A stretch of DNA of 64,000 nt, from the NCBI GenBank assembly GCA_963703225.1, contig OY969801.1, positions 804,001 to 868,000 of the forward strand, given 5' to 3'. Numbering within the stretch: position 1 is the stretch's first letter; each line of letters starts with the position of its first letter. Under the pieces are notes generated by a model, which made no database searches, had not been told where the DNA came from, and saw only the letters and a program-made list of their open reading frames with translations. This DNA comes from Candidatus Eiseniibacteriota bacterium. Its GTDB lineage: Bacteria > Eisenbacteria > RBG-16-71-46 > SZUA-252. This document shows, one piece after another, positions 1 through 64,000 of the stretch. The position numbers and the translations under genes were made by a program.

Positions 1-1
1 G

Positions 2-178
2 GGGCATCCATTTACGGCCCAAGGGCTTCTACGGGGTGCCACGGTCGCCGAGGGGCACGGCCTGAGGGCCCGGGCGGCTGACTATCTCGAGCAATTCCTC
101 CTGGCAAACCCCGACTCGCCGCTCCGGGACAAGGCCGGCGCGGACCTTGATCGGCTGCGGAAAACCCCGATTCCTTGA
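2..178 (+). CDS. hypothetical protein, C-terminal fragment (5' end lies outside window)
   Basis: Open frame from window edge to TGA at 176-178 (..LEQFLLANPDSPLRDKAGADLDRLRKTPIP*); no recognisable domain; GC-rich third positions. Confidence 0.3.
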   Translation, partial: GHPFTAQGLLRGATVAEGHGLRARAADYLEQFLLANPDSPLRDKAGADLDRLRKTPIP

Positions 179-265
179 CGCTCCGTCGCGCCCTATGGTA
201 CCATTGTTGTAAGCGTCTATTCCCATGGAATGAATTGAGTTACACCCCGCCACCTGGAGGCGCCG

Positions 266-2356
266 TTGAAGGACTTCCAGCCGAATCAGATCCGTAACCT
301 TGCACTCGCCTCGCACCACGGAACAGGAAAGACATCGCTCGCGGAAGCCATCCTCTTCCGCACCAAAGCTGCGGCCCGCCACGGAAAGATTGAAGACGGC
401 ACCACCGCGCTCGATTTCTCGCCGGAGGAGATTCACCGGAAGATTTCGATCAGCCTCTCCGTCGCGCCGGTCGAGTGGCGTGGACACAAGATCAACATGA
501 TCGACACGCCGGGCTACGCCGACTTCATCGGCGATTGCGTCGCCGGGCTCCGGGTGTCCGACGCCGCGGTCGTCTGTCTCAAGGCGTCGGCGGGCGTCGA
601 GGCCGGGACGGAGATGATCTGGGAAAAGGTGCTGGAGCGTGCCTGTCCGGTCCTTTGCGCGGTCACGCAGATGGAGAAGGAGCACGCCTCGTTCTCCAAG
701 GCGATCGAGAGCGCGACCGAAAGGCTGGGGATGCGCTTCGTGGCGGTCGCCTGGCCGTTCGGCGGAGCCGACAAGTTTCGCGGGCTCGTCGATCTCGCTT
801 CGATGAAGGCGTTCGTCTTCGAGAAGGACGGATCCGCCAAGGAGGGAGCGATCCCCCCGGAGATCGAGGCGGAGGTCAAGAAGGCCCGCGCGGCGCTGGT
901 GGATGCGGCGGCCGAGGCGGACGACGCTCTCTTGGAAAAGTTCCTCGACGGCAAGGAGCTGGACGTCGATGAGATCCACAGGGGGCTTCGCGAGGGAGTC
1001 CTCCATCGCTCGTTCGTGCCCACGCTCCCGGTCGCCGCGGTACCGATGCTGGGAATCGACTTTCTCCTCGACTCGATGATCGACGTGATGCCCTCGCCGG
1101 CGGACCTGGGGCCCGTCGTGGGGACCAAGCCGGGGACCCAGGAGAAGGTGGAGTTCCCACCCGAGCCGAACGCCCCGCTCGCCGCGCTCGTGTTCAAGAC
1201 GAGCAGCGAGTCGCACGCCGGGGACCTCTCCCTGGTGCGCGTCTATTCGGGCACGCTGTCGCCGGGCAAGGAAGTTTGGAATTCCACCGCGCAGCGGGCC
1301 GAGAAGATGGGCCAGCTCTTCGCCGTGCGGGGCAAGGATCGAAGCGACGCGGGGCACATCCCCGCGGGCGACATCGGTGCCGCGGTCAAGCTGCGCGAGA
1401 CCCACACCGGCCAGACGCTCTGCGACAAGAACCACCAGATTCTCCTTCCGTCGATTCCGTTCCCGGGCGTGGCGCACGAGATCGCGATCGCGCCGAAGTC
1501 GAAGGGGGAGGAGGAGAAGATGGGTACCGGGCTCCACAAGCTTCGGGAAGAGGATCCGACGCTCCATGTCCGGGTCGAGGGGGACCTCCATCAGACGATC
1601 CTCTCCTGCATGGGCGACCTTCAAGTCGACGTGGCGCTGGAGAAGCTGAACCGCCGCTTTGGCGTCCACGTGGAGACCGCCAAGCCGCGGATTCCCTACC
1701 GCGAAACCATCCGCCGCTCCGTGAGCAAGCAGGGGCGCCACAAGAAGCAGACGGGCGGCCGGGGCCAATTCGGAGACGTCCACGTGCGGCTGGAGCCCCT
1801 GAAGCACGGCCAGGGATTCGAATTCGTGGACGAGGTCGTCGGCGGCTCGGTTCCGCGGAATTACATTCCCGCGGTGGAGAAGGGAATCGTGGAAGCGATG
1901 CACGACGGCGTGCTCGCGGGCTACCCGGTGGTCGACGTGCGCGCGGCGCTCTACGACGGCTCCTATCACACGGTCGATTCCTCGGAAATGGCCTTCAAGA
2001 TCGCGGGCTCGATCGCGTTCAAGGAAGGCGCCAAGGAGGCGAGCCCCGTGCTCCTCGAGCCGATCGTCGAGATCGAAGTGCGCGTGCCCAAAGAATTCGT
2101 CGGAGCCGTGACGGGCGATCTCTCCTCCAAGCGAGGAAAAATCCTCGGCATGGACTCGGAAACCCGCTACGATGTGATCCGCGCGCAGGTCCCCCAGGCC
2201 GAGCTATACAAGTACTCGACCCACCTCCGCTCCCTGACCCAGGGACGCGCCTCACACCGAACGAAGCCATCCCATTACGAAGAGGTCCCCCGAGAGCTCG
2301 CCGAGAAGATTATCGCCCAGGCAAAGGCCGATCGGGAGGCGATGGCCTCAGCCTAG
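266..2356 (+). CDS. elongation factor G family translational GTPase (EF-G paralogue)
   Basis: 696 aa; TTG start at 266 preceded by GGAGG; P-loop-like HHGTGKTS, DTPG, and EF-G domain IV/V motifs (GRHKKQTGGRGQFG, ALYDGSYHTVDSSEMAFKIAG); G1 motif deviates from canonical AHIDAGKT. Confidence 0.85.
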   Translation: MKDFQPNQIRNLALASHHGTGKTSLAEAILFRTKAAARHGKIEDGTTALDFSPEEIHRKISISLSVAPVEWRGHKINMIDTPGYADFIGDCVAGLRVSDAAVVCLKASAGVEAGTEMIWEKVLERACPVLCAVTQMEKEHASFSKAIESATERLGMRFVAVAWPFGGADKFRGLVDLASMKAFVFEKDGSAKEGAIPPEIEAEVKKARAALVDAAAEADDALLEKFLDGKELDVDEIHRGLREGVLHRSFVPTLPVAAVPMLGIDFLLDSMIDVMPSPADLGPVVGTKPGTQEKVEFPPEPNAPLAALVFKTSSESHAGDLSLVRVYSGTLSPGKEVWNSTAQRAEKMGQLFAVRGKDRSDAGHIPAGDIGAAVKLRETHTGQTLCDKNHQILLPSIPFPGVAHEIAIAPKSKGEEEKMGTGLHKLREEDPTLHVRVEGDLHQTILSCMGDLQVDVALEKLNRRFGVHVETAKPRIPYRETIRRSVSKQGRHKKQTGGRGQFGDVHVRLEPLKHGQGFEFVDEVVGGSVPRNYIPAVEKGIVEAMHDGVLAGYPVVDVRAALYDGSYHTVDSSEMAFKIAGSIAFKEGAKEASPVLLEPIVEIEVRVPKEFVGAVTGDLSSKRGKILGMDSETRYDVIRAQVPQAELYKYSTHLRSLTQGRASHRTKPSHYEEVPRELAEKIIAQAKADREAMASA

Positions 2357-2377
2357 GCAAAGTTAGGGGACCGCACC

Positions 2378-4595
2378 ATGCGACGTCGTGCAGCTTGCTT
2401 GTCTCTCCATCTGATCCTCGGCGTGGCGCTTCTCGCATCGGGCAGAGCCGACGCGTCTCCTCGCGTCGAGCCCCACGCGCGATACGCCCCGCCCGCGCCA
2501 AGAGCGCCGCAGGTGCTCTCGGATCTCTCGCTGGCCCGGCTCCGGTCGGAGGGGCGCTCCGTCCTTTGGGTCTTCTTCACCGACAAGGAGGAGGGGGATG
2601 CCGCGTCGTTCGCGCGCTCCCTCCGCGAGGTGGGCGGCCGCGTGACCGAGCGCGCCCGCGCCCGAAGGGCGCGCGAGACCGGTGGCCGCTTTGTCCCCGA
2701 CTACTACGACCTCCCTGTGTCGGGCCGCTACGTCGACGCGGTGGCGCGGACCGGCGCTTTGACGCGCCACGTATCTCGCTGGCTGAACGGGATGACCGTC
2801 GAGGCCGACGAATCGCAGGCGCGGTTGATCGCGAGCCTTCCATTCGTCCGGATCGTGAGCCCGGCCCAGCGCTCGCGCCGCGTGGAAACGCTGCCCGCGG
2901 AACCCCTCGCGCCCTGGCCGGGGCAGGGCGGGCCTCCGGCATCACGTCCTGGCACGGAATCACCACGGGCTCCGTTCGAATGGGATGGATCCGCGCCCAC
3001 GCTCGTCAAGCCGGTCAACTACGGCGCCTCGTTCACCCCGCTCAACGCGCTCAACGTCATCGCGGCCTTTGATTCGGGTTGGAGCGCGGCGACGATCACC
3101 GTCGCGATGTTCGACGCGGGATTTGACAAGGCCCACAACGCCACGTCGCCGCTCTTGAGGATCGCGGAATACGATTTCGTGTTCCACGATGGCGAGACCG
3201 CCAACCAGCCGGGAGACGCCGCGGGAGCATGGGACCACGGCACCGGCACCTGGTCGGTCCTCGGGGGGTACTACCCCAACAACATGGTGGGCCCCGCCTT
3301 CAACGCTCGATTTCTTCTGGCCAAGACCGAGGACATCCGCTCGGAGACGCCGGTGGAAGAGGACAATTGGGTCGCGGCCGTCGAATGGGCCGATTCCATC
3401 GGCGCCGACGTCATCTCCTCGTCGCTGGCCTACTTCGACTTTGACGGGACCGCGAACGACTACACCTACACGGATCTCAACGGGTACACGACGGTGACCT
3501 CGCTCGGAGCCATCATGGCCGCGCGACGGGGAATCGTCGTCGCGAACGCCATGGGGAACTCGGGCGCCCTTCCCGGATCGCTCCAGGCGCCCGCCGACGC
3601 GGACAGCATCCTCTCTTGCGGCGCGGTCGACTCGGGGAACTCCATCGCGGGATTTTCTTCGCGGGGCCCGACCTTTGACGGACGGATCAAGCCGGAGGTG
3701 GTGGCGCAGGGGGTGGCCACGCCCTGGGCCATCGCGGGGAGCCCGTCGGTGGTGGGCACGGCGAGCGGCACGTCGCTCTCCACCCCGCTCATCGGAGGGG
3801 TGGCCGCGCTCGTGCGGGAGGCGCATCCCGAGTGGACGGTCGCCCAGGTTCGCCAGGCCCTCATGACCACGGCGGACAAATCGGCGACGCCCCAACAACG
3901 ACTACGGCTGGGGGCGGGTCGACGCCATCAAGGCGATCTACGGCTCGCCACTGGGCGGGATCGTCGCGCCCAAGCCCTTCAGCCTCCTCGTGCCGTCCAA
4001 CAACTCGGTCGTGAGCAAGCCGCCCAACGTGACGTTCAAGTGGAGAAAGGCGATCGATCCGCAGGGGAGCGCGCTGACCTACAGAATCGATTTTCGGTGC
4101 ACAGCACCTGACTCCTGCGTCTTTCAGGCAACGACGACGGACACCTTCATCGTCTACTCGAACTACCTGGGGCCGAACAAGGCGTATGAATGGACCATAA
4201 CGGCGATCGACCCCGAGGCGCACGAGCGCGAGAGTAAGGACCGTTTCCGCTTCACGACCAGCGCGACCACCGACGTCGGCGTACCCACGCCGCCGCCTTC
4301 GCCACCGCGCGTCACGCTCATGCAGAATCACCCCAACCCGACCCGATCGCTCACTCAGATCGAGTTTACGCTTACGGGGTCGTCGGGTTCGGTCCCTATG
4401 TCGCTCCGCATTTTCGACGCGTCGGGGAGATTGGTCCGGACCCTTATCGACTCCTACACGGCGGTGCCGGCGCGGTGGTCCCTTCGCTGGGACGGCCTCG
4501 ACGGAAATGGTCGCCGCGTTGGCTCCGGCATCTACTACTATAAGCTCCTGGTTCAAGGGAGCACCTTTTCCAAGCGGCTCGTTCTGCTCCGCTAG
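2378..4595 (+). CDS. secreted subtilisin-like S8 serine peptidase with C-terminal T9SS-type sorting (Por/FlgD-Ig-like) domain; frame disrupted near 3885-3895
   Basis: Signal peptide; Asp/His/Ser motifs (AMFDAGFD, HGTGTWS, GTSLSTP); downstream frame carries NNDYGWGRVDA and C-terminal ...IFDASGRLVRTL...GIYYYKL tail; single-base shift in a C run separates the two frames. Confidence 0.75.
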
Positions 4596-4640
4596 TTCGT
4601 ATCACGGCGCCGCCCTTGAGGCGGCCCGGGAGGAGTCTCG

Positions 4641-5393
4641 ATGTCCGGTCATTCCAAGTGGGCGACCATCAAGCGGAAGAAGGGCGCCCTCGATGCCAAG
4701 CGTGGGAAGGTCTTCACCAAGTGGATCAAGGAGATCACCGTCGCCGCGCGAAATGGCGGCGGCGATCCCGCCGGCAATCCGAGGCTCCGCACGGCGATTC
4801 TCGGGGCCAAGGGCGTCAACATGCCGGCCGACAACATTGAGCGCGCGATCAAGAAGGGAACCGGAGAGCTGGAGGGGACGACCTATGAGGAGGTCACCTA
4901 CGAAGGCTACGGCCCGGGCGGGATCGCGATCCTCATGGACTCGCTCACCGACAACCGAAACCGGACCACGGGAGAGATCCGGCACATCCTGACCAAGAAC
5001 GGCGGGCGGATGGCCGACGCCGGGGCCGTCCAGTACATGTTTCATTCCAAGGGCGTCATCGCCGTGGCCCACAGCGCCGCCGATGAGGAGACCCTCTTGA
5101 CCCTCGTGCTGGACGCGGGGGCCGAGGACGTCGACACCGAAGATCCCGAGGTCTACGAGATCACCACTTCGCCGCAGCGTTTCGAGTCCGTCAAAGCCGC
5201 GCTCGCGGGGAAGGGGATTCCAGTACTATCCGCGGAGCTGGCCAAGGTGCCTCAGAACGTCATCGCGCTCAGCGTGAAGGATGCCGAACAGGCCTTGAAG
5301 CTCATGGAGGTGCTCGAGGATCATGACGACGTCCAGCGGGTCTCGTCGAATCTCGACATCACGGCCGAAGTTCTCGCCAAGATCCAGCCGTAG
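4641..5393 (+). CDS. yebC: YebC/PmpR family DNA-binding transcriptional regulator
   Basis: 250 aa; N-terminal MSGHSKWATIKRKKG...KRGK signature; GGGAGGAG RBS upstream; precedes ruvCAB as in many bacteria. Confidence 0.9.
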   Translation: MSGHSKWATIKRKKGALDAKRGKVFTKWIKEITVAARNGGGDPAGNPRLRTAILGAKGVNMPADNIERAIKKGTGELEGTTYEEVTYEGYGPGGIAILMDSLTDNRNRTTGEIRHILTKNGGRMADAGAVQYMFHSKGVIAVAHSAADEETLLTLVLDAGAEDVDTEDPEVYEITTSPQRFESVKAALAGKGIPVLSAELAKVPQNVIALSVKDAEQALKLMEVLEDHDDVQRVSSNLDITAEVLAKIQP

Positions 5394-5955
5394 TCCGGGG
5401 GCCGGTACGCTCATCCTCGGCATCGACCCCGGCAGCCGGGCCACCGGATACGGGCTTCTCCGGCTCGTGGGGAGCCAGGTCCGTTACGAGCGCTCGGGGG
5501 TCATCTCGCCAAAGGCCACGCTTCCCTTTCCCGATCGCCTGGCCGCCGTCTACGACGGCCTTCTGGCGCTCCTCGACGAGGTCCATCCCGACGAGGTCGC
5601 GGTGGAGAGCGCGTTCGTCCGAAAGAGCGCCCTCGCCGCCCTCCAGATCGGCCACGTGCGGGGCGTCATCCTCCTCGCCGCCCGGCAGCGGGGCGCGGCG
5701 ATCCACGAGTACACCGCGCCGGAGGTGAAGATGGCCGTCGCCCGGCAGGGCGCCGCGGCCAAGCAGCAGGTCGAGTTCATGGTGCGCCGGCTCTTGCCGA
5801 TGGTCGGTGCCATGCGCGAGGACGAGGCCGACGCGCTCGCCGTCGCGCTCTGCCACGCCCACCGCGCGCCCTTTCGCGACCAGCGCATCGCCGTCGCGCC
5901 TCCCGTGCGCCGCCGCGCCGCGATCGCGGCCTGGAAGAGGATCGCGCTCCGATGA
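5323..5955 (+). CDS. ruvC: crossover junction endodeoxyribonuclease RuvC (start codon uncertain)
   Basis: ILGIDPGSRATGYG catalytic N-terminus and RuvC core; no canonical start codon between yebC stop (5393) and the ILGIDPG motif, so true start is either 5323 (overlapping yebC) or non-canonical near 5410. Confidence 0.8.
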   Translation: MTTSSGSRRISTSRPKFSPRSSRSPGAGTLILGIDPGSRATGYGLLRLVGSQVRYERSGVISPKATLPFPDRLAAVYDGLLALLDEVHPDEVAVESAFVRKSALAALQIGHVRGVILLAARQRGAAIHEYTAPEVKMAVARQGAAAKQQVEFMVRRLLPMVGAMREDEADALAVALCHAHRAPFRDQRIAVAPPVRRRAAIAAWKRIALR

Positions 5956-6560
5956 TCGACTCGATCACGGGGGCGCTCGCTTTCAAGTCGCCGACGGCGG
6001 CCGTGATCCGGACCGGGGGGTTCAATCTCCGGCTCCTGATCTCGGTCTCCTGCTTCGAGACGCTCCCGGCCCTGTCTCGGGAGATCACGCTCCTCACCTA
6101 CCTCCACGTCCGCGAAGACGCGCTCCAGCTCTACGGTTTTGCCGACGAGGTCGAGCGGAACCTGTTCGAGCGGTTGATCTCGGTCTCCGGGATCGGGCCG
6201 CGGCTCGCGGTGGGAATCCTGAGCGGCGCCACCGCGTCGCGGGTACGGGAGGCGATCGAGGCGGGGGACGCGGACTTCCTCGTCACCCTCCCCGGCGTGG
6301 GAAAGAAGCTCGCGCAGCGCCTCTTGGTGGAGCTGCGGGAGAAGTTCGCGCCGGGCCTTTCGGCCGCGGCCGCCCCCGGAGCGGGGACGCCGGGCGCGCT
6401 CCAGGCCGGGATCAGCGGGGACGCGGCGGCCGCGCTCGTCTCGCTCGGGTTCACCCGGAGCGCCGCCATCGCCGCGGTCCAGGAAGCGCTGCAAGAATTG
6501 GGTCCCGCCGCCAACGTCGAGACGCTGGTTCGCAGGGCCTTGCGCCAGGGGGCGCGGTAG
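5952..6560 (+). CDS. ruvA: Holliday junction branch migration protein RuvA
   Basis: 202 aa; ATGA overlap with ruvC stop; HhH motifs (LISVSGIGPRLA, LPGVGKKLAQRL). Confidence 0.9.
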   Translation: MIDSITGALAFKSPTAAVIRTGGFNLRLLISVSCFETLPALSREITLLTYLHVREDALQLYGFADEVERNLFERLISVSGIGPRLAVGILSGATASRVREAIEAGDADFLVTLPGVGKKLAQRLLVELREKFAPGLSAAAAPGAGTPGALQAGISGDAAAALVSLGFTRSAAIAAVQEALQELGPAANVETLVRRALRQGAR

Positions 6561-6563
6561 TCG

Positions 6564-7736
6564 ATGCCGAAGACGCCCAACAATCCTGAGCCGCCGCGAC
6601 GTCCTGCAGCCGCGGGGCGCCCCGCGCGCGCTGCCGTCGCCGCCGTGCCCGAGATCGACCACGAGCGGATCACCGATCCCGGGCCGTTGGGCAGCGAGGT
6701 CGATCTCGACCGCACCCTCCGCCCGCAGCGGCTCGAGGAGTTCGTGGGGCAGGAATCGCTCCGCGAGCAGCTCCGGATCGCGGTGGAGGCGGCGAGACAG
6801 CGCGGCGAGGCGCTGGACCACCTTCTCTTCCACGGCCCTCCCGGCCTGGGCAAGACCACCCTCGCGTCGATCATCGCGGCCGAGATGGACGTGCCGATCG
6901 TCCAGACCTCGGGGCCAGTTTTGGAACGGGCCGCCGACCTCGCGGGCCTTTTGACCAACCTCGAGTTCCGCTCCGTGCTCTTCATCGACGAGATCCACCG
7001 GATGAATCCGGTCGTCGAGGAGTATCTCTATCCCGCGATCGAGGACTTCTGCCTCGACATCATGATCGACCGGGGTCCCAGCGCGCGGAGCGTCCGGATC
7101 GACATCAAGCGATTCACATTGATCGGCGCCACGACGCGCACCGGCCTCCTGAGCGCGCCGCTCCGCGGCCGCTTTGGGATGAGCGCCCGGCTCGACTACT
7201 ACGCGCCCGAGGAATTGACGCGAATCATCCGCCGCTCGGCGAAAATCCTCGGCGTGCCGATCGACGCGGCCGGCGCCAAGGAGCTGGCCTCCCGCTCGCG
7301 CGGAACGCCGCGGGTGGGAAACCGCCTCCTGCGCCGCGTCCGGGACTACGCCGAGACGCGCGCCGACGGGAAGATCACCGAGGAGGTGGCTCGCGCCGCG
7401 CTCAAGCTTTTGGAAGTGGACGCGCGCGGCCTCGACGACATGGACCGCCGGATGCTCGAGGCAATCGTGGTCAAGTACGGCGGCGGCCCGGTCGGGCTCT
7501 CGACGATCGCCGTCGTGGTGGGAGAGGAGCCGGGAACGCTCGAGGACGTCTACGAGCCCTACCTGATCCAGGAGGGTTTCCTGAAGCGGACGGCGCGGGG
7601 CCGCGAGGCCACCGATCTCGCCTTCACCCACCTCGGCCTCACGCCACCCGACCGCGGCGCCTCCGCCGACCCGGCATTGGCGCGCCCCGAAGTGCCCGAA
7701 GAGGGCCCGGATACGCCTCAAAGCACGCTGTTCTGA
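6564..7736 (+). CDS. ruvB: Holliday junction branch migration helicase RuvB
   Basis: AAA+ Walker [10 protein letters not shown], Walker B LFIDEIH, sensor motifs; ~40-aa Ala/Pro-rich N-terminal extension. Confidence 0.9.
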
Positions 7737-7751
7737 CCCGCAAATATTTCC

Positions 7752-7783
7752 TTGAACCCGTACCATGGTACCGGGTCGATGAT
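7752..7783 (+). promoter_or_regulatory. MerR-type promoter/operator: TTGAAC followed directly by dyad CCGTAC-CATG-GTACCGG in a long (19-20 bp) spacer
   Basis: Perfect 12-bp palindrome GTACCATGGTAC at 7760-7771; half-site CCGTAC and the position immediately after the -35-like hexamer match, as recalled from the literature, the classical mer operator arrangement (TTGACT-CCGTAC..GTACGG); -10 element not clearly identifiable. Confidence 0.45.
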
Positions 7784-7798
7784 TCCAACCAGGTCGAT

Positions 7799-8227
7799 AT
7801 GAGCCAGAGATACCTGAGCAGCGGCGAGCTTGCCCGCGAGTCGGGCGTGAATTTGGAGACCCTCCGCTACTACGAGCGGCGGGATCTTCTGCCCCGGGTT
7901 GCGCGGACGGCAAGCGGACACCGGCGCTACGACCCTGAAGCGGTCTCACTCCTGAGGCTGATCAAGCGAGCCAAGGACCTCGGATTCACTCTCGCCGAGA
8001 TTCGGGGGCTGCTTCGAGGGCTCGAGCGTCCCAAAGCGGTCTGCGATGACGTCTGCCGGGTGATCGAAGCGAAAATCGGCCATTTGGATCAGGAGCTCAC
8101 GCGATTGAGGTCCCAGCGCGTACGGCTTTCGCGGTTACGGGATGACTGTCCGCGGACGCGGCCGTTGCGGGAGTGCCCGGTCGTCGTCGAGCTCAAGGGC
8201 GCCACACCAAGAAGGAGGAAACGATGA
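7799..8227 (+). CDS. MerR family metal-responsive transcriptional regulator (Cys82, Cys117, Cys126 present)
   Basis: 142 aa; N-terminal HTH (LSSGELARESGVNLETLRYYERRDLL), dimerisation helix, cysteines at 82, 86, 117, 126 by direct counting; matches positions of Hg-binding cysteines in Tn501 MerR (established knowledge). Confidence 0.8.
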   Translation: MSQRYLSSGELARESGVNLETLRYYERRDLLPRVARTASGHRRYDPEAVSLLRLIKRAKDLGFTLAEIRGLLRGLERPKAVCDDVCRVIEAKIGHLDQELTRLRSQRVRLSRLRDDCPRTRPLRECPVVVELKGATPRRRKR

Positions 8228-8340
8228 AACGAATCGTGCTGATGCTGCTCACAATCGGGCTCATCGTGGCGAACGACGCAGTGTCGTGGGGGTCGACCGT
8301 GGCGAATGCTTGCCCAGGGAAGTGCCCGTTCTGCCCCTGA
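8224..8340 (+). CDS. small Cys-rich peptide (38 aa), hydrophobic N-terminus plus C-terminal CPGKCPFCP motif; not in supplied ORF track
   Basis: ATG at 8224 overlaps merR stop (ATGA coupling); MKRIVLMLLTIGLIVANDAVSWGSTVANACPGKCPFCP*; G/C-rich third positions; followed by strong hairpin terminator. Confidence 0.45.
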   Translation: MKRIVLMLLTIGLIVANDAVSWGSTVANACPGKCPFCP

Positions 8341-8361
8341 ACGGAAAGAAGGGCGAAATCC

Positions 8362-8397
8362 GGCCGGCGGCCAGATTTGGTCGCCGGCCCTTTCATT
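8362..8397 (+). terminator. intrinsic terminator-like hairpin after the small peptide gene
   Basis: 8-bp GC stem GGCCGGCG / CGCCGGCC with 12-nt loop, followed by CTTTCATT. Confidence 0.5.
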
Positions 8398-8531
8398 CCC
8401 AGATAGAATTTGCGCGCCTGTCCCTCTAGTCGCGCTGCACTGAACTGAGGGCGTGGAAGCCCCTTGTCACAACCGGACGCGTTCACCGGTTCCTAGGTGA
8501 GAAAGACGTCCGTGAAAAGGAGGGTCGGAGG

Positions 8532-9419
8532 ATGCAGGGCCGTATCCCGGTTGCAGTCGCCATCGCCGCGATGCTGTGCATTCCCTTAAGCAGGATTGTG
8601 CCCTCGGCGCTGGCGGAACCGCTCCCGCCGAACCAGCGCGACCGCGAGGACGGAATTCCGACCTCGATGCTGGGGTCCTATGTTCAACGCCACGAGCTCT
8701 TGATCTATCCCTCCTACGAATACGTGACCGATCACAACATGGAGTACAACCCTGCAAACCTGGGCTACGGGCTGCAGGAGGATTTCCGCGGAAAGTTTCG
8801 CTCGTCCTCGGGAGGGATCTTCTTTGCTTACGGGGTTACTCGCAAGATCGCGCTGGAGTTCGAGACGGCGTACGAGAAGGCGTCACTCGAGAAGTCTCCC
8901 AGCGACCCATCGACGACTCCCGGCGAGATCAAGGAATCGGGGCTAGCCGACATCGAAGGACAAGTTCGGATCCGGCTGGCCGAGGAGCGCCGCAAGCGGC
9001 CGGAGATATACACGTTCGTCGAAATCACCGCGCCCACCCAGAGAGACGCGCTCCTTATCGGGAGCCCGGACTGGGATGCGCGCCCGGGCATCGGGTTGAT
9101 TCACGGATACCCCTGGGGCACGATGACGATCTGGTCCACGCTCGAGTACAACCGGGAACAGTCGGCCATCCAGGAACCGGCGCACTTCGATATCGGAGAG
9201 ACGGCCATCGAGTACCTGAGGCGCTTTTCGCGGTCCTGGCTGTTCAGCATGGCGTGGGAAGGCGGCGAAGGGGGTGCGCCAGACGAGTGGGAGCTGCGCA
9301 CCGGGATCCAGGGGCCCCTCGCCCATTGGGCGCACTTGAAGATCATCAACTCGGTGGGAGTCTTCTCGAAGTCTCCCGACTGGACGCTGCAAGCCGGGTT
9401 GATGTTCACCATGAAGTGA
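8532..9419 (+). CDS. secreted hypothetical protein
   Basis: 295 aa; AGGAGG-like RBS; N-terminal signal peptide (AVAIAAMLCIPLSRIVPSALA); no recognised catalytic motif. Confidence 0.55.
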   Translation: MQGRIPVAVAIAAMLCIPLSRIVPSALAEPLPPNQRDREDGIPTSMLGSYVQRHELLIYPSYEYVTDHNMEYNPANLGYGLQEDFRGKFRSSSGGIFFAYGVTRKIALEFETAYEKASLEKSPSDPSTTPGEIKESGLADIEGQVRIRLAEERRKRPEIYTFVEITAPTQRDALLIGSPDWDARPGIGLIHGYPWGTMTIWSTLEYNREQSAIQEPAHFDIGETAIEYLRRFSRSWLFSMAWEGGEGGAPDEWELRTGIQGPLAHWAHLKIINSVGVFSKSPDWTLQAGLMFTMK

Positions 9420-9479
9420 GATCACGGCTGGCCACTCCCGAAGAGGCGGGGACCGCCCAAATGGTCTAAGGTCGGAGTA

Positions 9480-10580
9480 TTGAAAACCTCCGACTTCGAT
9501 TACGACCTTCCCAAAGAACGGATCGCGCAGCACCCGGCGGCGACCCGCGACGCGTCCCGCCTCTTGATCCTCGATCGCGCGAGCGGCGCGATCGCCCACA
9601 GGACCTTCCGCGACCTCCCCGAGTTCCTGCGCCCGGGCGATCTTCTGGTCGTCAACGACACGCGGGTGATTCCGGCGCGGCTCTTTGGGCGGCTCCACCC
9701 CGAGCCCGGGGGCGAGGGCCGCGGGGGCGTGCCGAGCACCGCGAGCCAACCGACCCCGGACCGCGAAATCGAGCTGCTCCTCCTCCGCGAAGAGCCGGCG
9801 GTGGCGCCGGAGCGGATCTGGTCCGCGCTCGCCAAACCCGCCCGCGCGCTCCACCCCGGCGCCATCGTGCGCTTTGTCGATCCCTCCTACGAAGCCGCCA
9901 TCATCTCGATTGGAGAGCGGGGCGTCCGCCGCGTCTCCTTCCGCCCCGCCCAGGACGCCACCTTTCCGTTCGAGGTCTGGCTCGCCCGCGTTGGGCACGT
10001 GCCGCTGCCTCCCTACATCGATCGCTCCGACGAGCCGGGCGACCGCGAGCGCTACCAGACGATCTTCGCCCGCGAAGGTGGATCGGTGGCGGCCCCCACC
10101 GCGGGGCTTCACTTCACCGACGAGACTCTCGCGGCGGTCCGCTCCAGAGGAGCAGCCGTCGAGACCGTGACCCTCCACGTCGGTGCGGGCACGTTTCGGC
10201 CCGTGGCCACCGAAGACCCCGCCGAGCACCTGCTCGACCCCGAGCCCTATCGCGTGCCGCCCGAGACCGCGGCGGCGCTCCAAGCCAACCTGGGCCGCGT
10301 GATCGCCGTGGGCACGACTTCGGTCCGGACCCTCGAGTCGTGGGCCCTCGACGGCCGGCTCGACGACGGCGCGTGGCGTGAGACCGGCCTCTTCATCCTT
10401 CCCCCGTTCCGCTTTCAAGTCGTCCAGGGGCTCGTCACCAACTTCCACCTGCCCCGCTCGAGCCTCCTCATGCTGGTCTGCGCGTTCGCCGGCCGCGAAC
10501 CGGTCCTCGCCGCCTACAACACCGCGGTCCGCGAGGGCTACCGCTTCTATTCCTACGGAGACGCGATGCTGATCCTGTAG
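9480..10580 (+). CDS. queA: tRNA preQ1(34) S-adenosylmethionine ribosyltransferase-isomerase QueA
   Basis: 366 aa; N-terminal MKTSDFDYDLPKERIAQHP and C-terminal GYRFYSYGDAMLIL typical of QueA; TTG start. Confidence 0.9.
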   Translation: MKTSDFDYDLPKERIAQHPAATRDASRLLILDRASGAIAHRTFRDLPEFLRPGDLLVVNDTRVIPARLFGRLHPEPGGEGRGGVPSTASQPTPDREIELLLLREEPAVAPERIWSALAKPARALHPGAIVRFVDPSYEAAIISIGERGVRRVSFRPAQDATFPFEVWLARVGHVPLPPYIDRSDEPGDRERYQTIFAREGGSVAAPTAGLHFTDETLAAVRSRGAAVETVTLHVGAGTFRPVATEDPAEHLLDPEPYRVPPETAAALQANLGRVIAVGTTSVRTLESWALDGRLDDGAWRETGLFILPPFRFQVVQGLVTNFHLPRSSLLMLVCAFAGREPVLAAYNTAVREGYRFYSYGDAMLIL

Positions 10581-10844
10581 CCGCCAGGGTCCCCGGCTTC
10601 GTTCTGCACGGCGCATCGCAATTCGCTCAAGTTTTCGCCGCATTTGCCGATCCATTGTTCAAGCAATCCCCGCCGATTCCATCCGTTAACTCCCCGCAAA
10701 ACAACGACTTAATCCGATCCTGCCCGCATGGCTCGAAACGGGCACGAGCATTGCCCTCTCCTTGGCTCAGGAGTGGCCGGAAGGGGCGCGTCCAGGGGGA
10801 CACGCGATCCGGCCCAAACGGGGAGCACAGGGAGGGATACCGAG

Positions 10845-11000
10845 ATGACCCGCGTCAAGACCCGCAGCAGGAAGGGAAGCCGCTCCCGTCGCGCGAGCGA
10901 CGACCGCACGGTGGCCGTCGAGGAGATCCGGAACCGCCGCTACATCGCGTTCGTGCGCGCCATCGTCGGCGCCGCTCGGGTTCGCAATTCGTCTCGCTAG
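10845..11000 (+). CDS. small basic hypothetical protein (51 aa)
   Basis: ATG at 10845 preceded by AGGGAGGG RBS; MTRVKTRSRKGSRSRRASDD...; sits in a 435-bp gap between queA and fliN; function unknown. Confidence 0.25.
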   Translation: MTRVKTRSRKGSRSRRASDDRTVAVEEIRNRRYIAFVRAIVGAARVRNSSR

Positions 11001-11015
11001 GGGGAGAGGGCTGAC

Positions 11016-11327
11016 GTGTCGCGCTTACTCACACCAGAAGAGATCAAAGCCCTGCTCGCCGTTGACGAGCCCTGCGTCCCGGCGCCGCGGGAGCGGTTTC
11101 GCATCGTCGTCGACGCGGGTCACGCCGACTTGACGCCCGAGGATGTCGCGGGCCTCAAGCCGGGCTCGACGATCCCGCTCAACCGAAAGTCGGGCGAGCC
11201 TGTCGAGATCGTGGCCAACGCCGTCACCGTCGCACGAGGAGAGCTAGTGGAGATCGGCGGCAGGATCGCCGTGCGCGTCCTGTCCATGGAGAACCCGCCG
11301 GATCGGGCAGGGAGGTGCCAGTCATGA
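11016..11327 (+). CDS. fliN: flagellar motor switch protein FliN-like (SpoA domain)
   Basis: 103 aa; GTG start after GGGGGAGAGGG; SpoA core GSTIPLNRKSGEPVEIVANAVTVARGELVEIGGRIAVRV. Confidence 0.7.
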   Translation: MSRLLTPEEIKALLAVDEPCVPAPRERFRIVVDAGHADLTPEDVAGLKPGSTIPLNRKSGEPVEIVANAVTVARGELVEIGGRIAVRVLSMENPPDRAGRCQS

Positions 11328-11677
11328 ACCCGACCTTCGTCTACACCGTCGCGATCGCGGTCGCGGCCGTCACCATTTACGGCGTCCTGCGCGCGTGGTC
11401 GCGCCGGGAGGAAGCGGAGAGCGAATCCTCCGACGAGGCGCCTCCGGAGATCCGCGTCCTCACCCGCTCGCGCATGGGGCGTGGACGCACGCTCGTCGTC
11501 GTGGAGGTGGAGGGGCGTCGACTCCTGCTCGGGTCGACCCGCTCGGAGTGGTGCGCCCTCGCCGATCTCGGCACGGGGCCGGCCAAGCCGTCGGACGATC
11601 CCTTTGCCCCATTCGATGCCGAGCTGACGCGCGCCATGCACGCGACGCGGTACCGGAAGGGATGGAAGCACTCGTGA
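11324..11677 (+). CDS. fliO: flagellar biosynthesis protein FliO-like
   Basis: ATG at 11324 overlaps fliN stop (ATGA), GGAGG upstream; single N-terminal TM helix then LVVVEVEGRRLLLG motif. Confidence 0.55.
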   Translation: MNPTFVYTVAIAVAAVTIYGVLRAWSRREEAESESSDEAPPEIRVLTRSRMGRGRTLVVVEVEGRRLLLGSTRSEWCALADLGTGPAKPSDDPFAPFDAELTRAMHATRYRKGWKHS

Positions 11678-11832
11678 TCCTGGCCCGCGCTCACGCGCTC
11701 GGGGAACCGAGCAGAAGTTGGGCGCCGCGGGTGCCGGACACGCGGAATTGGCCGCGCCAGAACGCGCGGCGCTGCTCCAAGTAGCGTCGAAGGTGCTCTT
11801 TAGATCGCGGCATACGCCTTGCTCTATCCGCC

Positions 11833-12840
11833 ATGTCCACCACGACGATTACCGGACCTGAGCATCCAGCTCCGAGGAACGAAGGAATGAGCGACATCAC
11901 CGGGAAAATCGAAGGGAAGGCAAAGCCAAGCGCTTCCGCCGGGCGAAGCCGGAACAAGGCCGGGAAACCGGCCCGGCCCCGGAGAGCCGCAAGAGCGGCG
12001 TTCGCCCCACCTCCGTCGCGCCCCCGCCGCCGCGTCATCGCGGTGACCAGCGGAAAGGGCGGCGTGGGCAAGACGAACATCGTGACCAACCTGGCCATCG
12101 CGCTCGCACGCCAGGGAATCCGCGTCCTGATTCTGGACGGGGATCTCGGATTGGCCAACGTCGATCTGCTCCTGGGCGTCGCGCCGCAATTCGACCTTCA
12201 GGACGTGATCTTGGGAAACCGGAGCATCCGCGACATCGTTCTCGAGGGGCCCGACGGCATCCGCGTCATTCCCGCCTCGAGCGGCGTCGAGGAGCTGGCG
12301 AACCTGGACGAGTATCGCACCGAAGTGCTCCTTCGCTCCCTCGCGGAGCTGGAGCACGAGACCGACATCATCTTGATCGACTCGCCCTCCGGCATCGGCC
12401 AGCACGCCACGTCGCTCATCCAGGGAGCCGACCGGATCCTCGTCGTGACCACGCCCGAGCCCACTTCCTTCTCCGATGCCTACGCCATGATCAAGGTCCT
12501 CGTGAAGCGGCCGCTTCGCGCCACGCCGGCCCTGCTCGTGAACCAGGCTGACTCCGAAGACGCCGCGCTCGCCGTCGCGCGCCGCGTGAAGGGCGTCGCC
12601 AAGCGCTTCTTGAACCTCGATATCGATTACTGGGGCTACGTCCTCGCGGACGAGTCGGTGCCCAAGTCGGTTCTCCGCCAGGAGCCGTTCCTCTCCACCT
12701 ATCCCTACTCGCCCGCGTCGAGCTGCATCTACCAGCTCGCGCGCCGCGTCCTGGGCCAACCCGACCGCTCCGGCTCGGACGACACGACGCCGGGGCCGTT
12801 CGCCCTCGTTACCCGCGACGAAGTGCCGGAGGAGGTCTAG
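11833..12840 (+). CDS. flhG: MinD/ParA-family ATPase, flagellar number regulator FlhG-like
   Basis: Deviant Walker A TSGKGGVGKT, MinD-like core; basic ~65-aa N-terminal extension (start may be later); followed by fliA as in flhF-flhG-fliA arrangements. Confidence 0.7.
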   Translation: MSTTTITGPEHPAPRNEGMSDITGKIEGKAKPSASAGRSRNKAGKPARPRRAARAAFAPPPSRPRRRVIAVTSGKGGVGKTNIVTNLAIALARQGIRVLILDGDLGLANVDLLLGVAPQFDLQDVILGNRSIRDIVLEGPDGIRVIPASSGVEELANLDEYRTEVLLRSLAELEHETDIILIDSPSGIGQHATSLIQGADRILVVTTPEPTSFSDAYAMIKVLVKRPLRATPALLVNQADSEDAALAVARRVKGVAKRFLNLDIDYWGYVLADESVPKSVLRQEPFLSTYPYSPASSCIYQLARRVLGQPDRSGSDDTTPGPFALVTRDEVPEEV

Positions 12841-12842
12841 GG

Positions 12843-13088
12843 ATGCGGCGCCTCATCATCCGCCTCACCGCCATCACCTCGCTCGCGGCCGCGCTCCTCG
12901 CCGGCGGGATCGGCGTCGTGACAGGGATTTCCTGGCCCGTCGTCGTCCTTCGCTCCGCCCTCGCGCTCGTCATCGTCGTCCTGGTTGGCGGGGGAACGGG
13001 TTTGATTCTCATGAGAACCGCGTTGCGCCGCTACTACGAGCAGCGGCGCGTCACCTCCGGCGACCGGCAGGTCCGGGCCGACCGGTAG
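12843..13088 (+). CDS. small membrane protein (two predicted TM helices)
   Basis: 81 aa; GGAGGAGG RBS; ATG 2 nt after flhG stop; hydrophobic segments LTAITSLAAALLAGGIGVV and ALALVIVVLVGGGTGLIL. Confidence 0.4.
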   Translation: MRRLIIRLTAITSLAAALLAGGIGVVTGISWPVVVLRSALALVIVVLVGGGTGLILMRTALRRYYEQRRVTSGDRQVRADR

Positions 13089-13106
13089 CGCCCGAGGAAC
13101 CCCACC

Positions 13107-13877
13107 ATGGCCTCCATGTCCGTACTGCACACGCTCGCCAATCGACCCCCGCGCTCGAGGAGCAGGAAAGAGCGCCAAAAGGAGGTCGCGCTCAGCAAGT
13201 ACGCGCCGCTGGTCAAGTACGTCGTCGACCGGCTGGCGCTCCACCTACCGAAATCGGTCGAGCGGGACGACCTGATCTCCGCCGCGATCATCGGGCTCTT
13301 CGACGCGCTGGAGAAGTACGACGCGTCCAAGGGCACCAAGTTCGAGACCTACGCCATCTGGCGGATCCGGGGCGCCATCCTGGACGAGCTTCGCTCCCTC
13401 GACTGGGCGTCGCGGTCGATACGACGGAAGGCCCGGAACGTGGAGGAGGTCGCGAGGGATCTGGGCCAGAGACTGGGGCGCGCCGCGACCGAGGAAGAGG
13501 TGGCCGAGGCGCTCAACCTGAGCCCGGTCGAGCTATCGCGGCTCCTCGACGAGGTGCACGGGACCGCGCTCCTCTCCCTATCCAAGTCGGTTTCGAGCGA
13601 CGAGGAGCAGGACTTCATCCAGCTCGAGGACATCGTCGACGACCCCGCGCATCGGGACGCGCTCGATCAGATCGAGACCGAAGAGGCGCGCGAGGTGCTG
13701 CTCGAGACGATCGACGGGCTGCCGGAGCAGCAGCGGCTGGTGGTGGCGCTCTACTACTACGAAGAGATGACGCTGAAGGAGATCGGCGAGGCGCTCCACA
13801 TCTCCGAATCGCGCGTCTCGCAGATCCACACCCGCGCCGTGAAGACCTTGAAGGCCCGTCTGGGCCGCGTTCTCTAG
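13107..13877 (+). CDS. fliA: RNA polymerase sigma factor FliA/WhiG (sigma-28)
   Basis: 256 aa; sigma-70 region 2 (KFETYAIWRIRGAILDELR), region 4 HTH (MTLKEIGEALHISESRVSQIH). Confidence 0.85.
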   Translation: MASMSVLHTLANRPPRSRSRKERQKEVALSKYAPLVKYVVDRLALHLPKSVERDDLISAAIIGLFDALEKYDASKGTKFETYAIWRIRGAILDELRSLDWASRSIRRKARNVEEVARDLGQRLGRAATEEEVAEALNLSPVELSRLLDEVHGTALLSLSKSVSSDEEQDFIQLEDIVDDPAHRDALDQIETEEAREVLLETIDGLPEQQRLVVALYYYEEMTLKEIGEALHISESRVSQIHTRAVKTLKARLGRVL

Positions 13878-13883
13878 CGATCC

Positions 13884-14769
13884 ATGACCAAGACCATCGA
13901 CGCCACCTCCCTGAAGCGCGTCACCGAGGGGATGGTCGCGCTTCCGACCCTCCCGCTCGTCGCCTACCGCGTCATCGAGGCGGTGGCGCAGCCCGAGACC
14001 AGCTCCGAGGAAGTGGCCCGGATCCTCGCCCTCGACCCCTCGCTCACCGCGCGCACGCTTCGCCTGGCCAACTCCGATTTCTACGGGTTCCCGCGGAAGG
14101 TGGGGAGCGTCGATTTGGCGGTCGTCGTCCTGGGATCGAACACCCTCCGCGACCTCGTCTTGAGCGCGTCCGTATTCAAGACCCTCGGCGAGAGCGACGA
14201 GGAGATGGAAGGGCTCTGGAACCACTCGCTCGCGTGCGGCGTGGCCGCGCGGTCCCTCGCCGACCGGTGCGGCTACCGGTTGAGCAGCGAGGCCTACGCG
14301 GCGGGGCTGCTTCACGACATTGGAAAGGTTGTACTGCGCCAGACCGACCCCGAGCGCTTTCGGGCGGTGGTCGCGATGGTGCGGGAGCAGGGGGAGGCGA
14401 TGGAGGACGCGGAGCGAGGCCTGTTCGGCTCGAGCCACGCCGAGGTTGGCGCGTGGCTCGCCGAGCGGTGGGGACTTCCCGCCGACCTCGTGGAAGCAAT
14501 CGCCTGCCATCACCGGCCGGAGGCCGCGACACGGAACGAGGAGCTCGCGGCGCTGGTACACGTCGCCAATTCCCTCACGGAGCGGGCGGGGCTTTCGTGG
14601 CCCAACGGGGTCGATGACGCGCCCCATCTCGCCCTCGACGTGGGAGCTGGTGGAGGCCGACGAGCGGCGTCGAGAGACGCTTCTGGAAGAGCTCGTCGAG
14701 GACGTGGTCCGCGAGACCGAGCGGGAGCGAACGCTCTTCGCCGAATTCCGCGGCCCACAGGAGGATTGA
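13884..14769 (+). CDS. HDOD domain signalling protein; frame disrupted near 14585-14645
   Basis: HDOD motifs (ILALDPSLTARTLRLANSDFYG, GLLHDIGKVVL, ACHHRPE); C-terminal 40 aa (WELVEADERRRETLLEELV...) lie in the +1 frame ending at 14769 just before next start. Confidence 0.65.
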
Positions 14770-14773
14770 GTTC

Positions 14774-15139
14774 ATGGGCGTCGCCGCAACCAAGTCCGCG
14801 CACGATCGCGCGATCGAGATCCGGGTCCGTTTCGAGCCCGGCCTGGGAGCGTCTCTCTACGCGTCGCTCCAGGACGGCGAGGTGAGCCCGGTCACGGTCG
14901 CGAAGACGCTGGGGCGCGGCCGCGCGATCTTGCGCTACCACGGCTACACGCTGATGGCGCATGGCGCACCGGACTGGAAGGTCGGGGACACGTTCTCCGT
15001 GTTCGTGAAGGAAATGGGACCGCCGCTGGTGCTGGCGCCGGTGGGCCCAGGGAGCCAGGGAGGGAAGCCGGTCGCCACGGTCGAAACGGCGGTGGTGCCA
15101 GGAGTTGTCGATCGTCCCGGGAACGGCATCCGGCCCTGA
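14774..15139 (+). CDS. hypothetical protein
   Basis: 121 aa; ATG 5 nt after upstream stop; no recognised motif. Confidence 0.4.
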   Translation: MGVAATKSAHDRAIEIRVRFEPGLGASLYASLQDGEVSPVTVAKTLGRGRAILRYHGYTLMAHGAPDWKVGDTFSVFVKEMGPPLVLAPVGPGSQGGKPVATVETAVVPGVVDRPGNGIRP

Positions 15140-15164
15140 TCGAGAGAGGCCAAGGAGGAAGGCC

Positions 15165-16412
15165 ATGAAGCAGCGCAATGGAGCAGGCTCGAAGCGGCTG
15201 GTGGAGGCGACCGAACGATTCATCCGTTCGGAGCAGAAGCTACTCGAGGTGTTGGGCGATCGTCGCATCCTCAAGAAGGCCGAGTGCGAGCACTTCGCGA
15301 AGGATCTGTCCCTCTCCGCCGCGAAAAAGCGGTCGTCGGACGTCTTCGCGAGCGCGGTCTCGATCAACCGCAAGCTGATGGGCATTCTCTCCAAGTCCCG
15401 CAATGCGGGGGCGCGCCCCGTCTCCGACTCGGACGTGCTCGCCGAGCTGGGCCGGATCACGCAATCAACCGTCGATCCGGTCGAGGCGTTCCGCGAGGCG
15501 CTCCTCCAGATCAGAACCGCGATCCCATTCGAGAATTCCACCCTCTTCCTCCTGAACCGCGAGTCCCAGGTCCTGGAGGAGGTGGTCTCGATCGGCAGCC
15601 GGGTCGATCTCATCGGCCACGTCCGCTTCGACCGCGGCAGGGGCTTCTCCTCGTGGGTGGCCCAGCAGCGAAAGCCGGTCCTTCTGAACGACCTCCATCG
15701 CGAAGGGGGCCCCGATTCGGTCTGCCTGCGCTCCTTCCTCTCGGTGCCGATCCTGGTCCAGACCGAGGTGGTGGGGGTCGTCAACATGAGCCACTCGCGC
15801 CCAGGCGCCTTTGACGAGGAGAGCGCGAACCGGTTGGCGTTGATGGCCATGCCGATCTCGGCGGTCGCGATCCGGATGCTGCTCCGCCGCGAGCGGGAGC
15901 GGCTCACCACGACCGACGACGTCACGACCCTCTACAACAAGCGCCACTTTGACCGGAATCTCGAGGCGGAGGTCGGCAAGGCGAAGCGCTACGGCCACAA
16001 GGTGTCGGTGGTCGTGCTCGATGTCGACGGCACGCTGGAGCGGAAGGGTCGACACGGGCAGGGGATCGGGGACCAGGTTCTCTCGGACATGGGACGGCTC
16101 CTCAAGCGCTCGGCCCGCGGAACCGACTGCGTCGCGCGCTACCAGGGGGACGAATTCCGGATCCTCCTTCCGCACACCGACGCCGCGAGGGCCAAGGTGG
16201 CGGCGGAGCGTCTCCGCGGGGTCGTGGAGCGGCACGCCTTCCCGCGACGGAAGAAGCTGACCGTTCACGTCGGCGTCGCGACCTATCCGGTCGAGGCCGT
16301 CGATCCGAGCACCATCGTCCCGCAGGTCGAGCCGGAGGCCGCCGTGGTGGCGGGCAAGGCGGACGGGCCGGTTCCGCCTCCGGACGACCGGAACGGCGCG
16401 GCCGTCAACTAG
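15165..16412 (+). CDS. GAF domain-containing diguanylate cyclase (GGDEF)
   Basis: ATG at 15165 after AAGGAGGAAGG; GAF-like region then GGDEF-family motifs (TTLYNKRHF, RYQGDEFRILLPHTD active-site variant GDEF). Confidence 0.8.
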   Translation: MKQRNGAGSKRLVEATERFIRSEQKLLEVLGDRRILKKAECEHFAKDLSLSAAKKRSSDVFASAVSINRKLMGILSKSRNAGARPVSDSDVLAELGRITQSTVDPVEAFREALLQIRTAIPFENSTLFLLNRESQVLEEVVSIGSRVDLIGHVRFDRGRGFSSWVAQQRKPVLLNDLHREGGPDSVCLRSFLSVPILVQTEVVGVVNMSHSRPGAFDEESANRLALMAMPISAVAIRMLLRRERERLTTTDDVTTLYNKRHFDRNLEAEVGKAKRYGHKVSVVVLDVDGTLERKGRHGQGIGDQVLSDMGRLLKRSARGTDCVARYQGDEFRILLPHTDAARAKVAAERLRGVVERHAFPRRKKLTVHVGVATYPVEAVDPSTIVPQVEPEAAVVAGKADGPVPPPDDRNGAAVN

Positions 16413-16430
16413 AGGACGAGCACGGAGCCC

Positions 16431-18151
16431 ATGGAACAGAAGACTCAAACCACCGAGCCGACGCCGAGCACGGCCGCCCACCCACGGGCGCGGGTCCTGG
16501 TCGTGGACGATGAGGTCCAGGTCGTCCAGATCTTCCAGGATCTCCTGACCCAGCAGGGATACGTGGTCGAGTCGTGCGACAACGGCGACGACGCGATCCT
16601 CAAGGTGACCAAGGGGAAGTTCGACCTCGTCCTCACCGACATCAACCTGCCCGGCGTGGATGGCCTGGAGGTGATCCGGGCGGCCAAGGCCGCGGACAAG
16701 GACACCTGCGTCATCCTGATCACCGGCTACGCTTCCACCACCACCGCGATCGACGCGCTCCGCCAGGGCGCCTACGACTACATCACCAAGCCGTTCGATC
16801 TCTGGGAAACGCTCAAGGCGATCGAGCGGGGGCTGGAAAGCCGCCTGCTCACGCAGGAGAACCGGCGGCTGATCGGCGAGCTGGAGTCGGCCAACGTCGG
16901 GCTCCAGCAGCACGAGGATGATTCTCCGCCGCAAGGTGGCCCGCGCCACCGACCGGATGGCGGCGCTCCTGGAAGCGGGGAAGGCGATCTCGACCAGCCT
17001 GAGCCTCCAGAGCACGCTCGAGGTGGTGGTGGCGCAGGCCGCGCGGCTCGCCTCGGCGCGCGCCTGCCTCCTCTTCCTCCACGACGCCGCGTCGGACGAA
17101 TACGCCGCCGAGGCGGCCCTGGGCGTGCCCGAGGAGAGCCTCAAGCTGCTCCGGTTCCAGATGGGGATCGGCTATCACGGCCAGGTGGTCCAGAGCGCCC
17201 AGCCCGCGCTGGTGGAGAACCTGGGCGAGGCCGTTGGCACCGAGGAGATGCTCGCTTCGCTCAAGCCAACCGGCGCGCTGATCGTCCCCCTCCAAGGGAA
17301 CGAGAGCGTGATCGGGACGATCACCTGCCTCGACCACGACGGTGGCGCCTTCAGCACGGACGACCAGGACGTGCTCAAGATGCTCGCCAGCCAGGCCACG
17401 ATCGCGATCACCAACGCGATCCTCTTCGAGCGGACCAAGGAGCTGGACCGGCTCAAGTCGGAGTTCGTCGCGGTCGTGTCGCACGAGGTGCGGACGCCGC
17501 TCACCTCGATCAAAGGCTCGCTCGAGCTTCTGGGGGACGACCGCTTCCACAAGCTGCCCCCGCCGCAGAAGGAGCTGCTCAGCATCTGCCAGGCGAACAC
17601 CGAGCGGCTGATCAACCTGATCAACGACATTCTCGACTTCTCCAAGCTCGAGTCGTCCAAGCTCTCGCTCAACATCGAGGCGATCGACGCCGGCGCGGTC
17701 CTGATCGAGGCGGTCGAGAACATCCGAAACCTCGCGGCCCAGAAGGAAGTCGGGATCGACCTGAAGGTGGATCCCAGCACCGGCAACGATCGAGGCCGAC
17801 CCGATGCGCATCGGCCAGGTCGCCACCAACCTCCTCGGGAACGCGATCAAGTTCTCGCCCGAGCGGAGCCGCATCGAGATCTTCGCCTCCGGAGACGAGG
17901 GCCAGATCACGATCTCGGTGAAAGACTACGGCCGGGGCATTTCGCAGCGCGACTTGAGCCGCCTCTTCCAGCGCTTCGCCCAGCTCGATTCCTCCACCAC
18001 CCGGAAGGCCGGCGGAACGGGGCTGGGCCTGGTCATCTCCAAGGGGATCGTCGAGCAGCACGGCGGCAAGATCTGGGTCGAGTCGGCCGTCGGCGAGGGC
18101 TCCACGTTCTCCTTCTCGCTCCCCCGGCGGCGGGTGGAAGCGGCCGCGTAG
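16431..18151 (+). CDS. hybrid response regulator-GAF-histidine kinase; two frame disruptions (near 16905-16925 and 17780-17795)
   Basis: REC domain (VLVVDDE...DLVLTDINLPGVDG...ITKPF), GAF, HisKA (VSHEVRTPLTSI), HATPase_c (GNAIKFSP...GGTGLGLVISKGIV...GEGSTFSF) spread over three reading frames without intervening stops in each segment. Confidence 0.7.
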
Positions 18152-18217
18152 CCGCACCTCTCTCCAAGACCACTTCCCGCTTGGGCGCCGGGCCGGGCGC
18201 CGCTAGTATCCACCCGC

Positions 18218-19343
18218 GTGAGCCCACCCGATCGTCCTCGTAAGACCGTTCTCTCCGTTTTCGGCACCCGGCCGGAAGCCATCAAGATGGCGCCGGTCCT
18301 GAAGCTCCTCTCGCGCGAGGCGGGGATCCGTTCTCTCGTCTGCGTCACCGCGCAGCACCGCGAGATGCTCGACCAGGTGCTCTCGCTCTTCGAGATCCGC
18401 CCCGACCACGACCTCGACCTGATGCGGGAGGGGCAGACCCTCACCGAGATCACCACCCGCGCGCTGACGGAGCTGGCGCCCTATCTGGAGCGGGAGAGAC
18501 CCGACTTTCTCCTGGTCCAGGGGGACACCACGACCACGATGGCCGCCTCCCTGGCGGCGTTCTACGCGCGGGTGCCGGTGGGGCACATCGAGGCGGGGCT
18601 TCGGACGGGAGACAAGTCGTATCCCTACCCCGAAGAGGTGAACCGGCGGGTCACGACCGTGATCGCGGCGCACCACTTCGCGCCGACCGAGAAGGCGCGG
18701 CGAAATCTGCTCGCGGAGGGGATCTCGGACGCGGAGATCACCGTCACGGGCAACACCGTGATCGACGCGCTGCTCGAAGTGGTGAAGATCAAGCCCGAGC
18801 GCCTGCCGCAGCTCCCGCTGCGCGGGACAGCGGATCCTCCTCGTGACGGCCCACCGGCGCGAAAACTTTGGCGCGCCGCTTCAGGAAATCCTCGCCGCGC
18901 TCCGCGACCTGGTCACCCGCTACGCGGACGTCGACGTGGTCTACCCGGTGCACCGAAACCCGAATGTGGACGGCCCGGTGCGGGTCGCGCTCTCGAACGT
19001 TCCGGGCATTCACCTCATCGACCCGCTCGAGTACAAGGCCTTCGCCGATTTGATGGCCGCCTCCTATCTGATTCTCACCGACTCCGGCGGGATCCAGGAA
19101 GAAGCGCCCTCGCTGGGGAAGCCGGTCCTGGTGCTGCGCGACGAGACCGAGCGGCCGGAGGCGGTGGAGGCGGGCGTCGTCCAGCTGGTCGGCCCGCACC
19201 GCGAGAAGATCGTCGCGGCGGCCGTGGAGCTTCTGGACAACCCCAAGCGCTACGCCGCCATGGCGAACCGGATGAACCCCTACGGGGACGGGAAAGCGGC
19301 GGCGCGGATCCTCTCCAAGGTGCGAAAGCTGGTCGGGCCGTAA
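18218..19343 (+). CDS. wecB: UDP-N-acetylglucosamine 2-epimerase (non-hydrolysing); frame disrupted near 18815-18835
   Basis: N-terminal [14 protein letters not shown], central [14 protein letters not shown] and C-terminal [20 protein letters not shown] motifs in two frames. Confidence 0.75.
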
Positions 19344-19414
19344 GGGGGACGACCCCTCAGCGACCGGCGGGGATTGGCGACCGTCCCACCCCGTGAACCC
19401 GCCACGAACGGGCT

Positions 19415-19442
19415 TGGCAAGCCCTGCCGGCAGGTTCATTAT
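19415..19442 (+). promoter_or_regulatory. candidate sigma-70-like promoter (TTGGCA - 16 bp - CATTAT) with 12-bp palindrome CCTGCCGGCAGG in spacer
   Basis: Located ~45 bp upstream of the GGGAGGAGG RBS of the CxxCH gene; hexamers 5/6 and 4/6 to consensus. Confidence 0.3.
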
Positions 19443-19486
19443 GGCCCCGGGGCAAAGCGCCCCTTCCACCTAGGGAGGAGGTTGCT

Positions 19487-20155
19487 ATGAAGATTTCTAC
19501 CATGGTGATTGCCGCGTTCGCCTGCGCGATCACCGCATCGATTCCGATCAGCCTGCAGGGTCCAATGAAGGTGTCCGCTACTGTGCCGACTCCACCGCTG
19601 GGCAAGACGGGGGCTCTACCGAGCGAGGGTACTTGCGCCCAATGCCACAGCGGAGCCGCGACAACGGGCACGCCCTTTCTCACCGTCGTGCCGCCCATTA
19701 CCGAGTACGCCCCGGGCAACACGTACACGATCGGCGTGGGAGTCGAGGACTTTGGCATGGTTCGCTGGGGCTTCGAGGCGACGGTCCTAAAGGACTCCGA
19801 CAACACGACAGCCGGAAGCATCACGACCTTTGTCGATCCACACGTTGTGGCTTTGCCTTCCGGCGGCCGTATTTACGTTTGTCATACCACCAACGGGATA
19901 ACCTCCCCGAATGATCCCACGGACGGAACCTGGTGGGGGACGCAGGATGGCCCGGTCGCGTGGGGGTTTACCTGGACCGCTCCCGCGCAGGGAGCAGGGC
20001 CGGTGACGTTTTACGCCACCATGGTGGCAGCCAACGGGGACGATGACGCGAACAGCGCGGACAACACATACGTGACCACGATGACCCTCACCGAGGGCGC
20101 GCCGGTTGCGGTGACCCACACGACCTGGGGGAACATCAAGAACACCTACAAGTAA
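19487..20155 (+). CDS. secreted protein with single CxxCH heme-binding motif (putative c-type cytochrome-like domain)
   Basis: 222 aa; strong RBS; signal peptide; TCAQCHSG motif; Thr/Gly-rich beta-like remainder. Confidence 0.55.
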   Translation: MKISTMVIAAFACAITASIPISLQGPMKVSATVPTPPLGKTGALPSEGTCAQCHSGAATTGTPFLTVVPPITEYAPGNTYTIGVGVEDFGMVRWGFEATVLKDSDNTTAGSITTFVDPHVVALPSGGRIYVCHTTNGITSPNDPTDGTWWGTQDGPVAWGFTWTAPAQGAGPVTFYATMVAANGDDDANSADNTYVTTMTLTEGAPVAVTHTTWGNIKNTYK

Positions 20156-20163
20156 GCAGGAGC

Positions 20164-20952
20164 CTAGTGAGCCGTCGCCGTCTCGGGGCGGAACTTCCGC
20201 GCCACCCAGCGGAGTTGTTCCACCCCGAAGACGGCGTCTTCTTTCTCCTCGCCGTCCGACTTGGCGGCGGTCGCGTCGAACGCGGCGCAGGCTGACTCGT
20301 ACTGCGCGCGTCCTTCCGGCTCCCCGAGCGTCCAGCGCGCGATCCCCAGGTAGCCCGCGTAGAGAAGCACGCCGAAGTCGGAGCCGGCCCTGATTTCATC
20401 CCGCCCCGTTCCGACCACGGCGAGGCGCGCCAGCCCGGACGCCGTCTCGAACGCGCCGCGGGCCTCGTGAAGGTTCGCGAGCGACATCTGGTGCATTCCC
20501 ACGGCCCAGTAGGCCATCGCGCGGCGATCGGGGGTCTTCCCCAGCTCGCGCCGCCAACGGACGCAGTCCTCCGCCGCGCGGAGGCCCGCCTCGAAGTGCC
20601 GACGCTCGCGCGGCGCGTCGTCCGCCGGCCAGCACTCCGCGAGATCGGCCGAGAGGTTGTAGGAAAGGCGGTTCGCGAAATCGGTGAGCTTCCAGGCCGT
20701 CTCGCCGTCCTCGGTCTCCAGCGCCTGCCGCAGCGTCTCGCCAATCCCGGCCGTCACCACTTCCACCAGCGCGTCGAAGTCCCGCCCGGCCCACTCACGG
20801 TTGCCAAATTTCTTCTGCGCGATGGCGTAGACCGTCCGGCGCGTTTCGGGGTCGGCGATCGCGTCGATATAACGAACCACCTCCGGAGCGCCGCCGCGCT
20901 CCATGGCGGCTTTCAGCTCCTCCCATCGCCGTTCCTCGAGATCAGCGGTCAT
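20164..20952 (-). CDS. hypothetical protein (helical), co-directional with DegT-type aminotransferase
   Basis: 262 aa; starts 6 nt downstream of aminotransferase stop on minus strand; no recognised motif. Confidence 0.5.
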   Translation of the reverse strand: MTADLEERRWEELKAAMERGGAPEVVRYIDAIADPETRRTVYAIAQKKFGNREWAGRDFDALVEVVTAGIGETLRQALETEDGETAWKLTDFANRLSYNLSADLAECWPADDAPRERRHFEAGLRAAEDCVRWRRELGKTPDRRAMAYWAVGMHQMSLANLHEARGAFETASGLARLAVVGTGRDEIRAGSDFGVLLYAGYLGIARWTLGEPEGRAQYESACAAFDATAAKSDGEEKEDAVFGVEQLRWVARKFRPETATAH

Positions 20953-20957
20953 GGTTC

Positions 20958-22136
20958 TCAGCCCTTTCCGGTCAGGTGGAAGCGAACCCGTGCGGCGACG
21001 CGGTCGGCGTCGGCGTCGGTGAGGTCGGGGTAAATCGGAAGCGAGAGAGTCTCTTCAAAACAGCGCTCGGCACTCGGGAACGCGCCGGGCTTGAGACCCA
21101 AGCGCTCCTGATAGAAGGGGAAGAGATGGAGCGGCTTGAAGTGGACGCTGGTGCCGATTCCGTCTTCTCGGAGCGCGAGGGCGAGCGCCGTTCGATCGAG
21201 CCGCGCGGCCTTCGGGGTCACCGCGATCTGATAGAGGTGCCACGCGTGGCGCATGCCTTGGGCGACGGTCGGTGTCCGGAGCCCCGGAATCCCGGCGAGA
21301 GACTCTTCGTAGCGCCCGGCGATTGCCTCGCGGCGCGCGCGCATCGCCTCCGCGCGGCCCATCTGCGCCAGCGCCAAGGCGGCCTGGATGTCGGTCATGT
21401 TGTACTTGTATCCCAGCTCGGTAACATCGTAATCCCACCAGCCGCCCCTGTCGTACCGCGACCAGGCCGCGGCCGAGAGCCCGTGCAGCGAGAGCCGGCG
21501 GATCCGCTCCGCCCACTCCTCGCGCGCGGTGACCGCCATTCCGCCCTCTCCCGCCGTCACGCCTTTGGTGGCGTAGAACGAGAAACAGGTGATGTCGGCC
21601 TGGGTGCCCACGGGGACGTCCCAGATCCGAGCGGTGAGCGAATGGGCCGCGTCCTCGATCACCGGAATCTTGTGGCCATGCGCGATCGCGCCGATCTCCG
21701 CGGAGCGGCAGGGATGGCCCGCGAGGGAAACCGTCACGATGGCGCGCGTCTTGGGCGTGATCGCTTTCGGCAGGAGGGCCGGGTCCAGGTTCTTGGTCGC
21801 CGGCTCCACGTCCACGAAGACAGGCCGCGCGCCGAGATAGAGGATCGTCTCGCCGGTGGCCACGAAGGTGTAGGGCGAGGTGACCACCTCGTCGCCCTCC
21901 TTCACTCCGGCCGTGATGAGTGCCAGGTGGAGCGCCGCGGTGCAGGAGGAGAGCGAAACGGCGTGGAGGTCGGCGGCCCCGCTCTCCGGCGCGGCGACAT
22001 ACGACGCTACCGCGGCCTCCAGCTCCTTCGCCTTGGGCCCCGTCGTGAGCCAACCAGAGCGCAGCACCGCCGCCACCGCATCGAGCTCAGCCTGCGTGAT
22101 GGACGGGCGGTGAAAAGGGATGGGCGCCGCGGACAT
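20958..22136 (-). CDS. DegT/DnrJ/EryC1/StrS family PLP-dependent sugar aminotransferase
   Basis: 392 aa; IPFHRPSIT...SGWLTTGP N-terminus, PLP-lysine region FSFYATKGVTAGEGG. Confidence 0.85.
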   Translation of the reverse strand: MSAAPIPFHRPSITQAELDAVAAVLRSGWLTTGPKAKELEAAVASYVAAPESGAADLHAVSLSSCTAALHLALITAGVKEGDEVVTSPYTFVATGETILYLGARPVFVDVEPATKNLDPALLPKAITPKTRAIVTVSLAGHPCRSAEIGAIAHGHKIPVIEDAAHSLTARIWDVPVGTQADITCFSFYATKGVTAGEGGMAVTAREEWAERIRRLSLHGLSAAAWSRYDRGGWWDYDVTELGYKYNMTDIQAALALAQMGRAEAMRARREAIAGRYEESLAGIPGLRTPTVAQGMRHAWHLYQIAVTPKAARLDRTALALALREDGIGTSVHFKPLHLFPFYQERLGLKPGAFPSAERCFEETLSLPIYPDLTDADADRVAARVRFHLTGKG

Positions 22137-22253
22137 TCCGAAACGGTACCACAGGGCCGACTTCCATTGTCAGTGCTTGACTTACAGGCGAAATCGGTGT
22201 AACATAATTGTCTTGCCAGTCTCGCCTATGACCCCACATCTGAGGACCCATCC

Positions 22254-23081
22254 ATGACCAGGCATGCCGCGTTACGAGTGCGTCCGCTGTCGCCGATCCT
22301 CGTTGCAGCCTCCGTTCTAAGCCTCGGTATTTGGGCCGGTTGCGGCAGCGACGATAACAAGTCCTCGAATAACGGTGGCGGCGGTGGCGGGGGCACGACC
22401 ACCAGTTCCTTCACTGGCTGGCTCGCCAACTCGGTGGAAAACGGATCGGTCGCGATCACCGTCAACAAGGCAAATCTCGCGGGTCGCCCGAGGATTCCCA
22501 ACGCGCCGCGGGCCGCGGTTACCGCGAGCGGGACGCTCACTCTCTCGGGCGTCGCGCCCGTCGCACTTACCGGCACACTCGACGATACATCAGGCGATCT
22601 TGGACTGTCGGGGGGCGGATACACGCTGACCGGCCTTTACGATCCGGGTCCGCCGAGCAAACTCTTCGGATCGTATACCGGGCCGAACGGCAATGGAGGT
22701 TTCGACTGCGAGAGTGGCGGCTCGGCCTCGGCCACGGTGCTCTGCGGCGGCTGGACCAGCAGCGATCAGAGCGATTCCGGTACGTTTACCTTCTCGATCC
22801 GAGGCACAACGGTCGAAGGGATCGTCTATTCACCCGGGGCATCCCCGCCCTACGACGCGATCCCGTTCACCGGTACCGTCTCGGGCACGGGAACCACTCG
22901 TACGATTTCGGTCTCGTTCGAAATGCCGAACCTTTTCAGGCTCACCGCCTCCGGCACGCTCGATACGGCCACCAATACGGTGAGCAGCGGCACGTACTTA
23001 TTCGAAGACCTATCAGGCGCGGGGAACCCGGATCAGACCGGGTACTGGAGCGCCGCGCCTTGTCATAGCGGCACGCACTAA
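22254..23081 (+). CDS. secreted Gly/Thr/Ser-rich protein, lipoprotein-like
   Basis: 275 aa; signal peptide ending ...LGIWAGCGSDD (Cys after hydrophobic core); low-complexity G/T/S-rich body. Confidence 0.5.
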   Translation: MTRHAALRVRPLSPILVAASVLSLGIWAGCGSDDNKSSNNGGGGGGGTTTSSFTGWLANSVENGSVAITVNKANLAGRPRIPNAPRAAVTASGTLTLSGVAPVALTGTLDDTSGDLGLSGGGYTLTGLYDPGPPSKLFGSYTGPNGNGGFDCESGGSASATVLCGGWTSSDQSDSGTFTFSIRGTTVEGIVYSPGASPPYDAIPFTGTVSGTGTTRTISVSFEMPNLFRLTASGTLDTATNTVSSGTYLFEDLSGAGNPDQTGYWSAAPCHSGTH

Positions 23082-23091
23082 CCGCAAATTC

Positions 23092-23136
23092 ACGAAGACG
23101 ATTTCGAGAGGCGCTGGTTTCCCACCAGCGCCTCTT
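23092..23136. repeat. 45-bp hairpin-forming repeat, copy 1 (11-bp perfect stem AGAGGCGCTGG / CCAGCGCCTCT); likely bidirectional terminator
   Basis: 40/45 identity with 25954-25998; lies between convergent genes; reverse strand encodes ..EALVGNQRLSKSSS* homologous to the STK C-terminus. Confidence 0.5.
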
Positions 23137-23174
23137 TACAATTCAGGGGACAGGGCCGTCACGCCCTAGCCTGC

Positions 23175-23609
23175 TCACTTGCGTTTCGTGGACTTCTTAC
23201 CGCCAGAAGCATTGAGAGCGACGGCCGCGCGGATGAGCGCCTTGAACGCATTCGCGTCAATCTCCTCACCCTCGTGAATATCGATGGCGCGCCTTACGTT
23301 CCCGTCCAGGCTCGAGTTGAAGAGGTTGGCAGGATCCTTCAAGGAAGCGCCCTTATGGAAGGTCAGCTTCACGACCGACTTGTACGACTCTCCCGTGCAG
23401 ATGCCCCCATCATGGGACCATACCGGTGTTCCGGGGTTCGTCGGTTTCACCCACTTCACCTCTTCCACAACCTCAGGGTCGGCCTCCCTGATGAGGGCGC
23501 GCATCCTTGACAGTGCATCGCCTCTCCAGTCACCCAACTCGGCAATCCTTTCGCTGATTAGTTTGGTGGCCGCGTTGCCTGGTGCCTTTGGTGGACTCTT
23601 CATCGTCAT
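23175..23609 (-). CDS. DUF1801 (YdhG-like) domain protein
   Basis: 144 aa from ATG at 23609; WVKPTNPGTPVWSHDGGICTGESYKSVVKLTFHKGASL motif block typical of the family. Confidence 0.6.
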   Translation of the reverse strand: MTMKSPPKAPGNAATKLISERIAELGDWRGDALSRMRALIREADPEVVEEVKWVKPTNPGTPVWSHDGGICTGESYKSVVKLTFHKGASLKDPANLFNSSLDGNVRRAIDIHEGEEIDANAFKALIRAAVALNASGGKKSTKRK

Positions 23610-23671
23610 ACCTTTCGTTGGGGATAAGCCGCGTTGCCGATCCCGCCGTTGTTCGAGGACCCCTGCCAGCG

Positions 23672-24112
23672 CTACGGGACCCAACCGGGCAGGGCGGCCG
23701 CCTGTCGGATCCACGTCGCCATCTGCGCCTCGTCGAGCTGGTCGCCTTCGCGGATGTCGATGTAGCGCACTTCCTTCTGCTTGGACTCGCCGGGGGGGAC
23801 AGGGCGCAGTGACGTGCCGCGGAAGAAAGCCACCTTCACGTATTTCGTGAAGACATAAAAGCTGAGGAACCAGCCTTGGCCCTCGACTCCGTAGAACGGC
23901 GAGTTCCATTTGACCGCCTTACGCACGCCGGGGAGGGTGCGCACGATGAGCGCGTCGAGGCGGCGCCCGACGTCGCTTTTCCAGCCCGGCATGGCCGCGA
24001 TGTAGGCCTGCACGGGGGCGTCGCCGTCGCCCTTCGCGATCTGAGGGTTGCCGCCTGCGAGGAGGGTCGGCTTTGCGACCTTCGTCGACTTCTTGGACGT
24101 CCCTTTGGCCAT
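23672..24112 (-). CDS. DUF1801 (YdhG-like) domain protein, tandem paralogue
   Basis: 146 aa from internal ATG (MAKGTSKK...); VKWNSPFYGVEGQGWFLSFYVFTKYVKVAFFRG block parallel to neighbour. Confidence 0.6.
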   Translation of the reverse strand: MAKGTSKKSTKVAKPTLLAGGNPQIAKGDGDAPVQAYIAAMPGWKSDVGRRLDALIVRTLPGVRKAVKWNSPFYGVEGQGWFLSFYVFTKYVKVAFFRGTSLRPVPPGESKQKEVRYIDIREGDQLDEAQMATWIRQAAALPGWVP

Positions 24113-24152
24113 TGTATTCACTCCGACTAGGGTCAGACTCGCCTTCACGGTG

Positions 24153-24743
24153 CTAGGCTGCGGAGATCGCCTTGCGACGATTGGTCTCCGGCCAATCGAT
24201 CGAGCGCGAGCCATCGCGCCCCGGCGTCTGCCACGCGAGAGAGTAGTACGCCTGCCCCGTCACGCCGAGATACAAGCGATGGACCCGTTCGAAGAAGCCC
24301 GTGGTGTGATAGCTCCTCGGAAATCCGAGATGGACCGCATCCAGGTGATGCATGAACTCGTGGCACAGCGTGGCCAGGAGGGTCCGGCTGGAGGTCCATT
24401 TCCGAATCATCGGCGTTCGCGTCCAGAGCCGGATCCTCGTGAGGCTGAAGGTGTAGTCGCCGAGCAGCTCGGATGAGAGGAGCCCCTCGCGGGTACGATG
24501 TGGGCGAACGCCGAGCATCTCCACGCTCGGAGACGGAACCTCGTAGAACCCCGAGAATCCGTCGAGCAGCTCCTGACAGACTTGGGCCAAGGGAGCGCGC
24601 GCCTCCGCGTCGCGGGCGCTCTCGAGCAGCCCGAAGAGCGGCGTCAAGGTCACCGCGAGCGGCACGGGGACCTCCACGAGGCGGCTGCTGTCGTCGTATT
24701 CCTGGCGAAGCTTGGCGCGCGAAGGTCTGCGATCGGTCACCAT
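24153..24743 (-). CDS. hypothetical protein with HExxH motif (putative zinc-dependent hydrolase)
   Basis: 196 aa; LCHEFMHHLD motif; no other recognised feature. Confidence 0.45.
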   Translation of the reverse strand: MVTDRRPSRAKLRQEYDDSSRLVEVPVPLAVTLTPLFGLLESARDAEARAPLAQVCQELLDGFSGFYEVPSPSVEMLGVRPHRTREGLLSSELLGDYTFSLTRIRLWTRTPMIRKWTSSRTLLATLCHEFMHHLDAVHLGFPRSYHTTGFFERVHRLYLGVTGQAYYSLAWQTPGRDGSRSIDWPETNRRKAISAA

Positions 24744-24786
24744 CGTCCGGAAATCTTCTACGCTGGGCCTGTGAAGTCAATGCCCT

Positions 24787-25089
24787 CTAGCTGGCTTCAC
24801 CGGGGATCCGCCTGGCCGAGTCGCTGCCAGGCTCAGTGCGTCGCTCGCCGCGCCACTTGGTGGCGTACGGCAGCACGAACAAGTAGAGACCGGTCAACAG
24901 GAGCAAGGCGAGCGGGGCCAGCGGCACGTAGCTCACCCAGACGACAGGCTCCTTCTGTGCCAGGGCGACGAAGGTGACGATGACGGACACCGTAAAGGCG
25001 ATGGACAGCCAACGGTGGATCTGCCGAACCCATTGGTTCCAGTTCACTGAAACCTCCTTTGAAGACGAGCCCGAACTCGACCGGCTCAT
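24787..25089 (-). CDS. small membrane protein
   Basis: 100 aa from ATG at 25089 overlapping upstream stop (ATGA); two hydrophobic helices. Confidence 0.4.
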   Translation of the reverse strand: MSRSSSGSSSKEVSVNWNQWVRQIHRWLSIAFTVSVIVTFVALAQKEPVVWVSYVPLAPLALLLLTGLYLFVLPYATKWRGERRTEPGSDSARRIPGEAS

Positions 25090-25532
25090 GGGATCCTCGC
25101 GAGCAGGTCGACGAGCCTCCCGCCCATCATCTTCCAGCCGTAGCGCGCACCGCCGAAGTTCCGCTTCTGGTCCGGCTTGAAGCCCGACTGCACGAGGGAC
25201 AGGCGCGTGCCCGACGCCGTGGGCGTGAGCGTGAAGGTCACGACGGTGTCTATCTCCATATCGCCAACGACCCACGTGTAGCTGAGCTTCCTGTGCGCTT
25301 CGATCTCAAGGACCCGGCAGTTCACGGTGCCGTCCCACCCGGGGTGCGGCTGCGTCTTGAACGTGAACGCGGCCCCCAGCTCGAGCTTGAGCTCGACGAC
25401 GGGCAGGAGCCACCCGGTCAGCAGCATGGGGTCGGTGAGCGCGCGCCACACCTTCTCCGGCGAATGATGCAAATCGAACTCGAACGCAATGGATTCGGTT
25501 TGCGATGGGGCGGTCCTGTCGATGGGGTTCAT
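25086..25532 (-). CDS. SRPBCC / AHSA1 (activator of Hsp90 ATPase homologue)-like protein
   Basis: 148 aa from ATG at 25532; coupled by overlapping stop/start to ArsR gene; fold-family call from overall pattern, moderate certainty. Confidence 0.6.
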   Translation of the reverse strand: MNPIDRTAPSQTESIAFEFDLHHSPEKVWRALTDPMLLTGWLLPVVELKLELGAAFTFKTQPHPGWDGTVNCRVLEIEAHRKLSYTWVVGDMEIDTVVTFTLTPTASGTRLSLVQSGFKPDQKRNFGGARYGWKMMGGRLVDLLARIP

Positions 25533-25858
25533 TCGTCCATTTTCTCCAGCAGCTGTCGAAGGCGATCGACGTGCTCCGTCCAGAAGGCGCGGTAGTGCGC
25601 GATCCAGTCGATGAGCGGCTTCATCCCGCGCGGCCGCACCCGGTAATAGGCGCAGCGCCCCTCGCGCCGCGCGTTCACCAGGCCGGCCCGTTTCAAGGTG
25701 GCGAGGTGCTGCGAGACCGCCGGCTGCGAGATGTCGAAGCGCGCCGTGAGGTCCTTGACCGCCACTTCGCCACGCGTGAGAGACTCGAAGATCGCCCTGC
25801 GGCTGGGGTCCGCCAGCGCCTGGAAGATCTTGCCTTCGGCCACGGCCGCGCTCTGCAT
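25529..25858 (-). CDS. ArsR/SmtB family transcriptional regulator
   Basis: LADPSRRAIFESL...VKDLTARFDISQPAVSQHLATLKRAGLV winged-helix signature. Confidence 0.8.
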   Translation of the reverse strand: MQSAAVAEGKIFQALADPSRRAIFESLTRGEVAVKDLTARFDISQPAVSQHLATLKRAGLVNARREGRCAYYRVRPRGMKPLIDWIAHYRAFWTEHVDRLRQLLEKMDE

Positions 25859-25951
25859 GCATGAAAGATAAGCCAATACTTATTGATTGTCAAGCCCGCA
25901 GATTCGGCCGCCGGGGATCGGCGGAACAGGGGGCCAGGGCGGGTGGGGAGC

Positions 25952-28945
25952 TTACGAGGACGGTTTCGAGAGGCGCTGGATTCCCGCCAGTGCCTCTTCG
26001 TTTGCCTTCACGCCGGGCTCGGCCATTCTGTACTGGTAGGCGACCCGCTTGTAGAGGGCCAGCGCCTCGTCGCGGCGGCCGCGCTCTTCGTAGAGGCGGG
26101 CCAGCGTGTTCATCGCCTTGTAGGTATCGATAGGGTCCCCGCTGCCGGGGGCACTCTTGACGATGGCAACCAACTCGGTCTCCGCGCCAGCCATGTCGCC
26201 CGCGGCGATCAGGGCGCGGGCAAGCGCCCACCTGCGTTTCCATTGCCGGAATCCGGGCTGCGTTGCCGGGAGGTTCTCCCGGAACACCTTCACGGCTTCC
26301 GCCGCGTGCCCCTTCGCGAGGGCGAGCTGACCGCCAAGAAACCTCAGATTCTGGCGCTCGAGAGGCGTCGCGCCTTTCTCCAGCTGCCGCTCGTAGCCTC
26401 GGAGCATCGCCTGAGCGGACTCCAGCTTTCCCGTGCGGATCAATGCTTCCATGAGGTGGAGAGAGCTTGCTCCGCGGACCACCAAGATCCTGTTGTTCTG
26501 AGCGGCCTGGACTCGAAACTTCTGCACAGCCTCTTCCGCCCTTCCCATCTCGAGGAGCGCTTGGGCGTGGAAGCGCGTCACCAGTGTTTGATCTGGTCTC
26601 GTGTAGTGGCCGCCCAACTTCCGCTCAAAGCTCGCGGCCATGCGCGCCGCCTCGGAGAACCGGCCCTGGCTGAGTCTCAGGAAGACTTCGCCGGGAGCCG
26701 TGTCGAGCGGCTTTCCGTCATAGCCGGGGATCCCCGCGACCACGTCGATCGTGGCGCGGAGCGAATCGAAGTCGCCCATCGTTCCCTGGGCCCCGGCGAG
26801 GCCGAACAGGGCAGCGAGGTATCTCGGGTCCCTCGCGAGCGCTTCATGATAGGCGGCGAGCCCTCCCTCCAGGTCGCCACTTTGCAGAAGCACTTCCCCT
26901 TTCATCGAGTAGCCGACCGGGTTGTCCGGTTCGGCCCGAATGAGGCGCTCGATGCTTGTAAGCGCGCGATCGTACTCACCCCGATCTCCCAGGACGTCCG
27001 TTATGTGGGTGTACGCGACCACGAACGAGGGATCGATCTCGGTGGCCCGTCCGAGCGCGCTGAGACCCATGTCGTCCATGCCGCCGTGGTAGAGGGCCTC
27101 CCCCAGGCCGTAGAGGAACTCCTTATCGTCGGGGTATCGAACGAGCAGGGCCCGGTACTGGCGTGCCGCGCCCGCGTAGTCCTTCTGGATCACGGCCCCG
27201 AGCGCCATCAACCCATCGCGGTCGCGGCGCGACAGGCGGTCTCCGAGGCGGAGCCCGGTTTGCACTTCCTGCTGAGCGCCGTCGACGTCGGAATTCCACC
27301 ATGTGGCGACAGCCGCGTAATACCACGCGAGGGCGAAGGTGGAATCCGCCGCGATCGCCGCGCGGAATTCCCGTTCCGCATCGGCCCATTTGCTCTTGTA
27401 GAGTTCGTCGAGCCCGTGCACGTAGGCCCTGTAGGCCATTGGGCTCTGGGTCGTGAGGCTCGCCACGTCGACCGCCGACTGGCGGACTCCGAACCCCGCG
27501 CGGGCGAGGCCGTCCCGCAACGACGCGGTGAGCGAGTCGACGGCCGCGAAGAGGCCGCGTTCACCTCCCGCGGTCCGCACCTTGCTGGCCGTGAGCACGG
27601 TGCCGTCGGATGTGGAGGCCACTTCGGCCGCGAGGACGATGTCCGGCTGGGTCGCGTAGATGTACCCGGTCACCACGTAGGCGGCGCCGGCCCGTCCGGC
27701 CACCTCCAGCGCCTCCTTGCCCTTCACGGTCTCGTTCGGCTTTCCCATTTGGCGGAGCACGTCGTGGATCCGTTGGGCGCTCACGACCGGCATCACCTGG
27801 GACTCGCTCAACCCCACGTTTAGAAGGCTGGTCGCGATCGGAGCGGCACCGTGTGGATCGCCCGGCTCCGCCAGGTTCTCGAACGACAGAACCGCGATCG
27901 ACTTCTGGGCCGCCTCTGCCGCGGGTGGCTCGGGCTTGAGGCTGGGACGGTACGGGCCCAGGAGGTAGACCAACGCCGCGACCAGAACAATCGCGACCGG
28001 AACGACGATGCGCCGGGGGAGGCGACGTCTACCGGGAGATCCCGACGTCGGGGCGCTGCTCGTGATGGTCTCGGTGGCGTTCCGCGGACGGCGCCGGCCA
28101 CGCCCGTGAGCGTGGCGGTCCCCGGCGCCGCGGACGCGGCCAGGCGCCTTCAAGTCCGCCGCCAAGTCGTCCGCGTGCTGATACCGGAGCGCCGGATCCT
28201 TCTTCATGCACTTGAGGACGATCCGCTCCAGCTCGAGCGGGATTCCGCTTCGAAGCGCCGAGGGCGCCTCCGGCTCATGATGCTGGACCGCGTAGAGCGA
28301 AGCCTCCGGGCGGTCGCCGGCGAAGGCTCGCGTACCCCGGTCAGCGCCTCGTAGAGCACCGCACCCAGCGAGAAGAGGTCGCTCCTCCCATCCAGCGGCG
28401 TCCCGCGCGCCTGCTCCGGGCTCATGTACGCCACCGTGCCCGGCGTGAATCCCTCGGCGGTGAGGTGGGTCGCGCCTTCGAGGTGCGCGATTCCAAAGTC
28501 GGTCAGCTTGGCGTCGCCCTCGGGGGTGACCAGGATGTTGGCCGGCTTGACGTCCCGGTGGACGACTCCCTTCGCGTGCGCGTGGGCGAGGGCCCCCGCG
28601 ATCGAGATTCCGGTCGCGATGACTTCAGGGATGGGAAGAGGGCGATGGGCGATCCTCGCGGCGAGGGTCTCCCCCTCGACGTACTCCATGACGAGGCAGG
28701 AGCGCACGCCGTCGCTCTCGAGCGCGTGGACCGCGGCGATGTTCGGGTGGGAGAGCGACGCGAGCGATCGTGGCTTCCCGGCGCAGGCGCTCCTGTGCCT
28801 CGGGGTCGCCGGCGGCGGCCTGGGGCAGGAACTTGAGCGCGACGCGCCGGCCCAGGCGCTCGTCTTCCGCGAGGAAGACCTCGCCCATGCCGCCCTGGCC
28901 CAAGGGCCCCAGAATCCGGTAGTGGAGGAAGCGCTCCGCCCCCAT
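25952..28945 (-). CDS. Ser/Thr protein kinase with TM segment and C-terminal TPR repeats; at least two frame disruptions (near 28700-28720 and 28210-28340)
   Basis: Kinase subdomains [39 protein letters not shown] across three frames; long TPR-like C-terminal region. Confidence 0.7.
25954..25998. repeat. 45-bp hairpin-forming repeat, copy 2 (overlaps the last codons of the Ser/Thr kinase gene)
   Basis: 40/45 identity with 23092-23136; stem AGAGGCGCTGG / CCAGTGCCTCT (one G-U). Confidence 0.5.
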
Positions 28946-29057
28946 GGGGAGACCTTACCGGCGCGGCCCGGGGAAGTCGAGGGAGTAGGGCCAGAGTGGG
29001 CCGGCCCCTATCGCCGGCCAAAATTGAGCCGATTCGTTTTGACAGCGATGGGGCCGC

Positions 29058-31630
29058 GTGGTAACAATCGGCTGGCTTTCCGGAGCCGCCCCGAAAAGGC
29101 TCCGCGAGACGCCTGCCCCGATTGACGAACACCACGGACGGAGTCTACCACGAAGCAGCGCGTCACAATCGCCACGCATCCCGCCCGCTTCGGGCGCCTC
29201 ACCGGCACTTTCGCCGCTCTATTCTTCGTCTTTGTCCTGCTCTCTCTTCTCCGCGCCACCCGCCGCCGCCCAAACCGCCGATGATTTGAAGCGGCAGGCC
29301 GAGCAGATGGGCGTGAAGTCGGAGGCGGAGGCGATCCGCAAGGCCAAGGAAGCCGGGCTCACGCGCGACCAGATCCGCCAGGCGCTTCGAGAGGCCGGAT
29401 ACAGCGACGCGAAGGCGGAGGAAATCATCGGCGGGGGCGCCGCGAGCTCCGCGACCGGGAGCGCCGGGTCCTCGTTCACCGCGCCCTCGATTCTCGATTC
29501 AGCCGCGGTGGCTCCGGCAATGGTTCCGCCTCCGCGGGGCGACGCTCAAGCCCGAGGATTATCCCGAGTTCACCAAGGAGATCGCGCGGCGCGTTCCCGG
29601 CGCGCCCGCCATCCTTCCCTTCGGATACGAGATCTTCGGCTACGTCGCGTCGACGTTCGAGCCTCTGGCGGCGGGTCCGGTCGATCCCGACTATCCGATC
29701 GGCCCCGGCGACGAGGTCATCATCTCCGTCTGGGGCGACAACGAGTTCACGCACGCCGCCATCGTGACCCGCGAGGCCACGATCAGCGTGCCCGACATCG
29801 GCCAGGTCGTGCTGAACGGCCTCACGCTCTCCCAGGCCAAGCGCCTGATCACGGACCGGCTCGGCATGGTCTACTCGGGAATTCGGGCGCGCCGGCCCAC
29901 GACGTTCGTCGACGTGACGCTGGGCAAGCTCCGCACCATCCAGGTCTTCATCCTGGGCGACGTGGTCCGCCCCGGCGGCTACACGATCTCCTCGGTGAGC
30001 ACCGTGCTGAACGCGCTCTATAACGCCGGCGGTCCCACCTCCCGCGGCTCGATGCGCGACATCCGGATCATCCGGCACAACCAGATCTGGAAGGACGTCG
30101 ACCTCTACGGATACATCCTCACCGGCAACAAGGCCGAGGACGTGCGGCTCCAGAGCGGCGACGTGGTCTTCGTGCCGCCGGCGGGGAAGGTGGCCGCGGT
30201 CCTGGGCCAGATCCACCGGAGCGCCATCTACGAGCTGGCGCCGGGCGAAGGATTCCGGGATCTCTTGAGGCTTGCCGGCGGGATTCAGTCGACCGCCGTG
30301 GAGACTCGCGCGCTCGTGGACCGGGTGGTCCCGTTCGGGCAGCGCGACTCGCTGAGGGGCGAGGATCGCATCGCGCTGGATCTCCCTCTCCGCGAGATCC
30401 TGGCGGACAGCACGCAGAATCCCGACCTGTTCGACCGCGACATCATCCAGATCTTCCGGGTGGGGGAGGAGCGGAAGAACACGGTCTCGATCGCGGGGAG
30501 CGTGGTGATGCATCCCGGCACCTACGAGCTGCGGCCCGGGATGAGGGTTTCGGACTTGCTGAACGACGCCGGCGGGTTGAAGCCCGACGCGTACATGGAT
30601 CGCGCGACGCTGGTGCGGACCTCCGAGGACCGGCGGCGCAGCACGAAGCCCTTCAACGTGAGGCTCGCGCTGGAGCACGAGCCCACGAACGACCTGGAGC
30701 TGCAGAAGCTGGACGAGATCACGCTCCGCTCGATCTGGGAGATTCAGGAGCGGCACACGGTCTCGATCGGCGGGAGCGTCCGCGAGCCCGGGACCTACGA
30801 ATACCTCGACGGCATGACCGTGATGGATCTGATCTTCCGGGCCGGCGGGCTGAAGGAGTCGGCGTACAAGCAGGAGGCGGAAGTCTCCCGCGTGGACTCG
30901 ACCACGATCGTGACCAAGCAGGCCGCGGAGGTCTTCCGGGTTCCGATCTCGGCGAACTACGCCGTCCACTCCGCCGACACCACGTTCGCGCTCCAGCAGT
31001 GGGACCAGGTATACGTCCGGGAGATTCCCGACTGGCAGATGCAGCGCAACGTGAAGGTCACGGGCGAGGTGATCTATCCCGGCACCTATTCGATTGAAGG
31101 ACAAGGATGAACGGCTGTCGTCGGTGCTGGCCCGGTCGGGCGGGTTGAAGCCGACGGCCTATCCGAAAGCGGCGGTGTTCGTGCGAAACAAGGGTGGCGC
31201 GGGGCGGCTGGCGCTGGACGTGAAGGACGTGGCCAAGCACAAGGACAGCCGGTACGACATCGCTTTAGAGGATGGCGACAGCCTCAACATTCCCAAGGAG
31301 CCGAAGACGGTCAAGGTCGCCGGCGCGGTCGGATTCCCATCGAGCGTGCTCTACGAGCGGGGGAAGTCGCTGGGCTATTACATCGACCAAGCCGGTGGAT
31401 ACACCGACGAGTCGGACAAAGGCCGGGTGAAGATCGTCCAGCCGGACGGGAAGGTGAAGCCGGTCAAGAAAATGTGGTGGGACCCGGAGCCGCAGCCCGG
31501 CGCATTGGTCGTTGTGCCGCCGAAACCGCCCGTGGAGAAGAAGGAGACACTCAAGGACGTCGCAACCATCATGACCATCATTACGGGGGCCGTGACGACG
31601 ATCTTTATCGCCCATGAGGCGACGAAGTGA
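29058..31630 (+). CDS. polysaccharide export protein, Wza/GumB-like with multiple SLBB domains; start uncertain, frame disruptions near 29500-29560 and 31080-31110
   Basis: PGDEVIISVWGDNEFT..., repeated SLBB-like units, C-terminal segment ending at 31630. Confidence 0.7.
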
Positions 31631-32568
31631 CGGGACGCCGTCCCGGGCGCCCTTGGTGGGACATCGCCGCAAACCTGAGCCGACTCCCGCAGCTTGCCAT
31701 TGTTGGGATCGCGGGCGCGGTGCTCGCGTATGCCGCATCGAAGTTGGTACCTGCTGACTACGAATGCCAGTCGGCCCTCCTGCTGGACTCAGGCACGACG
31801 CTCTCTGGCCTCGGGAACGTCGCAAGTCTCGTAAACATGGTTCAACCGACTCTGCTCGGCGTGTCCGGTGAGGGCCAGCGCGCCTACAGCTATATCGCCG
31901 TTGCGCAAAGCCGGACCATTCTGGAGCGGATTCTCCAGAGCTCCACCCCTGAGGGCAATGGTGCCAGGCTCTTCTTCGAAGATTTCGCTCCCACCTCGGG
32001 CAGCCCGGCACGAAGAATGGAGACGGCAGTCTCCCGTCTCCGGGGCCACGTCCGCGGGAACTATTCCTCTAAGACATTCATTCTCACGATCACGGTCGGC
32101 GATAGGCACCCCGGGCACTCCAAGGCCATCACTGAAAATCTCATTCGCTACCTTCGGGAATTCAACTCAGCGACCCGAGTGTCTCGTGCGCGAGAGGCAC
32201 GGGAGTTCATCGCACAAAGGACCCTCGATGCAGGTGATTCATTGGCCGAGGCGGAGAGCCGCCTCGTCGAATTTAGGCGGGAAAATGTTCGAATTGGCGG
32301 GTCCCCTACGTTGCAATTGACCGAGACAAGGCTAACGAGGCGCGTTCGCATTTGCGAGGATGCATACTCACTCCTGTCCCAACAACTCGAAATCGCCAGA
32401 ATTGAAGAGAAACGAGAGGCGCCCACCTTCTCAGTCGTCGACAGTCCTCAGGAATCCAGTCGGCCCAGGCGAGTGCCGGGCCCGCTGGCTCTAGTGCTGG
32501 GCGGCGTCTGCTCCGTTGGCATACTATTGTTGGCCTCGGCAGTTAGGCAGGCGTTGCGTGGCGATTAG
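31627..32568 (+). CDS. polysaccharide chain-length determinant (Wzz/PCP-like) protein
   Basis: 313 aa; GTG overlaps upstream stop; N- and C-terminal TM helices flanking a periplasmic helical region. Confidence 0.6.
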   Translation: MTGRRPGRPWWDIAANLSRLPQLAIVGIAGAVLAYAASKLVPADYECQSALLLDSGTTLSGLGNVASLVNMVQPTLLGVSGEGQRAYSYIAVAQSRTILERILQSSTPEGNGARLFFEDFAPTSGSPARRMETAVSRLRGHVRGNYSSKTFILTITVGDRHPGHSKAITENLIRYLREFNSATRVSRAREAREFIAQRTLDAGDSLAEAESRLVEFRRENVRIGGSPTLQLTETRLTRRVRICEDAYSLLSQQLEIARIEEKREAPTFSVVDSPQESSRPRRVPGPLALVLGGVCSVGILLLASAVRQALRGD

Positions 32569-34012
32569 TTCCAAGCCCCTACGCGGAGCGTGGCTTGGGA
32601 ACGCCGGGAATGGGGCCTGGATCCTAGCTGCCGCTCTGGCGGGAGGGGCGGCAGGCTCCAGTGTCGTGGGATTGGTGTTTGTTGGGACGGCAGCATTGGC
32701 GATCGCTGCCGTGTTCTTTCCTCTGCAGGCTGCGATTTGCTCCATCTGCATCCGACCGCTGATTGATGTCTTCTGGTACGCGGAGGTTCTTGCCTCTGGC
32801 GGAATCGCGATCAATGCCCAATCAATCCTGGGCGCCATAATTCCCCCTGCGATCCTCTTGGGTTTGCTCCGTGACGGATGGAAACCGAAACCCTCGCCTG
32901 TGATCTTGCTAGCTGGCCTCTACGGCGTGGTGTGTTTGTGGGACGTTTGGGTTGCGCCGAGCCGGGGAGTGGCGCTGGGCGACTTCGGTAGGTTGGCCCT
33001 TCCTCTCGTTTTCGTCGCTCTTGGGGAGCATCTGGCCACGACGGGACTTCGGCCGATGCGCCTTGCAGCGATCCTAGCCCTCTACAGTGTCGTGGCCGTT
33101 GCTACCGGGGTAATGCAGATTGCTGGGTTCATCTCACCAAGGGAAGGCGCGGTCACATCATCCGGTGAGTTGACCAGACTTACAGGCCTCTACCACCACC
33201 CCCTGGACCTAGCCTGGCGCTCAGCGATCAGTCTGCCGTTCGCCCTGATGCTGGCGCGGTCGTTAGAGGGACGGCTGCAAAGAGTCACCATGTATGGTTG
33301 GGCGGCTGTGTGCACAATCATCGCATTCGCTTCGCTCGCCCGGGTGGCGTTCGTTGCAACCACAGTGCAGGTCGCCATGTGGCTGTGGAAGCAAGGACGA
33401 CGGAGATCGGTTGTAGTTGCTGTCCTTCTGACGGCCATGGCCGCGAGCCTGTTCTCCCCTGTAAGGATTGCTGTGGAGCAAGCGATCCGTCCTGTTGTCG
33501 AGGGCAAGTACTACGAATTGGGCACGGGCCGAGGTCTTTTGTTTGTTGCCCAGGCCCGGGCATTTCTGGCCGGTACTCCCATACAGAAGGTGCTAGGTCA
33601 TGGGCTTCACACCAGCCCTGGATTGACCGTTGAATACAACCCAATACCATTCGTTGACCTCGGAGGACCCGAGTCGATTGAAGGGCAGCTCAGCGCCCAC
33701 AATCAGTTCCTGAGGCCCCTCGTGGAGTCGGGAATCGTAGGGGCAGTGTCGCTCCTCCTGATCTTTGTTGGAGGTTTTGCTGCTTCCCAACGTCTCACGA
33801 CGGTGACGCTGGATCCTCACTTGAGAGAACTGGGTGTGGCAGTTGGAGTCCTCTTTACTGGTTTTGCTGTCTACTCGCTGAGCTCGCAGCCTCTTGATCG
33901 CCCTCCGATCACATGGCCGCTTTGGGCCGTCCTCGGCTACGTAACGCAGGTCGTCAGCAAGGCGGCTGCCATGGGCCCCTCGACGCCCAATCCGGACGGA
34001 GGGAACCCGTGA
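32558..34012 (+). CDS. O-antigen ligase/polymerase family membrane protein (Wzy_C-like)
   Basis: Multi-TM protein with periplasmic loop SAHNQFLRPLVESGIVG typical of the O-antigen ligase/Wzy family; start codon uncertain. Confidence 0.65.
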   Translation: MAISSKPLRGAWLGNAGNGAWILAAALAGGAAGSSVVGLVFVGTAALAIAAVFFPLQAAICSICIRPLIDVFWYAEVLASGGIAINAQSILGAIIPPAILLGLLRDGWKPKPSPVILLAGLYGVVCLWDVWVAPSRGVALGDFGRLALPLVFVALGEHLATTGLRPMRLAAILALYSVVAVATGVMQIAGFISPREGAVTSSGELTRLTGLYHHPLDLAWRSAISLPFALMLARSLEGRLQRVTMYGWAAVCTIIAFASLARVAFVATTVQVAMWLWKQGRRRSVVVAVLLTAMAASLFSPVRIAVEQAIRPVVEGKYYELGTGRGLLFVAQARAFLAGTPIQKVLGHGLHTSPGLTVEYNPIPFVDLGGPESIEGQLSAHNQFLRPLVESGIVGAVSLLLIFVGGFAASQRLTTVTLDPHLRELGVAVGVLFTGFAVYSLSSQPLDRPPITWPLWAVLGYVTQVVSKAAAMGPSTPNPDGGNP

Positions 34013-34014
34013 CC

Positions 34015-35508
34015 ATGCCGGTGGCAGAGGCTAGGCGCGGTGAACTCCGGTTGGAGCAACCGCTGAGGACGGGCCGCTTTAGGATTCCGGCTGTCCTGCA
34101 AACCTACCTCGTGCTCCTTGCCGGGCACATCGTTTCGAAGGGCCTAGTATTTGTAAGTACGGCCATGGCGACTCGAGCCATTGGACCCGCACAGGCGGGA
34201 ATTCTCGGTGCTTGCACAACGATTGTCGCGTACCTGTGGGTGTTGGCCAACTGCGGCATGGATGTCATCGGAACGAGGCAAATCGCGGGTCGACGGGAAC
34301 GTGTACGCGATACAGCCCTCGAGATCGTCCCGTTCCGCCTCTCGGTAGCGACCGGGGCAACGATCCTGTCCATCATTGCCGGGTTTACCGGCCTGGTTCC
34401 AATTGGGCTGATCTTGCCGCTTGGTGTTGCAGTCATAGCGTACTCCTTTCGAGTCGACTGGATATTGCTGTCGATGGGTATGGACCGCGCGATTTCCTTC
34501 GCTGCAGTTGCGCGCGAAGCGACCTACCTGCTGCTAGTCGCGATCTTCGTGGTGACGTCGCGAGCATTGACTTCGGCGCTCTGGGCATTCGCCCTCGCAG
34601 AAGTGGTCTGGTCAATCCTAACGCTCCTGACCGCGGGGACCTGGCTCCGCCGCTCCGGGTCACAGCGTGACCCGAGGACATGGTCAGGGAGGAGCGGACT
34701 GATGTGGGCCGGCGTGCCTGTCGCCCTCATGAGCCTGATGGCGCTCAGCTACAACAAGATCGACTCCTTGATGCTCGTATGGATGCGCAGTAGCCACGAG
34801 GCGGGGATCTACCTGGCCGCCTATTCGGTGGTCTTCGGCGCCAGTGGACTCGCTGGCGTGTTTTCGAGGTCGGCGTTCGCGCACATGGTGCGTGCGGGGG
34901 GGGAATCCCCCACCGCTGCGTTACCAGGGGGCGTCCGCGTGAGCATCTACACCGCCTGCTGTGGGGCTGCCGTTGCGACTCTCATCTATGCATGGGCCGG
35001 CCACATCATGAGTGGTGTCTACGGCCCGGAATTTGCCGCCGGTGCCGGCCCTCTACGCACTCTGATTTGGTGCGTCTGGGCTGCTTACGCGTACGGTGTT
35101 TTGCAGCAGGGGGCGATCGTCGCTGGCAGGCAAGGGGCGGTCGCCATTGCGACCGTTGCGGCAGTTGCCCTGAATATCGGACTCAATACTTGGCTGATTC
35201 CTAGAGAGGGAATGCAGGGGGCGGCGGTTGCAAGCGTCGTGGCAGAGTGTGCCGTTCTTGTAGGTGTCCTTCTTACGTACAGGCGCCAACGTGGTTTCGC
35301 GGTTCTTGCTGCGGCCTTGTTGTCAACGGCCCTGGCAGCTTGGCTCGCGATGGCGATCATGGGCACGGAGATTCACAAGGTGTCCGCCGGCTCTATCGTC
35401 CTTGCTGCGGCCACATTCATTACCGTCGCGTTAGGTGTAACTCTTCCGCTCACCCAGCTTGTCGGTGGAGGAAATGCTCGTGCAAGGCACGTCGGCCATA
35501 CAACCTAG
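34015..35508 (+). CDS. polysaccharide flippase (Wzx/MOP superfamily)
   Basis: ATG 2 nt after upstream stop; ~12 predicted TM helices; MOP-flippase-like pattern. Confidence 0.65.
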   Translation: MPVAEARRGELRLEQPLRTGRFRIPAVLQTYLVLLAGHIVSKGLVFVSTAMATRAIGPAQAGILGACTTIVAYLWVLANCGMDVIGTRQIAGRRERVRDTALEIVPFRLSVATGATILSIIAGFTGLVPIGLILPLGVAVIAYSFRVDWILLSMGMDRAISFAAVAREATYLLLVAIFVVTSRALTSALWAFALAEVVWSILTLLTAGTWLRRSGSQRDPRTWSGRSGLMWAGVPVALMSLMALSYNKIDSLMLVWMRSSHEAGIYLAAYSVVFGASGLAGVFSRSAFAHMVRAGGESPTAALPGGVRVSIYTACCGAAVATLIYAWAGHIMSGVYGPEFAAGAGPLRTLIWCVWAAYAYGVLQQGAIVAGRQGAVAIATVAAVALNIGLNTWLIPREGMQGAAVASVVAECAVLVGVLLTYRRQRGFAVLAAALLSTALAAWLAMAIMGTEIHKVSAGSIVLAAATFITVALGVTLPLTQLVGGGNARARHVGHTT

Positions 35509-36692
35509 AAACGAGCAGGTGCGGACTGCGGCACCAGCAGTCGGTCCGGCCCGTTTCGCACGCCTACCGCGATTGCTTGTGATTGCACAGTTACCGCCGC
35601 CAACGCATGGCGTAAGCGCCATGAACGAACTTCTGATTGGTTCCCGCGCGCTCCGCAGCAGGTTTCAACTGGATGTTCTACCGTTGAAGTTTACCCGCTC
35701 CATCAAGGACGTGGGATATGCGAGCGCACGTAAGCTTGCCCAACTGCCGGCCGTATGGGCCCGACTAATCGCCAAGTGCATCGTGCGCACCCCGAACGCG
35801 ATCTACTTCACACTGGCGCCGACTGGAATCGCATTCTTTCGCGATCTCACCATCGTCGCTATCGGCTAAGACACTCCGGATACCCATGGTCTTGCACCTG
35901 CATGGCCGAGGCATCGATGAATACCGGGACGACGCTGTTAGAAGGTGGTTCTACAAATGGACCTTCGCTGGTACCTGGGTCATTCTCCTGTCTACTCGGC
36001 TCTACGGGGAAATCGCGCCTTACGTCAAGCGTGAGCGGTGTTGGGTCGTCCCGAACGGAGTGCCACCAAGCGATGAATTGGACGGGGAATCGGCACCCGT
36101 ATCCCGGACGGGAATAGTACGCATTGTGTTTCTGTCCAACATGATTCCGGAAAAGGGACCACTTGAAGTTGTTGGAGCAGTCGAGCGGCTGCATCGGGAG
36201 GGAATCCGTGTGACCGCCAGCTTGGTGGGGGAGGAACAATCGACCGCGTTTCAGAGAGTGCTCTTGAGCCGCATTAGTGCTGCGGGCCTTGGCGACATCG
36301 TGGAGTATAGCGGCCCAATGCATGGCCGGGCTAAGTGGCAATGCCTTCTTCGGAGTGACATTTTCGTGTTTCCATCGTCGTACAAGTATGAGGCGTTCCC
36401 GCTGGTCATCCTAGAAGCCATGGCGGCGAGCCTGCCAGTAGTGGCTACTGATATCGGCGCCGTTGGCGACATGGTTGTCGACGGCGAAACTGGGTTTCTC
36501 GTGCCGCAGGGTGATTCGGAGGCTCTTGCAGACAAGCTCCGGATGCTTTGCAACGATTCAGACCTAAGACACCGGATGGGTGCGGCGGGGAAGGAACGGT
36601 TCCAGGCGAAGTTCTCGTTTGAGCGATTCGAGACCTCGATGGCCAAGGTGCTCCAGGCGGCCATGGGCACACGGGGGCGCGTGGATGCATAG
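35459..36692 (+). CDS. glycosyltransferase family 4 (GT-B); frame disrupted with in-frame stop at 35867-35869
   Basis: N-terminal half ends at TAA; C-terminal half in next frame has EAFPLVILEAMAASLPVVATDIGAVGDMVVDGETGFLV (GT4 E-x7-E region). Confidence 0.65.
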
Positions 36693-37932
36693 TAATCGTC
36701 AGTCAGGGGCCGTTGTCACGGGGATGCCAGCCTCTGTCGTGGCAAGCCAAAGCGCCGTCCGGCCTGATCCGCCGAAAATCCGCGTCGCTGTATTTCAGCG
36801 GATGGTGCCTGAGTATCGAGTACCCGTTCTAGATAGGCTCGGCGCAGTAGACGACCTAGAACTGACAATCTATTCGACGCGGTTCGCGGGCCCATTCGCC
36901 CACGCGACTGCAGTTAGCGTCGGTGAGCTTCGCGTGGGGCGCGTCCGGCTCCACCCTCGCGTTCTCTCGCAGGAGGTTCGCCAGGGGTACGACGTCCTGG
37001 TCTGTGAGGGGGGTCTTTCACTGGTGACGTCCGTCGCCCTGGCGCTCGGCCGCGCGCGAGTTCCTGTGGTCTGGTGGACCTCACTTTGGAACCGAAGGGG
37101 AGGCGTCCAGGTCGGGAGCGGCCTCCGAGGAATGCTGACGGCAGCGGTACTCAGGCGCTGTGCCGCAGTTGCGACGTACTCAAACACCGCTAAGCGGGCT
37201 GCGATTGGGGCCATGGGCCGGTCTGACAGGGTCTTTGTCGCGGCCAATTCACTGGACACAGTCCTCCTTGGTTCCGCGGAGCGCGAATGGCGGGAGGACG
37301 GCCGGCACCTTCGCAGCTTCGCCGCCGCGAATCGCCTGACGGGCGCGCGGATCGCGCTTTTCTCTGGCCGGATGACGAGAGATAAGCGGATTCCTGACCT
37401 GATTGAAGCTTTCGACCAGCTTGCAAGGCACTATCGCGAGGAACCGCTTCGACTAGTCCTCCTTGGCGATGGACCCGAGCGGAAACGGATTGAGCGGGAG
37501 ATTCAATACCGCGGGCTCGGGTCTCGGATCCTGCTGTGCGGCGATGTAAGGGACTACAGGGTCTCTTGCCCCTATTTTCTGCTCGCCCGGGCGGTGGTCC
37601 TTCCCGGAACGGGAGGCTTAGCACTGAATCAAGCGATGACGCATGGCGCTCCCGTGATTGCTGCGAGAGGGGACGGAACCGAGCTCGACCTGATTCAAGA
37701 AGGAATCAATGGATTCCACGTTGCAACCGGTGACGTTGGAACCCTAAGGAATCGAATGGAGCAATTGCTCCTCGCGACCCCCGATGAATGGCGCCTAATG
37801 TCTGAGGCCGCACGGTCGGCCATTCGAAGCCGTGCGAACGTGGACGCAATGATATCTGGTCTTGTAGCGGCCATTCGACATGCGGCCGATTCTCGACCTG
37901 GGTTCAAGATCCAGCAGGCAGTGCGAGACTAG
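36685..37932 (+). CDS. glycosyltransferase family 4 (GT-B)
   Basis: ATG overlaps upstream stop; C-terminal LNQAMTHGAPVIAARGDGTELDLIQEGINGFHV motif. Confidence 0.75.
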   Translation: MHSNRQSGAVVTGMPASVVASQSAVRPDPPKIRVAVFQRMVPEYRVPVLDRLGAVDDLELTIYSTRFAGPFAHATAVSVGELRVGRVRLHPRVLSQEVRQGYDVLVCEGGLSLVTSVALALGRARVPVVWWTSLWNRRGGVQVGSGLRGMLTAAVLRRCAAVATYSNTAKRAAIGAMGRSDRVFVAANSLDTVLLGSAEREWREDGRHLRSFAAANRLTGARIALFSGRMTRDKRIPDLIEAFDQLARHYREEPLRLVLLGDGPERKRIEREIQYRGLGSRILLCGDVRDYRVSCPYFLLARAVVLPGTGGLALNQAMTHGAPVIAARGDGTELDLIQEGINGFHVATGDVGTLRNRMEQLLLATPDEWRLMSEAARSAIRSRANVDAMISGLVAAIRHAADSRPGFKIQQAVRD

Positions 37933-37933
37933 C

Positions 37934-39916
37934 ATGTGCGGAATTGCGGGATTCTGGGGGCCAGACTCGACTGAGAGAGTCCGTTGGATGACAAGTCTGA
38001 TGGTCCATCGCGGGCCCGACGATGGTGGCGTCTGGACGTCTGAGTCACGCCCGCTTGCCCTGGGAAGCAGACGGTTGAAGATAATAGACCTTACGCCCCA
38101 CGGGCATCAACCCATGGTGTCGCGCGACGGCACGCACGTGATTACATTCAACGGCGAGATCTACAACCATCCAGAACTCCGTCGGGAGCTCGAACAAGAC
38201 GGTCAGACGTTCAGGTCGCGGTCCGACACCGAAGTGCTCTTGAATGTACTGACAACCTGGGGTGTGGAAGGCATCACGCGACTGAACGGCATCTTCGCAT
38301 TCGCACTCTGGAACGAGACTTCTGGTCAGCTCACCCTGGGGAGGGACAGGCTTGGCGTGAAGCCTGTCTACTACGCGTGCGTGCAGGACTCGTTCTGCTT
38401 CGCTTCTGAGATCAAGGCTATTCTCGGATCTGGTCTGGTCGAACCACGGCTGGATCCTAAGGAACTCGAGAGCTACCTGCGCCTGTTGTGGGTTCCTGAG
38501 CCCGGGACCCTTTTTGCCGGCATTCGAAAACTTGAGCCCGGAACCATTCTTCAATGGAACGGGAGTAGCGTTAGGACGCAACGGTACTGGGATGTCCCAC
38601 TCCCAAACGACGGACCCCCGCTCTCGGAGGCGGCCGCGCTCGTCGGGGGAGTGTTGGAGCGCTCCATTCGCCGGCAACTACGCGCAGACGTCCCGGTCGG
38701 CGCCTTCCTGAGCGGTGGAATTGACTCAACAGCAATCACGGCGATTGCTGCCCGCGAGATGGGCCGGGCTGTCCGCACCTATACCATTCGTTTCGAATCC
38801 CAGGACAGGGCTCATGAAGGCGCGATCGACGACGCGCGGTATTCACGGCTCGTGGCCGACTGGGCCGAAGTGGAGCATCGAGAGATAGTGATCTCTCCGG
38901 ACGTACTCTCGCTTCTACCAAAGATGGTGTGGCACCTTGAGGATCCCGTGGCGGATCCAGCGGCCATCAATACATTCCTCATTTGTGAAGCAGCACGCGC
39001 AGAGAGCACGGTATTGTTGAGCGGGTCGGGTGGAGACGAGCTATTTGGGGGGTACCGAAAGTATCCGGCGACGATTCTCGCTGGGAGTTACCAGCGACTC
39101 CCCAAATTTCTTCGCGAGTGGGTCATTGCTCCGTTGGCCCGGCGACTGCCAGTTGTTGTTGGTAAGTCCGGTCTCCGAGACGTTCGATTGGCCAAGAAGT
39201 TTTTGCGGTACTCGGGGCATGAGTACCTCGAGAGGTTCCTGGGGTATTCAACCTATTACGATGGTGTGGAGCTATCGGAGCTCCTCGGCCGGGGCGGCTC
39301 ACGATCTGAGAATGACTACATGGGGCTGGATCGCCTCAGGGCGTCATGGGACGCGAGATCATCCGGGGATTTCGTTGATCGGATGCTATACCTAGATCTC
39401 AAGTACTACCTTCCCGGCCTTGGCCTAGCGTACATGGATAAGGCAAGCATGGCGGCTTCCGTGGAAGTACGCGTGCCACTCCTGGACGACGAGCTCGTCG
39501 AGACCGTTTCTCGCTTGCCTGGTGACAAGAAGGTGAAGGGGTCAAAGACCAAGATTGTCTTAAGGGAGGCCCTCCGAGGAAGGATTCCAAACGCGATTCT
39601 CCGGCGCCGAAAGGCGCCATTTTCAGCTCCGATCCGATCTTGGCTCAGAGGACCATTAGAGCCGGCCGTTTCGGAGCTCTTGGGCCCCTCGCAACTCCGG
39701 ACGCGGGGGCTTGTCGACCCGGAAATGGTGGAACGAATCCTTGCCGAGAATCGGCGGGGCATTGAAGACCATTCATTGAGAATATGGGCTCTGCTAACGC
39801 TTGAAATCTGGCACCAGGAGTTTTTTGATCACCGAAATCGCTACGCCATGAAGTCAGAGGCCCACTCGGTCCCGGAAGCGCTTCGCGTTGGGGGAAGAAC
39901 GGAGGTGTCCGCATGA
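37934..39916 (+). CDS. asnB: asparagine synthase (glutamine-hydrolysing)-like amidotransferase
   Basis: N-terminal MCGIAGFWG nucleophile Cys2, GATase-II then synthetase domain SGGIDST PP-loop. Confidence 0.85.
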   Translation: MCGIAGFWGPDSTERVRWMTSLMVHRGPDDGGVWTSESRPLALGSRRLKIIDLTPHGHQPMVSRDGTHVITFNGEIYNHPELRRELEQDGQTFRSRSDTEVLLNVLTTWGVEGITRLNGIFAFALWNETSGQLTLGRDRLGVKPVYYACVQDSFCFASEIKAILGSGLVEPRLDPKELESYLRLLWVPEPGTLFAGIRKLEPGTILQWNGSSVRTQRYWDVPLPNDGPPLSEAAALVGGVLERSIRRQLRADVPVGAFLSGGIDSTAITAIAAREMGRAVRTYTIRFESQDRAHEGAIDDARYSRLVADWAEVEHREIVISPDVLSLLPKMVWHLEDPVADPAAINTFLICEAARAESTVLLSGSGGDELFGGYRKYPATILAGSYQRLPKFLREWVIAPLARRLPVVVGKSGLRDVRLAKKFLRYSGHEYLERFLGYSTYYDGVELSELLGRGGSRSENDYMGLDRLRASWDARSSGDFVDRMLYLDLKYYLPGLGLAYMDKASMAASVEVRVPLLDDELVETVSRLPGDKKVKGSKTKIVLREALRGRIPNAILRRRKAPFSAPIRSWLRGPLEPAVSELLGPSQLRTRGLVDPEMVERILAENRRGIEDHSLRIWALLTLEIWHQEFFDHRNRYAMKSEAHSVPEALRVGGRTEVSA

Positions 39917-42114
39917 AGCAGCTCGCGCTGGACCCTCATTCGGGTGCCATCTCCATCATGGAGTTGGCCAATCCCTCTTTGCGACCAGACGAGGCGCTTG
40001 TGCGGGTTAGATGTTCGGTCGTCTCATCTGGGACCGAGTTGGCAAAGGTGAGCCTTGCTGGCCAGTCCTTGGTGAATAAGGCACGGAGTCGACCGGAACA
40101 GGTCACAAACGTCATCCATAGCGCGCGGATGGATGGAATAGCCGCAACGGTGCGGAAGGTCAAAGAGCGTCTCGGCACTCCGATGCCGCTGGGCTACTCC
40201 TTGGCAGGTGTCGTTGAAGAGTGTGGAGCGGCGTGTGGCGGATTGTGGCCAGGGGCAGCGGTTGCTTGCGCCGGGGCAACCGCCTCGCACGCTGAGATGG
40301 TTGCCGTTCCTTCTATGCTTGTGGTCCCCGTACCGCCAGATGTGGCCCTCGAGGATGCTGCGTACACGACGCTCGGTGCGATCGCCATGCACGGGTTGAG
40401 AACGGGTAACGTTCAGCTAGGTGATCGGGTGCTGATCATTGGCCTTGGCCTCCTGGGCCAGATTGCAACCCGCCTCTGTGTCGCCGCTGGCGCTCACGTG
40501 TTTGGGGTCGATCTGCGCGAAGACAGGGCACAGCTGGCTGTCGACTCTGGGGCGGACGCTGCGCACACCGCGCTCGACTCAGCCACGGCCAGGGCGGTTA
40601 CCGCTTGGAGTGGAGGAAGAGGGGCCGATGTGGTCCTGATCACCGCGGGAGGAACGGACAATTCGCCGTTGGTCCTGGCGGGCGATGCGGCGCGTGACCG
40701 CGCCCGGGTGGTGGTCGTGGGTGCGGTCGAGCTTGCCGTCCCGAGAGAGACGTTCTATCACAAAGAGCTCTCGCTCGTGGTTAGCAGGTCCTACGGCCCC
40801 GGCCGGTACGACCGTGACTATGAGGAACGCGGGATTGCCTATCCAGTGGGCTTCGTCCCCTGGACGGAGCGAAGAAACATGGAGGAGTTCCTGTCCCTCC
40901 TGAGCGCCGCGCGGATCACACTCCAGGGCCTCAAGGGCGAAACGGTGCCATTCGAAGATGCGCCGGCCGCATACCAGCGGCTTTCGGGGCAGAATCCGCC
41001 AATCTCCGTCGTCTTCCGCTACGGGGAGCCCGACTCCTCGCCGAGTACGATCGAGCCTCCTCCCGAACGCACAGAGCTGCTGCCTCATGTACTCACAAGC
41101 AATTGGCGTGACTCCGCGTCGCGTTTCGAGCCAAGACCCCTCCAAGTCAGCTTCGTTGGCGTTGGAAATTTCGCGACAGGCACCCTGCTCCCTGCTATTC
41201 GAGGGGCAAGCGACGCGCTCCTTGTCACTGCCGTAGCCTCGACCCCACTCAAGGCGGAGTCGGTGAAGCGCCGCTGGAAGTTCGCAGCCTCTGGGTCAGA
41301 CCCAAGTGAGGCGTGGTCGGGACACGACACGCAAATCGTGGTCCTCGCGACCCGGCACGATACGCACGCGGCCTTCGCGGAGGCTGCCCTGCGCGCCAAC
41401 AAGGCGGTCTTCGTGGAGAAACCTCTAGCACTTCTCCCAGCGGAATTTGACCGGGTAAAGACAACGCTCGACGCAACCGCGGGGAGGCTCATGGTGGGCT
41501 TCAATAGGCGGTTCGCACCGGCGGTGCGCTGGGCCGTCGATTGCCTTGGGTCCGATCGCGGGAACGCGCGCCTGCTGTTGCGGGTGAACGCCGGGCCACT
41601 CCCTTCGGATCACTGGCTTCTCGACCCTAAGATTGGAGGAGGGAGGCTCCTCGGCGAAGGCTGCCACTTCATCGATCTGGCGTGTTTTCTTGCCGGGTCG
41701 GAACCGGTCGAGGTATTGGCGCGGGGCCGCGACCGGGTTTCTGGCAATGTGCCGAACCAGGATTTTTGCGTTGAGCTGACCTTCGCCAACGGGACGACAG
41801 CCCTCATTGAATACGTCTCCAGCGGAGACCCCACTCTCGGCAAGGAACGTTACGAGATCCACCGGCAGGGAATATCGATCGTCATAGATGATTTCCGACG
41901 AGCGGAATGCCGCCGGTCGGGGAAGGTAAAGAGACACGCATGGGCGGCGCGGGACCGGGGCCACAGGGCCGAAGTACACGAATTTCTTGAGGCTGTGCGA
42001 ACCGGCGCCCCTACTCCCATCCCCGAAGCACAAAGCGTCCTATCGACCGCTCTTACCCTTGCAGCGGCGAGGTCCCTGCGCGAGGGTCGAGCTCTGGGGG
42101 CTGATGCTTGGTGA
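39913..42114 (+). CDS. bi-domain oxidoreductase: N-terminal Zn-dependent alcohol dehydrogenase (MDR) fused to C-terminal Gfo/Idh/MocA domain
   Basis: 733 aa; ATGA overlap with asnB; MDR Rossmann GLGLLGQ; C-terminal VGVGNFA...FVEKPLA and EGCHFIDL Gfo/Idh/MocA motifs. Confidence 0.75.
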   Translation: MKQLALDPHSGAISIMELANPSLRPDEALVRVRCSVVSSGTELAKVSLAGQSLVNKARSRPEQVTNVIHSARMDGIAATVRKVKERLGTPMPLGYSLAGVVEECGAACGGLWPGAAVACAGATASHAEMVAVPSMLVVPVPPDVALEDAAYTTLGAIAMHGLRTGNVQLGDRVLIIGLGLLGQIATRLCVAAGAHVFGVDLREDRAQLAVDSGADAAHTALDSATARAVTAWSGGRGADVVLITAGGTDNSPLVLAGDAARDRARVVVVGAVELAVPRETFYHKELSLVVSRSYGPGRYDRDYEERGIAYPVGFVPWTERRNMEEFLSLLSAARITLQGLKGETVPFEDAPAAYQRLSGQNPPISVVFRYGEPDSSPSTIEPPPERTELLPHVLTSNWRDSASRFEPRPLQVSFVGVGNFATGTLLPAIRGASDALLVTAVASTPLKAESVKRRWKFAASGSDPSEAWSGHDTQIVVLATRHDTHAAFAEAALRANKAVFVEKPLALLPAEFDRVKTTLDATAGRLMVGFNRRFAPAVRWAVDCLGSDRGNARLLLRVNAGPLPSDHWLLDPKIGGGRLLGEGCHFIDLACFLAGSEPVEVLARGRDRVSGNVPNQDFCVELTFANGTTALIEYVSSGDPTLGKERYEIHRQGISIVIDDFRRAECRRSGKVKRHAWAARDRGHRAEVHEFLEAVRTGAPTPIPEAQSVLSTALTLAAARSLREGRALGADAW

Positions 42115-43351
42115 CCTGACCGCTGAGCGGGCGCTCGTCCATACGCTGGAGCGCGCGGAGCGGGCCGGATGGAAGGGAGCCGATCCCTACGACGGGTTGC
42201 TCTCGACCATTGGGGCAGCGGCCATTCCCCTTGGATCGCTGGCTCGGATGGCCCTCCTGCAAACGGTGACGAGGTCTGGGCTAGTTCGCCGGGTCGTCAA
42301 CCCCACGAGATCCACAAATCCGAAGGGTCTGGGACTGTTCCTCGGGTCTGTTTTGAGGGGCCGGGACACCCTGGGCCCTCGTCGCGCGCGAGATCTTGGG
42401 GTGGCGCTCCTGTCCGAGATTGAGTTGGCAGCTAGGAAGGCGCCGCACGGGATCGGTTGGGGGTACCCGTTTCCTTGGCAGTCCAGATTCTTCTATGCGC
42501 CGGCCGGAACATCCAACGCGGTAGTTACCGCCACCGTAGGCTGGCACCTTCTTGATTGGGCTGATGAGATGGCATCGGATCGCGCGAGGTCGCTGGGATT
42601 CGGTGCTGCTCAATTCCTATCGCAATCGTTGGTGCATCAGGAGGCACCTTCCAGTGGAGCCTCAGTCTCCTACATCGAGTCGAGCCGAGACCGCATCGTC
42701 AATGTATCCATGCTGGCGGCCAGACTCCTGATGCGGGTCGGCGCCGACGCCCCACGCCGCCCAAGCCAGGCCGTCACGGCAGCCGAGGCGGCGTTGATGA
42801 GAGCCCAGGCCGACCGGCTCCTTCAATTCGGGCTCTCCCAGCAGCTCCCATCCGGATTTTGGAAGTACGCTGTTGAGGCTCGCGGCAATTGGGTGGACTC
42901 CTACCACATGGGGTTCATCCTGGAGTCGCTTCTCTCCCTCCGTACTCTGGGAGCCCCGGTCCCCAACGCACCTTTGCTCCGGGGACTGAGTGCCTACGCC
43001 TCGTTCTTCGATCCCGACGGCGGGGCACGATACTCAAGTGGGAGCCGGTCCTTTTACGATGCACACTCCGCGGCACAGGGAATCGTCACCTACACTTCCC
43101 TGGCCAGTGACGACGGTATGCCCTCCGCCGCTCGCGAGGATGCCGCGGAGCGGGCTGGCCGGATCGTGGACTGGTCGCTGAGAAATTTGTGGATCTCTCC
43201 AAAAGGCTATTTCGCCTATAGGGTGATTCGTGGTAGGAGGGACGAGCGGGACTACTCCCGATGGGTCCAGGCGTGGATGGCTCTGGCCCTTGGAACCGCA
43301 CTAGGAAAGCCAAGCCAGGCTGAGGTGGTGGAAGCGCAGGAAGCGCGGTAA
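42104..43351 (+). CDS. hypothetical protein within polysaccharide locus
   Basis: 415 aa from ATG overlapping upstream stop; no confidently recognised family. Confidence 0.5.
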   Translation: MLGDLTAERALVHTLERAERAGWKGADPYDGLLSTIGAAAIPLGSLARMALLQTVTRSGLVRRVVNPTRSTNPKGLGLFLGSVLRGRDTLGPRRARDLGVALLSEIELAARKAPHGIGWGYPFPWQSRFFYAPAGTSNAVVTATVGWHLLDWADEMASDRARSLGFGAAQFLSQSLVHQEAPSSGASVSYIESSRDRIVNVSMLAARLLMRVGADAPRRPSQAVTAAEAALMRAQADRLLQFGLSQQLPSGFWKYAVEARGNWVDSYHMGFILESLLSLRTLGAPVPNAPLLRGLSAYASFFDPDGGARYSSGSRSFYDAHSAAQGIVTYTSLASDDGMPSAAREDAAERAGRIVDWSLRNLWISPKGYFAYRVIRGRRDERDYSRWVQAWMALALGTALGKPSQAEVVEAQEAR

Positions 43352-43380
43352 TCCGTCAGGGATTGGCGGGGGGTGGTGGG

Positions 43381-44472
43381 ATGGGGCAGGGGCCCGTCTG
43401 GTTCGACTTTGAGAACACGCCGCACGTCTTGTTTCTGGAGCCGATCATCCGGCGGCTCCACGAGACAGGCCTAGAGACCGTTGCGACAGCGAAGCCTCAG
43501 TCCCAAACCATTGAGCTCGCGGCCGCGCGCGGAATCCCCGTCGATGTCGTAGGCGGCGGAAATCACAAGGGTCGGCTCAGGAAGTTCCTCTACGGTCTTG
43601 GGCGAGCCGCACAGCTCGCTGCTTGGGCCGTCTCCAAGAAACCCCCGCGTCTGCTTGTCTCCAGCTCCAGGACTGCTTCGCTGGCCGCCAGGGCGCTCGG
43701 CATCCCAGCGATCGGTCTCCTCGACTACGAGCATTCCGAATACCGGCCCATTGCCATGGCCTCCAGGCCGGTCCTGATGCCCGATCTCTTTCGCGGAGCG
43801 AATCTTCCGCTCGCGCTCCGTCGGGTGGTCGGGTTTTACGAAGGCCTCAAAGAAAACCTCTACATTGATGATCGCTCTCTAAACCGCGGCGCCTGTCGCG
43901 CGGGTCTTGGCATACACAATGGGGCGTACGTCGTCGTCGCTCGGCCTCCTGCGTGGAACGCTCACTACGCGGAAAGGGCGGATACGAGCGTCGCCCTCTG
44001 GATGCGGGCAGTCCGTCAGTTTCATTCTGTGGATCACACGCGAATCTACTTGGTTCCGAGAGATCGGGAACAGCTCGACTGGCTGAACCGGTCCTTCGGT
44101 TCCTCGGCTGGCGTGCATGTGTTTTCAACGGCTATGGATGGCCCTGCCCTGATCGCTGGCGCGGATTTGGTGATCAGCGGTGGTGGAACGATGAATCGAG
44201 AGGCAGCGGCTCTCGGCGTGCCGGCGTGGAGCGTGTTCACGGGGCGCACACCGCACGTGGACGAGTGTTTGGCGCGAGAGGGGCGGCTGCGCTGGGTGCG
44301 AACCGAAGAGGAGTACGCGGACGCCTGGCGCGCACCACGACCACAACTCCTCCCGAGGAGGGGGCCGTACCCGGCGGGCCTTGAGCGTATCGCCGATGAA
44401 GTCCTTTCGGCGACGGGTGTGGTGGCGGAGAGACAGTCAGAACTGGCAAGCGAGGAGGCACGTCAACTCTAG
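43381..44472 (+). CDS. DUF354-like protein (GT-B fold, glycosyltransferase/epimerase-like)
   Basis: VWFDFENTPHVLFLEPII N-terminus reminiscent of DUF354 family; assignment tentative. Confidence 0.45.
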   Translation: MGQGPVWFDFENTPHVLFLEPIIRRLHETGLETVATAKPQSQTIELAAARGIPVDVVGGGNHKGRLRKFLYGLGRAAQLAAWAVSKKPPRLLVSSSRTASLAARALGIPAIGLLDYEHSEYRPIAMASRPVLMPDLFRGANLPLALRRVVGFYEGLKENLYIDDRSLNRGACRAGLGIHNGAYVVVARPPAWNAHYAERADTSVALWMRAVRQFHSVDHTRIYLVPRDREQLDWLNRSFGSSAGVHVFSTAMDGPALIAGADLVISGGGTMNREAAALGVPAWSVFTGRTPHVDECLAREGRLRWVRTEEEYADAWRAPRPQLLPRRGPYPAGLERIADEVLSATGVVAERQSELASEEARQL

Positions 44473-44491
44473 CGCCGATTGAGAACCATCA

Positions 44492-46064
44492 GTGGAGGCA
44501 GCTGGGACGCTGCCGGGAGGATCGGAGCTGAAGCCGGAAGGAGCACCGGCTCGCGAGCGCGAGACCGGAAGCATCGAAATCCGACAGCAGCAGGTCGCTG
44601 GGCGTCGCGCTTACGACCCGGCGGCTCGCGAAGCACCCTTCCAGCCCAGGGCCAGGCGGCCCGCCGGGCACAGTGCTCTCGTTTTCGCGACGGTTCTTGG
44701 CGATCTCGCATCCGTGGCGATCGGGACGTTGGCAACCTCCACCCTCCGATACCCAATCGCTGAGACATTCTCATCGCTGCTCACGCCCGAAGGATCGACC
44801 CTTGTTCTTCTAGCTTCCCTAGCGTGGGTTGGCCTCCTCTCCGCCCGCGGGGCCTACTGGCCGAAGGTCACTCTTGGACGCGGTCGCCAGGCCGTTGTCA
44901 TCGTCGGGGCGGGGTTGCCCGCCTGGATCGTCGTCCAGCTCGCTGCATCCTGGCTCAAGGTCACCGTGCCGCTCGACAGCAGGCTGGTCATGGCCCTATC
45001 GCTACCCGCCACCCTGCTGGGCTTGGTGCTGTTCAGGCTGTCCATCGTGCGCCTTGGGGCGCACCAAGTGTATCGCCGGCGCGGTCAAGGGCTTCTCCTA
45101 GCTTTGAGCGCTTCCGACCCGTTTGCTCGGGGGGCGAGCAGCCCGTGGGCCCCGCATTTCCGTGGCAGGGTGGTCGTGCACCAGTACCTGGGTCCTCTCA
45201 GTCCCGGTCGTGCGCAGTCGCTTGTGGCCGAATATGAAGCAGAAGAAGTACTGCTGGAAACGGGTGTCCTTCCAGGAGCGGACACTCTGCAGATCGCCTT
45301 CGCGTGTCTGGATGCAGGGGCCGAGGTTCAGCTCGTACCTGCGGAGGGCCGCGCATCCGGGCGTGGACTCTCCGAGGATCGGGTCGGCGCGCTGCCGATG
45401 CTGCACCTCCGACGATTCGACCTAGCAGGTCCAGAGGTCATCTTCAAACGAATGGCGGACGTCGTTGGGTCGACGCTTGGCCTCTTGCTTCTCTCGCCCT
45501 TGTTTGCCGCGCTCGCGCTTGCGGTCAAGATCAACTCATCCGGCCCGGTCATTTACACGTCGGAGAGAATCGGCAAGCGCGGCCGGAGATTTCGGATGTT
45601 CAAGTTCCGAACGATGTTCCACGGGAACGACTCGAGGGAATATGAGAAGTACCTCGGTTCTTTATCCGGCAGGGAAGACCGGCGGTTGTCACGGCGGACG
45701 GGACGCACATCTACAAGCCGCCCACATGATCCGCGCGTCACCGCGGTCGGGGCTTGGCTCCGGAGGCTCTCCCTGGACGAGCTCCCACAGCTGCTTCAAC
45801 ACCCTTCTTGGCAGAATGAGCCTCGTCGGTCCTCGGCCGTGCCTGCCGTATGAGTGGGAGCTGTATGCGCCGTGGCAGCGGCGACGCCTCGATGTGACGC
45901 CCGGCTGCACAGGGCTGTGGCAGGTGAAAGGGAGGAGTCGGGTTCGATTCGAAGACATGGTGATACTCGACCTCTACTACGCGCATCACGGAACTCTTCT
46001 GAGCGACTTGCGGCTGATGGCTCAGACTATCCCCGTCATGGCGCAGGGACGCGGAGCGTACTGA
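44492..46064 (+). CDS. undecaprenyl-phosphate sugar phosphotransferase (initiating sugar transferase, WbaP/EpsL-like); frame disrupted near 45785-45800
   Basis: TM N-terminus; C-terminal bacterial sugar transferase motifs (PVIYTSERIGKRGRRFRMFKFRTM, SLDELPQL / LLGRMSLVGPRP, PGCTGLWQV) across two frames. Confidence 0.75.
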
Positions 46065-46084
46065 GAGGCGGGCACCCGCCTCAC

Positions 46085-46174
46085 CCACTCCACCCTCCCG
46101 CCGACGAGGAACGGCGTCTCGTTCGTTGAGGACCCGGGGATGTGATCCAGGTTCTCGATCGAAACCGTTCCGAT
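46085..46174 (-). pseudogene. remnant of Wzi-like outer-membrane protein 3' end
   Basis: Encodes IGTVSIENLDHIPGSSTNETPFLVGGRVEW, homologous to the C-terminus (VGTASIENLDHILAPAESETPFRVSGKVAW) of the intact gene at 48846-50423; about 50/70 ungapped nucleotide identity between 46100-46170 and 48860-48930. Confidence 0.45.
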
Positions 46175-46175
46175 C

Positions 46176-46310
46176 GATGTGAAGTCGATTCCCGATGGGA
46201 TGGTGGCCGCCGGAAACCCTGCCGAAGTCCTCAAGAAGATTGAGGATCTCAAGTGTTATCCCGGCTTCTTTGAACGCCCCTACGTCTGGGAGCCATACCA
46301 GAAGGGCTAG
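46176..46310 (+). pseudogene. possible remnant of hexapeptide-repeat acetyltransferase C-terminus
   Basis: ...IPDGMVAAGNPAEVLKKIEDL... resembles acetyltransferase C-terminal IP-x-x-VAAGNPA-V motif; no start codon or upstream body. Confidence 0.3.
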
Positions 46311-46450
46311 CGCCTCCCGCCACGCACTCCAGAGCGATGCGCGTCCGTCGAAGCTCGAACCGGCGCCATGCAGTATCACAACCGAATCATAGGATTAGCC
46401 TAGCTGATTCATCATAGCTACAATCTCTCCGTCACCACACCGGAGGGACT

Positions 46451-47410
46451 GTGCAGACGAACAGCGCGAAGTGGCTTCTCCTCATCCACCAAATCCCCGC
46501 GAAGCCTGACTACCTACGCGTGAAGGTCGGGCGCGAATTGCGCCAGCTTGGTGCCGTGGCGATCAAGAACTCGGTCTACGTGGTGCCGGCGGCTCCAGGG
46601 ATGCGAAAGGCGCTCGCGGACTTTTCCCGGGAGGTCCTCCAGCGCGGCGGGGAGGCGGCCGTCTGCGAGGCTCACTTTATTGAGGGCCTCGCCGATGGCG
46701 CGGTGGAGGACCTATTCCGCAAGGCGAGCGACGCGGAGTACTCCAAGCTCGCCGAGGAAGCGAGGGGTCTGGCCTCTGAGATGCGGGGCAGGCGGGCGGC
46801 CAACGACGCGGCCCGGCGAGCGGCGGCGCGGAAATTGGAACGGCTACGCCTGCGGTTCGACGAAATCGTCTCGAGGGATCCCTTTGACGCGCGAGGGCGA
46901 GCGGCCGCGGCGAGCGCAATTTCCCTGGCCGAGGATCGGGTCGAGGGAGTCGACGTGGGAGCGAAGGGGGGCGCCGGCGATCTGGAGCCGCCTCGGGGCG
47001 CCACCTGGGTGACGCGCACGGGCGTCATGGTGGATCGAATCGGGAGTGCCTGGCTCATTCGCCGGTTCATCGACCCGAAAGCCGAGTTCAAGTTCGTCTC
47101 CGCCCGCGGCTACAAACCCGTTCCGGGCGAGATCCGCTTCGACATGACCGGCGCGGAATTCACGCATCGGGACCACCTCTGCACTTTCGAGGTGCTGGTG
47201 GAGCGATTCCGGCTGCGGGATTCGGCTCTCAAGCCACTCGCCGAGATCGTCCACGACCTCGATTTGGAGGATGAGAAATATCGCCGACCGGAAGCCGCCG
47301 GGGTGGAGCGGATGATCGTGGGACTGGCCATCGCGGAGAAGAGCGATGAGGTGCGGCTCCGCCAAGGGGCCGCGGTGTTCGAAAACCTCTATGAGTCCTT
47401 TCGCAGGTGA
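46451..47410 (+). CDS. chrB: ChrB-like chromate resistance regulatory protein (N- and C-terminal ChrB domains)
   Basis: 319 aa; GTG after GGAGGGA; N-terminal WLLLIHQIPAKPDYLRVKVGRELRQLGAVAIKNSVYVVP and C-terminal WVTRTGVMVDRIGSAWLIRRFIDPKAEF motifs. Confidence 0.65.
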   Translation: MQTNSAKWLLLIHQIPAKPDYLRVKVGRELRQLGAVAIKNSVYVVPAAPGMRKALADFSREVLQRGGEAAVCEAHFIEGLADGAVEDLFRKASDAEYSKLAEEARGLASEMRGRRAANDAARRAAARKLERLRLRFDEIVSRDPFDARGRAAAASAISLAEDRVEGVDVGAKGGAGDLEPPRGATWVTRTGVMVDRIGSAWLIRRFIDPKAEFKFVSARGYKPVPGEIRFDMTGAEFTHRDHLCTFEVLVERFRLRDSALKPLAEIVHDLDLEDEKYRRPEAAGVERMIVGLAIAEKSDEVRLRQGAAVFENLYESFRR

Positions 47411-47453
47411 GGTTGTTGCGACTGGGTCGAGGCAAACGGAGGAGGGAAGCGCG

Positions 47454-47915
47454 ATGAAATGGGTAACGAGAGAGAACGTGCAGGTGGATCGAGTGGCATG
47501 CCCGTGGCTGATCAAGAAGTTCGTAGATCCGAAGGCTGAATTCCTGTTCGTGCCGGCGGACCAGGTCATGGCCGTGGCGGAGCGCGAGAAGGCGATCCCG
47601 TACGATGTGAAGGGCGTCGAGCTAGGCCATCATGGGAAGGAGTGCTCGTTCGATGCGATCGTCAAGAAGCACGGCCTGACGTCCGACCCGGCGCTGGTGC
47701 TGCTGGCCCGGATCGTGAACGGAGCCGACACGGACAACACGCTCTGGAACCAGCCAGAATCGGCCGGGCTGAGGGCGGTCGCCAAGGGCTTTCGCGGTCT
47801 TGGCTTCAAGAACGACCACGAGCTGAACGCCGCCGAATGGATCGTCTACGACGCGCTCTACGCCTACTGCGGGAAGATGGTGGAGGAGGGGAAGCTGGAG
47901 GGCGCGGCGAGGTGA
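47454..47915 (+). CDS. ChrB C-terminal domain protein (chromate-resistance-like)
   Basis: 153 aa; GGAGGAGGGAAG RBS; WVTRENVQVDRVACPWLIKKFVDPKAEF parallel to ChrB C-domain. Confidence 0.6.
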   Translation: MKWVTRENVQVDRVACPWLIKKFVDPKAEFLFVPADQVMAVAEREKAIPYDVKGVELGHHGKECSFDAIVKKHGLTSDPALVLLARIVNGADTDNTLWNQPESAGLRAVAKGFRGLGFKNDHELNAAEWIVYDALYAYCGKMVEEGKLEGAAR

Positions 47916-48868
47916 GTTCGGTCTTGGGGGCGGACGGTTCTCTGACGCGCGTCGGCTACATCGATCTACCGGAGCACATCGGGCAGGGCGGTTTCGATCA
48001 CGCGGCGGTCGATCGAGGCCGCGCCCTGCTCTACGTGGCGCACACGGCCAACGATGCGGTGGACGTTGTCGACACGCGGGCGGGCACCTACGTGCGGTCC
48101 ATGATCGGCCTCAAGGAGGTCGCGGGGGCGGCGGTGGACGAGCCGTCGGGCTTGGTCTTTACCTCGAACCGCGGTGAAGATACGGTTGGCATCTACTCAC
48201 CCGATTCGGCTGGCACAATCGAAAAGGTCGCGGTCGGCCACAGGCCCAATGGTCTCGCCTATGATCCCGGCCGCGGAATCCTCCTTTCCGCAAACGTGGG
48301 GAACGCGAAAACCGGCCGCCCGCCCAGCGTCACCCTGGTGGATGTCCCCGCGCGGTCGGCGGTGGTGACGATCCCCATGCCGGGTCGAACCCGCTGGGCG
48401 ATCTTCGACCCCAACCGCGGGGTCTTCTTCGTCAACATCGCGGACCCGCCGCAGATCGTCGAGATCGATCCGCGGGCGTCCGGCGAGGTGTCGCGCGCTC
48501 TCGGCGTGCCTGCCCGCGGGCCCCATGGCCTGGATCTCGACTCGACACGGCAGCGTCTCTATTGCGCGTGTGATGATGGGACCCTGGTGAGCCTCAGCTC
48601 GCGATCGGGGGAGGTGCTCGATACTCTCAGCCTGAGCGGTGCGCCCGACGTCGTATTCCTGAATCGCGCGCTGGCGCACCTCTACGTGGCGATCGGCGAC
48701 CCCGGCGTCATCGACGTGATCGACGTCGCCTCGTGGAAGCGAGTAGACGTGGTCCCCACGGAGGCCGGCGCGCATACGATCGCGCTCGATGAAGGCGGGA
48801 ATCAGGTCTACGCCTTCCTGCCGCGGACGCACCGGGCGTCCGTTTTCACCACGCCACCTTCCCGCTGA
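47912..48868 (+). CDS. YncE/YVTN-like beta-propeller repeat protein
   Basis: GTG overlapping upstream stop; repeated ~40-aa units with GxxPxGLxxD-like pattern. Confidence 0.55.
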   Translation: MSSVLGADGSLTRVGYIDLPEHIGQGGFDHAAVDRGRALLYVAHTANDAVDVVDTRAGTYVRSMIGLKEVAGAAVDEPSGLVFTSNRGEDTVGIYSPDSAGTIEKVAVGHRPNGLAYDPGRGILLSANVGNAKTGRPPSVTLVDVPARSAVVTIPMPGRTRWAIFDPNRGVFFVNIADPPQIVEIDPRASGEVSRALGVPARGPHGLDLDSTRQRLYCACDDGTLVSLSSRSGEVLDTLSLSGAPDVVFLNRALAHLYVAIGDPGVIDVIDVASWKRVDVVPTEAGAHTIALDEGGNQVYAFLPRTHRASVFTTPPSR

Positions 48869-50423
48869 CGCGAAACGGCGTCTCGCTCTCGGCGGGCGCC
48901 AAGATATGATCCAAATTCTCGATCGACGCCGTACCCACAACCGCCTCCACGCGCAGCCACCGCGCCGGCGAATAGATCGCCGCACCGCTCACGCGCGTCT
49001 CCTGCTCCGCCACGCCCTGAAAGGCTGAAGCATCCACTTCGCCGTCCGAGGGCTTCCAGGGATCGCTGACCTGGCCTTCACCCTTCTTTCGATATTCGCC
49101 GCGCACCTGAAACTCCCAATTCGCGCCCCACTCCAGCGCGACCTCGCCGGCGAGTAACTCGACGTCCGGGCCGAGAACAAACCCTGTGGGGAAGCCGTCG
49201 AACGAGAAATCGTGGTCGTGCCAGGCCGAGTAGACGTAATTGTGGACGCGGGAGTACTCGGCCGATACGCCGAGCGCGCCGCGTCCAGCCAATTCCCGCC
49301 GCCACTCGCCGCCTGCCTGGTACCCGATCATGTCGGGCTTGTAGTCGCTGCTGAACGAGTAGTCGTCCATGAGGAACTCGCCGTAGACGCGCCAGCCGGG
49401 GCGGACAACCCACGAGGCGTCGGCCGCCCAGAGCACGTTGTTCTTGGCGAAGAGGGCGCCGGTCGAGTCGCCGGGCAAGGAACCGGCGCTCTTCGGTCGC
49501 TTTTCCCAGAACGAATAGGGCACAAAGGGAATCAAATAGAGAGGTGCCTGGCTCGTGCCGTCGAACCGGGCCAGCTCCGTGGCTCCCACGGTGAGCCCGC
49601 CGCGCGCCTGCCACTCCAGCCGGTGTCCGGCCAAATAGGTCTCTTGGCCAGGGTCGAGCATCGCGACGAGCTGGTTGTAGCGGAACCGCCGAAACATGCC
49701 CAGCTCCACCCTCAGCATGTCGAGCGCGGGCGCGGCGTCGGAGAGCGCGAGCGTTCCGCTTTCGCCCGGTCCCCATCGCAGCCACGTGTGCCCGAAAAGG
49801 AACCGAAGGCGCGAGATGGGGAACTCGACGTAGGCCTCGTTCACGTACGAATTGAAGTCGACTCCTTGTACCAGCGAGTTGAAGTCGCCGAAGTCGGGAG
49901 TCCCACGTCCGCCCTGGGACGCCGTCCCCTCGTAGAGATCCACGACAAAGACGCCCGACGAGTCGAGCGCACCCGCCATGGAAGCGCCGACTCGATAGTC
50001 GCGGTTGATGTCGGGATTGTTCCGGGGATCGTCGGAGTAGAGGAGCGACACGTACGGCGAAATCTCGAGCCGCTCCCCATTGTCCTCGGCGTCACCGTCG
50101 CCTTTGGCCGAGATCAGCGGCCGCGTCGCGCCCTTCGCCTCTGGATCCAAATACCGCGCCGCGCGTTGAAACGCCGGATCGTCAGCGGCGCCCTCCCGCT
50201 CTTCGGCCAATCCGCGCAGGAACGCCAGCGCCTCCGCGCGCCGCAGCGGCCGGCTCGACAGGAATCGAGGCGCGACGCCGAACCGCGTGGCCAGTCTCTC
50301 GAGGTCGCGATAGACGGGGCTGTCGGTGGGGATCCGCTCTTGGGGCAAATAGGTCGCGCGGGCCGCGCCGGTGGCAACGAGAAGCGCGCTACCGACGATG
50401 ATCGCGACACAGAAGCGCTTCAT
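48846..50423 (-). CDS. Wzi-like capsule assembly outer-membrane protein
   Basis: 525 aa; signal peptide; N-terminal YRDLERLATRFGV helical motif then beta-barrel-like alternating pattern; family call tentative. Confidence 0.5.
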   Translation of the reverse strand: MKRFCVAIIVGSALLVATGAARATYLPQERIPTDSPVYRDLERLATRFGVAPRFLSSRPLRRAEALAFLRGLAEEREGAADDPAFQRAARYLDPEAKGATRPLISAKGDGDAEDNGERLEISPYVSLLYSDDPRNNPDINRDYRVGASMAGALDSSGVFVVDLYEGTASQGGRGTPDFGDFNSLVQGVDFNSYVNEAYVEFPISRLRFLFGHTWLRWGPGESGTLALSDAAPALDMLRVELGMFRRFRYNQLVAMLDPGQETYLAGHRLEWQARGGLTVGATELARFDGTSQAPLYLIPFVPYSFWEKRPKSAGSLPGDSTGALFAKNNVLWAADASWVVRPGWRVYGEFLMDDYSFSSDYKPDMIGYQAGGEWRRELAGRGALGVSAEYSRVHNYVYSAWHDHDFSFDGFPTGFVLGPDVELLAGEVALEWGANWEFQVRGEYRKKGEGQVSDPWKPSDGEVDASAFQGVAEQETRVSGAAIYSPARWLRVEAVVGTASIENLDHILAPAESETPFRVSGKVAW

Positions 50424-50493
50424 CGCGGCGCAGGATAGCGGCTTCCTGTCGCGGAGTCCATCGTTGACCCCGACTTCCGAGCGTCGCTACTGC

Positions 50494-50841
50494 TTAGCCC
50501 AGCAGGCCTGAACTCACGAGGAGCCGCTGCGACCAAACGCCGGCTTCTTCCGCGACGCCGGTTAGGTCATCGGGCGAGGATGGGGGATGGGAGAGTCGAA
50601 TCGTCCACGAGCGGACTCGCTCGCCAAGCCGGGAGAGCTCCAACGCGAGATCAGAGTCTCTCGGCACGGCCGTGTGCTGAATAAACATCTCTGTTTCCTC
50701 GATGAGTCCGCGGACAATTTCGCGATGATCGGGATTCGATGAGAAGGAGCGAATCCGCGCGAGGTTGGCCGCGATACCTCCAACTTGCATGTCGAGGCGA
50801 TCGCTCAAGTACCGGTTCAGCCTTTCGGTCGAATTCTTCAT
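50494..50841 (-). CDS. hypothetical protein
   Basis: 115 aa from ATG at 50841 overlapping upstream stop (ATGA). Confidence 0.4.
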   Translation of the reverse strand: MKNSTERLNRYLSDRLDMQVGGIAANLARIRSFSSNPDHREIVRGLIEETEMFIQHTAVPRDSDLALELSRLGERVRSWTIRLSHPPSSPDDLTGVAEEAGVWSQRLLVSSGLLG

Positions 50842-51176
50842 ATCCCGCCTAGTATGCGCCTGGTAACCTTGTCGACGCGCGCCCGGATCGCGGCGCTTTG
50901 AATCTCGACTGACGGGTTTGCTTGGCGCGGCCTGATGTTTATCAGGGAGTGGTACCTGACTTCCTGGGTCGAAGGCACCCAATCAGCACCCCAAATGTCT
51001 TCTTGGTTGCTGCCGGCCTTGAGCAAGGCCGCCTCGCAGTCGGCATGCATGATGCCCCCACCCGCGACAACCTCTCGCCGAATGTCGACCGCTACCTTGA
51101 CATAGTCCTCGAGCGCATGGAGCATCTCGTCGAGTTGTTGCCGTGTGGGTTGAGCGCGCAGCACATGCACCGTCAC
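50838..51176 (-). CDS. hypothetical small protein (112 aa), not listed separately in ORF track
   Basis: GTG 3 nt after CYTH-CHAD stop with GGGGGAG upstream; MTVHVLRAQPTRQQLDEMLHALEDYVKVAVDIRRE...MHADCEAALLKAG...; coherent non-repetitive sequence hidden in tail of long ORF 50838-52751. Confidence 0.45.
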   Translation of the reverse strand: MTVHVLRAQPTRQQLDEMLHALEDYVKVAVDIRREVVAGGGIMHADCEAALLKAGSNQEDIWGADWVPSTQEVRYHSLINIRPRQANPSVEIQSAAIRARVDKVTRRILGGI

Positions 51177-51178
51177 CC

Positions 51179-52706
51179 CTACTCCCCCGTCGCCCGCTCC
51201 CAAGCCAGCCGCAAGTCTCCGCGCTTGATCCGCGCCGCGCGCTCGAGATGCCCGAGCGCGCTGCCGGTTCCCATCACCAGCTCCCGGTCCTTCTTGGGCA
51301 CGCTGCCGGCGTACTTTCTCATTCGCCGCCAGAGCGCCACCGCGTCGCGGTGGTCTCCAAGGAAGTCTTGCAGGGTCGCGATCCGCCGGGCGCGTCGGAC
51401 CGCGCCGTGGCCCTCGATGTCCGTGAAATACTCGATCGCGTACCGCGCCTTCTTCGCCGCGATCCGAAGCGTGTGGAGGTCCTCGATCTCCATCGAGCGC
51501 TCGGCCTTCTCGTAGGCTTCGCGCATCGCGTCGTTCCATTGGGCGACGATCCGGGACGCGACCGCGTACCCTGGCATCCCCCCCTCGGCCACCGTCGAAG
51601 CTGGGGGCGGACCCGCGTCCACCCATCCGCGGGCGCGGGCGGCAAACGCTCCAAAGCGCTCCGAGTCGAGGCGCTCGACCAGTCGGCGGCGCCGCTCGGC
51701 GCGCCTCACCGAGAGCCCCTGCGCGAATATCTGGAGCGCGGGACGCTCGTGCGAGGTCCCATCGGCTATGAGCGCCGCGACGTGCGTCAGCGCGACATCC
51801 AGATCCCGCACCCGGCCGAGCGCGCGGCCGATCCAGCGAAGCTCGCCCTCCAGCTCCTCCCGGAGCGCTTGGGGGTAGCCGTCCGCGAGGACGACGAGCG
51901 CGGTCCGAAGCCGCCTGCAGGCCACCCGCATGTCGTGGACGTACGTCGGGGTCGACGCCGAGTCGCGTCCCTGGCTCGTTCCAGAAGAGCCGCCCCAAAT
52001 GGCGGCCAAAGGACTTGTGGGCTACGTCGAGGAGACGGTCGGCGTGGTTCAGCGCGAACGCGCGCTCGTCCCGCTCCGGGAGCCGCTCGCCCATCGCGGA
52101 GAGCGCGGCCGAGAGCTTGGTCTCGACCGTTTGCGCGAGGCCGAGCTGCTCCTCCACCGCGCGCCGCACCTGGCCCAGCGCCTCGTAGGCGCCGTTCTGA
52201 AGCTCGAGCTCCACCTCGCGGAACGTCGCGGGTGGCGCGCTCACGTGGTCGACCGTGAGCGAGCCGAGCAGCGTCTCCCCGCGGAGCCAGCGGAAGCACT
52301 CGCGGTCGTTTCGGACGCGGGCGCGAACCAGGAGTCTCTCGATCGCGTGGAGCCCCGCGAGCGGGTGGAGCAATCCCGCCACTGGACCGGGCTCGAGCGC
52401 GGTCCAGGGCGGATCGCCGTTGGGCGCGTCCTGGGCCCATTCCTCCCGCACCAGCGCCTTCTCGTCGGCCGACCGGAGCGATTTCGCCTCCAGCCGGAGC
52501 CGTGTCCCTTCGGAGCGTAGCCGAAGCGCGATCCCGGCGCGGAAGAGCGTCCAATTCTCGGTGTCGAGGTAGCGGTCCTCGTGGACGACGGTGCCGCTCG
52601 GCTCCAGATGAAATCCGGCCGATTCCACAGCCGCGCGCACGGTGGCGGGGTCGCGCCCCTCGGGCAATCGAAACTTGATCTCGCGCTCGATCATGGCGAT
52701 ATCCAT
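51179..52706 (-). CDS. CYTH-CHAD domain protein (triphosphate tunnel metalloenzyme-like plus CHAD); frame disrupted near 51940-51980
   Basis: N-terminal EREIKFRL CYTH motif; C-terminal CHAD (VHDMRVACRRLRTALVV) in second frame; start overlaps sixA stop. Confidence 0.7.
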
Positions 52707-53212
52707 CACGAATCGGCGATCCGCCGGAGCGCGCCCGGCTGGAGCAGCCATTCCAGGAATCCAAGCCCCGGCGCGGGCTCGGAGGGGAATCGCAGCAACG
52801 CGGCGGCGCCCTTCCGGAATACGAGCGAAGCTGAGTGGTGCGGGCCGCAGAGGAGGTACGAGGCGAATCCGCTCAGGTGTGGCTCGTGCCCCACGACCGC
52901 GACCGACTTCACGCCGAGCGCGGCCACCGCCCCCAGCGCGTCTCCATAATCGGCGTCCGGCTTGAGGCGAGGGGTGTGCTCGATCTCCAAATGCGGCTGC
53001 ACGGCGTCGCGAAGAATCTCAGCCGTCTGGCGGGCTCGCAGGAGCGGGCTCGAGAGGATCCGGTCGGGGCGCACGTCGAGTTTTTCCAAGCCCTTCGCGG
53101 CGAGGCGGAACTTGTGAATTCCCTCAGGGGTCAGCGGGCGATCGTCGTCCCACGGGTAGGCAGGATCGCCGCGCTCGACGGCGATGGCGTGACGCACGAT
53201 ATAGAGATCCAC
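52706..53212 (-). CDS. sixA: phosphohistidine phosphatase SixA (histidine phosphatase superfamily)
   Basis: 168 aa; LYIVRHAIAVERGD N-terminal RHG-type motif, VVGHEPHLS. Confidence 0.75.
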   Translation of the reverse strand: MDLYIVRHAIAVERGDPAYPWDDDRPLTPEGIHKFRLAAKGLEKLDVRPDRILSSPLLRARQTAEILRDAVQPHLEIEHTPRLKPDADYGDALGAVAALGVKSVAVVGHEPHLSGFASYLLCGPHHSASLVFRKGAAALLRFPSEPAPGLGFLEWLLQPGALRRIADS

Positions 53213-53409
53213 GCTTCCCCCGGGAACCGACTGGCGTAGCGAGACTTGCAGCGAGGCTGGCCCTGGCGCAGCCCTTATATTGTCTCACTCCTATGCCGGG
53301 CGGTCAACCGCAGCCCGGCTCCCTCCCTTGACGGCCCGGCCTCGGGCGAGCGAAGATGGCCCTAATGGCTTCACCGACAAAGACTTCCTTTCCCATCCGC
53401 TGCGCCGGC

Positions 53410-55011
53410 ATGGACGTCGGCTCGAACGCCCTACGGCTGGCCATCGCGGAATTCAGAAGCCCCACCGAATACGAGGTCCTCGACCGGGTGCGTGCCCCGG
53501 TCCGGCTCGGGGAGTCGGTTTTCAAGAGCCAGCGGATCGACCCGGCCACCATGGAGGCGGCGCTCGACGCGTTCCGCACGTTCCGCCGGAAGATGGAGCA
53601 GCACGGCGTGGTGGTCCATCGCGCCGTCGCGACCAGCGCGACGCGCGAGGCGAAGAACCGCGCCGCGTTTCTGGAGCGGGTCCGGAGCGAGACCGGTCTC
53701 GATCTCGAGCTGATCCAGGGGACAGAGGAGGCGCGGCTCGTCGCGCTGGGCGTGAAGAGCCGCCTCTCCTTGGAGCGCGGGCTCTCGATGATCCTTGACG
53801 TGGGGGGCGGGTCGAGCGAGATCGCGCTCGTCGGGCACGGAGAGATCCTGATCGTGGAGTCGCACGACGTGGGCGGGGTGCGGCTCCTCGAGCGGGCCGG
53901 CAAAGGACCGCCCGAGAAACTGTTCAAGCTGATCCAGGCCACCCTGCGCTCGTCGCGGTTTCCGATCCTCGACTACTTCAAGCGCCGGCGGCTGAATCGG
54001 CTGATCGGAACGGGCGGAAACATCGAAACGCTCGCGCTCCTGACCTCGGCCAATGGACACGCCCGCGCGAACGGGGACGAGCGTCCGGTGGCCAAGGTCA
54101 CGCTCCCCCGGCTTCGGAAATTCCTCCATCAGCTCACCAAGCTCTCGCCCGCCGAGCGGGCGTCCCGCTTCGACCTCCGTCCGGATCGCGCCGACGTGAT
54201 CGTGCCGGCGGGGGCGATCTTCGAGTACGTGGCCACGCGGGTGCGCGCCCGCGAGATCTGGGTGCCGTTCGTGGGGCTCGTGGACGGGGTGCTGATCGAC
54301 GTGGCGCAGGCCGCGGGCACGGAGGGAATGAAGCAACTCGAGGTTTCCCAGACGCGAAACGCGGCGGTCGCGATCATGCACAAGTACGACCCCGAGCCAA
54401 GGCACGCGCAGCGGGTGAGCGCGCTCGCGGTGTCGCTCTTCGACCAGCTGAAGCCGATGCACGGGATGGGGAAGCGCGACCGGCTCCTGTTGGAGCTGGC
54501 GGCGCTCCTCCACGAGGTGGGGAACTTCATCGGACCGAACGGCCACCATCGCCACTCGCTCTACATCATCGCGCAGACCCCGATCCTCGGGCTGGGCGAC
54601 GACGAGCTGATGGTGGTGGCGAACGTCGCCCGCTATCACCGGAAGGCGCCGCCCGACATGAGCCACGAGTACTACCGCGATCTCTCGGAGGGCGACCGCG
54701 AGCGGGTCCGCGCCCTCGCGGCCATCCTCCGTGTCGCCGACGCGCTCGACCATGACCACCGGCAGCAGGTGACCGCGGTGCGCGCCAAGCAGCGGGGCTC
54801 CGAGCTGAGGCTCAAGGTGAAGACCCGCGGGGACGTGACCCTGGACGAGTGGTCGGTGGGCGACAAGGGCGATCTCTTCCAGGACGAGTTCGGCCTCAAG
54901 CCCGTGGTCGCGCGCCGGTGGCTGACGCGCTTCCGGTCATCTCGGTCATCGACGTCGGCGCGAGCGGGATCCGCATGCTCCTCGCCGAGCTTCGCCCGGG
55001 CGGCGAGTTGA
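53410..55011 (+). CDS. ppx: Ppx/GppA family exopolyphosphatase (3' end uncertain)
   Basis: MDVGSNALRL...ATSATREAKN...DVGGGSSEIAL actin-fold motifs and C-terminal HD-like region; C-terminal ~30 aa low complexity, may be artefact. Confidence 0.75.
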   Translation: MDVGSNALRLAIAEFRSPTEYEVLDRVRAPVRLGESVFKSQRIDPATMEAALDAFRTFRRKMEQHGVVVHRAVATSATREAKNRAAFLERVRSETGLDLELIQGTEEARLVALGVKSRLSLERGLSMILDVGGGSSEIALVGHGEILIVESHDVGGVRLLERAGKGPPEKLFKLIQATLRSSRFPILDYFKRRRLNRLIGTGGNIETLALLTSANGHARANGDERPVAKVTLPRLRKFLHQLTKLSPAERASRFDLRPDRADVIVPAGAIFEYVATRVRAREIWVPFVGLVDGVLIDVAQAAGTEGMKQLEVSQTRNAAVAIMHKYDPEPRHAQRVSALAVSLFDQLKPMHGMGKRDRLLLELAALLHEVGNFIGPNGHHRHSLYIIAQTPILGLGDDELMVVANVARYHRKAPPDMSHEYYRDLSEGDRERVRALAAILRVADALDHDHRQQVTAVRAKQRGSELRLKVKTRGDVTLDEWSVGDKGDLFQDEFGLKPVVARRWLTRFRSSRSSTSARAGSACSSPSFARAAS

Positions 55012-56476
55012 AGACGCTGGAGCAGCTCGAGCGGCCGCTCGCGCTGGGACGCGAGACGTTTCGCACCGGGACGCTCTCGGCGGGGAGCATCCAGAAGGCG
55101 GTGAACGTGCTCCGCCAGTACCGCGCGCTGATGGACACCTACGGCGTGACCCACACGCGCGCGGTCGCGACGAGCGCGGTGCGCGCGGCGCTGAACCGCG
55201 ACACGTTCGTCGACCGCGTCTTCCTGGCCACCGGGATCGAGATCGAGGTGATCGAGGGATCGCAGGAGACGCTGCTCACCTTCGCCGCGGTCCAGCGGGC
55301 TCTGGGAGAGCATCCGGAGGTGGGGGCGGGCGAATCGCTGATGTTCGAGCTGGGCGGCGGCGCGACCGAGTGGGCGTTGATGCGAGACGGCGAGGTGGTC
55401 GCGTCGGTGACCCACGACCTGGGCACCGTCAGGATGCGGGAGCTGCTCCGCACCGGCGAAACGGAGCGCCGCGCCAAGACGCGGCTCATCCAGCACAACG
55501 TACGCGAGATGATGAACGCGATCCGGCGCGCGCTCCCGTTCAAGGAGGTCTCGAACCTGATCGCGGTGGGCTCGGAGGCGCGCTTCGCGGCCCGCGCGCT
55601 GGCCGACCCCGAGAAGAAGAACGGCTCGGAGAACGACACCTTGGGCGCGGTGAGCGCGAAAGACTTGAAGAAGCTGGCCGACCAGATCCTTCCGATGACG
55701 CCCGATCAGGTCGCCTCCCAGTTCGGAGTGGCCGCGGGAGAGGCCGAGTCGCTGGCGCCGGCGCTCCTCGCCTACGCGGAGCTGATCCGGCTCAATCAGG
55801 TGGAGCGCCTCCTCGTCCCGCGGGTCAGCATGCGGGACGGGCTCGTGCTCCAGATGGCCAAGTCGATCCAGAGCGGCTCGAGCGTCTTCTTCCCGGAGCA
55901 GACGATCGCCGCGGCGATCAATCTCGCGCGGAAATATCAGGCCGACGAGAAGCACGGGACCGCCACCGCCGCGCTCGGCCGGAGTCGATCTTTGAGGCGA
56001 CGCGGGCGCAGCACCGGATGGGTGAGCGCGAGCTTCTGCTCCTGGAAGTGGCGTCGATCGTCCACGACATCGGCGGTTTCGTCGCGGCGCGCGGCCATCA
56101 CCGCCACGCCTACTATCTCCTGACCAATTCGGAAATCTTCGGGCTCTCCGGCGTCGATCTGGAAATCGTCGCGAACCTCGCGCGCTACCACCGTCGGGGC
56201 GGCCCGCAGTCGGATCATCCCGCGTACGCGTCGCTCCCGCGCCCGGCGCGGCTCACCGTGAATCGCCTCTCCGCCATCCTCCGCGTCGCCGACGCGCTCG
56301 ACAAGGGGCACAACCAGCGCATCCGCGACCCCAAGATCAGCGTGGTGGGCGATGAGCTTCGGATCGAGGTCGAGGGGGCGGAGGACCTCGCGCTCGAGCG
56401 TTTGGCGCTCGACCAGAAGGGGGGTCTCTTCGAGGAGGTCTTCGGCCTCAAACCGGTCCTGGTCGAGGTCGCGTGA
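54918..56476 (+). CDS. ppx: Ppx/GppA family exopolyphosphatase, tandem paralogue; frame disrupted near 55970-55990
   Basis: VIDVGASGIRMLL...ATSAVRAALN...ELGGGATEWAL then second frame HDIGGFV...HHRHAYYL. Confidence 0.7.
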
Positions 56477-58577
56477 GCGAGCCGCGATTTCTCAATCGGT
56501 CCCTCACCTGGCTCGGATTCAACGGGAGGGTGCTGGAAGAGGCACAGGACGATTCGAACCCGGTGCTCGAGCGGGCGCGCTTTCTTGGCATCTTCGCCTC
56601 GAACCTCGACGAGTTCTTCATGATCCGGGTGGCCGGGATCCGCGAGCTGGTCCGCGCCGGCGTGGAGCACCAGGAGCCCGACGGGAGCACGCCCGCGGAG
56701 CTTCTCTGACCAAGATCGCCGTCAAGGCGCGCGAGCTGGGCGCGGCGGCGGCTGCGCTCTACGCGAAGCGAGATCGCCCCGGCGCTCCGTGAAGGGGGCG
56801 TTCGCTTTCGTCACCCCGGTCGGACCTCGAGCCGCGGGAGCGCGCCTTTCTCGACCGGCTCTTCGCGTCGGAGATCTTTCCCGGTCCTGACCCCGGCCGC
56901 GATCGATCCGGCCCTGCCGTTTCCGCACGTGACGAACCTCGCTCTCTATCTGGCCGTCCGTCTGGAGCGAAACGGCGATGATTCGAAGCTCGCCATCGTC
57001 CAGCTTCCCCGCACCGCCGCGCGGTGGATCCAGGTGGCGGGTAAGGACGAGGTCCGCTTCGTGCTTCTGGAGGAGGTGGTTCGGGAGCGGATCGGCGAGC
57101 TGTTCGAGGGGCACGCGGTGGCCGAGGCGGTCGCGTTTCGGGTGACGCGGGACGCCGACTTCGCGACCGACGATCAGGAGGCCGAGGATCTGGTCGACGC
57201 GGTCCGTCAGGTTCTGCGAGAGCCGGCTGCGGGGCGATCCGGTCCGGCTGGAGGTGGAGGAGGGCGCGAGCGCGGGGCTGGTGGATCGGCTCGCGGGAGC
57301 GCTGGGGCTGACCGAGGACGAGGTCTATCGGTTGCCCGCGCCCGCTCGATCTCAAATTTCTCACCGACTTCGCCCGGCATCCCGTCGCTTCCGGCGCCGC
57401 GCGCGACCCCGTGGCCGCCCCAGCCGCGGCCCGACATTCCGCCGGGGGACGCGATCTGGGAGCGCGATCGCCGAGCGGGACATCCTTCTCTTTCACCCGT
57501 ACGAGAGCTTCGAGCCGGTACTCCGGATCGCTCCGCCTCGCGGCGGAGGACCCCGCGGTGTTGGCGATCAAGCAGACGCTCTACCGGACTTCGTCCGGGT
57601 CGGAGGTCGTGCGCGCGCTGGAGCGGGCGGCGGAGAACGGGAAGCAGGTGACGGTGCTGGTCGAGCTTCAGGCGCGCTTCGACGAGGAGCGGAACGTGAC
57701 CTGGGCCCGGCGACTCGAAGACGCGGGGGCGCAGGTCCTCTACGGGCTCGCGGGGCTGAAGACCCACGCCAAAGCGCTCCTGATCGTGCGGCGCGGTGCC
57801 GGCGGGATCGAGCGGTACGCCCACGTCGGCACGGGGAATTACAACGAGCGGACGGTGCTCGATTACTCCGATTTGAGTCTCTTGACCGCCGACGAGGACC
57901 TCTGCGTCGATCTGACGGCCTTCTTCAACGTCGTGACCGGCTACTCCGAGCCGCTCCCCTGGAGGCGGATCGCGATGGCCCCGCTGGGTCTCAGGCAGCG
58001 CCTCCTCGGCCTGATCCGGCGCGAGGTGGAGAAGTCGACCGCCGAGGAGCCGGGGCAGATCCGTGCGAAGATGAACTCGCTCGTCGACGTCGCGCTCATC
58101 GAGGCGCTGTACGCGGCGTCCTCGGAAGGAGTAAAGATCGACCTGAACGTCCGCGGCTCCTGCCTGCTCCGTCCCGGCGTGAAGGGGATGAGCGAGAACA
58201 TCCGCGTGGTGACGATCGTCGATCGCTTTCTGGAGCACAGCCGGATCTTCGAGTTTCGAAACGGCGGGGACACCGAGGTATTCATCGGAAGCGCCGATTG
58301 GATGCCGCGAAATCTGGACCGCCGCGTGGAGCTGGTGGTGCCGATCGTGGACGTGGAGCACCGCGCCCGCCTCAGCCGGGTCCTCGACACGTTCTTTGCC
58401 GACAATGTGAAGGCGCGGGAGTTGCGACAGGACGGAACGCTGGTGAAGCGGGATGGCCGAAAGCGGGCGGTCCGAGCCCAGGAGGTTTTCTGGGAAGAAG
58501 CGCGCGAGAGGGCGGCGCGGCCGCCCGATCCGGAGCGCGCAGCGTTTCAACCGGTTCGGAGGCCGTCGCACGGGTAG
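56473..58577 (+). CDS. ppk: polyphosphate kinase 1; multiple frame disruptions between ~56700 and ~57550
   Basis: N-terminal FLNRSLTWLGFNGRVLEEA...FLGIFASNLDEFFMIRVAG; C-terminal PLD-like domains (HAKALLIVRR, YAHVGTGNYN, GSADWMPRNLDRRVE) in several frames. Confidence 0.75.
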
Positions 58578-58601
58578 CGGTCCGAGCCAAGGAGGGCGAA
58601 C

Positions 58602-59150
58602 ATGGCTACCTTTGTCCAGCGGATGATCGGGGCCGCCAGGCTGAACCCGGCGACCTACGAAGAGGTCGAGGCCGACAAGTCCGCCACGGGGCAGGCGACC
58701 GTGGTGGTCGTTCTCTCCGCGATCGCGGCCGGCATCGGCTCGATCGACGCGGGCGCCCGCGGCGTGGTGGTCACCATCGTGGCCGCGCTCCTCGGATGGG
58801 TCATCTGGGCGTTTCTGACCTGGCTCATCGGGACCAAGTTTCTCGCCGAACCCGAAACCAAGGCCGACATGGGGGAGCTCCTCCGCACCATCGGCTTCGG
58901 GTCGTCCCCGGGACTCATCCGGGTCTTCGGCGCCCTGCCCTTTGTCGGCGGCCTCTTTCTGATCGCGGCGTGGATCTGGATGCTCGTTTCGACGGTGGTG
59001 GCGGTGCGGCAGGCGCTCGACTACAAGAGCACGGGGAAGGCGATTCTGGTCTGCGCGATCGGTTGGTTCGTCTACGTCCTCTTCTTCATCTCGGTCGTCT
59101 CGCTGCTCGGGATCGCGATCATTGGGATCGGGGGCACGGTCGCCAGCTAG
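58602..59150 (+). CDS. Yip1 family membrane protein
   Basis: 182 aa; AAGGAGGG RBS; N-terminal NPATYEEVEADKSATGQA then 5 TM helices. Confidence 0.6.
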   Translation: MATFVQRMIGAARLNPATYEEVEADKSATGQATVVVVLSAIAAGIGSIDAGARGVVVTIVAALLGWVIWAFLTWLIGTKFLAEPETKADMGELLRTIGFGSSPGLIRVFGALPFVGGLFLIAAWIWMLVSTVVAVRQALDYKSTGKAILVCAIGWFVYVLFFISVVSLLGIAIIGIGGTVAS

Positions 59151-60718
59151 TAGCGAAGCTCCGCCGCCATGCGGAGGAGCCACGCCGTCTCGTCGACGCC
59201 GCTCTGGTTGTTCACGTTCTCGCGCCGGCGGTAGCCGACTCCGGCGCTCAGGTCGACGTTGTCTCGGGGGAGCCAGCGCAGGTCGCCCCAGACTTCGCGC
59301 GCTTCCTCCACGACGCCCGAGAGGGATGAGTTCGAGACCGGTCCCATGGCGGGATACCAGGCCTCGCCGATTCGTCCCTCGCCCTTATTGACGAAATCCC
59401 CGGACCATCGGAGCTGCCAGTCGCGCGAGAGGTCGTAGCCGACCTCGAGCCAGAGATCCTCGACGTCCGGCCCCAGCACGTACCCGAGCGGCCGCTCGCG
59501 GTAGATGAAGTTCTCGTCGTAGTAGACGCTGTAGGTGAAATTCCGCACCCTGGCGTACTCCGCGAGGAAGTGGATCATGCCGTTCCCGAGGGGGCGGTCG
59601 CTGCGAAGCCCCGCCTGCCAGCCGAATCGGTCGGGCATCGACGTGTCCTCGGTTGTGAAATCGTCCACCAAGAATTCGCCGTAGAGGGTCAGGCCGGGCG
59701 AGAGGCGGAACGCCGCGTCGGTCGAGACCATGACGTTCGAGCGCTCTGCCGCACGCACCGAGTCGTTCGAGGCTTCGCGGACGTGGATCCGCTCGATCAG
59801 GGTGTAGGGGATGATCCCGATTCCGTAGAGGAGGTCGATGCCGTTGTTGGAGTAGCGGACCGCCTCGGCCAGCCCCAGCGTGAGCCGCCGGGTCGCCGCG
59901 AATTCCAGCCGGTGGGCCGCGAACATCCGGTCCTCCGCGTCGCGAGAGAACGCCCGACACCGCGGTCGCCGTGAGACGGCCCACGGCGTTTCCCTGAAAC
60001 ATGATGAATCCCATCGGCCCGGCCGCGTCGGAGAGAAGCAAGCGTGCCCCGTCGGCCCGGCCCCCATCGAAACTCGTCGTACCCGACGGCCCCGGTGACG
60101 GCGCCGCCCCGCGCCGTCATCTCCGCGTGGAGCACGGCGGCCTCGACGTCGGTGTGCGCCGCGATCGGGTCGATGAACTCGCGATCGCTCGCGGATTCTG
60201 GTGAAGGCGATGTCTTCATAGGCGCCAAACGCGGGCCAGAGCTGGAGCCCGGCGCGCACCCCCACCGCGGTCTCGTCGCGGAATCGGAAGTGGGCGCCGT
60301 CCCGGGTTTCGTCGTAGTCCCCGCGGACGTGGGCGGCGCTCTGAATGCGGAACCGGCTTTCCTTGGGGCCCACATCGACCAGCGGGCCGGTCTCGTGGCG
60401 ATCGGGCGGCTGCCCCAGGTCGCTCAGCTCTCGTGCGAACTCCCGCTCCAGGCGCTGATAGCTGAGGTTTTTCGGCAGGTCCTCGTGGAGCCGTCGGGCG
60501 CGGAGCAGCGCGTGGGCGATGTCGACCCGGACCAGAGGTCGGGTGTAGATACGAAGGGAGTCGAGAAGGCCCCGGGCGACGAGCACTTCGATCTCGTCGT
60601 AGGAAGCGCTCCCCACGGGCAGAAACTCCGCGGGCTCGGCCGCCGCCCCCGGCGCGACCCCCGCGCAGAGCAGCGCGGCCAGGACGATCGCTCGGATCGA
60701 CACCCGGGTCGGCATCAC
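59147..60718 (-). CDS. Wzi-like outer-membrane protein, paralogue; compensating frame disruptions in central part (~59930-60250)
   Basis: Signal peptide, N-terminal YDEIEVLVARGLLDSL motif, C-terminal beta-barrel-like region; central ~100 aa read as Arg-rich nonsense in the long frame while alternative frames carry plausible sequence. Confidence 0.5.
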   Translation of the reverse strand: MMPTRVSIRAIVLAALLCAGVAPGAAAEPAEFLPVGSASYDEIEVLVARGLLDSLRIYTRPLVRVDIAHALLRARRLHEDLPKNLSYQRLEREFARELSDLGQPPDRHETGPLVDVGPKESRFRIQSAAHVRGDYDETRDGAHFRFRDETAVGVRAGLQLWPAFGAYEDIAFTRIRERSRVHRPDRGAHRRRGRRAPRGDDGAGRRRHRGRRVRRVSMGAGPTGHACFSPTRPGRWDSSCFRETPWAVSRRPRCRAFSRDAEDRMFAAHRLEFAATRRLTLGLAEAVRYSNNGIDLLYGIGIIPYTLIERIHVREASNDSVRAAERSNVMVSTDAAFRLSPGLTLYGEFLVDDFTTEDTSMPDRFGWQAGLRSDRPLGNGMIHFLAEYARVRNFTYSVYYDENFIYRERPLGYVLGPDVEDLWLEVGYDLSRDWQLRWSGDFVNKGEGRIGEAWYPAMGPVSNSSLSGVVEEAREVWGDLRWLPRDNVDLSAGVGYRRRENVNNQSGVDETAWLLRMAAELRY

Positions 60719-60886
60719 GAGAGAGTATCCGAAGGTGTGGCCGCGAGGCCACAGGGTGCCGCTGGGACCGCGGCGCCTTTGCGGCCGGCCGCCGCTAACT
60801 CATTTGTTTTCAGCGATCTTTCCGGTGGCACGACGGCTGCTTTGTGGGTGACTGCCCAGTGCCACACTCAGCACCCGGAGGGAGTC

Positions 60887-61630
60887 ATGAAGCGTCTGGC
60901 TTGCGGTTCGACCTGGATTTGCGCGCTGCTCCTGGCGCGCCCGCCCCCGCGGCGGCCGCGGAGGCGAGCACGGTGCTCCTGCGCGCGGGCTCGTTTGGCT
61001 CCGTCGGCGGCGCGGCCGATCCGACACCGCGCGCCCTACGATTACCATCGCCAGGCTCCCTACGGGTTTCTTCACCCTTGGAGGCGGCGTTTTCGAGCCG
61101 GTCCACCAGCCGGGAAACGGATTTTACGGCGTGATTACCGCCGGCACCGAGGTGGGAAAGGCGCTCGACCTGGGGCTCCAGTTCTCCTGGTACCACCGCG
61201 GCTCGGAAGGAGAGCAATTCGTTGGCTCCTACGTGGGGCCCGGCGGGAACGTCATCCAGCAGTCGATCCAGACGCAGTCGGTCAACACCGACCTCCTGCC
61301 CCTTATGGGCATCGTCCGTCTGAAATTTCCGATCACCACCGTGCTCCAGCCCTACGTCGGCGGAGGCGCCGGATTTGAGTGGCTCTTCATCGAGGGGGTC
61401 GACGGCGCCGGGTACCAGTTCAGCAACGACTACGGCGGCTTTGGCGCCCAGGCGATGGCGGGCGTGAATCTCGCGCGCAAGCCCCACGGTCGCTCTCTAC
61501 GGCGAGGCCGTCTACAACTGGACCACCGTCGAGGCCGACTTCTACGATCCCTTCTACGGCGTCGTGGTCCACGAATCGCTCAACTACGACGGGCTGGGCC
61601 TACCACGGGGGTCTCCGATTCCGGTTCTAG
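60887..61630 (+). CDS. outer-membrane beta-barrel protein (OmpW/OmpA-like fold); several frame disruptions
   Basis: GGAGGGAG RBS, signal peptide MKRLA...; C-terminus ...YHGGLRFRF with terminal Phe; segments in three frames. Confidence 0.5.
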
Positions 61631-61732
61631 TTGTCTCCCAAACGTTTGTGCGCTAGTTTCCCGGCGAGCAGGGCCGGCCCGCGTCGGGCCGTAGGGGGTC
61701 TCGACCCAACGCCACCAAGGAGGGACTTCGCG

Positions 61733-62308
61733 ATGATTCGATCTGCGGTTCGTTTCACGACGCTGCTCGCGGCGGTCGGCGCTCCTCAGCGCCGGATCGC
61801 CCGCCTGGGCGCAGGATCACTCCGCGCAAGCGCAGAGCGACGTCGGACTCGGGGTCAAGGGGATCGGCGCGCGGATCGGCTACGTCGATCCGGAAGACGT
61901 GAGCGGCGCCGCCGTGCTCGGCCTCCACATGGACGCGGGGACCATCGTCAAGGGCGTCCACATGATGCCGTACATGGAGTACTGGAGCACGGGCGTCAAC
62001 GTCTCGGGCGTGAGCGCCGACATGAGCGACCTGGCGTTTGCGGTGGACGTGGACATGGATTTCCCGCTCCAGGGGAGCCGGATGACGCCATACTTGGGCG
62101 GCGGCTTGGGTCTTCACTTTCTCAGCGAGGACAGCAACGTTGGGACGCAGCTTCCGACGATACCAAGCTCGGGCTGAACATCCAGGGTGGAATCCGCAAT
62201 CAGGTCATGCCGAACATCTCACTCTTCGGCGAGGCCCGGTATGCGTTCGTTTCCGACGCGAGCCAACTCAAGTTTGTCGGCGGCTTTACGTACCAGTTCA
62301 TCTACTAG
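61733..62308 (+). CDS. outer-membrane beta-barrel protein, tandem paralogue; frame disruptions
   Basis: AAGGAGGGA RBS, signal peptide MIRSAVRFTTLLAAVGA; C-terminus FVGGFTYQFIY; middle in alternative frame. Confidence 0.5.
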   Translation: MIRSAVRFTTLLAAVGAPQRRIARLGAGSLRASAERRRTRGQGDRRADRLRRSGRRERRRRARPPHGRGDHRQGRPHDAVHGVLEHGRQRLGRERRHERPGVCGGRGHGFPAPGEPDDAILGRRLGSSLSQRGQQRWDAASDDTKLGLNIQGGIRNQVMPNISLFGEARYAFVSDASQLKFVGGFTYQFIY

Positions 62309-62356
62309 TTGGCGCGCGTCGCCCGCGGCGGGGCGCGTCCCGACTCAGGAGGACTT

Positions 62357-63179
62357 ATGAGAGCGATCCGCATCGCTGGAGCGCTGCTGCTCGTCTTGGT
62401 TTGGCGGCGGCGCTCTCGGCCTGTCAGAAGAAGTCGGACATCCGAGATCTCGTCGACGATGCCGGAGGAGAATCCCGCGACCGCGCAGGAAACCCCGACG
62501 CCCGGAGCCACCACGCCGGAAGCCGCGGTGCCGGTCGCGCCGGAGTCGAAGCCCGTCGCGAAGCCGACCGCGGCCAAGTCGGCCACGACCAAGTCCGGCG
62601 CGTCCAAGTCGTCGCCCGCGGTTCCCGCCGCCGAAACGCGCACCGTCTCGCTGCCCCCGGGCGCGGTGTTCGACGTGGAGTTGACCACCGCGGTCAGCAC
62701 GGCGACATCCAATCTCAGCGACAAGATCGAAGGGACGCTGCTCCAGCCGCTGAGCGCGCCCGACGGGTACGTCATCGCGAATCAAGGCGCCATGATCCGC
62801 GGAGAGATCGCCGAGCTCAAGCGCGCGAGCAAGTCGCAGGGCCGAAGAAGACCGCGCGACGGTGAAGCTCGTCTTCACGTCGATCGAGACCGTGGATGGC
62901 GAGAAGTCGCTCAATGCAACGGTGACGAATGCCGAGGGGATGACGGCCGGCGGGACGGGCAAGCGGGACGCGCTCGTCATCGGCGGCAGCGCCGCCGTCG
63001 GCGCGATCCTCGGCAAGATCATCGGGAAGGATACGAAGGGCGCCGTGATCGGAGCCTTTAGCGGCGCCGTTCTCGGAACCGGCGCGATGATGGCGTCGAA
63101 AGGACACGAGCTGGAGGTCCCGGCCGGAAGCAAGATCACGCTCCGGGCGGAAGAGCCGATCACCGTCGTCGCCAAGTAG
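62357..63179 (+). CDS. lipoprotein with C-terminal glycine-zipper segment; frame disruptions
   Basis: AGGAGGA RBS; lipobox-like LSAC in alternative frame near N-terminus; C-terminal GGSAAVGAILGKIIG...GAVIGAFSGAVLGTGAMM. Confidence 0.45.
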
Positions 63180-63183
63180 CGCG

Positions 63184-63714
63184 GTGGGAGGTCAGGGGTT
63201 CGCGCTCTCGAACCCGTTCCTCGACATTGTTGTCCGCACCGCGGTCATCTACCTGATGCTTCTGGTGGGGCTCCGCCTCACGGGGAAGCGTCAGGTGGGG
63301 CAGTTCACCCCGTTCGATCTCCTGCTCCTCCTCCTCCTCGCCAACGCCGTCCAGAACGCGATGGTCGGCCCTGACACCACGGTCTACGGAGGCCTCATCG
63401 CCGCGGGGACCCTGTTCGCGTTGAACGGGGTCGTGGCCGCGATCTCGAGGAGGAGCCGCGGCGCCGCGAAGCTCGTGGAGGGAACGCCCACCCTGCTTAT
63501 CCGCCACGGCAACGTGCTGAAGGAGAATCTGGCCAAGGAAGGGGTCTCGGAGGAGGACCTGCTCCGGGCGCTCCGGGAGCACGGCGTCGAGGCGGTCTCG
63601 ATGGTGCGGAGCGCGATTCTGGAAGTGGACGGAACGATCAGCGTGCTGCGCGAGGACGAATTCCCCACCACGCCGCGCGCCCACCACCGCATCCGCTTCC
63701 GGCGGAATAACTGA
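63184..63714 (+). CDS. DUF421 (YetF-like) membrane protein
   Basis: 176 aa; GTG start; two N-terminal TM helices and C-terminal soluble domain with FDLLLLLLLANAVQNAM motif typical of family. Confidence 0.6.
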   Translation: MGGQGFALSNPFLDIVVRTAVIYLMLLVGLRLTGKRQVGQFTPFDLLLLLLLANAVQNAMVGPDTTVYGGLIAAGTLFALNGVVAAISRRSRGAAKLVEGTPTLLIRHGNVLKENLAKEGVSEEDLLRALREHGVEAVSMVRSAILEVDGTISVLREDEFPTTPRAHHRIRFRRNN

Positions 63715-63758
63715 TCCGCCCGAGGTGGCCTTCCTCGGCCGGGTCGCGACGAAATTCC

Positions 63759-64000
63759 CTAGAGGATCCGCTTCCCCAAGAGACTCTGCGCCAGCTCCAC
63801 CGCGAGGATCCCGGTCATGTTTCGCGTGTCGAGAACCGGGTTGACCTCCACTAGGTCGAGCGCGACGACGTTCGCCCGCTCGCTCAGGATCTCCATCGCG
63901 AGGTGGGCCTCGCGGTAGGAAATCCCGCCCCAGAGGGCCGTTCCCACGCCGGGCGCATCTTCCGGGTCCACGACGTCGAGGTCGAAGGAGACGTGGATTC
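63759..64000 (-). CDS. arginase/agmatinase/formiminoglutamase family protein, C-terminal part (5' end outside window)
   Basis: ...VVALDLVEVNPVLD... C-terminal ureohydrolase motif; ORF continues to window edge. Confidence 0.55.
   Translation of the reverse strand, partial: IHVSFDLDVVDPEDAPGVGTALWGGISYREAHLAMEILSERANVVALDLVEVNPVLDTRNMTGILAVELAQSLLGKRIL

What the first reader, a model, noticed from the sequence alone, without database searches (positions are those of the whole stretch)
46085..46310. Scar between polysaccharide locus and chrB module: decayed copy of the Wzi gene 3' end plus an acetyltransferase-like fragment
Nucleotides 46100-46170 share about 71 percent ungapped identity with 48860-48930, the convergent junction of the beta-propeller gene and the intact Wzi-like gene. 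The minus strand at 46085-46174 encodes a recognisable Wzi C-terminus homologue without the rest of the gene, and the adjacent plus strand encodes a fragment resembling an acetyltransferase C-terminus. Because the two homologous blocks are direct repeats spaced 2.76 kb apart, the intervening chrB-chrB'-beta-propeller segment may have been inserted next to an ancestral Wzi gene, duplicating its 3' end.
Basis: seen in the sequence. Interest (0 to 1): 0.55.

Follow-up and report, generated by a model that had tools for sequence, protein, structure and literature searches.

The report
Recombination scar beside a polysaccharide locus
Two abutting gene stumps (the last 30 codons of a Wzi-like outer-membrane gene and the last 43 codons of a sugar acetyltransferase) mark where exopolysaccharide gene cassettes were swapped between strains of an uncultured Eisenbacteria species; this is ordinary genome evolution, not a new system.

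Summary
46085-46174 (minus strand) is a 30-codon Wzi 3' remnant, and 46179-46310 (plus strand) is the last 43 codons of a hexapeptide acetyltransferase. The repeat partner is offset by 2764 nt, not 2760 (73-76% identity, E 3e-12).

The proposed cause does not hold.
- The chrB-chrB'-propeller module is old backbone. It sits beside Wzi in a 98%-identical strain (L021, with a full acetyltransferase) and in two other species (L022, L026), none carrying the Wzi-stub/AcT-stub scar (L026 seen only rightward).
- The Wzi stub is not a copy of the resident gene. It is 74% identical to Wzi1 but 87% identical to another species' allele (L002).
- The stub is colinear with the sugar-transferase 3' end, as in relatives where that gene converges directly on an intact Wzi (L001, L016).
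- The acetyltransferase stub is 100% amino-acid identical to full-length relatives despite 20-22% nucleotide divergence. It was therefore truncated recently.

The same junction occurs in two independent assemblies, one beside an L001-type cassette, so it is not an assembly artefact.

Best reading: an illegitimate join made during exopolysaccharide cassette exchange. It joined a "transferase-meets-Wzi" cassette to an "acetyltransferase-chrB-Wzi" backbone. A known kind of feature; low interest.

The parts
44492..46064 (+). Priming sugar transferase (Bac_transf). It is split into two frames by one extra base near 45794 (cagctgCttcaac). Its 3' end is colinear with the Wzi stub.
   Evidence: Pfam PF02397 positions 1-95 fall in ORF 44492-45853 and positions 95-177 in ORF 45465-46064. 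The sequence shows the shift directly. blastn aligns 45900-46173 colinearly with L001 3561-3296. The scar-bearing contig from ERR15459708 has an intact 504-aa transferase.
46065..46084 (.). Spacer between the transferase stop and the Wzi stub. It contains a perfect inverted repeat, GAGGCGGG-CA-CCCGCCTC (46065-46082). From 46069 it is homologous to the spacer just past the stop of resident Wzi1. The extra G at 46084 displaces the old TGA (46081-46083).
   Evidence: Sequence. The repeat finder D1 block starts at 46069. The fold is not unusual, z = -1.2. No terminator consensus was found.
46085..46174 (-). Wzi-like 3' remnant: 30 codons with no start and no in-frame stop.
   Evidence: tblastn E 1.5e-6 to Wzi1. 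Nucleotide identity is 86.7-87.6% to L002 Wzi, 74.4% to Wzi1 and 67.8% to L001. Three residues differ at positions invariant in six functional alleles: A>V, R>L and S>G.
46170..46178 (.). Junction between the two stubs (ccgatcgat). Wzi homology ends at about 46173 and acetyltransferase homology begins at 46173-46179. Parental-type sequences share a short CCG/TCG microhomology here.
   Evidence: Three-way reading of the scar against L002 Wzi 3' and the L002/L010/L009/L021 acetyltransferases. blastn HSP ends are 46173 and 46169/46179. The same junction peptide, GIDFTSIGTVSIENL, occurs in P0241 from two other assemblies.
46179..46310 (+). Hexapeptide acetyltransferase 3' remnant: the last 43 codons plus the stop, without the beta-helix body.
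   Evidence: Compared with L010 there are 29 nt differences in 129 nt. All 27 changed codons are synonymous and none alters the amino acid; L009 and L014 give the same pattern. The full-length homologue in L021 matches Hexapep/NeuD-type models.
46311..46373 (.). Unassigned spacer after the acetyltransferase stop. It shows only marginal similarity to the sequence downstream of L021's acetyltransferase.
   Evidence: Local alignment score is 26 against a shuffle mean of 17.2 (sd 3.1, maximum 28). No blastn match in any locus.
46374..46460 (+). chrB upstream region, which is the strain-variable boundary. It is only partly conserved with L021 and contains a conserved inverted repeat (GAATCATAGG...CTAGCTGATTC). 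Near-identity to L021 begins at about 46460.
   Evidence: Both P0241 contigs end at about window position 46424.
46451..48868 (+). chrB (46451-47410), chrB C-domain-only gene (47454-47915) and YncE-like beta-propeller gene (47912-48868, GTGA start/stop overlap). This is backbone shared with L021, L022 and L026, not the cause of the scar.
   Evidence: Pfam and NCBIfam. Start sites read. Genomic contexts. 98% identity to L021.
48833..48938 (-). 3' end of the intact resident Wzi-like gene (whole gene 48846-50423) plus its downstream spacer. This is the partner of the direct repeat.
   Evidence: Pfam Caps_assemb_Wzi scores 31.1 bits against a cut-off of 30.1.

Best explanation
The scar is a non-functional recombination junction left by exchange of exopolysaccharide (EPS) gene cassettes between Candidatus Eisenbacteria genomes.

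Two locus layouts exist in this clade.
- Type A: sugar transferase > GFO-type dehydrogenase > hexapeptide acetyltransferase >< Wzi. In the window's subclade the chrB-chrB'-propeller operon is lodged between the acetyltransferase and Wzi.
- Type B: sugar transferase >< Wzi, directly convergent.

A type-B cassette of the L001 kind (GT4, Methyltransf_21, GT1, WecG, transferase) was integrated into a type-A+chrB backbone. Its right end broke 90 nt inside the incoming Wzi. It was joined illegitimately, at a few bases of microhomology, to a point 43 codons before the end of the resident acetyltransferase. That deleted the resident dehydrogenase and most of the acetyltransferase. This is the outcome expected of homology-facilitated illegitimate recombination: a homologous anchor on one side and an illegitimate join on the other.

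Later, in the window's lineage, the genes upstream of the conserved transferase 3' half were replaced again by an L022-type cassette. The transferase 3' end and the scar stayed in place.

Shown: the identity of both stubs, their permuted order, the foreign allele of the Wzi stub, the freshness of the acetyltransferase stub, the age of the chrB module, and the same junction in other assemblies.
Inferred: the direction of transfer, a single-step join, and the recombination pathway.
For: 1. Layouts. Type A occurs in L002, L005, L006, L007, L014, L015 and L018, and partly in L003, L009 and L010, whose contigs end before the transferase. Type B occurs in L001 and L016. None of these 20 loci contains chrB.
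2. Backbone. L021 is 98.3% identical to the window over 46461-58882. It has transferase > GFO > full acetyltransferase > methyltransferase > chrB > chrB' > propeller >< Wzi. Left of 46374 there is no high-identity match.
3. L022 has the window-type upstream cassette, with the transferase followed 156 nt later by chrB and no stubs. In L026 the propeller also lies close to Wzi, separated by one 435-aa ORF.
4. The Wzi stub is 87% identical to L002 but 74% to resident Wzi1.
5. 45900-46173 aligns as one colinear block with L001's transferase 3' end, spacer and Wzi 3' end.
6. The acetyltransferase stub differs from L010 at 29 of 129 nt with no amino-acid change. The chance of no amino-acid change is 0.044 after two random substitutions and 0.009 after three.
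7. P0241 is an ORF call across the same junction in Logan assemblies ERR15459708 and ERR12036786. There the transferase is intact (504 aa) and is followed by WecG, GT1, Methyltransf_21 and GT4. L001 has the same order beyond its transferase, as far as its contig reaches (WecG, GT1, Methyltransf_21).
8. Parental-type sequences share CCG/TCG at the join.
9. Published analogues exist: PMC3240628, PMC5361080 and PMC5349592.
Against: - The true parental sequences are unsampled. The nearest transferase relative is 58% identical, so the microhomology and the direction of transfer are inferred.
- The Wzi stub carries A>V, R>L and S>G at positions invariant in six functional alleles, and has lost its stop. 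The acetyltransferase stub shows no change. Under simultaneous truncation this asymmetry has p of about 0.01. It hints that the Wzi stub is older, which favours a two-step history.
- No DNA was available for the two P0241 contigs, so their junction is known only at protein level.
- The three differences between P0241 and the window all fall in the acetyltransferase stub. Two of them (M>V, L>I) are residues that L002's functional protein carries at those positions. Later recombination may therefore have refreshed this stub, which would weaken the age argument.
Confidence: 0.65

Rival explanations
1. Two-step history within the locus. An older event truncated a Wzi gene that converged on the sugar transferase, leaving a decaying stub next to further cassette genes. 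A much later simple deletion then removed everything from inside that stub to codon ~186 of the acetyltransferase, creating the present junction.
For: The Wzi stub has changes at three positions invariant in six functional alleles, and a displaced stop that is also present in P0241. The acetyltransferase stub has no amino-acid change against 25-29 synonymous differences. Scaled by length, five changes against none gives p of about 0.01.
Against: It needs one more event than the single join. The 'invariant' positions rest on only six alleles, and the C-terminal 30 residues of Wzi vary widely among functional genes. No intermediate layout was found in 28 loci.
Confidence: 0.25
2. One reading: insertion of the chrB-chrB'-propeller segment next to an ancestral Wzi duplicated its 3' end, and the left copy then decayed.
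For: The two blocks are direct repeats 2764 nt apart that bracket the module. The module is absent from 20 related loci.
Against: L021, L022 and L026 all carry the module. L021 and L022 have no Wzi stub, and L026's contig does not reach that side. The repeat is only 74% identical, whereas the stub is 87% identical to a foreign allele. The acetyltransferase stub and 140 nt separate the left repeat from the module. That stub is fresh while the module predates species splits. No transposase or integrase lies in 46311-48846.
Confidence: 0.03
3. Assembly chimera: the stubs come from mis-joined reads of co-occurring strains.
For: The source and L021 differ by 16 single-base indels, and the transferase is frameshifted. 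At least one of the two assemblies therefore seems to carry indel errors.
Against: The identical junction peptide occurs in two independent run assemblies. The source contig is 3.12 Mb. An artefact would need two chimeric joins within 225 nt.
Confidence: 0.02
4. The block is retained because it does something. Candidates are a transcription stop or insulator between the EPS operon and chrB, a 43-aa peptide from GTG 46179, or the 76-88-aa antisense ORF.
For: The acetyltransferase reading frame is perfectly preserved. The block survived a second cassette swap. A perfect 8-bp inverted repeat lies at 46065-46082.
Against: No Shine-Dalgarno sequence precedes GTG 46179, whereas chrB and chrB' both have GGAGG. 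No terminator or promoter consensus and no Rfam match were found. The hairpin energy is unremarkable. L021 and L022 function without the block.
Confidence: 0.05

Closest known systems
Truncated flanking-gene remnants at capsule or O-antigen islands, for example Neisseria meningitidis cps Regions D/D' with intact galE1 and truncated galE2 (PMC5349592)
   Same: A horizontally exchanged surface-polysaccharide locus is bordered by an intact gene on one side. On the other side lies a truncated, non-functional partial copy in direct orientation, left by the recombination that installed the island.
   Different: Here the stub is not a duplicate of the resident gene but a different allele (87% identical to another species' gene, 74% to the resident one). 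It is fused to a second stub from an unrelated gene. The organism is an uncultured soil phylum.
Homology-facilitated illegitimate recombination (HFIR; PMC3240628) and sequential displacement leaving orphaned 3' ends, as in Vibrio cholerae T6SS effector-immunity arrays (PMC5361080)
   Same: Incoming DNA is anchored by homology on one side and joined without homology on the other. This truncates resident genes and leaves 3' stubs that persist through later replacements.
   Different: The pathway is inferred only from the architecture of the end product. Competence, the anchor and the parents are unknown. The orphaned pieces have no evident function, unlike immunity genes.
Target-site duplication by a mobile element
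   Same: Direct repeats bracket a segment that is absent from many relatives.
   Different: The repeats are about 100 nt long and 73-76% identical, and they are not flush with the segment. No mobility gene is present, and relatives carry the segment without the repeat.

Membership tests
Wzi-like outer-membrane capsule-assembly gene (Pfam PF14052) | Sequence homology to the family | tested here: met
   The resident gene 48846-50423 scores 31.1 bits against a cut-off of 30.1. The stub matches its last 30 residues at E 1.5e-6 and is 87% nt identical to the L002 orthologue.
Wzi-like outer-membrane capsule-assembly gene (Pfam PF14052) | Complete reading frame with start, signal peptide, barrel body and stop | tested here: not met
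   Only 30 codons remain. Homology ends at about 46173, and the stop is displaced by an extra G at 46084. It is a remnant, not a gene.
Hexapeptide-repeat (left-handed beta-helix) sugar acetyltransferase | Homology to the C-terminal region of family members | tested here: met
   100% amino-acid identity to the C-terminal tails of the L010 and L009 homologues. The full-length L021 homologue matches PF00132 and NeuD/WbbJ/LacA models at residues 165-209.
Hexapeptide-repeat (left-handed beta-helix) sugar acetyltransferase | Presence of the beta-helix catalytic body (about 185 upstream residues) | tested here: not met
   Upstream of 46173-46179 the sequence is the Wzi stub on the opposite strand. 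The 54-aa fragment has no Pfam hit.
Mobile-element insertion with target-site duplication | Near-identical short direct repeats flush with both ends of the inserted segment | tested here: not met
   The repeats are 73-76% identical and about 100 nt long. The left copy is separated from chrB by 277 nt, including another gene's stub.
Mobile-element insertion with target-site duplication | Mobility gene (transposase or integrase), or relatives with the segment always accompanied by the duplication | tested here: not met
   Only ChrB, ChrB_C and a YncE-like propeller are encoded. L021 and L022 carry the segment without the duplication.
Illegitimate (microhomology) recombination junction / HFIR product | Two unrelated truncated sequences abutting with no filler DNA | tested here: met
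   Wzi homology ends at about 46173 and acetyltransferase homology starts at 46173-46179.
Illegitimate (microhomology) recombination junction / HFIR product | Short microhomology between the two parents at the join | tested here: inconclusive
   Parental-type sequences share CCG/TCG: L002 Wzi has ...GTCCCGACGA, and the L002/L021 acetyltransferases have ...GGTCCGTCGT / GGTTCGGTCGT. The real parents are unsampled.
Illegitimate (microhomology) recombination junction / HFIR product | Homologous anchor at the other end of the incoming DNA | not testable with these tools
   The left end of the original cassette has since been overwritten in the window. No DNA is available for the ERR15459708 contig.

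The most novel reading that the evidence does not exclude
The transferase 3' end plus the double stub may be more than debris. It could be a maintained 'landing pad' or insulator that Eisenbacteria strains reuse as the right-hand crossover site for EPS cassette exchange. Alternatively the perfectly preserved 43-codon acetyltransferase tail (or its antisense ORF) could be expressed as a small protein. This would explain why the block survived a second cassette replacement and why the tail shows no amino-acid change.
Probability: 0.05. Interest if true: 0.5.

Novelty: new member of a known kind. Interest (0 to 1): 0.22.

Why it matters
The scar itself has no evident function. It is a well-resolved fossil showing that the exopolysaccharide locus of a soil Eisenbacteria species is exchanged between strains and species repeatedly.

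- At least three different cassettes sit against one 98%-identical backbone.
- Both homologous and illegitimate joins appear to be involved.
- The convergent acetyltransferase/Wzi spacer is a recurrent site for accessory cargo.

This is the behaviour known from capsule and O-antigen loci of pathogens, here documented in an uncultured phylum. It is useful for annotation: these stubs and their antisense ORF should not be called as genes. It also gives a marker for tracking cassette lineages in metagenomes. It does not open a new biological question.

Tried and rejected
1. Exact look-ups of the window's Wzi1 and of P0121 in the contig index returned nothing. The source genome could not be fetched beyond the window. 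It is known only as a 3,123,862-nt NCBI/ENA contig.
2. A mosaic breakpoint inside the sugar transferase or Wzi1 was sought with sliding identity against L001, L002, L005, L022, L021 and L016. No sharp switch was seen. The transferase C-terminal domain is simply conserved in all of them.
3. A tandem-duplication or circle-junction origin for the permuted order [Wzi 3'][AcT 3'] was considered. It was rejected because it predicts a stub nearly identical to resident Wzi1 at the time the fresh acetyltransferase stub was made. The observed identity is 74%.
4. Gene conversion between the stub and Wzi1 was considered as the cause of the 8-substitution patch at 48901-48918. The stub matches the window at 5 of those sites and L021 at 3, which is uninformative.
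5. Pfam on the two stubs alone gave no hit because they are too short.
6. Rfam, promoter/terminator consensus scans and folding of the spacer gave nothing notable.
A 50-aa chimeric query was used instead.
8. Homology of 46311-46373 to the sequence downstream of L021's acetyltransferase is marginal, about 2.8 sd above shuffles.
9. The search for a closer cassette donor via the transferase found nothing above 58% identity.

Full report
**1. What is at the coordinates**

The window is high-GC DNA from a Candidatus Eisenbacteria genome. All close relatives retrieved carry that name, apart from one locus labelled Dormiibacterota. The source is a 3.12-Mb contig held by NCBI and ENA.

Upstream of the finding lies an exopolysaccharide (EPS) locus:
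- Wza-like exporter, Wzy, Wzx and two GT1 glycosyltransferases;
- asparagine synthase, an ADH/GFO fusion, an unknown gene and DUF354;
- a Bac_transf priming sugar transferase at 44492-46064, split by a one-base frameshift near 45794.

Downstream lie:
- chrB (46451-47410);
- a ChrB C-domain-only gene (47454-47915);
- a YncE-like beta-propeller (47912-48868, start overlapping the preceding stop);
- on the minus strand, an intact Wzi-like gene (48846-50423).

**2.

- The repeat offset is 2764 nt, not 2760.
- The match is about 8 sd above every other 71-mer in the window.
- blastn gives 75.9% over 87 nt, E 3e-12. tblastn gives 60% over 30 aa, E 1.5e-6.
- The repeat finder extends the block to 46069-46171 / 48833-48935, which takes in about 16 nt of spacer beyond the Wzi stop.
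- The minus-strand stub reads IGTVSIENLDHIPGSSTNETPFLVGGRVEW. Its TGA is pushed out of frame by an extra G at 46084.
- The plus-strand stub 46179-46310 is the last 43 codons of a hexapeptide acetyltransferase. It is 100% amino-acid identical to the tails of the L010 and L009 homologues.
- The full-length L021 homologue (228 aa) matches Pfam Hexapep and NeuD/WbbJ/LacA-type models at residues 165-209.

**3. Synteny in relatives**

Using Wzi1 as query, 20 related loci were retrieved.
- Most have the layout sugar transferase > GFO-type dehydrogenase > acetyltransferase >< Wzi < CYTH ... Ppx ("type A": L002, L005, L006, L007, L014, L015, L018; partly L003, L009, L010).
- Two (L001, L016) have the sugar transferase converging directly on Wzi ("type B").
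- None contains chrB.
- The acetyltransferase/Wzi convergent spacer is 15-30 nt in L002, L003, L007, L010 and L015.
- That spacer holds other cargo elsewhere: a low-GC methyltransferase in L009/L014 and two unknown ORFs in L005/L006/L018.

**4. The chrB module is old backbone, not the cause of the scar**

The propeller's best homologue (97% identity) lies on a 688-kb ENA contig, L021.
- The window from 46461 to 58882 is 98.3% identical to L021, and more than 99.5% identical over 47461-48460 and 48961-52960 (500-nt bins). Identity collapses between 46460 and 46374, and nothing to the left matches closely.
- L021 reads DUF354 > DegT > transferase > GFO > full acetyltransferase > methyltransferase > chrB > chrB' > propeller >< Wzi.
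- L022 is a different species (about 79% nt identity). It has the window's upstream cassette order, with the transferase followed 156 nt later by chrB and no stubs.
- L026 also places the propeller close to Wzi-CYTH-Ppx, with one 435-aa ORF between them.
- In L023-L025 the module sits in an unrelated context with an MFS transporter.

The module therefore arrived beside Wzi before these species diverged. Strains and species carrying it lack the Wzi stub.

**5. The Wzi stub is a foreign allele attached to the transferase**

- Over 90 nt the stub is 86.7% identical to L002's Wzi, 74.4% to resident Wzi1 and 67.8% to L001. By blastn it is 73% identical to L021's Wzi.
- It shares the IP..STN(D/E)TPF motif with L002 and partly with L026, not with Wzi1.
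- 45900-46173 aligns as one colinear block with L001's transferase 3' end, spacer and Wzi 3' end. L016 aligns through to its Wzi stop.
- The left half of the scar is therefore a type-B junction.

**6. The acetyltransferase stub is fresh**

- Against L010 there are 29 nt differences in 129 nt, spread over 27 codons, and all are synonymous. L009 and L014 give 25 differences in 123 nt, again with no amino-acid change.
- In simulation, two random substitutions leave the peptide unchanged only 4.4% of the time, and three only 0.9%.
- The gene was therefore under purifying selection until very recently, within roughly 1-2% neutral divergence.
- Together with section 5, this excludes any model in which the junction was made using the resident Wzi1 as template.

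**7. The scar is real and shared**

A 50-aa query ending in the stub peptide found P0241 (88 aa). P0241 is an ORF call running antisense through the acetyltransferase stub, then through the Wzi stub, the spacer and the transferase 3' end.
- It has the identical junction peptide and the same displaced stop.
- It occurs in two independent Logan assemblies, ERR15459708 and ERR12036786.
- It differs from the window's translation at three residues, all in the acetyltransferase part, plus one stop-to-Trp change that is synonymous in the transferase frame.
- In ERR15459708 the transferase is intact (504 aa). The next genes are WecG, GT1, Methyltransf_21 and GT4. L001 shows the same order beyond its transferase.
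- Both contigs stop at about window position 46424, inside the variable chrB upstream region.

This links the scar's left half to an L001-type (type-B) cassette. It also shows that the window's upstream cassette (L022-type) is a later replacement.

**8. Mechanism**

The simplest account has two steps.
1. An L001-type cassette entered a type-A+chrB backbone. Its right end, 90 nt into the incoming Wzi, was joined without homology to codon ~186 of the resident acetyltransferase. Only a CCG/TCG microhomology is seen between parental-type sequences. The resident dehydrogenase and acetyltransferase body were deleted.
2. A homologous crossover in the conserved transferase 3' half later swapped the upstream genes. 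That half is 87-97% amino-acid identical to both L001 and L022.

This architecture is what homology-facilitated illegitimate recombination produces (PMC3240628). It parallels orphaned 3' ends in Vibrio cholerae T6SS arrays (PMC5361080). It also parallels the truncated galE2 remnant bordering the meningococcal capsule island (PMC5349592).

The direction of transfer, the single-step join and the pathway are inferred.

**9. Unresolved point**

The Wzi stub carries A>V, R>L and S>G at positions invariant in six functional alleles, and has lost its stop. The acetyltransferase stub shows no change. If both were truncated together, this asymmetry has p of about 0.01. A two-step history (an old Wzi truncation followed by a recent deletion into the acetyltransferase) is a serious rival. 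Alternatively, later recombination with intact alleles may have refreshed the acetyltransferase stub. Two of the three P0241 differences (M>V, L>I) are residues that L002's functional protein carries at those positions.

**10. Function**

- No Rfam family, sigma-70 promoter consensus or terminator consensus was found. The spacer hairpin is not unusually stable.
- GTG 46179 lacks the GGAGG seen before chrB and chrB'.
- L021 and L022 lack the block.
- I conclude the scar is non-functional debris.

**Verdict**

The proposed causal link, insertion duplicating the Wzi 3' end, is not supported. This is a new example of a known kind of feature and is of low general interest.

Noticed in passing
window 45776-45800 (ORFs 44492-45853 and 45465-46064): The priming sugar transferase of the EPS locus is split by a single extra base (cagctgCttcaac; L001 has cagctgtataac). 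A scar-bearing strain (ERR15459708) has an intact 504-aa gene. The window and L021 also differ by 16 single-base indels in 12.4 kb. The frameshift may therefore be an assembly error rather than a true pseudogene.
   Followed up: partly
window 46374-46450; L021 8458-8536; L022 about 8440-8520: The chrB upstream region carries an inverted repeat, GAATCATAGG-N-CCTAGCTGATTC, conserved with L021 and recognisable in L022 (TGAATCATAG...GGATTCA). It is a candidate operator for the ChrB-type regulator. The same region is where window/L021 identity collapses and where both P0241 contigs end.
   Followed up: no
window 46451-48868; L023 7412-12147: ChrB, a ChrB C-domain-only protein and a YncE-like beta-propeller form a conserved operon with a start/stop overlap and no chrA chromate transporter nearby. 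In GCA_016853205.1 the same set has an extra propeller and an MFS transporter. The function of this chrA-less module is unclear.
   Followed up: partly
window 48901-48918 (inside the Wzi1 3' end): Eight substitutions lie within 18 nt relative to L021, in a stretch otherwise about 99.5% identical. They are mostly synonymous and look like a micro-recombination patch. The patch falls inside the repeat partner of the scar, but the stub is not clearly its donor (5 of 8 sites match the window, 3 of 8 match L021).
   Followed up: partly
L009 4435-5218, L014 1222-2002; L005 11622-13449; L021 7448-8311; L022 10978-12164; L026 1025-2332: The convergent spacer next to the Wzi 3' end is a recurrent cargo site. 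It holds a low-GC class-I methyltransferase (L009/L014), two unknown ORFs (L005; L006 and L018 have a gap of similar size, not annotated here), and an RMNT_CmcI methyltransferase (L021). It also holds an amidohydrolase plus an unknown ORF (L022) and a 435-aa unknown ORF (L026).
   Followed up: partly
window 50838-52751 vs L021 12583-14794: The window shows one 637-aa ORF carrying CYTH plus DUF5674. In the 98%-identical L021 these are separate genes: 508 aa CYTH/CHAD, 112 aa DUF5674 and 115 aa. A single-base indel at 51947 may be responsible. The neighbourhood (two Ppx/GppA genes, PPK and His_Phos_1 in L021) looks like a polyphosphate module.
   Followed up: no
window 59147-60718; L001 67-1110 and 5034-5183; L022 13761-15446; L016 7211-8260: Several Wzi-like paralogues occur per locus: a second one in the window is 34% identical to Wzi1, and relatives have extra copies. 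L001 also has a short Wzi-like match (37% over 59 aa) just upstream of its sugar transferase. That may be another recombination remnant.
   Followed up: no
window 46157-46181: The junction sequence is itself an imperfect palindrome (TCGATCGAAACCGTTCCGATCGA, 20/23 self-complementary). It is 80% complementary to 47975-47999 inside the propeller gene. This is probably chance and was not pursued.
   Followed up: no

What the first reader, a model, noticed from the sequence alone, without database searches (positions are those of the whole stretch)
46451..48868. chrB-like pair and beta-propeller protein without a chrA transporter
A full-length ChrB-like protein and a stand-alone ChrB C-domain protein are followed by a YncE-like beta-propeller gene, with translational coupling and no ChrA chromate efflux gene in the window. 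ChrB domains may here serve a different sensing role, possibly linked to the neighbouring cell-surface polysaccharide genes. An AT-richer promoter-like stretch with TACAAT (46419-46424) and inverted repeat TAGCT-N10-AGCTA lies just upstream.
Basis: partly seen in the sequence, partly recalled or inferred. Interest (0 to 1): 0.45.

Follow-up and report, generated by a model that had tools for sequence, protein, structure and literature searches.

The report
Chromate-sensor operon without its efflux pump
Three intact genes form an operon, probably self-regulated, built from known accessory parts of bacterial chromate-resistance clusters (the sensor-regulator ChrB, the small ChrF protein and a ChrK/ChrZ-like beta-propeller) with no ChrA pump nearby; this is a recurrent, mildly interesting variant, not a new kind of system.

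Summary
Gene 46451-47410 encodes ChrB_N+ChrB_C, 47454-47915 a stand-alone ChrB_C domain, and 47912-48868 a 7-bladed beta-propeller. No ChrA was detectable anywhere in the 64-kb window.

All three genes match known chr-cluster accessories:
- ChrB keeps the DNA-binding and chromate-response residues mapped in O. tritici.
- The small protein is a ChrF homologue.
- The propeller is homologous to ChrK (Arthrobacter FB24) and ChrZ (pMOL28), but lacks their signal peptide.

It is conserved upstream of chrB in all seven related loci with DNA. It occurs once in the window, so the only candidate ChrB site found is its own promoter.

The polysaccharide synteny is seen only in the closest relative. None of nine related (Eisenbacteria-type) loci has ChrA within 10 kb; several carry a ChrP-like MFS transporter instead. 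In the survey, 17 of 46 ChrB loci lack an adjacent ChrA.

Most likely this is an autoregulated, oxyanion-responsive accessory operon. Whether chrA lies elsewhere in the genome is unresolved. New variant of a known kind; modest interest.

The parts
46383..46411 (+). Candidate ChrB operator: inverted repeat cGAATCA-N15-TGATTCA, half-site centres about two helical turns apart, flanking the -35 position
   Evidence: One mismatch to TGAATCA-N15-TGATTCA. Unique in the window, with 0 of 100 shuffles matching. The same repeat with the same 15-nt spacer lies upstream of chrB in L001, L002, L003 and L007 (0-1 mismatch) and in L089 and L090 (2-3 mismatches). The only exact matches in 90 fetched loci are upstream of chrB. 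Binding itself is inferred by analogy with the O. tritici ChrB operator, which overlaps the -10 (PMC3817168).
46396..46401 (+). Weak -35-like hexamer TAGCCT inside the operator spacer
   Evidence: It aligns with TTGACT, TTGACG, TTGACC, TTGGAC or TTGCAA at the same spacer position in L003, L002, L089/L090, L007 and L001, 17 nt from the -10. Only 3 of 6 bases match the consensus in the window, so the generic promoter scan did not call it.
46419..46424 (+). -10 hexamer TACAAT, 7 nt downstream of the right operator arm
   Evidence: Relatives carry TACACT, TATCCT, TATACC, TACCAC and TATCAC at the identical 7-nt distance. Function is inferred.
46401..46420 (+).
   Evidence: Exact and unique in the window, but absent at this position in L001, L002, L003 and L007. 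Lineage-specific; no evidence of function.
46442..46447 (+). Ribosome-binding site GGAGGG ahead of GTG 46451
   Evidence: Read directly from the sequence.
46451..47410 (+). chrB: full-length ChrB-family sensor-regulator (319 aa)
   Evidence: Pfam ChrB_N plus ChrB_C. Matches CH34 ChrB1 (2e-30) and Burkholderia ChrB (2e-33). R23 and R28 align with the DNA-binding R18 and R23 of O. tritici ChrB; R189, R196 and H239 align with its chromate-response residues R180, R187 and H229. AF2 model pLDDT 84.8; the N-terminal half is a Cas2-like ferredoxin fold followed by helices, closest to PaaX 8a39. dN/dS 0.12 against L001.
47454..47915 (+). chrF-like gene: stand-alone ChrB_C domain protein (153 aa, MKWVTRE...)
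   Evidence: ChrB_C over the whole profile. Best matches are Burkholderia stand-alone ChrB_C (7e-46) and pMOL28 ChrF (1e-43). R6, R13 and H59 align with the R180/R187/H229 triad. dN/dS 0.026: 96% amino-acid identity to L001 at dS 0.92. Its 90%-identity cluster has 278 members.
47912..48868 (+). Leaderless ChrK/ChrZ-like 7-bladed beta-propeller (318 aa); its GTG overlaps the chrF stop (GTGA)
   Evidence: Homologous to Arthrobacter ChrK (4e-26), pMOL28 ChrZ (5e-23) and Burkholderia chr-cluster YncE (8e-29). No signal peptide, unlike those three. AF2 pLDDT 94.3 with 7x4 strands. Foldseek matches 7-bladed propellers including YVTN and YncE. The 120 listed homologues are 303-335 aa (nearly all 303-318). 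The last 23 nt overlap the convergent Wzi-like gene 48846-50423.

Best explanation
The region is a three-gene operon, chrB - chrF-like - leaderless chrK/chrZ-like propeller. It is the accessory and regulatory subset of a chromate (chr) determinant, maintained without an adjacent ChrA pump.

Proposed mechanism:
1. ChrB binds, probably as a dimer, to the inverted repeat GAATCA-N15-TGATTC. Its two arms bracket the -35 position and sit 7 nt upstream of the -10 (TACAAT), so binding occludes its own promoter.
2. A tetrahedral oxyanion, with chromate the default candidate, binds the ChrB_C domain through the conserved Arg/Arg/His triad (R189, R196, H239) and relieves repression.
3. The operon then produces more ChrB, plus ChrF and the propeller.
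4. ChrF is a second copy of the sensor domain with no DNA-binding half. It most likely modulates ChrB or buffers the ligand; a Mn-dependent superoxide-scavenging role has also been reported for one homologue.
5. The cytoplasmic 7-bladed propeller is a recurrent partner of ChrF. Invariant His and Asp residues at the start of its blades suggest a ligand- or metal-binding site.

What is shown: gene identities, conserved residues, the conserved operator-promoter layout, purifying selection, and absence of ChrA in the window.
What is inferred: DNA binding, the effector, and the roles of ChrF and the propeller.
Unresolved: whether a chrA elsewhere in the ~3.1-Mb contig belongs to the same regulon.
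For: Domain calls.

Homology to characterised chr clusters. The propeller query retrieves exactly the chrK and chrZ genes of Arthrobacter FB24 plasmid 3, pMOL28 and Burkholderia chr clusters. Reciprocal phmmer scores agree.

Literature. ChrB of O. tritici is a chromate-responsive DNA-binding dimer that acts at an inverted repeat overlapping the -10; R18 and R23 serve DNA binding, and R180, R187 and H229 the chromate response (PMC3817168). All five positions are conserved here. The numbering was verified on a TnOtChr-identical locus, L088.

Operator. Unique in the window. Conserved with identical 15-nt spacing and identical distance to a TAnnnn -10 in all seven relatives with DNA.

Selection. 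dN/dS is 0.12, 0.026 and 0.28 for the three genes.

Conserved module. The chrB + 153-aa ChrB_C pair is present in all nine related contexts. Five add the leaderless propeller and three a ChrP-like MFS, with L090 counted in both; L003 carries an unrelated MFS.

Link to chromate clusters. The leaderless propeller also sits in chr clusters that do contain ChrA, in Reyranella-type alphaproteobacteria.
Against: There is no ChrA in 46 kb upstream or 15 kb downstream, nor within 10 kb in any of nine related loci. A resistance function through efflux therefore cannot be assumed.

The effector is unknown. Conservation of an Arg/Arg/His triad does not prove chromate specificity.

The operator sequence differs from the O. 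tritici one (GTAGAT...ATCTAC). The -35 is weak in the window, and the generic promoter scan found no sigma-70 site.

ChrF's function is disputed in the literature: putative repressor in C. metallidurans (PMC7060636), Mn-SOD activity in O. tritici (PMC4779226).

No biochemical function is known for any ChrK/ChrZ-type propeller.

Nothing here is experimental.
Confidence: 0.6

Rival explanations
1. The effector is not chromate. The ChrB-ChrF-propeller module, with or without a ChrP-like MFS, is a ChrA-independent response system for another oxyanion (sulfate, thiosulfate, molybdate, selenate) or for oxidative stress. Its association with ChrA in model organisms would then be secondary.
For: 17 of 46 surveyed ChrB loci with at least 3 kb on both flanks have no ChrA nearby. 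Many of them keep ChrF, DUF1259 (ChrY/ChrL), a propeller or an MFS. All nine Eisenbacteria-type contexts lack ChrA. These are soil and groundwater MAG lineages with no obvious chromate exposure. O. tritici ChrF is reported to have SOD activity (PMC4779226).
Against: The residues required for the chromate response are invariant. The same propeller subfamily and the same ChrF sit in ChrA-containing clusters. O. tritici ChrB is described as highly chromate-specific (PMC3817168). No positive evidence points to any other ligand.
Confidence: 0.25
2. One reading: the ChrB domains sense a signal that controls the neighbouring cell-surface polysaccharide genes (the 31.6-46.1 kb cluster and the Wzi-like genes).
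For: The trio lies between an EPS cluster (Wzy_C, flippase, glycosyltransferases, DUF354, sugar transferase) and a Wzi-like gene. The same arrangement is kept in L001.
Against: The synteny is seen only in the 83%-identical relative. L002, L003, L089, L090 and the P0033 and P0022 contexts have unrelated neighbours. The operator occurs once in the window, at chrB itself; the next best match has 3 mismatches, lies inside a coding region, and is within chance expectation. A 387-nt gap holding a gene remnant separates chrB from the cluster.
Confidence: 0.05
3. A decaying remnant of a chr cluster that lost chrA and no longer functions.
For: Several neighbouring genes look frameshifted (sugar transferase, Ppx, PPK). 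A gene fragment lies just upstream of chrB.
Against: All three ORFs are intact. dN/dS is 0.03-0.28 against a relative with dS ~0.7-0.9. The operator and promoter are conserved across seven loci. The architecture recurs in many MAGs.
Confidence: 0.03

Closest known systems
pMOL28 chrIBACEFONPYZ cluster of Cupriavidus metallidurans CH34 (and the Burkholderia pyrrocinia chrB-chrA-SOD-x-ChrB_C-MFS-YncE cluster)
   Same: It contains a full-length ChrB, a stand-alone ChrB_C protein (ChrF, 140 aa, MKWITRE...), a ChrP MFS transporter and a terminal YncE-family propeller (ChrZ). The window proteins match ChrB1 (2e-30), ChrF (1e-43) and ChrZ (5e-23). The MFS next to the module in L002 and L090 matches ChrP (235-265 bits).
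   Different: The window has no ChrA, ChrC (SOD), ChrE (rhodanese), ChrI, ChrO/N, ChrP or ChrY. The three genes are contiguous in a single operon. The propeller lacks the signal peptide that ChrZ has.
Arthrobacter sp. FB24 chromate resistance determinant (chrJ, chrB-Cterm, chrB-Nterm, chrK, SCHR, chrA, chrL; Henne et al. 2009, PMC2751784)
   Same: [quoted passage not shown] The window propeller matches ChrK at 4e-26.
   Different: In FB24, ChrB is split into N- and C-terminal genes, ChrK is secreted, and chrA plus an SCHR gene are present. Identity to the window propeller is only ~27%.
TnOtChr chrBACF of Ochrobactrum tritici 5bvl1 (Branco & Morais 2013, 2016)
   Same: ChrB autoregulates through an inverted repeat that overlaps the promoter. 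The functional residues are conserved. ChrF is a stand-alone ChrB_C protein.
   Different: The operator sequence and geometry differ (12-bp arms with a 9-bp linker, against 7-bp arms with a 15-bp spacer). chrA and chrC are present there. There is no propeller.
E. coli YncE / PQQ-associated beta-propellers
   Same: A 7-bladed YVTN-type propeller fold.
   Different: Scores are far below the curated family cut-offs (39 against 400 bits, 51 against 287 bits). YncE is periplasmic, whereas this protein has no leader. It is not a member of that equivalog.

Membership tests
ChrB family regulators (Pfam PF20229 + PF09828) | ChrB_N followed by ChrB_C in one polypeptide | tested here: met
   54.8 and 157.6 bits, both above the curated cut-offs.
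ChrB family regulators (Pfam PF20229 + PF09828) | N-terminal arginines needed for DNA binding (O. tritici R18, R23) | tested here: met
   They align with window R23 and R28. R28 is invariant and R23 at least 90% conserved in 43 homologues.
ChrB family regulators (Pfam PF20229 + PF09828) | C-domain residues needed for the chromate response (R180, R187, H229) | tested here: met
   Invariant columns in A2. They correspond to window ChrB R189, R196 and H239.
ChrB family regulators (Pfam PF20229 + PF09828) | Inverted-repeat operator overlapping its own promoter | tested here: met
   A conserved GAATCA-N15-TGATTC brackets the -35 and lies 7 nt from the -10 in seven loci. Binding was not tested.
ChrB family regulators (Pfam PF20229 + PF09828) | Adjacent to, and regulating, a chrA efflux gene | tested here: not met
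   No ChrA in the window or within 10 kb in nine related loci. By contrast, 29 of 46 more distant ChrB loci have one.
ChrB family regulators (Pfam PF20229 + PF09828) | Chromate-inducible transcription | not testable with these tools
   Needs expression experiments.
ChrF (stand-alone ChrB_C protein of chr operons) | A single ChrB_C domain of about 140-155 aa, most similar to ChrF rather than to the C-domain of ChrB | tested here: met
   1e-43 to CH34 ChrF and 7e-46 to Burkholderia ChrB_C, against 3e-19 to CH34 ChrB1.
ChrF (stand-alone ChrB_C protein of chr operons) | Mn binding and SOD activity, or repressor activity | not testable with these tools
   Reported only for O. tritici (PMC4779226) or proposed for C. 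metallidurans (PMC7060636).
ChrK/ChrZ chr-cluster beta-propellers | Sequence homology to Arth_4252 / Rmet_6194 and a 7-bladed YVTN-type fold | tested here: met
   E 4e-26 and 5e-23. tblastn retrieves those genes. 7 blades in the model. D29, H44, H205, C220, D246 and H288 are conserved in both propeller types, apart from L090 propA at H44, H205 and H288.
ChrK/ChrZ chr-cluster beta-propellers | N-terminal signal peptide (exported protein) | tested here: not met
   The window protein begins about 30 residues after the ChrK/ChrZ start, with no hydrophobic segment. The same holds in L001, L007, L034, L053, L056, L058, L076, L078, L084 and L090 propB.
ChrK/ChrZ chr-cluster beta-propellers | Encoded next to ChrB-domain genes | tested here: met
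   Its start codon overlaps the chrF stop. Relatives show the same linkage.
CHR chromate-efflux determinant | Presence of a ChrA (PF02417) transporter | tested here: not met
   The rest of the genome could not be searched.
YncE equivalog (NF052280) / PQQ_ABC_repeats (TIGR03866) | Score above the curated cut-off | tested here: not met
   39.3 against 400 bits, and 50.9 against 287.3 bits.

The most novel reading that the evidence does not exclude
ChrB + ChrF + a cytoplasmic ChrK-like propeller, often with a ChrP-like MFS, could be a self-contained oxyanion-response module independent of ChrA. It would be widespread in uncultured soil phyla (Eisenbacteria, Rokubacteria, Gemmatimonadota). The propeller's ring of invariant His and Asp residues and ChrF's Arg/Arg/His site would then handle the ligand inside the cell by binding, reduction or hand-off to an MFS exporter. 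If so, the ChrB/ChrF/propeller set rather than ChrA would be the conserved core of one class of chr systems, and the label 'chromate resistance protein' may misname its physiological role.
Probability: 0.2. Interest if true: 0.55.

Novelty: new variant of a known kind. Interest (0 to 1): 0.3.

Why it matters
ChrB is used as a chromate biosensor part, and ChrF and ChrK/ChrZ are long-standing proteins of uncertain function in chr clusters.

This lineage keeps exactly those three genes, under strong purifying selection and behind a conserved operator, with no ChrA nearby. That argues they do something useful on their own. It also offers a minimal three-gene system in which to find out what ChrF and the propeller do.

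The comparison yields a concrete 29-bp operator to test. It also splits the chr-associated propellers into exported and cytoplasmic subfamilies.

The finding does not change the general picture of chromate resistance, and it does not reveal a new class of system.

Tried and rejected
- Exact look-up of the window ChrB and of P0001 in the contig index returned nothing. The source contig beyond the window could not be read, so 'chrA elsewhere in the genome' stays untested.
- The genome-contig scan did not contain the window's own genome; the best hit was a 73%-identical Eisenbacteria MAG.
- The generic sigma-70 scan found no promoter and only chance-level terminators. The promoter call rests on comparative alignment instead.
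- Foldseek on the propeller returns only generic 7-bladed propellers (WDR5, G-beta, YVTN, YncE), so there is no enzyme-specific lead.
- The EPS-regulation and pseudogene-remnant readings were rejected (see the rival explanations).
- Rfam and tRNA scans of the whole window were empty.
- The MFS next to chrB in L003 is not ChrP-like, so it was not counted as such.
Full report
**1. Observation**

The window is 65.7% G+C. Three same-strand ORFs with typical codon bias occupy 46451-48868.
- Gene 1 (46451-47410, 319 aa) carries ChrB_N and ChrB_C.
- Gene 2 (47454-47915, 153 aa) is a complete, stand-alone ChrB_C domain.
- Gene 3 (47912-48868, 318 aa) matches curated propeller models only below their cut-offs. 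It is nevertheless clearly a propeller. It hits YVTN 1l0q and YncE 3vgz by sequence. Its AlphaFold model (39-sequence alignment, pLDDT 94.3) has 28 strands, i.e. seven four-stranded blades. Foldseek gives TM ~0.8 to seven-bladed propellers, including YncE and the archaeal YVTN domain.

The GTG of gene 3 overlaps the TGA of gene 2. Genes 1 and 2 are separated by 43 nt containing a strong ribosome-binding site. The 153-aa and 318-aa products are on record exactly as called, on a 3.12-Mb contig.

**2. No ChrA in the window**
- phmmer with three long-chain ChrA proteins and one short CHR protein from Arthrobacter, Cupriavidus and Burkholderia found nothing in the six-frame translation.
- Every ORF with three or more predicted membrane helices is otherwise assigned: Wzy, flippase, sugar transferase, Yip1, YetF.

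The window covers 46 kb upstream and 15 kb downstream of the trio.

**3. What the genes are**

A tblastn search of the propeller against plasmids retrieved the 'YncE family' genes inside well-known chromate determinants: Arthrobacter FB24 plasmid 3, Arthrobacter Chr15, pMOL28 of C. metallidurans CH34, and Burkholderia plasmids. The annotated regions show the following:
- FB24: chrB-Cterm, chrB-Nterm, then the propeller (chrK, Arth_4252), an SCHR gene and chrA.
- pMOL28: chrI-chrB1-chrA1-SOD-chrE-chrF(ChrB_C)-O-N-MFS(chrP)-DUF1259(chrY)-propeller(chrZ).
- Burkholderia: chrB-chrA-SOD-x-ChrB_C-MFS-propeller.

Henne et al. [quoted passage not shown] The gene names chrE, chrF, chrO, chrN, chrP, chrY and chrZ are used for CH34 in PMC7060636.

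Direct comparison gives these matches:
- window ChrB against CH34 ChrB1: 2e-30
- window gene 2 against CH34 ChrF: 1e-43, and against Burkholderia ChrB_C: 7e-46
- window propeller against ChrK, ChrZ and Burkholderia YncE: 4e-26, 5e-23 and 8e-29

So all three genes are homologues of components of described chr clusters.

**4. Functional residues**

I recovered a TnOtChr-identical chrBACF locus (L088) by searching the published O. tritici operator. It also contains the published chrC and chrF primers, and its ChrB has the right residue at all 14 positions named in the mutagenesis paper.

In the alignment:
- R180, R187 and H229, needed for chromate induction (PMC3817168), are invariant. They correspond to R189, R196 and H239 in window ChrB, and to R6, R13 and H59 in the ChrF-like protein.
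- The DNA-binding R18 and R23 correspond to R23 and R28.

The ChrB model (pLDDT 84.8) has an N-terminal Cas2-like ferredoxin domain plus helices, closest to the middle and C-terminal parts of PaaX. The C-domain has no informative solved relative, and no rhodanese appears among the listed matches.

**5. Operator and promoter**

Comparing the chrB upstream regions revealed a conserved inverted repeat, TGAATCA-N15-TGATTCA.
- Window: 46383-46411, one mismatch.
- L003 and L007: perfect. L001 and L002: one mismatch. L089 and L090: 2-3 mismatches.
- It is unique in the window, with zero matches in 100 shuffles.
- The only exact matches in all 90 fetched loci lie upstream of chrB.
- More distant ChrB loci carry N14 or N16 versions, or TGTATCA/TGATACA variants.

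A -35-like hexamer sits at a fixed place in the spacer (TTGACT, TTGACG, TTGACC in relatives; the weak TAGCCT in the window). A TAnnnn -10 lies exactly 7 nt after the right arm: TACAAT in the window; TACACT, TATCCT, TATACC, TACCAC and TATCAC elsewhere.

The layout parallels the O. tritici operator, which overlaps the -10, and implies autorepression by promoter occlusion. This is inferred, not shown.

**6. Comparative context**

The window's lineage is Eisenbacteria-like, judging from named hits and a best genome match of 73%. Nine contexts hold a ChrB that is 58-100% identical to the window's:

| Context | Gene order |
|---|---|
| Window, L001 | chrB-chrF-propeller |
| L089 | chrB-chrF-propeller (cut by the contig end) |
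| P0033 context | chrB-chrF-304-aa gene with no Pfam hit (no DNA available) |
| L007 | chrB-propeller-chrF-propeller |
| L090 | chrB-secreted propeller-chrF-leaderless propeller-ChrP-like MFS |
| L002, P0022 context | chrB-chrF-MFS (ChrP-like in L002; Pfam MFS_1 only for P0022) |
| L003 | unrelated MFS, divergent from chrB-chrF |

None has ChrA within 10 kb.

Among 46 ChrB loci with at least 3 kb on both flanks, 29 have an adjacent ChrA and 17 do not. That set comprises the window, L001-L003 and the 45-73%-identical ChrB loci of the GTDB species representatives. A ChrB locus without an adjacent ChrA is thus common in this part of the family.

The polysaccharide genes are syntenic only in L001.

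**7. Two propeller subfamilies**
- ChrK, ChrZ, the Burkholderia protein, L090 propA and several others have signal peptides. They score only 38-100 bits against the window protein.
- The window type is leaderless: the 120 listed homologues are 303-335 aa, nearly all 303-318, and 5,738 score E<=1e-5.
- The leaderless type also occurs in Reyranella-type chr clusters that do have ChrA: SOD-rhodanese fusion, ChrF, a 460-aa multi-pass membrane protein (MATE-like, my reading, not profile-tested) and the propeller, divergent from chrB-chrA.
- Both types share D29, H44, H205, C220, D246 and H288, apart from L090 propA at three of these positions. Five of the six lie at or just before the first strand of a blade (H44 ends a later strand), which suggests a common ligand site. 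This is inference only.

**8. Selection**

Against L001 (dS 0.7-0.9), dN/dS is 0.12 for chrB, 0.026 for chrF and 0.28 for the propeller. ChrF is 96% identical between the two, and its 90%-identity cluster has 278 members spanning Eisenbacteria and Rokubacteria. The genes are functional, not relics.

**9. Interpretation**

The best-supported reading is an autoregulated, oxyanion-responsive chr accessory operon lacking an adjacent pump (confidence ~0.6). Open points are the effector, the roles of ChrF and the propeller, and whether a distal chrA exists.

The rivals are a non-chromate effector (0.25), EPS control (0.05) and a decaying remnant (0.03).

The finding is a new variant of a known kind. 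Its value is as a minimal system for working out what ChrF and the ChrK/ChrZ propellers do, together with a defined candidate operator.

Noticed in passing
window 44492-46064: The WbaP-like polyprenyl-phosphate sugar transferase (Bac_transf) is split over two frames, with the shift near 45790. The orthologue in L001 is an intact 518-aa protein.
   Followed up: partly
window 50838-52751 and 54849-58577: A polyphosphate gene cluster: CYTH and CHAD, a histidine phosphatase, two Ppx/GppA genes and PPK1. It shows several apparent frameshifts (Ppx switches frame near 56000-56120; PPK1 is spread over at least three frames). This may be long-read indel error in a single 3.12-Mb contig, or real decay.
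   Followed up: partly
window ~46150-46310: A ~55-codon C-terminal remnant (…IPDGMVAAGNPAEVLKKIEDLKCYPGFFERPYVWEPYQKG*) lies in the 387-nt gap between the EPS cluster and chrB. By eye it resembles a hexapeptide-repeat acetyltransferase; this was not tested with profiles. L001 has only a 157-nt gap there.
   Followed up: partly
window 48846-50423 (-) and 59147-60718 (-): Two Wzi-like outer-membrane capsule-assembly genes. The first converges on the propeller gene and overlaps its last 23 nt, which leaves no room for a terminator between them.
   Followed up: no
L058 6168-9970 (Reyranella massiliensis MAG); similar in L053, L056, L078, L084: A chr cluster variant: a SOD-rhodanese fusion (ChrC-ChrE), ChrF, a 460-aa multi-pass membrane protein that looks MATE-like (by eye, not profile-tested) and a leaderless propeller, transcribed divergently from chrB-chrA. 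I did not find it described in the papers searched.
   Followed up: partly
L090 10001-14736: One operon encodes both a secreted ChrK/ChrZ-type propeller and a leaderless window-type propeller, together with chrB, chrF and a ChrP-like MFS, and has no ChrA. The two propeller types are therefore not interchangeable.
   Followed up: partly
window 47454-47915: ChrF is far more conserved than its neighbours: 96% identity to L001 at dS 0.92, and a 278-member cluster at 90% identity that spans Eisenbacteria and Rokubacteria. This hints at very tight constraint or at recent horizontal spread.
   Followed up: partly
[not shown]
   Followed up: partly
window 31000-46100: A region of lower G+C (58-64% against ~67% elsewhere) coincides with the polysaccharide cluster: SLBB/Poly_export, Wzy_C, flippase, two GT1 glycosyltransferases, an asparagine synthase-like gene, a GFO/IDH fusion and DUF354.
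   Followed up: no
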